This document shows positions 1 to 26,996 of a stretch of DNA of 26,996 bases, in pieces. Source of the DNA: Fibrobacteria bacterium. GTDB taxonomy: Bacteria; Fibrobacterota; Fibrobacteria; UBA11236. How positions within the stretch are numbered: the stretch's first letter is position 1; the number at the start of each line of letters is the position of its first letter. Made by a program: the position numbers and the translations under genes. The notes beneath the pieces are model-generated. The model made no database searches. It was given only the letters and a program-made list of their open reading frames with translations, and was not told the origin of the DNA. The stretch lies in the NCBI GenBank assembly GCA_041746255.1, contig JBGTHM010000080.1:1-26996 (forward strand). The letters are read 5' to 3'.

Positions 1-137
1 CAAAATCCGTACCCAAAGTGACCGGCAATGAGTAACTTCTAATCGGTTGAAATCCGGTCCATGGTGACCGGCTATGACAAGGGTGGCTGTCGGTCACTTT
101 GAACCGGATCGCCCGGTCACTTTCACCGGATTCTGCA
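1..137. mobile_element. IS21-family-type terminal repeat cluster (IS end, or a short MITE-like derivative)
   Basis: Read inward from 137 on the minus strand: TGCAGAATCCGGTGAAAGTGACCGGGCGATCCGGTTCAAAGTGACCG. This is a TG...CA terminus with tandem subterminal repeats (91-108, 113-130), typical of IS21 ends. Oppositely oriented copies lie at 4-25 and 51-71. No transposase is visible in the window. Confidence 0.7.
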
Positions 138-171
138 CTAGATGGGAATTATATCCTAAACAACAATGAGA

Positions 172-495
172 TCAACTTCCCCATCCGCAGACAGGCTGAA
201 CTTCCCCCCGCTCCGTTTTCGAAATAGTGATCGGGATGTTTTGCTTTTCCAATTTTTCAATTAATCGATAAAATCGAATTTCGAAATTGGAATTTTTTTG
301 GCCAAGGGATATGTCGAAAAGTCTTTTTAAATCCCGGTCTTCGAAATCACCACGGCCTTCATTCAGATCCATCTAAAGCAAATATTTCAATATTTATTCT
401 GGAATACTTTTGGTGCTTATCTTGTCGTAATCGAATTCCGGGTTTAGATAGGGTTCAGTACCCATGGCAAATTCAAATATTTGGCCATGTCTAGC
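172..495 (-). pseudogene. Possible decayed gene remnant; the 66-aa ORF 172-372 is its 3' part
   Basis: The frame of ORF 172-372 continues upstream with protein-like sequence (ARHGQIFEFAMGTEPYLNPEFDYDKISTKSIPE*ILKYLL*MDLNEG...), interrupted by stops at 394-396 and 373-375. It is AT-rich and abuts the IS end. No family recognised. Confidence 0.25.
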
Positions 496-657
496 CTATA
501 TAGGCTCGGAAGGGTGTCGACTTCGATTGGGTTTATTGGGTTCAATTTTACCAAAGCAGGTAAAATTTAATACTTTGGGCGGAATTTAGGGTCTAAATAG
601 GATGAATTGAGCGATTTTTCCACCTGAACTGAGCGCAAATGTCAAGTTTTCAGCCGT

Positions 658-1518
658 TCAGAATTCCTTATCGGATTGAATGATTTTCGGGATTCCACCA
701 GGATACGGTATTTCCGAAGGGACTTTTTCCGGTTTGGGATCTACGGTTGCTTTCAGACCTTCGGCAATCCGGTATAAACGTTCCTGCCACACGAAGAGGT
801 CGAATTCGGCTATAACCAGGCTGGGCTGGAAACCGATTTTGCCTAGTTCGTTTTCGGCTTTGCCGATTCCGTATCCCATTCGCATCATCACATCGACGCG
901 TAGTAATTGGAAGGCAGGATCCATTTCGGACCGGATATTTTGCATGATACGTACGTAATAATCCGGATCGCGGGCCAACGCGTAGAGAACACGTGAGTCA
1001 TGGTAGAGCCGCCTGAGAGACAAAATCTCCGGTTTTGATGGCGCTTGGGAAGTAACGGGAGGCAGCCATTGGTCGCGCCATATTTGATCGGCTGTGCGCT
1101 GGGGACCAAAATTGGCGCGGGCGGTATCCCATGCCGTTTGGACTTCCATCGGAAGGGAATACTCCCACATTTCTACGAAGGGGGCGTAGCGGGCGACCAT
1201 GTAAAAATGATTTTTAGCTTCCGCCGAGTCGCCTCGAAGCACCAGGCTGAGTATACCGAGCATTTTACTGGCCTGAATTTGGCAGGGCATGCTGATACTG
1301 GATTTTATTTCTCGCGCAATGAAGAGATAATTTTTCCAAGTATTATAGACTTCTTCAAGGTCGCCCTCAAGAAATTTATGCCGAAGGCCCACGGTATCCG
1401 GGCAGGGCATGGAATAATTTGCTCCATGTCTTTTTACCCCTGTATCCGCTGTTACGGAATGATCGGATATGATTACGAGGAATAGGAGGCACAATATCGG
1501 GAAAAGAACCCGCAGCAT
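658..1518 (-). CDS. Hypothetical exported, mainly alpha-helical protein
   Basis: ATG at 1518 opens a signal-peptide-like segment (MLRVLFPILCLLFLVIISDHSVTA) 5 nt after the upstream stop at 1524. The longer ORF-track start at 1662 overlaps the previous gene. Last gene of the three-gene operon. Confidence 0.7.
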   Translation of the reverse strand: MLRVLFPILCLLFLVIISDHSVTADTGVKRHGANYSMPCPDTVGLRHKFLEGDLEEVYNTWKNYLFIAREIKSSISMPCQIQASKMLGILSLVLRGDSAEAKNHFYMVARYAPFVEMWEYSLPMEVQTAWDTARANFGPQRTADQIWRDQWLPPVTSQAPSKPEILSLRRLYHDSRVLYALARDPDYYVRIMQNIRSEMDPAFQLLRVDVMMRMGYGIGKAENELGKIGFQPSLVIAEFDLFVWQERLYRIAEGLKATVDPKPEKVPSEIPYPGGIPKIIQSDKEF

Positions 1519-1523
1519 CACGA

Positions 1524-2318
1524 TTATCGGGGTGTGGGTTCGCTGGGCAGTAAGGGATCGGTTGGGTATAAATTCGGGGCAGAAGGTGATGGAGCATCGC
1601 TTTGAGACCATAACCATATGCCGGCTCCGGCAATTATGGTACCGGCTCCCAGGGTTCCCCAAAGCAGGGTTCTTCCCATTCTGGAATTCGCGGGTTTCAC
1701 ATCCGCTTTTTCCGGAAAATTTTGGGGTCTACCGCTGGTCTCGATTTTTTGCCTTTCGGAAAAATCGAGACTCTCAATGGTGGATCCCGCAAAATCCAAT
1801 CCAATCGGTTCCTTCCAAGGAGGTATCAAGTACAAACTGCCTTTGAAGTAAACCTGGGAAACGGTTACGTCGTAAGAATCGGAATAAACGGCTGTGTTGG
1901 CATTGAAAATCCGAGTATGACTCATCTTCAATTTTCCTGTGGGTCGAACCACTATGCCTCCCCATGCGGATGAACTGGGTCGAAACCCGAATGATCCCTC
2001 CTCAATGGATCCCGAAAAATAGACGGGTTCGTGTTCATTTCCCAGTGTAATTAACGTTCCTTCTACGATAATCACATTATTAGCGGTGGAATTGGGTCCG
2101 AAATGCAGCATAGTCCCGGAATGAAGGGTGGTCGTCGTGTTTTCGGCCACGACCATAGTGTCGCAGGGCGCATGGTAAGGCGTTTTGAGGTTGGAAAAGG
2201 GTTTGCCGAACATAGCAGGCAATTGCCTTAACGGTAGGCTATCACTCAGACAAGCTGCTCCGTAAGACAGGTTGGGCAGTGTTGAAAAGGCCAGGCAGCA
2301 GGCCAGGATGGTCCTCAT
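1524..2318 (-). CDS. Exported protein with a short beta-helix-like segment and C-terminal membrane anchor
   Basis: ATG at 2318 overlaps the upstream TGA (ATGA coupling). Signal peptide MRTILACCLAFSTLPNLSYGA. The motif IIVEGTLITLGNEHEPVYFSG...WGGIVV is typical of the start of parallel beta-helix domains. C-terminal TM (LLWGTLGAGTIIAGAGIWLW) followed by a Pro-rich tail. Confidence 0.75.
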   Translation of the reverse strand: MRTILACCLAFSTLPNLSYGAACLSDSLPLRQLPAMFGKPFSNLKTPYHAPCDTMVVAENTTTTLHSGTMLHFGPNSTANNVIIVEGTLITLGNEHEPVYFSGSIEEGSFGFRPSSSAWGGIVVRPTGKLKMSHTRIFNANTAVYSDSYDVTVSQVYFKGSLYLIPPWKEPIGLDFAGSTIESLDFSERQKIETSGRPQNFPEKADVKPANSRMGRTLLWGTLGAGTIIAGAGIWLWSQSDAPSPSAPNLYPTDPLLPSEPTPR

Positions 2319-5300
2319 GGCAATTCCTTCAGGTGCAGCATGGGTCTTTGCAGAACCTTGGTTCCGCTTGCGGTGCGGCCCGTCAGACGGGAAATATACC
2401 GCCCCGAAGTCCAATTCCCGGTTTCGAGCATGTGGGAATGCTTTCCGGGCCCCAGATTTTTCCACTGGTGTTGGTAAACGATTTTTCCGGTCATGTCGAG
2501 AATGTCCAGGGTAATCGCGTGATAGGGCCCCTCGGCATGGGGTATGGAAAAGGATATCCGGGTTTGGCGGGAGAATGGATTCGGGGCGTTGGGAGCCAGC
2601 ATGAAGGAGAATGCATGATCGGCCAACAAGGTTTTTTGCAATTGCTGAAAGGACCCGGAGGGCACGCTCAGGATGCGGAAGGTATGCGCCCCCTGGGCCA
2701 AGGGAATTAAGATTTCATTTTCGAGCGGTGTTAAGCTGGCTCCAGCCGGATCCCATAATGCGGCTGTGAGGCCTTTTTGCTTTCCGGATACGGGCTGGGC
2801 TTGAATTTTAACTTCGCCGGTGCGGGGCACATGCACAGTGAAAGAGTTGTCCAGCGAAGCTATGTCCTCTACGGATAACGTCGTTGCTGCCCGACCGGAG
2901 TTCCAGGCGGCGCGAAAGCCCTCGCGGAAAAAAGGGATGGCTGGTGAGGGTCTATGTGAGCGTCCTTCATGGATAGTAAGCTGGGAGCGTCCTCCGGTGG
3001 AAAAAGTAAGGCTCATGGTAAATCCGTTGAAACCGGCAGTTTGTTTCGGCGCGACCTTTTTTGCGAGTGCGGCGGCGATGGGGTTGAAAACCAATGAAGT
3101 TGGCGCTTCGGCATGCACGGCATACCCGGTAAACGGTTGCAAGGTATCGGCCTGCGACCATACGGGCTGAGCCGATGTTCCGGAACCCTCCCATATAAGG
3201 CCCTGGAAATAGGAAACCAGCGCGGGATCCAATTGGATATCGGCGTCGGAAAAGGGTATAGGGGTGGGATTGGAAATAATATTCCAGCCTTTTTCCAAAG
3301 CGAGAGTATCGGCGCCGACCATCCACTGATAGGTGGTTGCGAGACTTGCCTTCAGCTCGGCGGGGATGGCCAGTAAATAACCTTTTCCTTTGGTGAGATT
3401 GGCATTATTCGGTAGCGCCTTCCACTCACCCTGCCATTCCTTGGCGTTGGACTGGGCGGCTTGTTCCTTCGTGAGGGCGGCCAAAACCCCTCCGCCCAAT
3501 TCGACGGTATGTGGAAAGCCGACCAGGGATTTGACGCGCTCAGGATATTTCGGAGCAACGGCATTGACGGCGTCTCGAAACGCTCCGACGCTTACAGGTA
3601 CCGGAACTGCGGTCGTATCCCAGCTGATGACGTCGGAATAGGATTGGTAACCGAGGCGATACAGGACCAAGCCTTCGGGCAGATCAAGTGTATAAGCCGA
3701 GTCGCCGGGGATTCCGGATGGAGTTCGCACCTCCACTTGGCCGTTGGGAAGAATAACGGTGATTTCCGGAAAATAGGCCTTGAGTCGCGATTTCTCTTCC
3801 TGGGATAAGACCGGCGTCAAAGTCAGGCGGTTGTTTGCAACCTGGATCTCAGCCTGGGATTGGGGATAAACCGGAAGGGTATCGGTAGCCAACAAGGTTT
3901 CCACGGCCAAAACGGCTTGGTCTTGCGCCTGCATGTCGATACGATAGGTTTTACCGGCAAAGGTGAGGTTTTGCTTGACCCATGTTCCATTGCGTTGGAC
4001 ATAGGCTTTGACGAGTTCGGAGCGGTTGGGCGCCAAGCCGGATAGGACTAGAGTATACGGGTCTTGCAATTTCAAGTTATCCTGGCTGATATCCCTTTTG
4101 GCCAGTAACCTGAGGGTATCCGTTTTGAAGTCGACGGGAGTAAAGAGGGAATCGAGCAGCAAGTTCCCCGGCTGCGAAGAGAGAAGACCCAAGGCGGAAT
4201 CCGCTCCGATGGCGATATCGGTTTTTATGCCGGAAGGGACAAGGAATTTTCGCGCCAACGCCAACACTTTTCCGGAATCGGTGGGGGAGAGGGCTACGGT
4301 GACGGTGGATGAATCTTCATGGAGGGCTATTAGGGGTATGGCGGTTTTCGCGTCGATGAAAAAGGCTGCCTGGCGGGGGTGGGTTTTCTTAAGCCGAACC
4401 TGCAAGGAGTCCGCTTCAGCTCTTCCGGGCCAGCGCGAAGTAAATGGCTGTGAGAGCGCGCCCAAATGGGGGTGTTCCGCCAGGTCGATTTGTAGGGTGG
4501 AGTCGATTTGCAATTGGTGCCCAGCTACGCTTTTCGAAAGCACGGCGTGGCCTTGGGGTAGGTGAAGGGTATCGTATCCGCTACCTAAGGCCAGGCGTTC
4601 CATCAGCAAGGCTTGCAGGGTTTGGGCGAAGGGGAAGGTTCCCCACCATTGATCAACGGAGTCTTTGACCGCTAGGGTTGGGTTTTCTTCCAGCCGCCAA
4701 GCCAGGGAATCGGCAAGCCACGGTTGGGTCGCGTCACTTTGGGCCAAACCGATACGGATGGATTCGGAACCTTCGGCATTGGTGGTTAGCGCTACGCCCA
4801 AAGGGTTTTGGTTGCGACTTATCTGGCGAATGCGTTTCATGCCTTGCTCGGATTCGGGAGGCGAGAGGGTGGTTATACCTGCGCGCGTGATTTGGTCGAA
4901 TTGCACTGAGGTTTCTGAGGGAAGACCGGATGGCGTGATGTTGCTGCCCCTGGGGGTGTTCTGCCCCGCGAAGGCGGGAATAAAGATGCGAGCGGCGGCG
5001 GATGCATTGGTAAACACCAGGCTTCCAAGCGGACCGGGTGTTTGAGGGGTGAAGGTGTTTTCCGTTTGTGAGAACAGCAGGGGCGCGCCTTGCGGATCGG
5101 CTTCGGGGAAGGTGACGCTGTTGATGGCGACAGGGCCGCTGATTTGCAATGCGGTGTCTTGGAGCCAGAAGGTGCGCGTGGAATCGAGTGCGGAGGGATA
5201 GGCTCGAATTGCATACGTAGCTTGCAGGGAACGGGGGATAAGCGCGGAAGGGAAGCGAAGGACGAGGCTGTCTTTTGGCGCGAGGCGCTTGGCCAACAGG

Positions 5301-6352
5301 GTATCGCCGGGAAAGACATTGTAGGCGGGAAAAGCGCCGTCGGGGTTGGTGTAACCTCGAAGGTCGTCATCGGCGGGGCGGAAATCCCAGAGGGTTAGGG
5401 AGTCGCCGAAGGGGGCCATTTCTACATTTGAAGGATGCAGAAAAGACTCCGAAGCCGGATAATTATACCCGGCCCAGGTATTGAATCGGACATTTCCTAA
5501 TCGCGAACCCCCTCCGTCATAGTCGCTGAAAGTCATGGTAAATTTTTGAGCCCCCCCGGGTAGCCGATTATCAACGGGGGGATGGGCGAAAATATTATTG
5601 ACGAATATTCGAACTCCGGTAAAATTCCCATTCAACTGAAATTGCATTCGATTTACGGTGTTCTGATGCATCTCGATTTTTCCAGCGGTTTTACCGGCAA
5701 ACAAACCCGGGAAATTAAAATGGTTATTGACTAGAACGACGTCCTTAGCCGTGAAATCGATTTTAGCCGCAGCCCCACCTTGGTTGGCGACGATATAGCT
5801 CCGTCGAATTTCGATGCGGGAATCGGTATCGCCGCTATTCCAGGATAAAAACACGGAGTTGAATCGGTCCCCGAATATTTGGCAAGAGTCGATGAGGAGA
5901 TTGCGGTTGGGGCTGCCAGTAGCTGTTTCTATAAACTGGGCAGCTTCATTCACGGCCCGAAAGGCCAATCCCCGGAACACCACGGGGGCATTGATATTTT
6001 CCAGCTTGAATAATTTTCCGGTATATTCCACCACCTGTGCGTTCGGTTCAAATCTTTCGAAAATCAAACTATCGGCGTTGAGCCCGGCCAGATTGAAGGC
6101 GCCGACATCCGCATAGGTTTTGAAGCGCACCACATGGATGCCTCCGGGAGCGGCGCTGGCTATTTGGGTGGCGATTTGAGTAAGGCGGCCGGGCCCGTCA
6201 ACGAGATAAGTAGCAGCGAAGCCGGATCGAGGAAGGAATAGCGCAATTGTGAAAAAGAGGCCCAACAACCCTCGCCCGGCCTGGGAAAGGTTTGTTTTGG
6301 GTTTACTGCAAAATAGGCCAGCCACGTCCATGGGTCCAGGAAAATTAACCAA
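2315..6352 (-). CDS. Large secreted protein with T9SS/Por-type (FlgD-Ig-like) C-terminal sorting domain
   Basis: 1345-aa ORF with signal peptide (LLGLFFTIALFLPRSGFAA), N-terminal beta-helix-like repeats and an LEKGWNIISNP motif. The C-terminus FMLAPNAPNPFSRQTRISFSIP...LDILDMTGKIV...SGRYISRL matches the secretion-system CTD consensus. Start uncertain (TTG 6352 or ATG 6331). Confidence 0.85.
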   Translation of the reverse strand: MVNFPGPMDVAGLFCSKPKTNLSQAGRGLLGLFFTIALFLPRSGFAATYLVDGPGRLTQIATQIASAAPGGIHVVRFKTYADVGAFNLAGLNADSLIFERFEPNAQVVEYTGKLFKLENINAPVVFRGLAFRAVNEAAQFIETATGSPNRNLLIDSCQIFGDRFNSVFLSWNSGDTDSRIEIRRSYIVANQGGAAAKIDFTAKDVVLVNNHFNFPGLFAGKTAGKIEMHQNTVNRMQFQLNGNFTGVRIFVNNIFAHPPVDNRLPGGAQKFTMTFSDYDGGGSRLGNVRFNTWAGYNYPASESFLHPSNVEMAPFGDSLTLWDFRPADDDLRGYTNPDGAFPAYNVFPGDTLLAKRLAPKDSLVLRFPSALIPRSLQATYAIRAYPSALDSTRTFWLQDTALQISGPVAINSVTFPEADPQGAPLLFSQTENTFTPQTPGPLGSLVFTNASAAARIFIPAFAGQNTPRGSNITPSGLPSETSVQFDQITRAGITTLSPPESEQGMKRIRQISRNQNPLGVALTTNAEGSESIRIGLAQSDATQPWLADSLAWRLEENPTLAVKDSVDQWWGTFPFAQTLQALLMERLALGSGYDTLHLPQGHAVLSKSVAGHQLQIDSTLQIDLAEHPHLGALSQPFTSRWPGRAEADSLQVRLKKTHPRQAAFFIDAKTAIPLIALHEDSSTVTVALSPTDSGKVLALARKFLVPSGIKTDIAIGADSALGLLSSQPGNLLLDSLFTPVDFKTDTLRLLAKRDISQDNLKLQDPYTLVLSGLAPNRSELVKAYVQRNGTWVKQNLTFAGKTYRIDMQAQDQAVLAVETLLATDTLPVYPQSQAEIQVANNRLTLTPVLSQEEKSRLKAYFPEITVILPNGQVEVRTPSGIPGDSAYTLDLPEGLVLYRLGYQSYSDVISWDTTAVPVPVSVGAFRDAVNAVAPKYPERVKSLVGFPHTVELGGGVLAALTKEQAAQSNAKEWQGEWKALPNNANLTKGKGYLLAIPAELKASLATTYQWMVGADTLALEKGWNIISNPTPIPFSDADIQLDPALVSYFQGLIWEGSGTSAQPVWSQADTLQPFTGYAVHAEAPTSLVFNPIAAALAKKVAPKQTAGFNGFTMSLTFSTGGRSQLTIHEGRSHRPSPAIPFFREGFRAAWNSGRAATTLSVEDIASLDNSFTVHVPRTGEVKIQAQPVSGKQKGLTAALWDPAGASLTPLENEILIPLAQGAHTFRILSVPSGSFQQLQKTLLADHAFSFMLAPNAPNPFSRQTRISFSIPHAEGPYHAITLDILDMTGKIVYQHQWKNLGPGKHSHMLETGNWTSGRYISRLTGRTASGTKVLQRPMLHLKELP

Positions 6353-6486
6353 AATGGGTGTTTATGGCTCGATTATTAAGGGGGAAATGCCATTTTCTTG
6401 ACCCTACTCCTCAAAATGCCTGTGCCCGGGCTTGGGGTATCCAGGATGGGGTGAATGCGTTCACAAATCCTCGGAATTTTTCCCTG

Positions 6487-6512
6487 CGAACTTAGCATTA
6501 ATGATAAGTTCG
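6487..6512. repeat. 26-bp imperfect palindrome, copy 1 (CGAACTTAGCATTAATGATAAGTTCG)
   Basis: 12-bp arms with one mismatch around a central TA. 25/26 identical to the reverse complement of 9959-9984. Confidence 0.9.
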
Positions 6513-6744
6513 GTGATCGGAATTCCGGACTGAAATTGGGAACAAACCAGGATGGTCTCTGGACCCGACGCATACCTCCCGTTCGGATTTATTTTGAAAG
6601 GCTTTTACCCCCGCTACCCCGTATAACCTTTTATTTTACCCTTTTCTATAAATTTGTGTTACAAATAATTCGTCTCTGAATAAAAGCAGAAGCATACAAA
6701 AGTAAATCCGATATGCTATTTTTAAGCACACGGAAAATTTGAAG

Positions 6745-7191
6745 ATGTTTACTTTCGATAAACTTTGGGAAACGCACCCTGCCAGAAAAGGTGATATATA
6801 TCCTTGTTCTGAACCATCCGGTGATCCGCATTTTGCAAACCAATGTGCTATTCGGATGGCCGTTTGTCTTTCGGCATCTGGAGTGGATTTTACAAAAGAA
6901 AAATTAGCCCATTGCTGGCAACACGCAACGAAGGATGCCCATGTTTTACGCGCTCAAGAACTTGCGATTTGGATGGCAGCTACTCCGGCTATTTTCGGAA
7001 CAGTCGAAAAGAAAAAATCCGTGACTTCATCGGACTATAAGGACAGAAAAGGATTGGTTTTTTTCATGAATTTCTGGGGTCCGGGTAATCAGGGCGATCA
7101 CATTGATCTTTGGAATAATTCAGCAATGACACGAGGCGATCCCGAATATTTTTCACTCTCGTATGAGGTCTGGTTCTGGGATATTGTTTAA
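6745..7191 (+). CDS. tae4: Type VI secretion amidase effector, Tae4 family (NlpC/P60-like peptidoglycan amidase)
   Basis: Catalytic motifs NQCAIRM (Cys) and GDHIDLWN (His), C-terminal EVWFW and ~150-aa size all fit Tae4. No signal peptide. Alternative TTG start at 6739. Confidence 0.85.
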   Translation: MFTFDKLWETHPARKGDIYPCSEPSGDPHFANQCAIRMAVCLSASGVDFTKEKLAHCWQHATKDAHVLRAQELAIWMAATPAIFGTVEKKKSVTSSDYKDRKGLVFFMNFWGPGNQGDHIDLWNNSAMTRGDPEYFSLSYEVWFWDIV

Positions 7192-7812
7192 GCTATCGCT
7201 GGAATAAAAAATTCCATTCGGGCCAATTTTTCTCCAAATACCCTCAATTTTTATCTCTACCCACTTATCCCGGTTTGGCCTTATTTCATTGGCTAAATAC
7301 TCCGGGGAAACAACAACTTTTCCAGTTTGATTTATGAAACCCCAGTAGCCGCCATGGACTTCCATCGCAAATTTTTCTTCTACCATTTTGCAGCCCGTGC
7401 AAAAGGCGGCTAGTGGCGCGTAAAAGGGTAGTGTATAGTCGAATACGGGGTCGATAACCACAAGTCCCGTGCTATCATGAAACCCTACTTTTCCATTTCG
7501 GATAAATCGTGCCATCCCTCGATAATAATAGTCCGGGCCATTATCATATACAAGGGAATGAAATAACTTCCGTCCTTTTGAATCGATATAATACCATTGA
7601 TTCGAGGAGTCCAATACTGTGGCAATGCAGTGTTTTGTAAATGGGTTTGCGACCCAATATTGGGGTTCTATCGTAGGTTGGTTTTTGGTTTTATATCCCC
7701 ACATACCGTTTGAATCTTGGTAAGGATTCATCTCTGGACAAATTTTATGTGCGCATCCCCACAAAAAAGCGATTGAAAATAGAAATAGCAGGTAATTGAA
7801 GATTCTAATCAT
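7153..7812 (-). CDS. WG-repeat (KWG-type) lipoprotein, candidate immunity protein
   Basis: Lipobox FLWG-C after a hydrophobic stretch. Repeats NGMWGYK, WYYIDSKG, NGKVGFHDSTG, YWGFINQTG. Lies directly downstream of the Hcp fusion on the same strand. Confidence 0.85.
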   Translation of the reverse strand: MIRIFNYLLFLFSIAFLWGCAHKICPEMNPYQDSNGMWGYKTKNQPTIEPQYWVANPFTKHCIATVLDSSNQWYYIDSKGRKLFHSLVYDNGPDYYYRGMARFIRNGKVGFHDSTGLVVIDPVFDYTLPFYAPLAAFCTGCKMVEEKFAMEVHGGYWGFINQTGKVVVSPEYLANEIRPNRDKWVEIKIEGIWRKIGPNGIFYSSDSLNNIPEPDLIRE

Positions 7813-7859
7813 AGGGACATCATTTCGGTGCAATTCAAACAGTTGGTTTTTTAGAAAGA

Positions 7860-9815
7860 CTAAATTCTTTCAGAGACGATATTGAGTTTATGCTTTTTCC
7901 CCTTAATCTTCGGGATACTCACCTTTAATTTGGATCCATCCAATATTACAGCTGTAAAATAATTTAAAGGATTAATTTTGATACTGATGCACCCATCGGC
8001 ATCTGAGATAGACCGTTCTTTCTCTGTACCATTTTCAAATATTTGTATTTGGCAATTTGGGATGGGAGTGTTAAAAGGCGTGCAATAACGAATCGTAATT
8101 TCTTTGAGAGCATCAAGATTAATTTGTCGGTCCGATTCCACCACCAATCCATCATAAAATGCGCACCCAAATCCCTCGGTCCGCCGCTCTCCCGCCTTCT
8201 TCACCTGCCCCTGGCACGGACCGGTATTCCCGCGCTTGCAGGGGTACTCCACCGGAAAGGTCTGGCTCGATTTCACCAACAATACCGTTACCCGCCGATT
8301 CGCCTCGCTCCTATCTTCCGTCACCTCTACCCGGTTGAACTCGCTGCAACCCATATGCGGCTGCCCGTCCACCTTGTCAAAATATTTCGCCTTCAAGCCC
8401 AGATCCTTGACTTCCGGCACTGCGTCGATAAACCCCGTAAACAACGCCTCACGCGTCTTCGGCCCCGCAATTCCATCGGCCTTAAGACCCTGCGACTCCT
8501 GAAACCCCTTCACCGCCCATTGCGTCTTCGGACCATCCAACCCGTCTATCGCACCTGGATCATGGTCCGCATGTTTCAGAAGCGACTGCGTCGCCGCCAG
8601 GCTCCAATTTTCCTCTTTATGCAATTCCTCCCACACGCTCGGATCGCCCATCAAAAACGCATATACCGAACGGGCTCGCCGTTCCGACAGCCCCTTGTTG
8701 TAAGCCTCCTTGCCCACCGCATCCGTATGCCCGAACAAGGCCATCTTACCGTCGGGATAACTCTTCCTCCATGCCCCGATTTTCTCGCACAACTCTTTCA
8801 ACTTCGGAATCTGGTCCGGATGCAGGAAACTCGAATCGAATCCGAAAGTCACGCCCACCACCACATGCGTGTCAATAAGCGGATCCGCCATCTTATCCAC
8901 CGACTTCACGCCTTCGGGCTTGGCCCCCGAATCCAGCGGCTCCGACAACGTATGTTTGGCCGTGAAAAAATATTCCACTTCTTTGGGCGCTTCACCATCC
9001 CCGCGATAGCGAGGCTTGAATACCGGCATCTTACAAGTCGCGCGACCATTTTCGGTGAACCCGTCGGCCTTGGCGATTTGCTCCGGGCCCTTCGGGGTCT
9101 TGGCGAAAAGCACGAACTGTACTCGCTTGAGGCTTTTATGCTCCTCCGGCAATTGGCATTCCACCGATAGCGTGGCCTCTTCGTTGAAACCCACTTCCGT
9201 CGAACCCCACACGGGATTTTGCAGCAAAACCTCAACCACCTTTTCTTCTGGTTGTGGCGCGGGTTCCGCGTCGCCGTAATCGGTTTCCTCTTTGGCTTCT
9301 TCTTTGCCCGTATCCTTCAGGCTATCCCAGAAAAGGATGTAACCTTCGTCATGCAGCCAGGTCACCTTGTCATAGACCATCGCCACACGCGCCTGCAGCA
9401 ATTTCCCGCCGTCGCCGCCAAGCCTACCCAGCCGCGCCCCGCGCATCAGCGTGCGCACTTGCGTCAGACGTACGTTCTCAAGCGTATAGAGAAACACCCG
9501 TTTTTCCTTCGGTTCCTCCTCGACGCTGCCTTCCACCAAATCCCACAGCGAAATTTCCACCAGGGGTAATGTGCCGCTATGGCACAGGCATTCCATCAAT
9601 GAGGGGTAGGCTTTGTCCAGGGGCAAGGAGGCGTAAAAAGGTTCGTGGAAGCGGAGGTGACGGGTGCCGGTAAAACCGTTGCTTCGCTGTCGCAAAATGC
9701 GCACGGAGTGCGCGCCTTCCAGCAGCGGATAGCAGTTCTCACGACCGGGCAGGTCGATGGGACCGGGTAGGAATCCATTGATTCCGGCAAGGCGGATGTA
9801 GGTTTTGAGCGGCAC
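7860..9815 (-). CDS. Hcp (TssD)-like domain fused to an OmpA-like domain with an inserted peptidoglycan-binding domain
   Basis: Residues 1-~165 follow the Hcp pattern (RFHEPF...LDKAYPSLMECL...VEISLW...YTLENVRLTQV...VAMVYDKVTWLH). OmpA_C motifs FGFDSS, GHTDAVG...YNKGLSERRA and NRRV. PG_binding_1 motif DPGAIDGLDGPKTQWAVKGFQESQGLKADGIAGPKTREAL. GTG start. Confidence 0.85.
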   Translation of the reverse strand: MPLKTYIRLAGINGFLPGPIDLPGRENCYPLLEGAHSVRILRQRSNGFTGTRHLRFHEPFYASLPLDKAYPSLMECLCHSGTLPLVEISLWDLVEGSVEEEPKEKRVFLYTLENVRLTQVRTLMRGARLGRLGGDGGKLLQARVAMVYDKVTWLHDEGYILFWDSLKDTGKEEAKEETDYGDAEPAPQPEEKVVEVLLQNPVWGSTEVGFNEEATLSVECQLPEEHKSLKRVQFVLFAKTPKGPEQIAKADGFTENGRATCKMPVFKPRYRGDGEAPKEVEYFFTAKHTLSEPLDSGAKPEGVKSVDKMADPLIDTHVVVGVTFGFDSSFLHPDQIPKLKELCEKIGAWRKSYPDGKMALFGHTDAVGKEAYNKGLSERRARSVYAFLMGDPSVWEELHKEENWSLAATQSLLKHADHDPGAIDGLDGPKTQWAVKGFQESQGLKADGIAGPKTREALFTGFIDAVPEVKDLGLKAKYFDKVDGQPHMGCSEFNRVEVTEDRSEANRRVTVLLVKSSQTFPVEYPCKRGNTGPCQGQVKKAGERRTEGFGCAFYDGLVVESDRQINLDALKEITIRYCTPFNTPIPNCQIQIFENGTEKERSISDADGCISIKINPLNYFTAVILDGSKLKVSIPKIKGKKHKLNIVSERI

Positions 9816-9958
9816 GGTTTATTCGCAGTATTGTGTTAGGGCAAAAAGATACTTTCAGGGTTTCGGCTTGGGTGACTTCGGTGATGGTGGTCACATGCAA
9901 GGGGTGGCGATACCCCCCATGAAAATCTGAAAAGGGGGAATATCCAAAATTTTCCGCT

Positions 9959-9984
9959 CGAACTTATCATTTATGCTAAGTTCG
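9959..9984. repeat. 26-bp imperfect palindrome, copy 2 (CGAACTTATCATTTATGCTAAGTTCG)
   Basis: Inverted counterpart of 6487-6512. Similarity extends a few bases outward (AATTTTTCCCTG vs AATTTACCCGG). Confidence 0.9.
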
Positions 9985-10277
9985 CCGGGTAAATTGGGTC
10001 GCACCGAATTTTATCCCAGGGCCCAGGTCACATGATGACCACCGTCAACAATTTTTCAGTTTGGCCACAAATACTTTTTCCAGGTACGCCCATTGCAGAC
10101 TTTTATCCCGAATCCGCTCAGTACCTGCTAATTGAAATGAAGCCCGAGGCCATATGGCCGTGAAACCATTCCAGCCCTATGACAGTAAGATATCAACTTT
10201 GGAACCAGTTTGAGGGAGAGGGAAATCATTCAGGCCTTCCGGAGAGATTTCACCTTCACGTCTCACTGGTGGCTGCC

Positions 10278-10496
10278 TTACCCCCCCGATTTCAATTCCC
10301 ACCCCGTCAGAATATCCAGCCCCTCTTCAACCTCCAGTAGCACATGTGCCAGGGCCGAAGCGTTACCCAGACCTGCTGTCCGGCTTTTATCGTATTCGCT
10401 GGTTAAAAGCTTTTCCAGCACCTCCAATTGTGAGCGGGTGAAGCCGATTTCCACGCTCGGATCCTCTTCCATACTGAATTGACGCAATGATGCCAC
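10278..10496 (-). CDS. Small hypothetical helical protein
   Basis: 72-aa ORF with a GTG start preceded by an AAAGGGAG ribosome-binding site. Amphipathic helical composition. Divergent from the kinase operon. Confidence 0.55.
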   Translation of the reverse strand: MASLRQFSMEEDPSVEIGFTRSQLEVLEKLLTSEYDKSRTAGLGNASALAHVLLEVEEGLDILTGWELKSGG

Positions 10497-10592
10497 TACC
10501 GACTCCCTTTCGCGTAGACGCGATTAAAACGCCCCCCGGATGGGTGGCTGTTGAGAAGGAATCTAATCTGATTAGTGGGGCGCGAGCAGGTA

Positions 10593-10633
10593 TGTAAGAA
10601 AAATGTATGAAAGCCTGTAATGAAAATGTATGA
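10593..10633. promoter_or_regulatory. Phased direct repeats, putative regulator binding sites
   Basis: TGTAAG (10593), TGTATG (10604), TGTAAT (10616) and TGTATG (10627) at 11-12-bp spacing. AAAATGTATGA is exact at 10600 and 10623. Lies between divergent genes. Confidence 0.5.
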
Positions 10634-10713
10634 TGACCGCCGTCACATTGCGCGTATCTTTTCCGTCATAGAATTAAGACTCGGTTCCTCGGATGGGAAC
10701 ATAGGAGATATGG

Positions 10714-11064
10714 ATGGCTATGACAAGGGAAGGCAAGGCGGAAAATTTTTTGAAAAACCTGGTCGAAAACCAAATGAATGATTTCAGGGAATTACGTGAC
10801 TTTGCGCCGAATCCAATCGTCAAAGGGTATTACGAACTCAAATTGCAAACCTTGGAATCCGCCATGCAGCGAATCAAATGCGACGTTTCCAATACTCGCA
10901 TTATCGAAACCTTTCAGGAATGCATTCAAGAATACCGCGATGAAATCAACCTCGGAATGAGCCGAAAAATCCTGGAACATTATGAAGACCGCATCGAAAC
11001 TTTACAATCGATACTCGACCGTTTTATCGGATTTTTAATGCAAACCGCCGAGGATGAAGAGTAA
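10714..11064 (+). CDS. Hypothetical helical protein with an internal duplication
   Basis: AGGAGA RBS. The stop overlaps the kinase start (TAATG). The two halves resemble each other (YYELKLQTLESAMQRI / HYEDRIETLQSILDRF). Confidence 0.75.
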   Translation: MAMTREGKAENFLKNLVENQMNDFRELRDFAPNPIVKGYYELKLQTLESAMQRIKCDVSNTRIIETFQECIQEYRDEINLGMSRKILEHYEDRIETLQSILDRFIGFLMQTAEDEE

Positions 11065-11948
11065 TGTTTCCTCTCTTCTGGGTAATCTTGCTTTTGTGCC
11101 TTTTGGTACCTGCATTGATTACCAATGTTATTTTGGCGAAGCGGCTGAAAGAGTCGCTAAAACAACGGAGTCGTTTAGAAAAGCGCCTCGACCGCGCCCT
11201 TTGCCGCACCCGCGAATATGCCCATTTACAGAGCCTGGGCAAGTCCACTTGCGGCTTGGTCCACGATCTTAAAAATCAACTTATGGCCGTATCCGGTCAT
11301 GCGGCCTTACTTTCTAAAACCGACCAGGTTGATAAGCGGGAGGCATTGGTTGAAAGGCTGAATGGTATTGTCTCTCGGGTCGAAAACTTCGCCAATAAAT
11401 TGCTGGAATTTTCCAAGTCCGTTTCTCTTCCGGATAAACACCCTTTGCGCCTAAGCGTACTTCTCCACCAATGTGTTGAATTGAATTTTCCCGGTCGCCA
11501 AGCCGACTTCCACTTTGGAGAGATTCCCGAAAATGAAGAATTAATGCAAGCGGATGCCTGCCAGCTCGACCGTGCATTCGCGAACCTCTTTCGCAATTGC
11601 CTGGAAGCCGGCGCCACCCGGGTCGAAATAGGACTTAAGGCCTCCCAGGGCAAAATACGCGTCTATATCGAAGACAATGGCCGCGGCTGCTCGCGAGAAG
11701 ATTTGCCAAGGTTGCCGATGGCTTTCTATACCACCAAAAAAAACCAGGGCGGTTCAGGCTTGGGATTAAGCGTGGCTCAGGACATCATCGAACGGCATTG
11801 TGGCGATATTCGGCTGTATTCCAAAAATTCCACGGGGGAAAACGAGACAGGCCTGATCCAGGTGGTACAATTTCAAATAGGGGACGAGACCCCTCCCTTG
11901 TCCCTCCCGCGGCGCAAGCGGAGTGATGGATACGTTCGTATGGTCTAG
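11064..11948 (+). CDS. Sensor histidine kinase (single N-terminal TM, HisKA + HATPase_c)
   Basis: H box GLVHDLKNQL, N box FANLFRNCLEA, G1 DNGRG, F box FYTTK, G2 GSGLGL. Confidence 0.93.
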   Translation: MFPLFWVILLLCLLVPALITNVILAKRLKESLKQRSRLEKRLDRALCRTREYAHLQSLGKSTCGLVHDLKNQLMAVSGHAALLSKTDQVDKREALVERLNGIVSRVENFANKLLEFSKSVSLPDKHPLRLSVLLHQCVELNFPGRQADFHFGEIPENEELMQADACQLDRAFANLFRNCLEAGATRVEIGLKASQGKIRVYIEDNGRGCSREDLPRLPMAFYTTKKNQGGSGLGLSVAQDIIERHCGDIRLYSKNSTGENETGLIQVVQFQIGDETPPLSLPRRKRSDGYVRMV

Positions 11949-11966
11949 CGCTACCCGCGCAACGGG

Positions 11967-12001
11967 GGCTCCTGGAGATCGAAAGGTTTCCGGGAGCCTT
12001 T
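11967..12001 (+). terminator. Intrinsic terminator-like hairpin after the kinase
   Basis: GGCTCCTGGAGATC-GAAA-GGTTTCCGGGAGCC: a 14-bp stem with G-U pairs that form on the + strand, followed by TTT. Lies between convergent genes. Confidence 0.65.
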
Positions 12002-12013
12002 CCTCACTTTAGG

Positions 12014-12703
12014 TCAGATTGCGCGAGAATGATCCTCAATTTTACGCCCCTTCGTCTCTTCGGCTGATTTATGCGTAAAGTTATTTTCCTTTAGGTTGAT
12101 AAATAGCGGGTGGAGCGTGTCATTAATGAAAGTTGAAAATATGGGCGGCAAATTTGGAAAGGGTTTTGCTCCATATTTTATTAAAGTCTTATCTTGCGAT
12201 GTCCGCGTGCCTAAGAGACCCACTAAAAATTCGTAATTAAGTTCCATTGCTAAAGTCCCCGAGGCTGATAATAGCCTACTCCCCAAAGTATGGTGTCTCC
12301 ATCGAGGCTCTGTAAACCATCGGCCGGCTTCCGCCACCTTTCCGAGATCCATACCAATTTCCTTCAAAGCCTGGGCGGCCACGCCAGGTGGGAAAGATGT
12401 AAAGAAGAAGGCTGATGGAAATTCCCCCAGCGGCGCCAATACCCGAACACACCCTGCAATTTGACCGTCTATTCTTCCCACGATATGGCTCGCCCATTCG
12501 TCTACTTCTTCCCAATCCCAATACTGATTGGGACCAATTTGAAAGTGCGGATGTCCGGTATATTCTAACAGCATCCTTCCCCGAAAATCCGAGAGCTCGG
12601 CCTTCCAAGGCTCCACGGGATTCCCAGCAGGTACCAAGGCTTTCTCTCCGGGTACATGGACTTCCCATACCAGGCTATCGGGCATCAATGATGGCATAGG
12701 CAT
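12014..12703 (-). CDS. GNAT-fold N-acyltransferase, LuxI/FeeM (acyl-homoserine-lactone or N-acyl amino acid synthase)-like
   Basis: Motifs LSDFRG, EEVDEWASHIV...IAGCVRVL and VAEAGRWF...RWR follow the LuxI/FeeM pattern. ATG at 12703 has a GAGGTG RBS and overlaps the upstream gene end. Confidence 0.7.
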   Translation of the reverse strand: MPMPSLMPDSLVWEVHVPGEKALVPAGNPVEPWKAELSDFRGRMLLEYTGHPHFQIGPNQYWDWEEVDEWASHIVGRIDGQIAGCVRVLAPLGEFPSAFFFTSFPPGVAAQALKEIGMDLGKVAEAGRWFTEPRWRHHTLGSRLLSASGTLAMELNYEFLVGLLGTRTSQDKTLIKYGAKPFPNLPPIFSTFINDTLHPLFINLKENNFTHKSAEETKGRKIEDHSRAI

Positions 12704-13364
12704 GTTTATCCACCTCTTCCAAAACCCCCGCCAGCATGATTCCATGCAACCGGCACGCGCAGCGAAGTCCGAATAACAGCGCTTCCCGGTCCGCTTCCGT
12801 GATTAGAATTTCCGAGAAATTCTTCTCCATCATTTGCGTATGGGCCGGATCCACCTGGGTATGCTCATTGACAAAGGACATGGCGTTCGACGGCACACCC
12901 ATTTTGACCAGCCCTTCCCCGATTTGGGAAGCGGCCGTGGCGGGCAGCATTTCCAAATGGTAGACATAACCCAAATAGCCCACCGGGTTGCGGAACAAAA
13001 TCTGGTAAACCGAAAAGGCCGTAAAGGCCTCGGTGGTTGGCAACGGCATTCCCTCCGGAATTCCGCTTACGTCTTCCCCCAAGGCCTGCAAATCGTCCAG
13101 GGCCAAGTGGTGATGGCCGAATTCGGCGGAGGCATGCCGCAGCACGCGTTTGAAAATGGCATCGTGTTCGGGATCCAGGTACGCGGCGAAAAGCGCGTAG
13201 GTTTTGGGATTTTCGCGGGTATTGTAATAAATCTCGCGTAGGAGAGCCTTATAGTGCTCCAAATCCAATTCGCCGGAAAACAGTTTGCGGAAGAATTCGG
13301 TGCGGTAGAGTTGCTGAACCTCCGATTCCCATTCCGCTCGAATAGAAGCGATATCGACTTTCAT
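12675..13364 (-). CDS. Heme-oxygenase-like diiron enzyme (iron-containing redox enzyme; PqqC/CADD/TenA fold)
   Basis: Candidate metal ligands HASAEFGH, YHLE and EHTQVDPAH (HxxxDxxH). All-helical, 229 aa, strong AAGGAAGGAG RBS. Confidence 0.85.
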   Translation of the reverse strand: MKVDIASIRAEWESEVQQLYRTEFFRKLFSGELDLEHYKALLREIYYNTRENPKTYALFAAYLDPEHDAIFKRVLRHASAEFGHHHLALDDLQALGEDVSGIPEGMPLPTTEAFTAFSVYQILFRNPVGYLGYVYHLEMLPATAASQIGEGLVKMGVPSNAMSFVNEHTQVDPAHTQMMEKNFSEILITEADREALLFGLRCACRLHGIMLAGVLEEVDKHAYAIIDAR

Positions 13365-13382
13365 GGTATGCTCCTTCCTTGC

Positions 13383-13433
13383 TCCTACTTATTAAAATAA
13401 GTGAAACAAATTCGAAATATGAGAAAAATCCCA
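13383..13433. repeat. 51-bp AT-rich direct repeat, copy 1 (upstream/promoter region of the diiron-enzyme operon)
   Basis: TCCTACTTATTAAAATAAGTGAAACAAATTCGAAATATGAGAAAAATCCCA. 48/51 identical to 19749-19799. Confidence 0.9.
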
Positions 13434-13772
13434 GTGGAAAAATGGGACGTAGGCGGGAGTAAATGGGTTTAGGAAAGGAGATGGGGGAGGGTCCTCCGTC
13501 TCAGGTAAAAAAATGTCCGCTTAACCTCCGGAGGCCAACCGGGGCGCCGAAAGCTACCTTGTATGCTTGGCTTGCAAGCGAAAGGTGCTTGGGCCGTGTG
13601 GACCCGAGTTCATCAGTCCCCCGGATGTATATACCACCCAGGCCAAAACTTCCGTAAGAATCAAAAGACCCGCAGCCATCCAGACGGAACGGCCGAGTCA
13701 CTGCGCCGATCGGCACGCATCATTGATCTTCCTGGCTTTAGAATGGGAAACTAATTTGTGGAAAAGTAGTAG

Positions 13773-14306
13773 ATGAAAATGGCTCACATTCGCAACCGAA
13801 TTTTATCCACGCTCGTGGCATCTTTGATTTGCCTTTGCTTTTCCATGGGGTGCACAGAGAACCAGCAGGAAAAAGGCGCGGCGAGCCATTTGGAGCAAGT
13901 GGAGCAATCCGAAGCGTCATCGGAAGTGGAGCTGGCGGTTAAAGCTTCTGCCAAAACCGTGGCCGACCAGGATACCGTGAAGGAAATTACTTTTGAATTC
14001 GAGGATTTGGGCCGTGAGAGGGGTGCAAGTCAAGTGCGGGCGGATGGAGATACCGTGTTCTTCGAAATCTATTACGCAAAAAGCAATTGTCGGGAATATG
14101 AGTATACTTTCAGGAAGGTTGGGGATTCTTTGATAGTTCTTCATCAAGACCTTGGTATAAGGATGAAGCACACGAGGGCTCATGCAATCAAAGGCGAGAT
14201 TCACGGCCTAAGAAGTGGAAATTACCTGTTCTTCTTAAAGGACATCTATGGAAAATACAATAAGGCACCTCGAGTTCTCTTCCAAGACAGCCTGGTTGTG
14301 AAATAA
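13773..14306 (+). CDS. Putative lipoprotein, paralog 1
   Basis: Lipoprotein signal (…CFSMG-C), low-complexity linker and beta-rich C-terminal domain. About 63% identical to paralog 2 by hand alignment. Confidence 0.85.
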   Translation: MKMAHIRNRILSTLVASLICLCFSMGCTENQQEKGAASHLEQVEQSEASSEVELAVKASAKTVADQDTVKEITFEFEDLGRERGASQVRADGDTVFFEIYYAKSNCREYEYTFRKVGDSLIVLHQDLGIRMKHTRAHAIKGEIHGLRSGNYLFFLKDIYGKYNKAPRVLFQDSLVVK

Positions 14307-14610
14307 ATTTCGGTCCGCTCGAATGCCGCCACCCTCCGTCTCAGGTAAAAATGTCCGCTTAACCTCCGGAGGCCAACCGGGGCACCGAAAGCTACCTTGT
14401 ATGCTTGGCTTGCAAGCGAAAAGTGCTTGGGCCGTGTGTACCCGAGCTCATCAGTCCCCCGGATGGATATACCACCTAGGCCAGAACTCCCGTAAGAATC
14501 AAAAGGCCCGCAGCCATCCAGGCGGAACGACCGAGTCACTGCGCCGATCGGTACGAATCATTGATCTTCCTGGCTTTAGAATGAGAAACTAATTTGTGGA
14601 AAAGTAGTAG

Positions 14611-15165
14611 ATGAAAATGGCTCACATTCGCAACCGACTTTTATCCACGCTCGTGGCATCTTTGGTCTGGCTTTTCCTTTCCATAGGTTGTACGCCGAAC
14701 CAGGAAGAAAAAGGTAGCGGGAGTCTCCCGGAAGATATTGAGCAGATTGAAGCTTCATCGGAATTGGAACCGGAAGTTAAAGTCCCTGCAAAAAGCACGA
14801 TCGAACAGGATAGTTTGGAGGAAATTACTTTTGAATTTCAGGATATGCGCCCGGAGGTGACCCAAAAGGGTTGGAAAAAGAGGCCCGATCAGTTGGTTGT
14901 CAGCGGGGATACAGTGTTCTTTGAAATCTACTACGGAAAAATGGCTTGCCGGGAATATGAGTACACTTTCAGAAAGGCCGGCGATACCCTAATAGTTCTT
15001 CATCAAGACCTGGATATGTGTAAGAAAACCATTGGTTCGTATGGAATCAAAGGCGAGATTCAGGGCCTAAAAAGTGGAAATTACTTTTTCTTCATAAATC
15101 GAATCCATGCAAGATACCATACGGCGCCGCGAGTTCTCTTCCAAGACAGCCTAGTTGTGAAATAA
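14611..15165 (+). CDS. Putative lipoprotein, paralog 2
   Basis: Lipoprotein signal (…FLSIG-C). Shares GDTVFFEIYY, CREYEYTFRK, LIVLHQDL and APRVLFQDSLVVK with paralog 1. Confidence 0.85.
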   Translation: MKMAHIRNRLLSTLVASLVWLFLSIGCTPNQEEKGSGSLPEDIEQIEASSELEPEVKVPAKSTIEQDSLEEITFEFQDMRPEVTQKGWKKRPDQLVVSGDTVFFEIYYGKMACREYEYTFRKAGDTLIVLHQDLDMCKKTIGSYGIKGEIQGLKSGNYFFFINRIHARYHTAPRVLFQDSLVVK

Positions 15166-15398
15166 ATTTCGGTCCGCTCGGTCTGGGTTTATGGGGTTTA
15201 TTTACGCATCGCTGAAAACTTCTCCGATGAGCGATGATTGATCCGCCGGGTCCTCCACTGGTTTTCGTAAAATACAATTCCCTCACAAACGAATTTCCGT
15301 TGACGCAGGCTGTGAAATATATTTTCTTGGTTCTGCGCCGGATATTACAAACGGATTTTTCTTAAATGCCGCATTTCGCGGCACCCATGAAAGGATGA

Positions 15399-18300
15399 AT
15401 GCTTATGTCACGGTACTTGGCATCACTGGCGTTTTTCTGTTTTTTGCATCCGGTATATGCTGCAGATCTGCCCGCTTGCATCGATGGAATGGTTCTGCAT
15501 TCACAGGGGGAAATTATCCTGGGCGACCGGGGTAAAATACTCTCCGGTGGGGTGGGAGCCCATGGCGATATCCACATTGGAACCGGCCTCAAGGGCCACT
15601 CCAATTTCAAGGCCGGAGGGGATATTCTCGTCGCAAACAAGGTTAAAATTTTCGGCAATGCCCTTGCTGGCGGCAAAGTGGTGCTTTCGGACGGAGCGAA
15701 GGTTTTTGGAGCCATTGTAGAAGGCGAAGCATTACCTCCATGCGCCATATTCGTGGAACCCTTCACCGCTGGGAGTCAAAGCGTTCTGGTGAAATCGGGA
15801 AATTCCTTGGAACTACAGCCGGGGGACTATTCCGATTTATCCGTTCGCGGCCAGGGGCATTTACGGCTTACCTCGGGAATCTATCGCTTCAATGCCTTTT
15901 CGACGGAAGCGGGTGGGCACATACATTTGGATGCTGCAGCGGGTCCCATCCGGATCCTGGTGAAGTCAATGGAACTGGGTAGTCGAACCCGCATGCATAC
16001 CTCGGAGGACACTCTCCTGCATTCCATCGAGTTCCATTCATTGCAGGCATCCCCCATAGCGTTAGGGGCCGGCACCCATTTCCGAGGCGCCTTGGTCGCT
16101 CCCTTGGCCGAAATCAAGGTTGGGGTCGGAAGTATTCTGCGGGGCGCTTTTTGGGGAGGGCGGCTTGTCCTGGAGCCTGAGGTGAAGGTCTTTCATATTC
16201 ATGTTGGAGAAGGTCGGCAGGTGGTGGAAATCATCAGTCCCCCGGATGGATATATCACCCGGGAATATTCGGTGGGCGTAGAATGGATTGTCGATGGAGT
16301 TTCCCAAGCCACTCTGACTACCGAAGAGCTTCAGGTTGAAGGGGCTAATGAAATCATCCGCTGTGCGGGAACGGAATGTGCTCAAATTTCCGTTATTCGC
16401 GACACTCAGGCCCCGGTGGTGGTGATTACGAATCCGGGAGCGGATACCACGGTTGCTGAATCTCCTATCACCGTGGCTTATACTGTGGACGGAACTCTGC
16501 AGGATACCATCTGGGCACTGTCGGCGGGGGAAAACCTCTTGGTGGTGGAGGCTTTCGATGCGGCGGGAAACCGGGGTGTGGATTCCCTAAGGGTCAGGCT
16601 AGAGGCATTGGAGATGCTGACGGCGGTGGCCTCCGGGCCGGAAGGGGTTTTGTCATACACTTATTTTTCCTTGGATGCGCGGCAAAGCAGCTCTCCCCAG
16701 GGTACTCCCCTTCAATATCGTTGGAAACAGATAAGGGGAGAGCCGTTGGTGCTTTTCCATCCGGATCGATCGACTACGACGGGGCTGAGTCGCGGCCCGG
16801 ATATTCCGGCATTTGAATTGGAGGTACGGGATGCACTAGGCATGCTGGTCCCGGCCTTGGATACGGTGGCGATAACCGTGCGGGAAGCGGCCCACCCGGA
16901 AGAATTCCTGCAAGCCTTGCAAGCGGCGCAAAAAGTGCAGGATGGACCTTATCTCATGAGCCTTACCTCCGTGGGAGGGGAAGGAGCCTATTTTACGGCG
17001 GAGGATACACTATCCTTCAGCGGCACGGTATCGCGTGAAGACGGTCCTTTCGGCGTCATCCAATGGTTCTCCGCCTCGGCCTCCGGCGTGTTCAACCCAC
17101 AGGAGCTGGACTGGTCCGGATTGCTGGTGCCTTTATACGAGGGAGACAATCCGCTTACCTTCGTGTACTCCAAGGGGGGAAGGGTGGCGGTGGAAAGGGT
17201 GCTGGTAACCCACTCTACTGAATTGGAATTCGGAGAATTCCATCTCAGTCCGGATGTTCTGGAGGTGGGACGGCCGACGGATTTCCGGGTGCGGATCCCC
17301 ATCCAGGGCTCAGGTATCAACCGGGTAATTCTGGTGCGGTGGGGCGACTTCGAGCAGGAACTGGGTGATCTCCGGGACGATGGCGTGGGAGCGGATTCGC
17401 TGGCCGATGACGGCATATACTCGCTTGAGTTTTCGCTTACCCCCGTATCCGGCGAGGATTATTCCCTTCGCATCAAGGTGGTAGGGGATGGGGGCACGGA
17501 TTATTCCCGTATCCACTTCTTTTCGGCGCAGGAGCCGTTCTCAGACGCGGTTTATAATGAAATTCTCCAAGTCAATTCCCAAGCATCCTTCCTTTATGAT
17601 TCCCTTACGGCGGCTATAGGACGGGAGGCGGCCATGAATTTCGTGGCGGATTGGCTTATTGAACAACCCAATGTGATTGTCGCCGGAATCGGACCCGGAG
17701 GTCGGGCGATTTGTTGGCAATATGCGAGCGGAGTGCATGCCTTCATCAGCGATGCGCCGGAGGGTACGAAGGGAGGAACCAGGAAAATAAAAGTGAAGGG
17801 GCTTTCGCCATTTTTGTGGGAATTCAATGAGGTAGACAATTTTGGAGTGGTTCATGAGTTTGATGATGGCAGTGTCAGCTACAAGCCTATTCTTGGTGTT
17901 TTGAATCCCGTTGCTTATAGCGTTGATTCCTTGTTGGAAAATCGCACCTTTAGTGAAAAAAATGTTTCCATTGAAGATTGGAAGAATTGGGGCGGCTATA
18001 AAACAATAATGGTTTCCACTCATGGAAACACTTTCGGATACCAATCTCTCTCTCAAATCAGATACAAACCAACCCATGATCCCGAAAAAAATGGATCTTC
18101 TTATTGGGCCAAGCCCTACCTTTCCTTGGCAACCGGAATTGTCCTTGATCCCTTGAATAGGCCGCGCTATTGGAGCGAATTGAACTCCGGAGGTCCCTAT
18201 CCCCGCATGGTTGTTGAAGCTAGCTCCAATACTATCTGGCTCACGCCTACATTTTTCACCAAGTACAACAAGAACCTGGATGGCAGCCTTCTCTATATTT

Positions 18301-19667
18301 CCGCCTGCCGCGGCTTATATAATAATGGTCTTTGGGATGCGCTCCGCGCCAATGGCGATGATAAGATGGCGATGGTGGGCTACACGGAATACGTACTATC
18401 CGATTTTGCGAGTCAGGCTGGGAAGGTTCTCTATAAGGAGTTGACGCAAGGAACCGAATTAAAGGAGGCCATAGACTCTATCAGAGCATTCTGTTCCGGG
18501 AGCGGAGCACAATATTGTGGGGTGAGAGTAGGACGGGCCCATGACTTTTCGGATCCCGTTTCTCCGGCATTTCTGGAATGGCGCGGCAACAAGGACTACC
18601 ATCTGGTCTCCACCGACATTTATACCTGGGGAGGCAATAGGTGGGGACAACTTGGAAATGGAGAAAGGGATTTATCCAAAAATTCCGAAAACTGGACCCC
18701 GAACCGAATAATGAAAAAGGGCGGACTTAAAGTCGCAGCGGGAATTTCTAATGCACTTCTGCTTGCTGCGGATAGTTCAATCTGGTCCTGGGGCGCCAAT
18801 CATTCTGGGCAACTGGGTTTTGGTGATACCGCGACAAGAACTGTCCCGACCCAAATCCCAGGATTGGACAATGTGATAGACATATTTTCCGGCAGTGATG
18901 CCCACCACAACCTGGCATTGCTTGCGGATAGCACTTTGCGCGCATGGGGGTTTAACCGGTACGGGCAGCTTGGCGTAGGTCATATTAATGAATTCATACC
19001 GGTTCCCACGGCGGTTCACGGTTCCCGAAAATTCATACAGGTTGCGCCGGCTTTCTCCCACACCCTCGCTATAAGCGCCGACAGCACTTTATGGGCGTGG
19101 GGAACCGAGGAAAATGGTTCATTCGGAGACGGAATTGAAAGGAGTGTCACGCCGATACCTATGTCCGTGTCGTCAATGGGAAAAGTCGTACAGGTTGCAA
19201 TCGGGATTCCTTACGCACAATATGTTCTCAAAGCAGACAGTACATTATGGGCTTGGGGTACCAATTACGCCGGCAAGGTGGGCAATGGCAATTCAGATGT
19301 GCAATTTACACCCGTAGAGGTTTTGAAAAATGTAACGGAGATATCCTATCGTGATTTTCCCGTAGCCATTCGGGATGACAGTACAGTATGGACATGGGGA
19401 GATGGAGAATATTTAGGCGATGGTGTATGGACGCGTATGACACCGACCAAGGTTCCGGAAATCACGGGAGCTGTAGCCACTTCCTCAGGAAACCAATATC
19501 AGTTGATAGTAACTGCCAAGGGCGAGGTCTGGAGCTTCGGTAATAATAATGAAGGTATGCTGGGAGACGGGACTGAGGAGAGTCGTTCAAGGCCGGTCAA
19601 AGTCAAGAAGGTGACAACCGCGACATCCGTGGCGGCGGGATTCGATTCCGGGGTCGCACTGGAGTAA
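15399..19667 (+). CDS. Large secreted multidomain protein: beta-solenoid, Ig/PKD domains, DDG-motif domain, caspase/gingipain-fold-like domain, C-terminal RCC1 repeats
   Basis: Signal peptide. Solenoid end GALVAPLAEIKVG…GAFWG. Ig-like RDTQAPVVVITNP and AFDAAGNRG. PKD-like LDARQSSSPQGTPLQYRWKQ. LRDDGVGADSLADDGIYS. IMVSTHG…LLYISAC. About seven WG-N-xGQLG RCC1 repeats from ~18620. Confidence 0.88.
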   Translation: MLMSRYLASLAFFCFLHPVYAADLPACIDGMVLHSQGEIILGDRGKILSGGVGAHGDIHIGTGLKGHSNFKAGGDILVANKVKIFGNALAGGKVVLSDGAKVFGAIVEGEALPPCAIFVEPFTAGSQSVLVKSGNSLELQPGDYSDLSVRGQGHLRLTSGIYRFNAFSTEAGGHIHLDAAAGPIRILVKSMELGSRTRMHTSEDTLLHSIEFHSLQASPIALGAGTHFRGALVAPLAEIKVGVGSILRGAFWGGRLVLEPEVKVFHIHVGEGRQVVEIISPPDGYITREYSVGVEWIVDGVSQATLTTEELQVEGANEIIRCAGTECAQISVIRDTQAPVVVITNPGADTTVAESPITVAYTVDGTLQDTIWALSAGENLLVVEAFDAAGNRGVDSLRVRLEALEMLTAVASGPEGVLSYTYFSLDARQSSSPQGTPLQYRWKQIRGEPLVLFHPDRSTTTGLSRGPDIPAFELEVRDALGMLVPALDTVAITVREAAHPEEFLQALQAAQKVQDGPYLMSLTSVGGEGAYFTAEDTLSFSGTVSREDGPFGVIQWFSASASGVFNPQELDWSGLLVPLYEGDNPLTFVYSKGGRVAVERVLVTHSTELEFGEFHLSPDVLEVGRPTDFRVRIPIQGSGINRVILVRWGDFEQELGDLRDDGVGADSLADDGIYSLEFSLTPVSGEDYSLRIKVVGDGGTDYSRIHFFSAQEPFSDAVYNEILQVNSQASFLYDSLTAAIGREAAMNFVADWLIEQPNVIVAGIGPGGRAICWQYASGVHAFISDAPEGTKGGTRKIKVKGLSPFLWEFNEVDNFGVVHEFDDGSVSYKPILGVLNPVAYSVDSLLENRTFSEKNVSIEDWKNWGGYKTIMVSTHGNTFGYQSLSQIRYKPTHDPEKNGSSYWAKPYLSLATGIVLDPLNRPRYWSELNSGGPYPRMVVEASSNTIWLTPTFFTKYNKNLDGSLLYISACRGLYNNGLWDALRANGDDKMAMVGYTEYVLSDFASQAGKVLYKELTQGTELKEAIDSIRAFCSGSGAQYCGVRVGRAHDFSDPVSPAFLEWRGNKDYHLVSTDIYTWGGNRWGQLGNGERDLSKNSENWTPNRIMKKGGLKVAAGISNALLLAADSSIWSWGANHSGQLGFGDTATRTVPTQIPGLDNVIDIFSGSDAHHNLALLADSTLRAWGFNRYGQLGVGHINEFIPVPTAVHGSRKFIQVAPAFSHTLAISADSTLWAWGTEENGSFGDGIERSVTPIPMSVSSMGKVVQVAIGIPYAQYVLKADSTLWAWGTNYAGKVGNGNSDVQFTPVEVLKNVTEISYRDFPVAIRDDSTVWTWGDGEYLGDGVWTRMTPTKVPEITGAVATSSGNQYQLIVTAKGEVWSFGNNNEGMLGDGTEESRSRPVKVKKVTTATSVAAGFDSGVALE

Positions 19668-19676
19668 GGGCGCAAT

Positions 19677-19720
19677 CCAGAGCAAGGCGGCTGGAAACGG
19701 TCGTCTTGCTCTGGTTCTTT
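19677..19720 (+). terminator. Intrinsic terminator-like hairpin after the RCC1-repeat gene
   Basis: CCAGAGCAAGGCGGCTG-GAAA-CGGTCGTCTTGCTCTGG: a 17-bp stem with G-U pairs, followed by TTCTTT, about 10 nt after the stop. Confidence 0.7.
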
Positions 19721-19748
19721 GCATTCAGCGGAAATCCTTCCACCTTCT

Positions 19749-19799
19749 TCCTACTTGTTAAAATAAGTGAAACAAATTTAAAATATGAGAAAAATCCCA
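19749..19799. repeat. 51-bp AT-rich direct repeat, copy 2
   Basis: TCCTACTTGTTAAAATAAGTGAAACAAATTTAAAATATGAGAAAAATCCCA, offset 6366 bp from copy 1. Confidence 0.9.
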
Positions 19800-19891
19800 T
19801 TTGAAATGGCTTGCCTGCCATCACCTGGCTTCGCATTGCACGTCAATTGTAAAAATTGAATGGGAAGGGTAAAAACAAATGGTCGATGGAA

Positions 19892-20104
19892 TTATAGCAG
19901 GCCGTCTCCGTTTGCGCCGGCGGTATGCTCCATGGCTTCCCGCAGAGTGTTGTTGATGAGGGTCTGGTAAGGGATATGCTTGCGAATGGAAAGGGCCTGG
20001 AAATGCTGCAAGACATCGGCATCCAGGCGTAGGGTCTTTTGCACCTTGTTCTTGCGGTAGAACTTCCCGCGCTCCCCTCCGCTGAAATCGTACTCCTTCT
20101 TCAT
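19892..20104 (-). CDS. brnA: BrnA-family antitoxin (RHH), no intact toxin partner visible
   Basis: MKKEYDFSGGERGKFY…TLRLDADVLQHF…PYQTLINNTLR is the characteristic BrnA pattern. Confidence 0.88.
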   Translation of the reverse strand: MKKEYDFSGGERGKFYRKNKVQKTLRLDADVLQHFQALSIRKHIPYQTLINNTLREAMEHTAGANGDGLL

Positions 20105-20301
20105 CTCCTGTCTCCTATGTCGGGCTTAACGTCCGGTCGGTTCCTTAATCTCTTCCCGGGTGGGCCCCGGCTTCTGCTGCGAAGGAGCAGGAAAGTCCCC
20201 TCACCCGCGCCAGACCGGAATCCACCTGCCTGGCGGCAAGGGCGCGTATGGCCTCCGGCTCCCCAAAGCGCACCGCCAAGAGTGCAAAACCTCCAAAAAA
20301 A

Positions 20302-20347
20302 TGTGTACACAAATGATACACAATTTCCTCCAAAAGACGTATACTAT
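20302..20347. promoter_or_regulatory. Putative toxin-antitoxin operator/promoter
   Basis: Perfect palindrome TGTGTACACA (20302-20311), a further TACACA half-site, and a TACTAT -10-like hexamer (20342-20347) between divergent antitoxin genes. Confidence 0.5.
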
Positions 20348-20367
20348 TAGAAAAGGCCGGAGGGGCT

Positions 20368-20637
20368 ATGAAACAGATGATATCGATACGGGAGTTTCGC
20401 GGTGAGCTTTCGGGCGTTCTGGACGGAAAAAAACCAATCCTTCTCACCAGCCATGGCCACGCCAAAGCCATGATATACCCGTTGGAGGCGGGTGCTGAGG
20501 TGCCGATGGATGTGAAGCGCGATGCGTTCCAGATATTGGCTCAGCAGATCTCCAAGAAAACCGCCGATATTGACGAAAAAGAAATGTTGAGGGACTTTGA
20601 AGCCTGGCGTAAGCAGCGTCGTCGTAGCAGACGCTAA
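20368..20637 (+). CDS. Phd/YefM-like antitoxin
   Basis: N-terminus ISIREFRGELSGVLDGKKPILLTSHGHAKAMIYPL fits the Phd fold. GGAGG RBS. Overlaps the PIN gene. Confidence 0.8.
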   Translation: MKQMISIREFRGELSGVLDGKKPILLTSHGHAKAMIYPLEAGAEVPMDVKRDAFQILAQQISKKTADIDEKEMLRDFEAWRKQRRRSRR

Positions 20638-21013
20638 CGTTCTTCTCTCGGCCATTGCGGGTCGCGCAGCAAGCCGGGTACTCTATTCCGGGCTGGAAAT
20701 CCATACGACGGAGCATACATGGGCCGAAGTGAAGGAATATGTGCCTGTCTTTCAGGAACGTTATAAAAGGACCATTGAGGAAATGGAAATGGCGCTCCAG
20801 GCGGCCCCTGTCAATATCCACAAGCGAAATGTTTATGCCGATCAGCTTTTGAATGCGGAGCGCATCATTGCGGACAAAGATCCGGATGATGTGGACCTGT
20901 TGGCTTTGGCCCTAAAGTTGGAAACTCCCATTTGGAGCAATGATAATCACTTCAAGGATCTTCCCCTTAAACGCTATACGACAGCGGAACTTCTTAATGC
21001 CCTAGGAATGTAA
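20597..21013 (+). CDS. PIN-domain (VapC-like) toxin
   Basis: Acidic PIN motifs VVADANVLLS, DKDPDDVDLLALAL and IWSNDNHF. TTG start with GAGGGA upstream. Confidence 0.9.
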   Translation: MKPGVSSVVVADANVLLSAIAGRAASRVLYSGLEIHTTEHTWAEVKEYVPVFQERYKRTIEEMEMALQAAPVNIHKRNVYADQLLNAERIIADKDPDDVDLLALALKLETPIWSNDNHFKDLPLKRYTTAELLNALGM

Positions 21014-21092
21014 ACTTTCCGCCCGGGTGGGCGCGGCTTAAGCGCCAAAATGTAAATGCCGCCGAAATCTCCGCAGCGCCGACTGTAGGTCG

Positions 21093-21794
21093 TTAGAAAT
21101 AGTTCCCGGAAACCACTTCGTTGATCATCTCAAAATATTCATTCTCGCGATTCACCAAGTCGAGGGGCTTATTGATGAACTCGTAAAAGCGGTGGCGGCT
21201 GAGCGAGGTTTTCATCAAGTCTGCGTCGCCGGCGGGGTTGCCGGTCACCATGATGAATTTCAGAAAAGGGCGGGTCCGCTTGGCGGCGTCGCATAACTCC
21301 GTTCCCGTCATGGCGGGCATCATCTCGTCGGTTAAAACCAAGACCACGTTCGAATCGGTGCGGATATATTCCAGGGCTTCCAGAGGGTTTTCGAAAGTCT
21401 TGAGATTGAAACGCTTTCCGAACTTGCGGCGGAAGATAAACAGGTTCTCTTCTTCGTCGTCCACATAGACCACCACCGGATTGGGAACTTCGTGGTGGAT
21501 GCTCGCGCTGATATGCGTCACCAGGTGATCGATGGTCTTGTAGGTGTTCATGTCCATGGGAGTGTCTTTGAAATGCTGCTGCATGTTGTACAGCAATTCA
21601 ACGTTGATGGTGAAGCCGCCGAACCGGTATTTCAATTCCTGACCCAGAATCCTGACCGTATCTTCATTGATACCCGCGTCTTCCAGAAGCGTATCGAAGG
21701 TTAGCTTCTCGACGCGAAGTTCGAACTTGGGATTTTGTATGGCGAGGTTGCTCAGGATTTCACTGAGTATTTCCAGAATACGCTCACGTGTCAT
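21093..21794 (-). CDS. Response-regulator receiver domain with an N-terminal acyl-carrier-protein-like domain
   Basis: REC motifs YVDDEEEN, VLTDEMMPAMTG, IMVTG and INKP. The N-terminal ~100 aa follow the ACP pattern (RILEILSE…DTLLEDAGINEDTVRILGQELKYRFG…KTIDHLVTHI). Confidence 0.85.
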   Translation of the reverse strand: MTRERILEILSEILSNLAIQNPKFELRVEKLTFDTLLEDAGINEDTVRILGQELKYRFGGFTINVELLYNMQQHFKDTPMDMNTYKTIDHLVTHISASIHHEVPNPVVVYVDDEEENLFIFRRKFGKRFNLKTFENPLEALEYIRTDSNVVLVLTDEMMPAMTGTELCDAAKRTRPFLKFIMVTGNPAGDADLMKTSLSRHRFYEFINKPLDLVNRENEYFEMINEVVSGNYF

Positions 21795-21990
21795 TCTTCA
21801 GACTCCTGGGAACGGAAAATGCGAAAGATAATAACCGGCTTTCTCCATGCAACCGGCTGATAAAGTATAGCCTCGCTAACGACCAGGATAGGTGGGGAAA
21901 ATCACCTCAAATACCCTGGTTTTAAGGAATTTGAGGCACGGGGAAAGGCATCGGAAATTTGGCACCCCTTACCAGGGTGGTTTTCCGCTC

Positions 21991-23127
21991 TCAAGGCTCG
22001 ATGGTTTCGGGTTTACCCCTCTGCAGCTGAATTACCTCTTGTAGGCCGATAATGCCTTCGAATTCCGGTTGAATCGCCTGAATGAAAGCGTTCTGCAACA
22101 AATTGATGACCAGGGCCCACACTCCCACCTCCGGGTTTTCGATGCTGCCGCGAAAGGGAATCCGGGTCGCGACCTGCTCTTCTTCGGGGTTTTCCAGAAT
22201 CCGGGTTAATCCGCTGGCCACGGCTCCCCAAATCCTTTCCAGAATACCCGGATCTTCTCTGGGGGTAACATTCAAGTTTTCAATCGCAGGCGTAACATAT
22301 CCTTGAAACCGGTTCTCGGCGACTGCAATTTCCGTTACGATGGTTAGCTTTCCTTCTTCAACCTTAAGCTTGGCGAACTGCTCGAAATAATCGTTCAACA
22401 AATTCAACCTCAAAGTGTCGAGAGCGGCCTTCAAAGTAAATGTAGGGGTGAGGGCCAGTGCGTTCACGCGCATATCCAGATTTAGCGGCGCTTGATCTTC
22501 CACCAATGCCCTGGCAATAACGGTGGAGGGTAGGGGATCGTTTTCCCCTTCGACATTGGTCAAATTGGTGGCTTCCAGGTTCATACTGGTAATGCGGATA
22601 TCCAAGGGAGGTGTGGTGGTGGGATCCAAAAAATGCAACGTCCCTTCGCGGATGGTAAAACGGTTCAGCTCGAAGGGAAAAAGTTCGCGTACCTGCTCTT
22701 GCCAAATCACGTCCACGTCGTCGGTTTGCTTTTCTATCTGGTCGATACGTAAATTGACTTCGGGGCGGTCCAACACCAGTTCGACCACCAACTTCCCCTT
22801 GAACAGCGCCCGCCATTCCATGCGGATATCGAAGGCCTGGGCCGCAAATAGCGGGGCTTCGGATTCAGGCGCTTCGGCGCGGCGGAGTTCGATATTCTCG
22901 ATTTGATAAGCGCCCCGCAGAATCTGAAGGCTTACGGCTCCGACATGGCCGTCATAATCCGGGTTTTTGTCCAGCGTTCGATTGGCATAGTCCTGGATAT
23001 AATGGGGGAGATACAGCCGCAGGGCGATCAACACTGTCGCCACTACCAACAGGACCACCACAATGATTTTCGTCGCTTGCGATGCGCGTGAACCGGTATA
23101 TTTTTTAGTGTCGCGGTATTTAGGCAT
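21991..23127 (-). CDS. DUF748 (AsmA-like) domain protein
   Basis: Single N-terminal TM. Motifs RLYLP…YDGHVGAVSL.ILRGAY, ATNLTN, QVATRIPFRG and LLQNAFIQAI are typical of this family. Confidence 0.8.
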   Translation of the reverse strand: MPKYRDTKKYTGSRASQATKIIVVVLLVVATVLIALRLYLPHYIQDYANRTLDKNPDYDGHVGAVSLQILRGAYQIENIELRRAEAPESEAPLFAAQAFDIRMEWRALFKGKLVVELVLDRPEVNLRIDQIEKQTDDVDVIWQEQVRELFPFELNRFTIREGTLHFLDPTTTPPLDIRITSMNLEATNLTNVEGENDPLPSTVIARALVEDQAPLNLDMRVNALALTPTFTLKAALDTLRLNLLNDYFEQFAKLKVEEGKLTIVTEIAVAENRFQGYVTPAIENLNVTPREDPGILERIWGAVASGLTRILENPEEEQVATRIPFRGSIENPEVGVWALVINLLQNAFIQAIQPEFEGIIGLQEVIQLQRGKPETIEP

Positions 23128-23290
23128 TTTCCATGGTCTCCCCGCTGAAAATATCTGACGGAATCAACGAGGGCAAGAAAAGAATGCCGCAAACCGGCTC
23201 GGTTAATGGAGATGCGGAAATAACCTGACCAGGTTCGGTTCGAGATTATAATTTGGGACAATGGGGTTGGTTATCCCGGAGGTTTACCGC

Positions 23291-24718
23291 ATGTCCGATA
23301 TCCATCCATTTCTGTTACAAGGTAAAGATTCGGCTTCAAACCTTATCCACTCCCTGCAAGGGCCGCTCGACAACTCTCCCCATGCGCAAGTTTACCTGGC
23401 CGAACCTGCGCAAATCGAAGCCGCCCTGGCCACCGCCGCTTCCGCGTTTCCCATCACTCGCTCCCTGCCCACCTATGCGCGCGCCGACTTGCTGGAACGG
23501 GTGCGCGCCGCGTTACGCGACCAGGCCGAAGAATTCGCCCAACTTATCACCCGCGAAACCGCCAAACCCATTCGCTATGCCCGCGCCGAAGTGGAGCGCG
23601 CCGTGGCCACCTTCACCGATGCCTGGCGCGTCTCGCTGGGCGAAAGAGGGGAGTGGCTGCCCCTGGACTGGAACCCGGCTTCGCAAGGCCGCTCCGCCCT
23701 GGTCCGGCGCGTTCCCCGTGGGCCGTTAACCGCCATAACCCCTTTCAACTTCCCCCTCAACTTAGTCGCCCATAAAATCGCCCCCGCCCTGGTGTGCGGC
23801 TGTCCGATTTTACTCAAGCCCGCGCCGCAAGCCCCCCTGACCGCCCTGCGACTGGCCAGGCTCATTCTCAGCGCCGACAGCGACCGAATCCTCCCTCCTG
23901 GGGCCTTGCAAGTGCTGCCCTGCGAAAACGACGTAGCTCAGCCCCTTATCACCGACGAGCGGGTGAAATTTTTGACCTTCACGGGAAGCGCCGCGGTAGG
24001 GTGGAAGCTGAAACACATGGCCGACAACAAACCCGCCGCCCTGGAGCTGGGAGGCAATGCGGCCGTTCTGATTGAGCCCGACGCGGACCTTAGCCATGCC
24101 GCAGAGCGATGCGCGCAAGGAGGGTTTGCTTTTGCCGGGCAGAGCTGTATTTCGGTACAACGGATTTATGTGCATCAGTCGGTCGGCGAAGAGTTTGCGC
24201 GCCTCCTGGTGGAAAAAACCCGGGCGCTTAAAGTGGGAAACCCCCTTGAAGACGACACGGAAGTGGGGCCGATGATTAGCATAGCCGAAGCCGAGCGAGC
24301 CGAAAGTTGGGTGCGGGAAGCCGGGGGAGAGGTGCTTCTCGGGGGTGAGCGCCAGGGCGCTTATTTCCCGCCGACAATTCTCAGAAACGTGCGGGAAAAT
24401 GCCAAGGTTATTTGTGAAGAGATATTTGCACCTGTAGTAATTATCGAGACTTACGATGATTTCGCCTATGCTTTGGCCCGCGCGGATTCCACCCGCTATG
24501 GCTTGCAGGCGGGACTGTTCACCCATGACCAAGGCAAGGTGGCGCAAGCCTTTTCTGCCCTGGAAGTCGGCGCCCTGGTGGTGAACGATGTGCCGACTTA
24601 TCGCGCGGACGTCATGCCGTATGGGGGCGTGAAAGATTCCGGCCTCGGGCGCGAAGGGGTGGCCTATGCCCTCGAAGAAATGACCGTGCGCAAAACCCTG
24701 GTTTATGCCGGTTTTTAG
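23291..24718 (+). CDS. NAD(P)-dependent aldehyde dehydrogenase
   Basis: ITPFNFPLNL, FTGS, LELGGN (catalytic Glu), GQSCIS (catalytic Cys), EEIFAP and PYGGVKDSGLGREG. ATG 23291 has a GGAGG RBS; the ORF track start is 23261. Confidence 0.95.
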   Translation: MSDIHPFLLQGKDSASNLIHSLQGPLDNSPHAQVYLAEPAQIEAALATAASAFPITRSLPTYARADLLERVRAALRDQAEEFAQLITRETAKPIRYARAEVERAVATFTDAWRVSLGERGEWLPLDWNPASQGRSALVRRVPRGPLTAITPFNFPLNLVAHKIAPALVCGCPILLKPAPQAPLTALRLARLILSADSDRILPPGALQVLPCENDVAQPLITDERVKFLTFTGSAAVGWKLKHMADNKPAALELGGNAAVLIEPDADLSHAAERCAQGGFAFAGQSCISVQRIYVHQSVGEEFARLLVEKTRALKVGNPLEDDTEVGPMISIAEAERAESWVREAGGEVLLGGERQGAYFPPTILRNVRENAKVICEEIFAPVVIIETYDDFAYALARADSTRYGLQAGLFTHDQGKVAQAFSALEVGALVVNDVPTYRADVMPYGGVKDSGLGREGVAYALEEMTVRKTLVYAGF

Positions 24719-24803
24719 GCCGCTGTGCGTCTATCTCGTCCAAAATCAATGACTTACCGGGGTGTTGCAAATCCCTTCCGTTTATGGGACCATCAACCTC
24801 GGA

Positions 24804-25856
24804 ATGCGCATCCCCATCTTGTCGACACTTTGGGTCCTGTTTGCGGCCGTGGCTCCCATCCATTCTCAAACCGGGGAAGAGTCCCCCGCGCCCGGTGCGC
24901 TCCCAAAACTGGACCAACGCGCCATTGTGCTCGAATACCAGGAAGGTAATTTCGATGCCCTCATCCGCGCCTTGGAAGGTTTCCAGTCCGAGCATAAAAA
25001 CTTTGCCGCCTCCGACAGCTTTTTCATTGCCCGATATTTTGGGGTGGTCTATTCGGTGAATCCCACCACCCGCGAAAGGGGCAAATATTATTTCTACCGC
25101 ATGCTCGAACTCAACCCGACCGCCGACTTGTTGGATCTGTTCGTCAGCGAATCCATCGATGCCATATTCCAAAGGGTGAAAAAAGAATTTCTGGTGCAAA
25201 GGCGTTATCGGGGCATCAACGACATGGGATTGGCCGAAACCGTGGAGAGGCAAAGGCGCGACACCTTGGTCGTGCGCGATACTTTGATTTTGATGAGGCA
25301 CGACTCCTCGGCGGCCCCGCTGCCTAAGGCCGCGCCGGTGGGTTTCACCGGTAACCTGAACGGCTTGATGGGGCTCAAGCTGATGGACAAGGAGGATTGG
25401 CCGCTCATTCACAAGCAAACCGCCATGAAGGTAATGCTCGATTTCCGCCAGGCCTCTTGGCCCATCCATGTCGCCGTCGATTTTCTCTACTCATCCAGTA
25501 AAAAAGCCTTCTTGCAAGACGTCGATGGAGAGTTGACTTCGGATTTCTACGAAGGGCGTACTTATGAAATCAACGGGGGTATACGAAAGATCCTCGACCC
25601 TTTCGAAAGCGTAAGACCCTACGCGGGCGTGGGAGTTTCCTATGCCATGGCCCGTATCCTGTTTCCCACCGCCAACCAGGATCATACCGAGGCCGCCTTT
25701 GGAGTCTGGGGCCAGGCGGGAATCTATTGGGAACTGGGAAGGCATTTCAATCTCGGCTTCGAAGCCAATTATTCCTGGAGCTCCATTCTCATCGCGAATA
25801 TCGAAGCCAACGCAGGCGGCCTCCATTTCGGTATGGTGCTAGGTTTCCACTACTAA
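24804..25856 (+). CDS. Outer-membrane beta-barrel protein with an N-terminal helical (TPR-like) domain
   Basis: Signal peptide MRIPILSTLWVLFAAVAPIHS. Alternating strands (VRPYAGVGVSY, FGVWGQAGIYW, FNLGFEANY). C-terminal aromatic beta-signal GMVLGFHY. Confidence 0.8.
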   Translation: MRIPILSTLWVLFAAVAPIHSQTGEESPAPGALPKLDQRAIVLEYQEGNFDALIRALEGFQSEHKNFAASDSFFIARYFGVVYSVNPTTRERGKYYFYRMLELNPTADLLDLFVSESIDAIFQRVKKEFLVQRRYRGINDMGLAETVERQRRDTLVVRDTLILMRHDSSAAPLPKAAPVGFTGNLNGLMGLKLMDKEDWPLIHKQTAMKVMLDFRQASWPIHVAVDFLYSSSKKAFLQDVDGELTSDFYEGRTYEINGGIRKILDPFESVRPYAGVGVSYAMARILFPTANQDHTEAAFGVWGQAGIYWELGRHFNLGFEANYSWSSILIANIEANAGGLHFGMVLGFHY

Positions 25857-25909
25857 AGTCCGAGCATTCCCAAAAGGCTGAATCGGCCTGTTGTCTTTCA
25901 CTTCCATCT

Positions 25910-26362
25910 TTATGTAATTCTAAGATCCAGGGGGATTCCTTCAGGTGGAGTGAAGATCAGACTGGAAAATCCGGTATGGGCAGGGTTAATCAGGTAATTG
26001 ATTTCGGTGGGCAAAGCTGCGCTTCTAACGGCCAGAAAGAGTGTGCGCTTGGATTTCAACCAGTCCACTCCATACCTTTGTGATTCGCCTTTATTCAAAA
26101 CCCAATCCTTGCTGTAATGGGTGTCTGGAACGATTTCAAGTGAAATGGAAGGGTCAACATCACATCGGGTAAAATGGTATTCCGTTCTGATAGCATCGAA
26201 TGCGACTTTGTTGGCGCGGAGTTCGAAAATACACATCGGTAAGGATGCGCAAAAATAGAGCACGGGAATTCCCAGGGGATGCCATCGCCCCTCTGAATGA
26301 TACCCTCCACTTGGATCCTGCGGCAAATGGGCTTTTCGGGTAATCCGATATAGGCTTAGCAA
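25910..26362 (-). CDS. RES-domain toxin (NAD+ phosphorylase family)
   Basis: LYRI, GRWHPLG.PVLY, conserved E, and VRSAALPTEINYLINPAH. The TTG start directly follows the antitoxin stop. Confidence 0.92.
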   Translation of the reverse strand: MLSLYRITRKAHLPQDPSGGYHSEGRWHPLGIPVLYFCASLPMCIFELRANKVAFDAIRTEYHFTRCDVDPSISLEIVPDTHYSKDWVLNKGESQRYGVDWLKSKRTLFLAVRSAALPTEINYLINPAHTGFSSLIFTPPEGIPLDLRIT

Positions 26363-26776
26363 CTAGAAAAACCCATACTCAATTTGATGGAGTACCGATT
26401 CTACTCGCCTTCTACCGGATTCGGTTTTTAATAGCCGCAATGGAATTTCGCCATTGAGGGAAAAAATGGGCTCGCGAATCCATTTTTTCACATTTTCGTC
26501 TGACCCAAGAACCTGTCTACCCAAATCGAAAATCGCTTTCATGATCAGCATTCGGTCCGCTTGCTGCTCCGACATTACGTTTTCTTTGCCTCTCCATCGA
26601 GAGAATGTTTTTGGAGTGATATCCAACACGCCTGCCATGTCTTTTACGGAAATATCGAAATTGGAAGTCAGCTCTTGCAAAACCTGATACGGCTTTGAAC
26701 CTGCCAAAGTCTTTTGGCGCGGGGTAGAAGCGCCTTTTTGATGCTTAACCTTGGATTTGGCTTTGACTGTTAACAT
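26363..26776 (-). CDS. Xre/MbcA/ParS antitoxin
   Basis: HTH (MAGVLDITPKTFSRW), EQQADR, and C-terminal W…PIFSLNGEIPLRLLKTESGRRRVESVLHQIEYG. Confidence 0.92.
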   Translation of the reverse strand: MLTVKAKSKVKHQKGASTPRQKTLAGSKPYQVLQELTSNFDISVKDMAGVLDITPKTFSRWRGKENVMSEQQADRMLIMKAIFDLGRQVLGSDENVKKWIREPIFSLNGEIPLRLLKTESGRRRVESVLHQIEYGFF

Positions 26777-26777
26777 G

Positions 26778-26832
26778 GGTAATTTGTCCCTTCTTATATG
26801 GACAAATTACCTCATGCAGGTTAGTAAGTCAA
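26778..26832 (-). promoter_or_regulatory. Sigma70-type promoter and overlapping operator of the Xre-RES operon
   Basis: TTGACT (26832-26827), 17 bp, TAATTT (26809-26804) on the minus strand. The perfect 12-bp inverted repeat GGTAATTTGTCC-N10-GGACAAATTACC (26778-26811) covers the -10 and RBS. Confidence 0.75.
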
Positions 26833-26996
26833 CCTAAACCGCCTAAAACGTAAAAATTGGCCATTTTTTCCAAAACCTTGATGTCTTGCTTGCAAGCCTA
26901 AGACGGGCAAACGAGTAATTCCTAACCATAGAACCGAAGAACCAAAGAACCGGAGCCGGATGCCGGTGCGATTTTTCCGGCGTCAGCGAAGCCCCC

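Follow-up and report, generated by a model that had tools for sequence, protein, structure and literature searches.

The window (the whole stretch of DNA that was analyzed, 26,996 nucleotides) harbors a small group of effector and toxin genes lying between two near-identical palindromes, with a third, degenerate copy of the same element near its left end. The features considered here are the following:

613..663, + strand: degenerate third copy of the element (core 626-649, GAACTGAGCGCAAATGTCAAGTTT, with a GATTTTTCC flank)
658-1662, − strand: 334-aa gene, which together with the 1345-aa gene fills the segment between the copies at 626 and 6488
2315..6352, − strand: 1345-aa protein with a weak T9SS C-terminal sorting signal
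6474..6525, + strand: element copy (24-bp core at 6488-6511, with a conserved block of about −13 to +14 around the core)
6739..7191, + strand: tae4, encoding a Tae4-family amidase effector of 150 aa (Pfam PF14113, 8.1e-20; 43% GC)
7153..7833, − strand: WG_beta_rep protein of 226 aa (41% GC), directly 3' of the Hcp toxin gene and on the same strand
7860..9815, − strand: Hcp-OmpA-PG_binding_1 fusion of 651 aa (Pfam domains), a polymorphic toxin
9946..9997, + strand: element copy (core 9960-9983), with its TTTTCCGCTC flank toward the Hcp gene

The first ~560 aa of the Hcp fusion are 83-93% identical to three paralogs, and its C-terminal ~90 aa are unique and of low GC (36%); the WG_beta_rep protein is likely the immunity partner of this toxin. 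The 1345-aa protein has a 65-70% homolog in the same-genus genome G001, at a locus that in the genome studied here (G000) lies between the C73 and C41 copies of the element.

The original prediction, made from the letters of the window alone, described the palindromes as a near-identical 26-bp pair in inverted orientation enclosing exactly the three genes between them. The pair is real: the sequences at 6487-6512 (CGAACTTAGCATTAATGATAAGTTCG) and 9959-9984 (CGAACTTATCATTTATGCTAAGTTCG) match at 25/26 as reverse complements, the inverted match extends outward to 35 nt at 91% in a repeat search, and a scan of the window at up to three mismatches recovers just these two 26-mers, with 0.00 expected from 100 shuffles. 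The pair does enclose tae4, the WG_beta_rep gene and the Hcp fusion, and the proposed distances to gene starts are borne out, with 145 bp to the Hcp gene and ~228 bp to tae4, the latter site being also 136 bp from the start of the 1345-aa gene, which runs leftward from it. The inverted orientation, for its part, is no real property of the pair, because each site is itself a near-perfect palindrome whose core matches itself both ways (the direct comparison gives 23/26), the positions of the 26-mer that favor the inverted alignment (9, 14, and 18) all vary freely among family members, and over 54 nt the two copies match at 34 positions directly and 36 inverted. When orientation was scored on the asymmetric flanks of the element family described below, with a model trained without the window copies, both proved to point the same way (49.3 bits in + against 31.2 reversed for 6474..6525, and 63.5 against 25.1 for 9946..9997). 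The copy at 613..663, which lies 8 nt past the stop of the 334-aa gene, is found by nhmmer with the full model (E 4.3e-07) and is a weak member of the family, since it scores just 8.5 against 4.1 bits in the same leave-out test.

These results bear directly on the second alternative of the original prediction, in which the two sites are the inverted ends of an invertible tae4-WG-Hcp cassette. The reverse-complement match and its outward extension were what suggested it; the self-matching core, the common orientation given by the flanks and the occurrence of the same element 14 more times elsewhere all speak against it. Contigs from the source metagenome likewise span 4372-7899 and 9798-10154 with no inversion joint, and none joins 6488 to 9960, which is weak evidence in that the search covered the assembled contigs of one hot-spring metagenome study and contigs hide rare variants. 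Inversion of the cassette is, as a result, highly improbable. The sites may still be the ends of a mobile cassette that lacks its own recombinase, the other form of this alternative, given the copies near borders of genome-specific DNA at two loci (described below).

The window palindromes are members of a 16-copy family and not a private inverted pair. The family consists of ~51-bp imperfect palindromes with a defined orientation, is specific to this genome, and follows the layout AAnTTTTCCGCTC, then GAACTTAnCATwwATGnTAAGTTC, then GGCGnnTnGATTnG. A degenerate-pattern search of the genome returns 15 sites, against none for the reversed control, and nhmmer returns 16 copies, with the next match at E 1.6. 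The core is almost invariant across copies, save for positions 9 and 18, which vary freely and are mostly unpaired, and for G1 and C24, both switched to C and G in two copies; so constant a core with two free positions suggests that selection has kept it recognizable to a binding partner. The 2-bp center is asymmetric (TT in nine copies, AA in two) and correlates with flank orientation, the two window copies carrying TA and TT. Beyond ~51-75 bp the copies share no sequence. None of 40 relatives carries the motif at up to two mismatches, and wider scans of genome contigs and of metagenome contigs gave three matches each, none of the six with the family flanks. A resemblance of one arm to the XerD arm of dif, raised earlier, does not survive these comparisons: the element is laid out as 12+2+12, not 11+6+11, and it is not the mimic of a conserved dif site, given that no relative matches it.

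Twelve of the 16 copies precede the start of at least one gene, four of the 16 being in divergent gaps and four in convergent ones; judged by the orientation of their neighbors, they seem to be scattered at random over intergenic DNA, with no enrichment for promoter regions. Copies adjoin purL, panB, glk, pabB, and an Nramp gene, and 10/16 form direct-repeat arrays around low-GC accessory modules, whose cargo comprises full Hcp-toxin operons, restriction-modification (R-M) and other defence genes. The element is also found 120-145 bp upstream of all four (4/4) Hcp-OmpA-PG_binding polymorphic-toxin genes of the genome. Homology among the four upstream regions (9946..9997 against the other three) begins within the gene and extends 6-44 nt past the palindrome, and the four Hcp copies are, on this comparison, paralogous duplicates that count as one event. 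The original prediction had named a dispersed repeat beside unrelated genes as the outcome that would tell against it, and the genome gives a divided answer: unrelated neighbors are present, but so are enrichment at Hcp-toxin genes and, as detailed below, empty sites.

One copy of the element stands apart from the rest in its position with respect to the gene it precedes, which encodes a putative regulator outside the window:

C116:6196-6855: orphan AbiEi-family regulator of 219 aa, winged-helix and of antitoxin type (PADLOC and fold)

In this copy (C116:6861) the palindrome is followed by AGCGA and ATGGATTGG (M-D-W), ending 5 nt before the ATG of the regulator. The identity of the protein is supported by PADLOC (AbiEi, E 6.4e-33, residues 1-191) and by an AF2 model (pLDDT 88.5) whose top Foldseek matches in the PDB are 6Y8Q AbiEi and 1ZEL Rv2827c, the two solved AbiEi antitoxins (probability 1.00, TM 0.48-0.55). 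Pfam AbiEi_4 matches at just E 0.012 and a sequence profile of the regulator finds no match in the PDB, so that the fold search was needed; several homologs are annotated as "predicted transcriptional regulator of viral defense system". The regulator is an orphan and not half of a complete AbiE pair, in which it departs from characterized systems: no AbiEii toxin gene was found adjacent to it, the downstream gene is a convergent epimerase, and the AbiEii genes of the genome lie at C19:16759, C125:11105, C116:21249, and C28:41464.

The C116 copy is likely the source of the family. Its palindrome occupies −29 to −6 from the ATG, and the orthologous regulator of G001 (71% aa identity) carries an inner palindrome of 16-18 bp at −26 to −9, with the same 9-nt spacing from the ATG, which on comparison of the two loci makes the inner palindrome an ancestral feature of abiEi. 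A palindrome ends within 10 nt of the start codon, or overlaps it, at 7/10 AbiEi homolog loci, including perfect ones of 36 and 38 bp. The right flank of the element resembles the 5' end of the regulator gene, but it is also the outer arm of the palindrome, so this likeness is weaker proof of descent. As a control, the palindrome of the canonical AbiEi/AbiEii pair of this genome is single-copy at up to six mismatches. An origin of the copies as decayed duplicates of the whole abiEi gene was considered and rejected, since in a tblastn search none of the other 14 copies has an AbiEi coding relic next to it.

AbiEi antitoxins are known to repress the toxin-antitoxin operon that encodes them, and AbiEi has been described as a winged-helix-turn-helix autorepressor whose promoter contains two 23-bp inverted repeats, separated by 3 bp and bound by two monomers (PMC7319586). 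The system described here resembles that of Streptococcus agalactiae AbiEi and of Mycobacterium tuberculosis Rv2827c in having a two-domain winged-helix protein of the AbiEi family and a long AT-rich inverted repeat overlapping the promoter or start region of the regulator, and the ~51 bp of the element compare with the 23+3+23 = 49 bp given for S. agalactiae (PMC7319586). It differs in lacking an adjacent AbiEii toxin, in having its putative operator in 16 copies, and in that its binding is a prediction. We consider it reasonably probable, if far from assured, that the elements are multiplied copies of the operator of this AbiEi-like regulator, which also mark module borders. By analogy with characterized AbiEi proteins, two regulator monomers would occupy the two ~25-bp halves of the element. 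The operator would have been copied to 15 further intergenic sites in this lineage, and binding there would place neighboring promoters, including those of all four Hcp-toxin operons, under a single repressor, which in the window would also govern the divergent pair formed by tae4 and the 1345-aa gene. At the Hcp genes the element is probably too far upstream to overlap the core promoter, whereas the source copy abuts the ATG. The shared operator that the original prediction offered as its first alternative is thus upheld in part: the palindrome matches an AbiEi-type, operator-like site and precedes all four Hcp fusions, but it is not specific to T6SS genes. RNA-seq of an abiEi mutant of Mesorhizobium huakuii has been reported to show down-regulation of 12 T6SS genes (PMC8436566), and this paper was the only one returned by a literature search on AbiEi in connection with T6SS, orphan antitoxins or regulons.

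Comparison with G001 shows where the copies sit with respect to acquired DNA. G001 holds six copies of its own variant of the element (none for the control), which resemble its own master copy, and the copies of the two genomes occupy different loci, so that the element seems to be spreading actively in each of the two lineages. At two loci, copies coincide with the edges of genome-specific DNA or stand no more than ~75 nt from them. The glk-pabB spacer of G001 is split in this genome, with a left junction reading ...CAACTCGC|AATTTTTCCGCTC plus palindrome and a right junction reading palindrome plus GGAGG|GCCGAC...; GC is ~0.55 outside and drops to 0.45-0.49 within, the edges of the unit fall at −13 and +5 with no visible duplication, and the empty site of G001 has no palindrome. 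At the second locus (122-aa gene | PilZ-FeeM) the cargo differs between the genomes and the copies are found ~75 nt into the conserved flank on either side. The C125 copy lies inside a 9.2-kb genome-specific insertion and not at its border, and C89 and C123 may be joined through a high-copy repeat, as the data would allow. Under the multiplied-operator explanation the copies are probably also short portable stretches of homology, or boundary sites, for the gain, loss or swap of toxin/immunity and defence modules, since most are direct repeats edging low-GC accessory modules.

Solitary copies lie in spacers enlarged with respect to G001 (~231 bp against ~15 bp between panB and gluQRS, and 846 bp against 157 bp upstream of purL, where another short repeat stands beside the copy). 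Together with the seemingly random placement with respect to genes, the restriction to this lineage (0/40 relatives) and the mobile-element debris nearby (an IS256-like relic at C102 and a reverse transcriptase (RT) fragment at C8), this would fit a selfish or neutral REP/MITE-type repeat, seeded from the abiEi promoter or landed in it, tolerated solely in intergenic DNA and devoid of any regulatory role in T6SS. Like REPs and REPINs, the elements are short (20-60 nt) imperfect palindromes, intergenic and lineage-specific. REPs are nevertheless described as occurring in hundreds of copies, tied to a RAYT gene and avoiding recently acquired DNA (PMC3390384), the opposite of a family of just 16 copies that is mostly at or inside acquired DNA. 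No Y1 transposase (PF01797, RAYT) was found in the genome, which is 100% complete by marker genes, and a RAYT/REP system was rejected on these grounds; an association with insertion sequences was rejected as well, given that the genome has no second copy of the IS256-like transposase relic that adjoins the element at C102. Neither terminal inverted repeats nor target duplications could be defined, the edges of the solitary copies are indistinct, no sequence is shared outside the element, and both the near-invariant core and the ancestral inner palindrome at abiEi fit poorly with a neutral repeat, which we regard as an improbable explanation.

In a different account of the junctions, a site-specific recombination system of integron, pdif/Xer or serine-resolvase type would use the element for crossover and so capture and shuffle accessory cassettes, its enzyme being perhaps absent from the assembly and the AbiEi locus just one insertion target or the regulator an accessory factor. 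The 12+2+12 = 26-bp layout matches that of serine-recombinase crossover sites, and the asymmetric 2-bp core that tracks flank orientation, the direct-repeat arrays, the precise junctions at glk|pabB and the turnover implied by the different loci in G000 and G001 are all in keeping with it, as is a metagenome contig that joins 9825 to 9947, the exact −13 edge of the element. Against it, the best match to the serine recombinase family (PF00239) in the genome falls short of the Pfam cutoff (21.1 bits against 23.3) and is on C12, distant from every copy, and the five tyrosine recombinases (PF00589; C79, C18, C102:46521, C56:27219, and C23) are all more than 20 kb from any copy, the nearest at 21 kb, or on other contigs, although the genome is a 130-contig MAG and a gene could be missing from it. 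The empty site of G001 offers no attB-like core, the TA and TT cores of the window copies would block an exchange over a 2-bp overlap, and contigs show no excision or inversion joints between copies, the last being a weak point in that contigs hide rare variants. In Acinetobacter plasmids, 28-bp pdif sites (11+6+11) are described as bracketing accessory modules with no recombinase inside (PMC6449649), and the likeness lies in short palindrome-like sites around discrete modules of toxin-antitoxin, resistance or similar genes; pdif sites, in contrast, resemble chromosomal dif and bracket modules as inverted repeats, whereas the element has conserved outer flanks and is direct and chromosomal. 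In the rAID arrays of the Bacteroidales, conserved intergenic motifs likewise stand between T6SS-related genes (PMC12247911), but what defines these arrays is a tyrosine recombinase next to them and short orphan immunity genes in a common orientation, while the copies examined here have no recombinase adjacent and their cargo extends to complete Hcp-toxin operons, R-M, and other defence genes. Site-specific recombination at the element is on balance unlikely. Among the papers listed by a literature search on cassettes of T6SS effectors with palindromic repeats at their sides, none showed anything equivalent.

If the regulator binds the element, the multiplied-operator explanation gives an orphan AbiEi member that appears to own 16 operator copies, before every Hcp-borne toxin and at the edges of low-GC islands, and a toxin-antitoxin-type regulator would act as a common switch, and possibly as a border marker, for horizontally acquired weapons. 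This would link abortive-infection regulators to the control of T6SS effectors and allow accessory modules of this lineage to be found by a simple sequence tag, the element itself. A bolder version, which we hold to be quite doubtful, is that the toxin-less antitoxin-type protein and its multiplied operator form an undescribed cassette platform that marks modules, silences them and helps them recombine. Its cargo would comprise T6SS Hcp toxins with their immunity genes, R-M, HipA-like, and helicase defence genes; its ~51-bp sites would be spreading actively in both species of the genus; and it would be comparable to an integron or dif-module system, but built on a toxin-antitoxin regulator and not on a known recombinase.

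Other identities for the element or its surroundings were also considered. Rfam gave no match at E ≤ 1 over positions 5800-10800 of the window. A template/variable repeat of a diversity-generating retroelement (DGR) at C96 was rejected, the 268-nt duplicate there (86% identity) showing ordinary and not adenine-specific substitutions, and an intrinsic terminator was rejected as well, since the hairpin of the element lacks a 3' U-run on both strands. Inspection of the element by eye gave no convincing promoter box of sigma-70 or Bacteroidota type. Single-stranded DNA folds of the element have a z of about −3, a value that simply reflects the palindrome.

The 26-bp sites at 6487–6512 and 9959–9984, which the original prediction took for an inverted pair bracketing a T6SS-related module, are 25/26 identical as reverse complements at the positions it gave, and they are the only such sites in the window at up to three mismatches (0.00 expected from 100 shuffles). 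The genes that it placed between the two 26-mers were also confirmed:

6739–7191, + strand, Tae4 amidase gene
7153–7833, − strand, WG-repeat gene
7860–9815, − strand, Hcp+OmpA+PG_binding_1 fusion gene

Either 26-mer alone is a near-perfect palindrome of the form CGAACTTAnCATwwATGnTAAGTTCG, and compared directly on the same strand the two agree at 23 of 26 positions. Under an orientation model trained on 10 unambiguous copies of the same element, with the window copies left out, the copy at 9960 scores 63.5 bits forward versus 25.1 reversed and the copy at 6488 scores 49.3 versus 31.2; the pairwise match between them is 34/54 direct and 36/54 inverted. On these scores and matches, the pair is more aptly called direct repeats of an element that is itself palindromic than inverted repeats. 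Inversion of the intervening cassette, for which read mapping had been suggested, is disfavoured as well: in assembled contigs (the only material used) of the hot-spring metagenome that is probably the source of this genome, both window copies are covered, with no joints between copies. One of these contigs skips from 9825 to 9947 (121 bp), the latter being exactly the −13 edge of the element, which is thereby put 10 nt from the Hcp start; the skip, which may be a strain or paralog variant, hints that the element is a discrete unit.

Across the 4.59 Mb (130 contigs) of the genome that contains the window, a degenerate pattern matches at 15 sites and its reversed control at none; one more, degenerate copy, at 626–649 of the window, came up in a looser scan, and an nhmmer model of the aligned copies returns exactly 16 in the genome (next match, E 1.6). 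Conservation extends from about −13 to +14 relative to a 24-bp core (about 51 bp in total: AAnTTTTCCGCTC, core, GGCGnnTnGATTnG), and the asymmetric flanks, common to the aligned copies, are weakly complementary to each other, so that the whole element forms an extended imperfect palindrome. Oriented by flank, the 2-bp centre reads TT (n = 9), TA (n = 3), AA (n = 2) or AT (n = 1). At positions 9 and 18 of the core the copies differ freely and mostly would not pair, nearly all other positions are invariant, and two copies (contigs C8 and C96) have exchanged both the outermost G and the outermost C. Such a pattern suggests not neutral decay but constraint by a partner that binds symmetrically. 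By our own ORF calls, 15 of the 16 copies lie outside every ORF of at least 80 aa, the other being overlapped solely by an unsupported 83-aa frame. The motif was found at up to two mismatches in none of 40 relatives, among them the same-genus genome G001, and the family flanks accompany none of the six matches from a one-genome-per-species scan (three) and a metagenome scan (three).

The element is predicted, with good support, to be the multiplied operator of an orphan AbiEi-type regulator. The original alternatives were a shared operator or the ends of a mobile or invertible cassette; the operator reading acquires an AbiEi-type identity, and inversion is disfavoured. The putative source copy, at position 6861 of contig C116, reads ...CCGCTC, GAACTTATCATAAATGCTAAGTTC, AGCGA, ATGGATTGG..., and its ATG opens a 219-aa gene, with the 5′ end of which the family right flank GCGAATGGATTGG coincides (14/14 identical in the C41 copy). 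The G001 ortholog (71% aa identity, MDWQIF...) is preceded by GTTAGCATAAATGCTAAC, and a 16-bp palindrome core common to both species lies 9 nt from the ATG in both; the palindrome is therefore ancestral at the regulator locus. PADLOC identifies the 219-aa protein as AbiEi (E 6.4e-33, residues 1–191), Pfam AbiEi_4 reaches E 0.012 at most, and a sequence-profile search of the PDB yielded no match; by fold, its AF2 model (32 sequences, pLDDT 88.5) matches best the two AbiEi-family antitoxins with solved structures, 6Y8Q and 1ZEL (probability 1.00 each).

AbiEi operators are the closest known kind of site. The AbiEi of S. agalactiae is a winged-helix protein that represses its own promoter, where two monomers occupy a pair of 23-bp inverted repeats with a 3-bp gap; for Rv2827c, the number of repeats bound is four (PMC7319586). 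The S. agalactiae operator resembles the element in scale (49 bp there, about 51 bp here) and in promoter position. Among 10 AbiEi homolog loci checked in this genome and its relatives, a palindrome ends within 10 nt of the start codon or overlaps it in seven, including perfect ones of 36 and 38 bp, and lies further upstream in one; the scorer found none in the other two, although visual inspection of one of these reveals a relative's palindrome in imperfect form. What sets the element apart from known AbiEi operators is its copy number and a regulator without a toxin partner. No AbiEii gene adjoins the 219-aa gene, and four occur elsewhere in the genome, two of them adjoining other AbiEi paralogs. 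At up to six mismatches, the palindrome that belongs to the canonical pair on C116 occurs just once, so it is specifically the operator of the orphan gene that has spread; beside the other element copies, no abiEi coding relics were found. G001 carries its own variant, TTAGCATwwATGCTAA, in six copies at up to one mismatch (control, 0), with extended arms and a ATGAATTG flank like its own master copy, at loci that differ from those in the window's genome. Between two of the G001 copies lies a 3.5-kb module with DUF433 and Xre-type genes, after which comes another AbiEi-like ORF; others lie in housekeeping spacers. Operator spreading thus appears to be ongoing in both lineages.

The genome, which has a T6SS sheath gene on C62, encodes one canonical Hcp (C26) and exactly four Hcp-OmpA-PG_binding fusions, and all four fusions have the element 120–145 bp upstream, TTTTCC flank toward the gene. 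Over some 560 N-terminal residues they are 83–93% identical; beyond that point the four proteins, 635–1110 aa in full length, have diverged completely, an organisation that, judged from sequence, is a polymorphic-toxin layout. Pfam gave no match for any of the C-terminal parts. Their DNA homology extends from inside the gene to 6–44 nt beyond the palindrome and ends there, and the four associations therefore represent one event plus gene duplication. Hcp, OmpA-like and PG_binding_1 domains before a variable C-terminus (window 7860–9815; paralogs on C89, C123 and C125) are an uncommon arrangement for a polymorphic toxin carried on Hcp. In G001, all three homologs (L030, L031, L032) break off at a contig end that falls at or close to the start of the gene, and the palindrome was not found upstream of the single one with upstream sequence. 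The AbiEi-type protein would bind the element copies and could jointly repress the Hcp-toxin and neighbouring operons. In Mesorhizobium huakuii, 12 T6SS genes are reported to be down-regulated in an abiEi mutant (PMC8436566), an effect that may be indirect.

Further copies lie beside purL, panB/gluQRS, glk, pabB, an Nramp transporter, a PilZ-FeeM gene, an Rhs region and unknown genes. By our reading of copy positions and ORF calls, 12 of the 16 are upstream of at least one gene, four are in convergent gaps and four in divergent ones, about what random intergenic placement would give. A selfish repeat, one of the two main rival explanations, would sit easily with this placement; the operator reading draws on the copy next to the regulator's start codon and on the signs of symmetric constraint on the core.

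Several copies lie at or near module borders. In G001, glk and pabB are separated by a spacer of about 95 bp, whereas in the window's genome glk adjoins the copy at C123:14214 and pabB the one at C89:30715. The left part of the ancestral spacer ends ...CAACTCGC, followed by AATTTTTCCGCTC and the palindrome, and the right part restarts 5 nt past the palindrome on C89. Between them lie two Hcp-toxin operons, a HipA-like/DUF3037 pair, an MmeI-type R-M enzyme, a helicase with a T5orf172 protein and a third copy (C123:9274), all three copies in the same direction; no integrase was seen there, and GC is about 0.55 outside and 0.45–0.49 inside. C89 terminates in one end of a high-copy repeat and C123 in the opposite end, and a junction of the two contigs is plausible but unproven. 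The first ~140 bp of the window (1–141) are one end of a high-copy repeat with GTGACCGG sub-repeats; 18 contig ends carry the window's end of it, 18 carry the other, and internal copies were not seen. The assembly is probably broken up here by an insertion sequence or transposon that failed to assemble. The empty-site comparison originally suggested gave an unsplit glk-pabB spacer in G001. A second locus, between a 122-aa gene and PilZ-FeeM, is filled there with other cargo: the flanks of the copies C73:3738 and C41:1982 lie 4.7 kb apart on one G001 contig, around a homolog of the window's 1345-aa gene in place of the GSDH paralogs, collagen-like gene and 265-aa gene of the window's genome. 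Both copies are about 75 nt inside the conserved flank, and C73 and C41 start with a common exact 20-mer.

On C116, two copies 567 bp apart enclose a run of 17-mer repeats (CACTGGTTGAGGACTCG-like, ~17-nt tandem units at ~7000–7400 of locus L024, called as a 94-aa ORF). The three window copies mark off two segments, in the second of which GC is 43% in tae4, 41% in the WG gene and 36% in the toxin C-terminus, beside 57% in the conserved Hcp part. Direct-repeat arrays comprise 10 of the 16 copies, with cargo genes mostly leftward in element orientation. Not every copy fits this pattern: the one on C125 sits within a 9.2-kb insertion, and the solitary panB-gluQRS and purL copies lie in spacers enlarged relative to G001 (about 231 versus 15 bp, and 846 versus 157 bp) without cargo. 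Beside the purL copy, a ~160-bp stretch (L018 5659–5819, C56) recurs in at least four G001 places at 72–85% identity and is a further short dispersed repeat common to the genus.

Such borders speak for the other main rival, a dedicated recombination system behind the element; no Y1 transposase and no serine recombinase above cutoff were found in the genome, and its five tyrosine recombinases are all far from copies. The defining features tested for pdif sites, rAID arrays, REP/RAYT systems and serine-invertase sites were absent from the element. As a multiplied operator, its copies might be used as short homology or boundary sites in module exchange.

Other features were noted around the copies. 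The C8:41047 copy (L016; locus 8414–8887) shortly precedes a 107-aa ORF and, at the contig end, a fragment similar to a group II intron reverse transcriptase (NCBIfam 2e-08, far below cutoff). On C102, a degraded transposase N-terminus with an in-frame stop (L023 ~6330–6720), presumably IS256-like by its N-terminal motif, lies ~115 bp from the copy and has no other copies in the genome. On C96, the 3′ end of a 457-aa gene (L022 5585–5852) is duplicated 1 kb downstream (6893–7160, 86% nt identity) as an orphan fragment beside an Rhs gene, with the element between the two duplicates. In the window, two neighbouring unknown genes (13773–14306 and 14611–15165) are 61% identical paralogs, followed by a gene for a 1422-aa RCC1-repeat protein (15399–19667), a solitary PIN_2 gene (20597–21013) and, at the right end (25910–26776), a RES-domain toxin paired with an Xre/MbcA/ParS-type antitoxin.

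Follow-up and report, generated by a model that had tools for sequence, protein, structure and literature searches.

A specialised Hcp of Fibrobacterota with a predicted peptidoglycan-binding trunk and a putative Tae4-loading tail

The locus studied here lies in a stretch of 26,996 nucleotides (hereafter the window) of contig JBGTHM010000080.1 from a Fibrobacteria bacterium, and raises the question of why a single reading frame should join an Hcp-like N-terminus, wall-binding domains and a short C-terminal tail next to the gene of a Tae4 amidase. Five parts make up the frame: an Hcp fold is followed by an Ig-like domain, then by an OmpA-like domain into which a PG_binding_1 unit is nested, a cap with four Cys and a beta tail of 91 aa (Table 1). 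We consider it fairly likely that the protein serves the single T6SS of the organism as a specialised ('evolved') Hcp, that it belongs to a four-paralog polymorphic family, and that its tail is a loading platform for Tae4.

Table 1 Features of the specialised Hcp locus, in window positions
Feature	Residues	Nucleotides	Strand	Remarks
Whole ORF		7860..9815	-	651 aa, GTG start; specialised Hcp, peptidoglycan-binding trunk, short tail
Hcp (TssD) domain	1-170	9306..9815	-	PF05638, AF2 model, Foldseek, alignment A3 with canonical Hcps
Acidic, Pro-rich linker	171-193	9237..9305	-	pLDDT 46-55 at model ends; sequence
Ig-like beta-sandwich	194-309	8889..9236	-	Present too in MNLDPF-tag relatives
OmpA-like domain, N-terminal part	310-390	8646..8888	-	FGHTDAVG...NKGLSERRA motif
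PG_binding_1 nested in OmpA-like fold	391-466	8418..8645	-	
OmpA-like domain, C-terminal part	467-516	8268..8417	-	Contains NRRV
Conserved cap	517-560	8136..8267	-	Cys526, Cys534, Cys551; ends FYDGLVVE
Tail, small beta domain, proposed Tae4 loading platform	561-651	7863..8135	-	Model, GC, complex prediction
WG-repeat lipoprotein, candidate immunity protein	226 aa	7153..7833	-	Directly downstream of Hcp ORF
Tae4-family peptidoglycan amidase		6739..7191	+	Probable ATG at 6745; PF14113
Low-GC cassette, 36-43% GC		6353..8135	.	Tail, lipoprotein, Tae4, Tae4 upstream region

The N-terminal domain matched T6SS_HCP (PF05638) over aa 6-155 with 26.3 bits, above the curated Pfam cut-off of 23.5, and the same family gave 30.2 bits for this ORF in a six-frame search of the genome; the NCBIfam model TIGR03344 gave 31.7 bits, under its cut-off of 58.9. 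An AlphaFold2 model of aa 1-185 (pLDDT 81) was compared with the PDB using Foldseek, and the top matches were Hcp structures or Hcp fusions (6a2v, 4hkh), with a probability of 1.0 and a TM-score to the target of 0.72-0.88. Identity to canonical Hcps was 27-31% in an exhaustive search. Canonical Hcps and trunk relatives were aligned separately (A3 and A4), and a joint alignment (A2), which misplaced the Hcps onto the trunk, was discarded. The codon matching the GTG start is ATG in the C125 paralog and in the same-genus copy of genome G270. To our knowledge, the 476-aa extension far exceeds the size of the Hcp extensions described so far. With about 480 aa on the Hcp core, it is well above the C-terminal extension of >60 aa by which specialised Hcps are delimited in the accessible part of the literature (PMC8262886).

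The C-terminal extension (aa 176-651) was modelled with a pLDDT of 87.4, reaching 94-98 across aa 195-555. PG_binding_1 (PF01471) matched aa 409-458 with 53 bits, above its cut-off, and has the three-helix fold of that family, while the OmpA-like domain (PF00691) was recognised by both sequence and fold. Its Pfam match (aa 323-389, 35.1 bits, above cut-off) covers only model positions 1-65 of 98, and VIA-align alignments to OmpA structures, which include PDB entries 5m38 and 4b62, extend over positions 132-341 of the aa 176-651 model. Foldseek on the 476-aa model returned mostly noise (GH2 enzymes, nanobodies) besides OprF and Pal, and leads from the ESM Atlas were weak (0.80), pointing to OmpA/PGB clusters without names. 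Residues D365, S377, E378, R379 and R380 are invariant in all 14 aligned family members; we take the conserved Asp and Arg of this D...N..LS.RRA motif to contact the diaminopimelate moiety. N506-V509 is nearly invariant in the family alignment, as are the Cys and FYD columns of the cap. Ahead of the cap, the C-terminal part of the OmpA-like domain contains the fourth conserved Cys, Cys490.

The first-pass annotation of this DNA had proposed an Hcp-like N-terminus followed by an Ig-like linker domain and an OmpA-like domain interrupted by PG_binding_1. The former was borne out by the Pfam score above cut-off and the Hcp beta-barrel fold found by Foldseek, and the latter by Pfam and VIA-align. 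The nucleotide positions proposed for these domains agree with the Pfam residues, NRRV (aa 506-509) falling at about nt 8300. A direct reading of the N-terminal sequence likewise agreed that no signal peptide is evident there, and Pfam scans of 25 window ORFs detected no T6SS core family, as had been claimed for the window.

A genome-wide search for tssBC and vgrG recovered TssB, TssC and VgrG, so a T6SS is present in the organism; its recognised components are TssB, TssC, TssL, TssM, TssF, TssG, one canonical Hcp and one VgrG, and PAAR (PF05488) was not found in the genome. Except for this ORF, every match to Hcp, TssC or VgrG falls on another contig. Four long Hcp frames were identified (652, 636, 917 and 1111 aa), at loci dispersed outside the T6SS cluster. 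Promoter-proximal DNA and codons 1 to 560 are common to the paralogs, which diverge after FYDGLVVE into unrelated low-GC tails. Homology detected by blastn stops exactly at codon 560 in all three paralog pairs and begins ~170 nt upstream of the start in two of them and ~10 nt upstream in the C125 pair. The GC content steps down at the same junction, from 56-60% in the trunks to 39-49% in the tails and the kilobase behind them. A long tail opens the cassette in two paralogs, with further genes behind it; these downstream genes gave no Pfam match. One tail, that of P0003, bears an HExxH motif, and around an HExxH motif the 1110-aa paralog's tail can be aligned with the tails of two relatives, P0006 and P0010. 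An N-terminal region that is conserved up to an abrupt junction, beyond which the C-termini are unrelated, is the architecture of polymorphic effectors, and each paralog would carry its own horizontally acquired cassette after the FYDGLVVE junction.

The trunk has 164 relatives at E<=0.001. More than 100 Fibrobacterota proteins share the Ig/OmpA/PGB trunk and start with a short tag in place of Hcp. The tag spans about 40 aa with the pattern MNLDPF...DIF.KPK.GGG.GR, is lineage-restricted and is probably disordered. Tag and Hcp are exchanged between genera of one family, and it is this exchange that suggests a role of the tag in secretion. TssC was present in all five of the relatives' genomes tested. 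The pattern OmpA(1-66)+PGB1 recurs in 54 of 55 long relatives, of which two end in a Tle1-like catalytic domain and 52 in tails of 300-500 aa without a Pfam match; a further relative, L027, scored 109 bits for the Tle1-like domain. Eight loci with short tag proteins were fetched, and two (L122, L125) were left out for having no tag ORF in a greedy ORF call. In the remaining six loci, from five genomes, short tag-Ig-tail proteins head carrier / lipoprotein / class-3 lipase operons, an order that equals the one at this locus. Tae4 homologues of related genomes also occur beside carriers: in G249, directly behind a protein combining PAAR, prealbumin-like and LysM domains, and in G263, as a Tae4-like gene overlapping the end of a 238-aa tag-Ig-tail gene.

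The tail of the present copy was predicted as six beta strands (pLDDT 60-74) and has a GC content of 36%. A search with aa 558-651 among proteins of 358-1140 aa (22 candidates) gave no homologue at E<=0.01. Pfam returned only sub-threshold matches (MG4, E 0.075; CarboxypepD_reg, E 0.27) and no toxin family; a transthyretin-like fold is plausible. In a single comparison, the tail resembled the last domain of the PAAR carrier in G249 only marginally (E 0.009), and a pairwise comparison with the G263 tag protein showed none.

Behind the tail, the lipoprotein matched WG_beta_rep with 49.7 bits, carries a signal peptide and a ...LWGC lipobox by direct reading of its sequence, has 41% GC and has no sequence relative in the PDB. 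The adjoining Tae4 (148-150 aa) is the only copy in the genome and matched PF14113 with 71.6 bits against a cut-off of 27; its PDB relatives are Ssp1 and Tae4 structures. Cys34 and His119, which we take to be the catalytic residues, are invariant in 56 of 56 sequences (alignment A5). The Tae4 gene overlaps the 3' end of the lipoprotein gene by 39 nt; it lies on the opposite strand and is convergent with that gene, and so does not share a transcript with the carrier. The tail, the lipoprotein and Tae4 follow one another without a gap, so that the putative cargo and candidate immunity gene are encoded in the same module as the carrier, flanked by the trunk (55-62% GC) on one side and a gene of 55% GC on the other in a genome of 53% GC. 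The immunity candidates beside the Tae4 genes of G249 and G250 and the G263 membrane protein lack homologues here, the best E in this genome being 0.57, and the WG lipoprotein is thus only a non-homologous immunity candidate.

The complex of tail and Tae4 was predicted with a score of 0.74 against 0.00 for the best of three controls. Among solved complexes, 116 of 157 attained the mark applied to this score, as did 2 of 215 mismatched pairs. The individual runs scored 0.00, 0.74 and 0.78, with a contact agreement of at least 0% and the tail folded without an alignment, and the pLDDT of the partner was at least 77. As judged from these models, the tail probably holds the neighbouring Tae4. The proposal that the tail acts as a Tae4 adaptor, already made in the first-pass annotation, is supported in silico by this prediction, by the shared low-GC cassette, and by the Tae4 homologues that follow PAAR-prealbumin-like or tag-Ig-tail carriers in related genomes. 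We read the tail as a loading platform for these three reasons, and also because short tag proteins head the carrier/lipoprotein/lipase operons.

A competing explanation takes the short tail for a small toxin in its own right, or for what is left of a decayed one, with the WG lipoprotein as its immunity protein and Tae4 an independent cargo next door. We consider this unlikely, though it is the strongest of the alternatives. Polymorphic toxin loci run from toxin domain to immunity gene, and here the lipoprotein lies directly 3' of the tail on the same strand, with Tae4 on the other; moreover, the lipoprotein is unrelated to the immunity candidates beside the Tae4 homologues of G249 and G250. 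Against it, the tail is an all-beta domain without a toxin-family match, the complex prediction passes its controls, the toxin in the relatives' carrier/lipoprotein/lipase operons is clearly the third gene, and tail, lipoprotein and Tae4 share one GC island. The Tae4 strand and the unrelatedness of the lipoprotein to the G249 and G250 candidates also count against an adaptor role as such, together with the complex run at 0.00, the moderate tail model, the tail's lack of homologues, its marginal or absent similarity to the G249 and G263 proteins, and the size of the 476-aa extension.

Alternatively, Tae4 could ride within the lumen of Hcp-domain rings, the tail having another role or none. This option is compatible with tail binding, and we give it a somewhat smaller chance. 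Loading of small effectors in the Hcp lumen is established according to the accessible part of a review (PMC10433429), and Tae4 is small and adjoins a specialised Hcp; however, the Tae4 homologues of related genomes follow non-Hcp carriers (PAAR or tag-Ig-tail), and the predicted interface favours the tail.

It is improbable that the protein is a structural accessory anchoring the producer's own T6SS to the cell wall in the manner of TagL or evolved TssL, as no signal peptide or membrane segment would place its wall-binding domains in the producer's periplasm, the four paralogs have unrelated low-GC tails at loci dispersed outside the T6SS cluster, and Tle1-like toxin domains form the C-terminus of relatives. 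That two genes, one for Hcp and one for OmpA, were joined by an assembly error or a frameshift was ruled out with near certainty: repeated paralogs do break assemblies, and all three copies from the same-genus genome are truncated at contig ends, but both the score and the fold of the N-terminus are those of Hcp, four paralogs on separate contigs of this genome have an uninterrupted frame, and the Hcp-trunk join recurs independently in those truncated copies (82% identity across the join in G270) and in P0014, a metagenomic protein that is unrelated and shows only 37% identity in its Hcp domain.

On the reading of the tail as a Tae4 loading platform, we propose the following pathway. The Hcp domain would place the protein in the T6SS tube, probably as a minority subunit beside canonical Hcp, since six 52-kDa extensions cannot fit one ring. 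The last strands of the tail are predicted to pair with Tae4 residues 25-32, next to Cys34 and His119. Firing would deliver the carrier-Tae4 pair into the periplasm of a rival, where the OmpA-like and PGB modules would keep it bound to the sacculus as Tae4 cleaves the peptide stems; we infer periplasmic delivery and holding because the binding motifs are intact and the family includes periplasm-acting domains (Tle1-like lipase, Tae4). The periplasmic WG-repeat lipoprotein would protect sister cells.

Beyond this, and more tentatively, the delivery determinant may be interchangeable, being the MNLDPF tag in sister genera and a fused Hcp in every copy of this genus. Equally tentatively, the carrier may be the first loading platform for a cargo effector borne on the tube and not the spike, and the first carrier with its own cell-wall homing module, which would concentrate a non-covalently held amidase on the prey sacculus. 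The secreted-adaptor idea of VgrG, PAAR and RIX would then extend to the Hcp tube protein, and the structural question arises of how a tube subunit accommodates a 52-kDa folded extension plus cargo. A targeting principle is also suggested, in which a wall-binding trunk would keep enzymes that act in the periplasm (Tae4, Tle-type lipases) where they work. The replacement of tag by Hcp, or the reverse, among genera of one family would be a natural experiment on cargo recognition evolving into covalent fusion. Trunk and tag provide handles for finding T6SS effectors of Fibrobacterota, and the 52 Pfam-less tails of the relatives form a pool of candidate new antibacterial domains. In the literature covered, outside which most subscription papers lie, no Hcp fused to OmpA/PGB domains, no Hcp acting as an adaptor and no paper on T6SS effectors in Fibrobacterota were found.

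Among known systems, specialised Hcp, or Hcp-ET, toxin fusions of Enterobacteriaceae were reportedly described by Ma et al. in 2017. In the accessible part of a review, the Hcp fusion classes join Hcp directly to HNH/colicin DNase, DUF2235, pyocin S3 or papain-like toxins (PMC10433429). The present protein resembles Hcp-ET in its N-terminal Hcp with a C-terminal extension, its orphan loci off the main T6SS cluster and its polymorphic C-termini, but a 390-aa conserved trunk sits between Hcp and the variable end, and the end of this copy looks like a cargo-binding tail where Hcp-ET has a toxin.

VgrG-3 of V. cholerae is an evolved VgrG with a peptidoglycan-binding domain. Another Vibrio VgrG combines a PGB domain with a T6EC3 domain, according to the accessible part of a preprint (bioRxiv 10.1101/2023.03.26.534264). 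As in these proteins, a T6SS structural protein joins a peptidoglycan-binding module with a wall-targeting activity; they belong to the spike and combine one PGB domain with a covalently attached enzyme, whereas here the tube protein has two wall-binding folds, one nested in the other, and the amidase is proposed to be held non-covalently. With TagL and evolved TssL (5m38, 4b62), as described in partly accessible sources, the protein shares the OmpA-like fold and an intact (T/S)D...N..LS.RRA motif; those proteins are membrane-anchored in the producer, while this one is without an export signal, polymorphic and fused to Hcp.

The accessible passages of the survey by Zhang et al. 2012 (PMC3482391) include PGB1 and LysM inside toxin polypeptides, a C-terminal 'Tox-OmpA', which forms the extreme C-terminus of PVC-delivered toxins, and short toxins fused to Hcp1; Hcp followed by Ig, OmpA with nested PGB1 and a variable tail is not listed in these passages. 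The MNLDPF tag is comparable to the MIX, FIX, RIX and WHIX markers, as far as the accessible sources describe them, in being N-terminal and in heading toxins and adaptors in T6SS-positive genomes, and has no sequence relation to them.

The closest parallel to the proposed role is found in the published RIX and PAAR loading platforms, whose list includes a RIX adaptor 'for Tae4' (PMC10435454, accessible part), and in VgrG-TTR/Tle1, a case of a transthyretin-like extension (PMC10433429, accessible part). As these sources describe the adaptors, a small beta domain of a secreted component binds the N-terminal part of a stand-alone effector (a predicted contact here), the cargo shares a module with its immunity gene (a candidate here), and the delivery domain also heads true toxins. 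In contrast to them, Tae4 is convergent here and not in an operon, the tail has a putative transthyretin fold only, and the delivery domain is Hcp, or the MNLDPF tag in relatives, with a peptidoglycan-binding trunk interposed.

The 651-residue product encoded at 9815..7860 carries the Hcp, OmpA and PG_binding_1 motifs where the first-pass annotation had placed them by nucleotide position, and Pfam analysis showed those positions, together with that of NRRV (aa 506–509), to be correct. The ORF begins with GTG, whereas the equivalent codon is ATG in the paralog on contig C125 and in a same-genus copy (genome G270). The Hcp domain (aa 1–185) was modelled from an alignment of 29 sequences with a pLDDT of 81, and the leading Foldseek hits in the PDB were without exception Hcp (6a2v, 4hkh and others; probability 1.0, TM to target 0.72–0.88), in agreement with the Hcp-like N-terminus first reported. 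Modelling of aa 176–651 with 76 sequences gave a pLDDT of 87.4 overall and 94–98 across aa 195–555. Three folds were resolved in this model using VIA-align against 48,161 chains, which places the PG-binding domain within the OmpA fold and bears out the earlier description of an OmpA domain split by a PG-binding domain. The OmpA motif TD...N..LS.RRA is invariant in 14 aligned family members. A cap, ending in FYDGLVVE, lies C-terminal to the OmpA fold, and of four nearly invariant Cys residues, three (C526, C534 and C551) belong to the cap and one (C490) to the final segment of the OmpA fold. The intact motifs and the periplasm-acting payloads of the family (Tae4, Tle1-like and class-3 lipases) suggest that the trunk (aa 194–560, Ig-like domain to cap) would bind prey peptidoglycan.

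Features of the Hcp fusion ORF and the adjoining cassette
Feature	Position	Strand	Details
Whole ORF, 651 aa	9815 to 7860	minus	GTG start
T6SS_HCP	aa 6-155	minus	Pfam 26.3 bits, curated cut-off 23.5
OmpA	aa 323-389	minus	Pfam 35.1 bits, above curated cut-off; model positions 1-65 of 98 only
PG_binding_1	aa 409-458	minus	Pfam 53 bits, above curated cut-off
WG-repeat protein with signal peptide and lipobox	7833..7153	minus	Directly downstream of ORF
Tae4-family amidase	6739..7191	plus	PF14113, 71.6 bits
Low-GC island	6353-8135		GC: tail 36%, lipoprotein 41%, Tae4 43%, Tae4 upstream region 42%

Five Hcp-family matches were found in the genome (130 contigs, 4.59 Mb), one being canonical (166-aa frame, 112.6 bits) and four lying in long frames: 652 aa on contig C80 (the window), 636 aa on C125, 917 aa on C123 and 1111 aa on C89. 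The long paralogs share 86–89% identity through their first ~560 residues, and the DNA homology of the C80 copy to the other three stops exactly at codon 560 in 3/3 pairs. It starts ~170 nt 5' of the start codon in two of the three, and in the C125 pair ~10 nt 5' of the start, with one short block further upstream. A GC step coincides with the junction: trunks have 56–60% GC, tails 41–49% and the 1 kb downstream of the tails 39–45%, the tail of the 9815..7860 copy being at 36% and the whole genome at 53%. The HExxH-bearing terminal domain of the 1110-aa paralog aligns with the tails of two proteins from other organisms (P0006 and P0010), and the four loci are dispersed amid housekeeping and restriction-modification genes. 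In polymorphic toxin systems, C-terminal cassettes are swapped behind a conserved delivery region. The shared trunk, sharp junction, GC step and differing tails are the signature of such a system, and the ORF product probably belongs to a polymorphic family of specialised Hcps delivered by the T6SS.

The other paralogs have neighbours of their own. Downstream of the 635-aa paralog on C125, the other copy with a short tail (L010:9110-12200), lie same-strand genes of 423, 257 and 298 aa, none with a Pfam match, which may encode a further cargo effector together with immunity or accessory proteins. The long tails on C123 (L008:8203-9577) and C89 (L009:7649-10350) gave no significant Pfam match; one contains the HExxH common to P0006 and P0010, and the other a weak CHAT-like match (E 0.07). 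Together with the unannotated genes that come after them (119 and 349 aa), they are candidate new toxin/immunity pairs.

A word-indexed search for relatives returned 164 proteins at E<=0.001. Among the best 120, a precomputed Hcp match was present in only four, the three paralogs and P0014; the non-Hcp relatives are 45–57% identical across the Ig-like, OmpA/PGB and cap regions and bear, in place of Hcp, a tag of ~40 aa ('MNLDPF...DIF.KPK.GGG.GR') followed by an acidic linker. When species-representative genomes were scanned, 74 loci emerged, and the best of these came from MAGs titled Fibrobacterota or Fibrobacteria, many of which had several. Remoter trunk forms, with a LysM-like head and lacking the Ig domain, occur in Myxococcota, Eisenbacteria, Zixibacteria and other phyla. 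Pfam analysis of 55 long relatives found OmpA (positions 1 to about 66) followed by PG_binding_1 in 54, a C-terminal T6SS Tle1-like catalytic domain in two, a CarboxypepD_reg domain in one, and no match in the tail in 52. A further relative (L027) has a Tle1-like domain (109 bits), and TssC was present in all five relatives' genomes tested. The LysM-like N-terminus (MGFE..AK.Y.P.EGDTL..IA...), with the OmpA/PGB/cap module and variable tails, was seen in L038, L040, L042, L044, L045, L048, P0073 and P0084, from MAGs of Myxococcota, Eisenbacteria, Zixibacteria, Thermodesulfobacteriota and Gemmatimonadota.

With the Hcp domain as query, exhaustive HMMER searching of 1.84 billion representatives returned only 30 proteins at E<=0.001: two paralog representatives, P0014 (37% identity), which also has the trunk, and canonical Hcps (27–31% identity). 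Among 296 genomes of the phylum, 103 contained a match to this domain, and matches above 80% identity occurred only in the host genome (four) and in G270 (three), the only other genome of the genus. All three G270 copies read through Hcp into the Ig-like domain, though all are cut by contig ends, in support of the Hcp-trunk join. The tag profile was positive in 12/296 genomes, all within the taxonomic family of the host (12/31), where one genome can have as many as 12 copies and the tagged proteins measure about 150 to 1375 aa, and the same search found no tag in the host genus; both tallies count an unpublished genome, G259, none of whose sequence was used. Within one bacterial family, therefore, one trunk is headed by either the tag or Hcp. 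From this we infer that the tag serves as a signal for T6SS loading, whose recognition was replaced in this genus by covalent fusion to Hcp; the tag may be a counterpart, specific to this lineage, of T6SS secretion markers such as MIX, FIX or RIX. Another family of the phylum has Hcp fusions of different make-up, Hcp+PG_binding_1 (P0142, 506 aa) and Hcp+Amidohydro_2 (P0138, 806 aa); the Hcp-domain query also picked out P0133 and P0147, 282–285-aa Hcps extended by ~120 aa.

In the short tag proteins (271–282 aa), the tag is followed by an Ig-like domain and then a beta tail. The Ig-like domain of four of the five compared is 28–33% identical to aa ~185–300 of the ORF product; for the fifth, from G264, nothing matched at E<=0.01. 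They head three-gene operons encoding the carrier, a ~190-aa lipoprotein and a 480–514-aa protein, an order shared by six loci (L118, L119, L120, L121, L123 and L124) out of eight fetched, from five genomes (G267, G265, G262, G264 and G255). All four of the third-gene products scanned are class-3 lipases (PF01764, 81–109 bits). These operons look like modules of adaptor, immunity protein and Tle-type cargo effector, and their carrier, lipoprotein, effector order is that of the tail/lipoprotein/Tae4 locus.

At that locus, the low-GC island is flanked by the trunk and a gene of 55% GC. The Tae4 gene is convergent with the lipoprotein gene, overlapping its 3' end by 39 nt, and is thus not co-transcribed with the carrier ORF, a point against the tail serving as an adaptor for Tae4. 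Tae4 is rare in the phylum (4/296 genomes). In G249 the gene immediately before it encodes a protein that combines PAAR, prealbumin-like (SpaA, CarboxypepD_reg) and LysM domains, and the two genes after it are lipoprotein-like paralogs. In G263 a 238-aa protein composed of tag, Ig-like domain and small beta tail is overlapped at its end by a Tae4-like gene (73.4 bits); in G250 no carrier was found nearby. The WG-repeat lipoprotein shows no relationship to the immunity candidates that neighbour Tae4 in G249 and G250, which have no homologue in the host genome, and this too counts against the reading.

The last 91 residues of the ORF product are predicted to form six beta strands (pLDDT 60–74). 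Pfam matches are sub-threshold only (MG4, E 0.075; CarboxypepD_reg, E 0.27), and a transthyretin-like fold is no more than plausible for the modelled tail. The homology search found no tail relatives, and a single comparison with the terminal domain of the G249 PAAR carrier gave marginal similarity (E 0.009). The tail–Tae4 complex proposed in the first-pass annotation was predicted from tail aa 558–651 without an alignment and Tae4 with an alignment of 56. It scored 0.74 against 0.00 for the best of three controls, the mark applied being reached by 116/157 solved complexes vs 2/215 mismatched pairs. The runs scored 0.00, 0.74 and 0.78, with between-run contact agreement of at least 0% and partner pLDDT of at least 77. 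The run at 0.00, the lack of tail relatives, the modest confidence of the tail model and the marginal G249 similarity weigh against the adaptor reading. The predicted interface joins tail residues 628–649 to Tae4 residues 18–32, 68–72 and 115–118, which places the tail beside the invariant Cys34 and His119 of Tae4. The prediction counts as support for binding, not as proof, and the tail more likely than not binds Tae4. It bears on a role of the tail as a platform for loading Tae4, as do the shared low-GC cassette, the context of Tae4 elsewhere in the phylum and the similar operons headed by short tag proteins.

The genome encodes a T6SS: contig C62 ends with TssL, TssM, TssB and TssC, C26 carries TssF and TssG as well as the canonical Hcp, and a single VgrG is on C97. 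The PAAR motif (PF05488) was not found in this genome, rated 100% complete. With one VgrG, four specialised Hcps and no PAAR motif, effector loading may rely mainly on Hcp. The need for a tube subunit to carry a 476-aa extension plus cargo inside a sheath weighs against the mechanism, and the fusion is assumed to enter the tube as a minority subunit beside canonical Hcp. The full mechanism, comprising Hcp tube entry, tail-held Tae4, a wall-binding trunk and lipoprotein immunity, is somewhat favoured; the first-pass observation is confirmed, and its interpretation as a whole is supported in silico.

Elsewhere in the window, 2315..6352 (minus) encodes a 1345-aa protein with a hydrophobic N-terminus and a below-cut-off match to Por_Secre_tail (T9SS C-terminal sorting domain, 19.6 bits), probably a T9SS-exported surface protein. 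A 1422-aa protein with RCC1-like repeats (WD40_RLD 214 bits, RCC1 159 bits) is encoded at 15399..19667 (plus), an adjacent pair for an iron-containing redox enzyme (Haem_oxygenas_2, 71 bits) and a weak GNAT-like match at 12014..13364 (minus), and a histidine kinase at 11064..11948 (plus).

In the literature searched, which was mainly open-access and did not include the Hcp-ET paper, no description was found of Hcp fused to OmpA/PGB modules, of an OmpA fold with nested PGB1 as an effector trunk or of Hcp as a cargo adaptor. Earlier work describes evolved VgrGs with peptidoglycan-binding domains (bioRxiv 10.1101/2023.03.26.534264), PGB1, LysM and Tox-OmpA domains in polymorphic toxins (PMC3482391), and an extension of >60 aa as the criterion for a specialised Hcp (PMC8262886). 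Secreted T6SS adaptors are already known: PMC10435454 describes RIX-domain proteins, PAAR and VgrG whose C-terminal, often transthyretin-like platforms bind the N-terminus of cargo effectors, and lists one RIX adaptor for Tae4, a loading mechanism with which the predicted tail–Tae4 platform agrees. In the specialised Hcps covered by a review (PMC10433429), toxins are fused directly to the Hcp core, whereas here Hcp is joined to OmpA/PGB modules; the ORF product is thus a variation on known kinds and not a new category.

Follow-up and report, generated by a model that had tools for sequence, protein, structure and literature searches.

Two overlapping genes on a contig of a Fibrobacteria bacterium encode a predicted heme-oxygenase-like diiron oxidase (HDO) and a GNAT protein that resembles the N-acyl synthases (NAS) of the LuxI/FeeM type. 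In our preferred reading, which we consider somewhat better than even (probability about 0.55), the two proteins would form a self-sufficient two-enzyme unit for an oxidatively tailored N-acyl amino acid, embedded in signalling circuitry; the reading draws on sequence, structural models and analogy with characterised enzymes. That the two genes constitute one minimal pathway, as had been proposed in an earlier note on this DNA, is strongly supported, because the pair is kept in several bacterial phyla and the two domains also occur fused in natural proteins. Thus, an oxidised fatty-acyl amino acid that appears not to have been described is the probable product of the pair.

Gene arrangement at the locus

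The analysed DNA, hereafter the window, comprises positions 1 to 26,996 (26,996 nt) of contig JBGTHM010000080.1 from assembly GCA_041746255.1, a genome of 4.59 Mb with a marker-gene completeness of 100%. Three genes named in the earlier note were recovered from the open reading frames at the positions given there. The HDO gene (12,675 to 13,364, minus strand, 229 amino acids) is the first of the pair and is followed by the gene for the NAS-like GNAT (12,014 to 12,703, minus strand, 229 amino acids), while a short membrane-anchored histidine kinase of 294 amino acids is encoded at 11,064 to 11,948 on the plus strand. The longest open reading frame of the GNAT spans 12,014 to 12,745. Its probable start is the ATG at position 12,703, which has a GGAAGAGGTGG stretch directly upstream, and the alternative start at 12,697 is that of the 227-amino-acid protein-collection entry P0003. 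With these two starts the HDO and GNAT genes therefore overlap by 23 to 29 nt (71 nt with the longest open reading frame), and an overlap of 23 nt, derived from coordinates, is present in a genome of the same genus (G001).

The kinase and GNAT genes are convergent, as had been noted, with 65 nt between them, and the kinase is therefore not co-transcribed with the HDO-GNAT pair. The kinase start is overlapped (ATGA) by the stop codon of a gene for a 116-amino-acid protein (10,714 to 11,064, plus strand), which matched no Pfam family above the cut-off. This protein is kept together with the kinase in G001, where its ortholog has 124 amino acids and 61% identity.

Upstream of the HDO gene the window contains a 300-nt repeat (13,509 to 13,808 and 14,347 to 14,646). 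It was rejected as a structured RNA (fold z-score +1.28), and an Rfam search gave no match anywhere in the window. It was also rejected as a mobile element, since the whole genome holds only the two local full copies and one 33-nt partial match inside the window; we read the repeat pair as a local tandem duplication. A promoter and terminator scan returned counts close to the shuffle expectation, so the operon ends are not defined by the scan.

The two predicted enzymes

The HDO scores 71.1 bits with the Pfam family PF14518 (Haem_oxygenas_2; cut-off 28.9). Across a family alignment of 19 sequences, six residues (E81, H84, E138, H168, D172 and H175) do not vary, in agreement with the full candidate ligand set described for this protein before. 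The three histidines and three carboxylates lie in motifs that align with those of 3dde and BesC, and by analogy they are the candidate metal ligands; the assignment follows the UndA/CADD ligand numbering. The AF2 model is all-helical (pLDDT 93.6), and its Foldseek matches include 3dde (TM 0.87), CADD (0.80), UndA (0.75-0.78) and BesC (0.70), as well as TenA. Profile matches in the PDB were obtained with 3dde (1.3e-34), MboA (2.6e-10) and BesC (1.2e-4). By family model, modelled fold and candidate ligand set, the protein is thus a predicted member of the heme-oxygenase-like diiron oxidases. To our knowledge, every characterised enzyme of this group (UndA, BesC, SznF, CADD) has revealed surprising chemistry.

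The GNAT itself scores below threshold in Pfam, with 18.8 bits for Acetyltransf_1 (cut-off 20.7) and 15.3 bits for Acetyltransf_5 (cut-off 22.4); no Pfam or NCBIfam model was reached at its cut-off, and the Pfam search gave no match to FeeM or Autoind_synth. Its label as LuxI/FeeM-like therefore rests on family and structural evidence. The family alignment of this protein (A3, 73 members, matches counted at E ≤ 0.01) contains 64 members that match Acetyltransf_5 (PF13444), 25 that match FeeM (PF21926) and eight that match Autoind_synth (PF00765), and four match the TraI model. The OlsB model is matched by a single member, which is not the window GNAT. TIGR03694, the model of a PEP-CTERM/exosortase-associated acyltransferase, is matched at E ≤ 0.01 by 19 of the 73 members, none of them listed above the cut-off, and has no match to the window GNAT. 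A GNAT paralog in G001 scores 23.3 bits with Acetyltransf_5, which is above the cut-off.

The AF2 model of the GNAT (pLDDT 89) had AHL synthases and FeeM as its top ten Foldseek matches. VIA-align gave Z scores of 16.3-18.7 with AHL synthases, including TofI (18.7 over 174 aa), RpaI (17.4 over 188 aa) and LasI (16.9 over 178 aa), and of 15.8 with FeeM (2g0b; 170 residues, rmsd 2.9). The aligned lengths with AHL synthases and FeeM were 165-193 residues, compared with 137-157 for the nearest-scoring small N-acetyltransferases. The sequence also shows the motif pattern FRGR, DxxxxD, R-x-L-P and E-x-x-R, which we equate with the LuxI motifs. Taken with the model comparison against LuxI, FeeM and OlsB that the earlier note had suggested, these results support a grouping of the predicted enzyme with LuxI/FeeM-type acyl-amide synthases, and not with ordinary acetyltransferases.

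An hhalign comparison of A3 with 20 FeeM-type HDO partners of other lineages gave a probability of 98.45% (E 4e-15), and identity in this profile alignment was 13%. A3 is thus a subfamily distinct from the FeeM-type partners that most other lineages have, and function transfer is therefore indirect. E125 of the GNAT is nearly invariant in A3, and the FeeM-type partners have no Glu at that column of the profile alignment; the catalytic glutamate is Glu95 in FeeM and Glu103 in Nas354 according to the accessible part of PMC4897644. A word-indexed search retrieved just one close homolog of the window GNAT, and P0038 as a single-protein query gave no match in metagenome contigs.

Conservation of the pair and its signalling surroundings

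The neighbourhood survey covered 33 loci with an HDO relative, with 112 neighbours scanned, and 20 fusion loci. A FeeM/Acetyltransf_5 protein directly adjoins the HDO relative in 29 of the 33 loci, and at locus L037 the NAS neighbour was shown by a profile built in this analysis (108 bits), which brings the total to 30. Of the remaining three loci, one lies on a truncated contig and two, outliers with 27% identity, have radical-SAM neighbours. The HDO partners in other lineages match the FeeM Pfam model. Among the 150 best matches of the GNAT profile, 14 proteins have at least 280 amino acids, and seven of these also match the HDO profile (five HDO-GNAT, one GNAT-HDO and one partial). With fusion proteins as queries, 240 fusion-encoding stretches were found in metagenomes, where such fusions are common.

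The window kinase matches HATPase_c with 66 bits and HisKA with 22.8 bits, the latter under the cut-off of 26.9, and an H-box (VHDLKNQL) is visible in its sequence. NCBIfam alignments to the AtoS and ZraS kinases cover residues 13-260, and one N-terminal hydrophobic helix spans residues 7-25. With its HATPase_c domain and sub-threshold HisKA region, the protein is therefore classed, by sequence, as a predicted two-component sensor histidine kinase. An ortholog with 69% identity occupies the same position in G001, the one same-genus genome in which the synteny of the kinase with the pair was shown. A candidate for the cognate regulator is a 233-amino-acid protein with a C-terminal receiver domain (Response_reg, 42.3 bits) encoded at 21,093 to 21,794 on the minus strand. 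In G001 the gene for its 91%-identical ortholog is the one immediately upstream of the HDO gene, and in the window about 7.7 kb of other genes separate the two.

Conservation of the neighbourhood with kinases, a check named in the earlier note, was borne out in part. In three lineages, at 14 of the 33 HDO loci, the pair is adjoined by histidine kinases of three different architectures, but kinase adjacency is not universal, with a kinase near the fused form in two of 20 loci. The candidate receptors beside the unit differ between lineages: Pseudomonadota have a 5-6-helix kinase and Fibrobacteria a GAF kinase, and the fused form is accompanied by a winged-helix-TPR regulator. Clusters that combine a GAF kinase, one or more PilZ-FeeM fusions and an HDO are likewise present in the window genome and in G001, and some synthases carry PilZ and cNMP domains. 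Paralogous kinases would point to a duplication of the whole module, but the sister cluster's GAF kinase was absent among the 25 kinase matches obtained with the window kinase at E ≤ 1e-8, and paralogy of the two was rejected.

Proposed function and relation to known systems

Judging from its family and fold, the GNAT would use acyl-ACP or acyl-CoA as the donor of a fatty acyl group for the N-acylation of an amino acid or a related amine. The HDO may use O2 to tailor the lipoamino acid by α,β-desaturation, by oxidative decarboxylation to an enamide or by hydroxylation, in analogy with UndA/BesC chemistry and with NAS pathways that use other oxidases (TyzC, Fee cluster). The product would most likely be amphiphilic, and exported or membrane-active. 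Its production appears to be embedded in signalling, represented here by the convergent short kinase and the receiver protein, and in the paralogous clusters by the GAF kinase and the PilZ-fused synthases. The kinase could either sense the product or just control its synthesis; a signal function of the product with sensing by the kinase is plausible. Kinases of other architectures beside the pair in other lineages speak for such sensing, and the rarity of kinases beside the fused form speaks against it. For the preferred reading as a whole, the lipid-related genes that often neighbour HDO loci (fatty-acid desaturase, KAS III, acyl reductase, aldehyde dehydrogenase and MatE) count in favour, and the sub-threshold scores of the window GNAT, the divergence of A3 from the FeeM-type partners, the incomplete kinase adjacency and the lack of paralogy between the two kinases count against. 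A broader conjecture, which we hold only tentatively and think unlikely as a whole, is that HDO-NAS units, separate or fused, represent a widespread undescribed class of oxidised lipoamino-acid signals without LuxR dependence and with lineage-specific membrane or cytoplasmic receptors, the fast-diverging synthase and kinase of the window being one such pair.

The least unlikely of the alternatives is membrane aminolipid remodelling, in which an OlsB-like GNAT would make an envelope lipid, the HDO would hydroxylate or desaturate it, and the kinases would act as a stress switch with no signal involved. Most A3 members match Acetyltransf_5, which is presumably the Pfam family of OlsB, and one matches OlsB itself. 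Desaturase, KAS III and acyl reductase genes are found beside HDO loci, and the PilZ and cNMP domains on synthases point to internal-state control. However, OlsB is matched by just that one member, no OlsA-like O-acyltransferase was found among the 112 neighbours scanned, and MatE or MMPL exporters adjoin several units. The pair is also patchy, being present in 17 of 31 genomes of one family and in none of 12 in one genus, so an accessory metabolite fits better than a core lipid.

The reverse order of reactions seems less probable still. Here the HDO, like BesC, CADD and UndA, would first produce an uncommon amine, amino acid or fatty-acid derivative, which the GNAT would then acylate or consume. 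The substrates of characterised HDOs are amino acids or fatty acids in free form, BesC, UndA and CADD are fold or sequence matches of the window protein, and the HDO gene leads the window operon. Gene order is not kept across loci, however: the GNAT gene comes first at locus L006 of G001 and at many loci of proteobacteria, and both arrangements are found among the fusions. The two reaction orders are computationally indistinguishable.

It is very improbable that the GNAT is a true SAM-dependent AHL synthase, the product of which the HDO would tailor and a membrane kinase would sense in place of LuxR. TofI, RpaI and LasI are indeed the best structural matches, the Autoind_synth and TraI matches within A3 point the same way, and one source labels a family member an 'N-acyl-L-homoserine lactone synthetase'. 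Against this, the window GNAT has no Autoind_synth match, the non-AHL synthase FeeM has the same fold at a similar Z, and the partners elsewhere are of the FeeM type. The absence of LuxR claimed earlier for this locus extends to the genome, where PF03472 found no LuxR-type domain in all 4.59 Mb, with the E. coli positive control detected. Finally, chance proximity of two genes with unrelated functions, which the weak family scores of the window GNAT and its one close homolog might suggest, is hardly credible given the NAS neighbours at 30 of the 33 loci, the fusion proteins in both orders and the gene overlap kept in G001.

This HDO clade comes with a defined partner enzyme and with naturally fused forms, so its substrate should be findable by simple co-expression. 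Many bacteria make N-acyl amino acids, and the physiological role of these compounds is unclear, as stated in the accessible part of PMC4897644; the repeated wiring of the unit to kinases, PilZ/cNMP domains and transcription regulators offers a handle on this role. A self-made lipid signal, if true, would be new for this phylum. No description of the HDO-NAS pairing, and no relevant network survey of HDOs, was found in the openly accessible literature, and the unit thus appears not to have been described; where an NAS is known to work with an oxidase (tyz/stieleriacine, Fee), the oxidase is of another kind. A paper that deals with both N-acyl amino acid synthases and histidine kinases concerns, judging by its title and opening, genome mining in Acetobacteraceae. 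The GH3-type ornithine-lipid pathway of PMC12493201 includes no HDO in the part of that paper available to us.

The characterised HDOs UndA, BesC, CADD and MboA, together with 3dde, share the helical heme-oxygenase-like fold and the 3-His/3-carboxylate site with the window HDO, but at only 11-22% identity. The closest structure, 3dde (Sden_3740), is of unknown function, and for UndA, BesC, CADD and MboA no NAS partner is reported in the searchable literature. The LuxI-type AHL synthases TofI (3p2h), RpaI (6wn0), LasI (1ro5) and BjaI (5w8a) are the best structural matches of the window GNAT and share its motif pattern, whereas LuxI/LuxR systems have a cognate LuxR-type receptor and the window genome has none.

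Pathways in which an NAS works together with an O2-dependent desaturase are established as a type, and the accessible part of PMC12479983 provides for comparison the M. tuberculosis cluster for tyrazolone (tyz) and the clusters for stieleriacine, for thalassotalic acid and for kyonggic acid as NAS-plus-oxidase pathways. In tyz-type clusters, as far as that part describes them, the oxidase is the nitroreductase-family TyzC, accompanied by the ThiF-like cyclase TyzB, whereas the partner in the window is a predicted heme-oxygenase-like diiron protein; no nitroreductase or ThiF-like protein was found among the neighbours scanned in the window and the surveyed loci. FeeM and the metagenomic NAS share their fold with the window GNAT, which belongs to the separate subfamily A3 and scores below the FeeM cut-off. 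The published NAS-PilZ fusions Nas343 and Nas354 make N-acyltyrosines according to the accessible text of PMC4897644, in which the words iron and oxygenase occur 0 times. In the window genome PilZ-NAS fusions flank the HDO of the second cluster, and these carry the PilZ domain at the N-terminus, in contrast to the published proteins, in which, in that same text, the NAS is N-terminal and PilZ C-terminal.

Genes of the locus

The ORF list and a Pfam scan place three genes at this locus, as claimed in the earlier note, whose observation is confirmed: a 229-aa heme-oxygenase-like diiron oxidase (HDO; 12675-13364, - strand), a GNAT with a longest ORF of 12014-12745 (- strand), and a 294-aa histidine kinase (11064-11948, + strand) convergent on the GNAT gene. 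The kinase is preceded by a 116-aa ORF (10714-11064, + strand), the stop of which lies on the kinase start codon. The GNAT has a candidate ATG start at 12703 with the purine-rich GGAAGAGGTGG immediately upstream, and an alternative start at 12697, which is that of protein entry P0003 (227 aa). From these starts, the GNAT and HDO genes therefore overlap by 23-29 nt, and coordinates in the same-genus genome G001 give an overlap of the same kind (23 nt). Between the two genomes, protein identity is 78% for the HDO, 69% for the kinase, 62% for a DUF748 protein, 61% for a small protein and 52% for the GNAT, making the last the fastest-changing gene of the block.

The neighbouring region contains a tandem duplication (13509-13808 and 14347-14646) of a leader with a lipoprotein-like gene (13773-14306 and 14611-15165, + strand; 177 and 184 aa, no Pfam family). 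Its non-coding leader is 95% conserved compared to 81% for the 3' coding part, and the genome holds only two full copies of the unit plus a 33-nt partial match inside the window. The repeat showed no Rfam match and a fold stability no greater than that of shuffles. Further along, a gene at 15399-19667 (+ strand) encodes 1422 aa with RCC1-like repeats at the C-terminus. On the other side of the locus, a 651-aa protein (7860-9815, - strand) matches the Pfam T6SS Hcp domain at its N-terminus (26.3 bits) and also has OmpA and peptidoglycan-binding domains, an unusual Hcp fusion.

Relationships of the oxidase and the GNAT

The window oxidase is a bona fide HDO, scoring 71.1 bits with PF14518 (Haem_oxygenas_2; cut-off 28.9). 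A word-indexed search gave 33 homologous proteins, mostly with about 50% identity, of which 19 were selected for alignment by full length and longer contigs. Six residues are invariant across this alignment (E81, H84, E138, H168, D172 and H175, spaced as ExxH...E...HxxxDxxH), so the full candidate ligand set reported earlier holds. The AlphaFold model is all-helical (pLDDT 93.6), and its best Foldseek match is 3dde (TM 0.87), the structural-genomics protein Sden_3740 without assigned function, followed by CADD (0.80), TenA proteins, BesC and UndA. A profile search of PDB sequences retrieved 3dde (1.3e-34), MboA (2.6e-10), BesC (1.2e-4) and 4-aminobenzoate synthase (1.4e-3), with the ligand motifs lining up. 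Neither search revealed a close characterised relative.

The GNAT scored below threshold with Acetyltransf_1 (18.8 bits, cut-off 20.7) and Acetyltransf_5 (15.3 bits, cut-off 22.4) and matched no NCBIfam model, and its sole non-self homologue in the word-indexed search was P0004 (52% identity). An exhaustive HMMER search, with a profile built from the window protein plus one ortholog and one paralog from G001, retrieved 250 cluster representatives at E <= 1e-3, of which 154 scored <= 1e-10 and seven <= 1e-30. The window GNAT, P0004 and 71 of the best 150 matches (about 200-270 aa) were aligned as a family (A3). When these 73 members were compared with Pfam one by one (E <= 0.01), 64 matched Acetyltransf_5, 40 Acetyltransf_1, 25 FeeM and eight Autoind_synth; the NCBIfam models matched were the exosortase-associated acyltransferase TIGR03694 (19/73), TraI AHL synthase (4/73) and OlsB (1/73).

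The ten best Foldseek matches of the GNAT model (pLDDT 89) are AHL synthases (TofI, RpaI, MesI, BjaI, LasI) and FeeM. VIA-align gave Z scores of 18.7 for TofI (174 aligned residues), 17.4 for RpaI (188), 16.9 for LasI (178), 16.2-16.4 for BjaI and 15.8 for FeeM (170), against 16.3-16.5 over only 142-145 residues for the best small N-acetyltransferases. For the predicted structure, the lead over ordinary GNATs is modest when measured by Z and clear when measured by coverage. On this coverage and the Pfam counts, the protein does not group with ordinary acetyltransferases, and the LuxI/FeeM affinity proposed earlier is upheld.

Across 296 genomes of the phylum, strong A3-type GNATs are confined to the window genome and G001, and in the 13 further genomes with a match the scores reach at most 49 bits. 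The HDO family was found in 18 of 61 related genomes (a tally including G021, flagged unpublished), all from one family-level group and comprising the window genome and 17 of the 31 others of that group; the 12 genomes of one small-genome genus and the 29 from other families had none.

Conservation and fusion of the pair

A scan with the HDO alignment, taking one genome per species, produced 36 loci labelled as Fibrobacteria/Fibrobacteres bins, several Pseudomonadota groups (Marinicaulis, Parvularculaceae, Lysobacterales, Pseudomonadales, Burkholderiales and others) and one Polyangiales bin, together with outliers of 27% identity from one cyanobacterium and one acidobacterium. After removal of two G001 duplicates and a 1.7-kb contig, 112 neighbours at 33 loci were analyzed. 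A FeeM/Acetyltransf_5 protein directly adjoins the HDO gene in 29 of them (sub-threshold for FeeM in two), and at L037 a synthase of N-acyl amino acids (NAS) lies directly downstream (108 bits with a profile of the FeeM-type partners), so that NAS adjacency amounts to 30/33. Of the remaining loci, one is on a contig that begins within the HDO gene, and the other two are the outliers, which adjoin radical-SAM/SPASM genes. The pairing is thus conserved. By hhalign, A3-type GNATs match the FeeM-type partners at 98.45% (E 4e-15, 13% identity), and at the sequence-profile level the window subfamily is homologous to these partners, yet distant.

Larger arrangements were also found. At nine loci from Fibrobacteria/Fibrobacteres bins (L009-L017) the partners are 500-640 aa long and carry the FeeM domain at the C-terminus; a PilZ match is present in most of them, and they often flank the HDO gene on both sides. 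Another contig of the window genome encodes a GAF kinase, a 523-aa FeeM protein, an HDO and a 600-aa PilZ-FeeM protein. In G001, an expanded cluster (L006; G001:C175, 3-5464, - strand, and 5646-7304, + strand) has three synthases and two oxidases in succession: an A3-type GNAT, an HDO, a 537-aa FeeM-domain protein, another HDO and a PilZ-FeeM protein truncated where the contig ends. A GAF kinase is encoded divergently from them.

Fusion proteins join the two domains directly. Among the best 150 of the 250 GNAT-profile matches, 14 proteins have at least 280 aa, and for seven of the 14 the HDO profile gives a match as well (E 6e-15 to 3e-7). The HDO is N-terminal and the GNAT C-terminal in P0041, P0059, P0109, P0113 and P0128, the order is reversed in P0047, and P0077 is a partial match. 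The fusions retain the motifs HAxxExxHH, YEIE and HxxxDxGHT. A metagenome scan with the alignment of the five fusions matched 436 stretches, 240 of them encoding relatives; 80 fusion loci were kept, nearly all spanning residues ~7-480 of 483. Such fusions provide Rosetta-stone evidence that the HDO and GNAT activities belong together, and show that the unit needs no additional enzyme of its own. With fusions in both orders and the NAS adjacency, the minimal two-enzyme pathway proposed in the earlier note is strongly supported.

Several side observations concern individual loci. In the related genome G006 (84% complete, 900 contigs), a GNAT fragment with in-frame TGA and TAG precedes an HDO fragment with an in-frame TAG (L003/L048; G006:C182, 3-941), which may represent a copy of the pair undergoing decay in a related genus, or else reflect poor assembly. 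Two G001 contigs (L007/L008) are labelled 'uncultured Bifidobacteriales bacterium', which looks inconsistent with their relatives, since the nearest HDO loci and source names are Fibrobacteria/Fibrobacteres. About 10 kb from the window pair lies a gene for an aldehyde dehydrogenase (23261-24718, + strand) whose LuxC-like match is weak, and enzymes of this type are encoded no more than two genes from the HDO-NAS pair at L022, L027 and L039; the proximity is probably coincidence because the gene is not beside the pair in G001.

Signalling neighbours and known pathways

The window kinase has a HATPase_c domain (66 bits), a sub-threshold HisKA match (22.8 bits, cut-off 26.9) and one N-terminal hydrophobic helix, without an extracytoplasmic domain. 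It is not a paralog of the GAF kinase of the sister cluster, which does not appear among its 25 kinase matches at E <= 1e-8. The LuxR autoinducer-binding domain (PF03472) was absent from the entire 4.59-Mb genome (100% complete by marker genes; E. coli control positive), extending the earlier statement that there is no LuxR.

A kinase (HisKA and/or HATPase_c) lies no more than two genes from the HDO in 14 of the 33 loci. Around the fused form, kinases were seen at only 2 of 20 loci (78 neighbours), which, like the lack of paralogy with the GAF kinase, speaks against a fixed kinase link. Three kinase kinds are involved. A divergent GAF kinase of 718-722 aa is present at L010, L011, L013, L015 and L017 (Fibrobacteria/Fibrobacteres labels), and a sixth such locus has an ORF of this size, the kinase domain scan having covered the other five. 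A divergent 443-485-aa kinase is found at L039 and eight loci labelled Marinicaulis, Parvularculaceae or unclassified Pseudomonadota; a simple hydropathy scan of seven of these nine kinases gave 5-7 hydrophobic segments in the N-terminal half. The third is the short one-helix kinase of the window and G001.

In G001, the gene immediately upstream of the HDO encodes a 233-aa receiver-domain protein. The window ortholog of this protein (21093-21794, - strand; 233 aa, 91% identity) is ~7.7 kb from the pair, separated by the two lipoprotein-like genes and the RCC1-repeat gene, a block absent in G001. This protein has an N-terminal region of ~100 aa without a Pfam match and no DNA-binding output domain. 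The scan of 33 loci also revealed NAS-type synthases fused to PilZ or cNMP-binding domains, and an adenylate cyclase or GGDEF-EAL protein sometimes adjoins the HDO loci. Near the fused form, winged-helix (Trans_reg_C)-TPR regulators (5/20), ECF sigma factors (4/20) and TonB-type receptors (5/20) were found. At the metagenome loci L078, L081, L094, L099 and L132 the fused gene repeatedly adjoins one for a 650-680-aa protein in which an OmpR-type winged-helix DNA-binding domain is followed up by TPR repeats; in this lineage it is a candidate product receptor, and in many cases an ECF sigma factor is close by. We conclude from these gene neighbourhoods that the unit is habitually wired to signal transduction, with partners differing by lineage. 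The signalling half of the interpretation is plausible, with product binding by any partner putative, and the enzymatic half is strongly supported.

In the openly accessible literature, we found no NAS or GNAT joined with a heme-oxygenase-like diiron enzyme. PMC4897644 describes PilZ-fused NAS enzymes producing N-acyltyrosines and a cAMP-activated NAS. In PMC12479983, tyrazolones are formed by an NAS, the O2-dependent desaturase TyzC (nitroreductase family) and a ThiF-like cyclase, and stieleriacines, thalassotalic acids and kyonggic acids are proposed to depend on the same gene set. Whereas the oxidase of these tyrazolone-type clusters is the nitroreductase-family TyzC, that of the window unit is an HDO. 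Thus, the HDO-NAS unit is a new form of the known theme of an NAS plus a tailoring oxidase, with an HDO as the oxidase.
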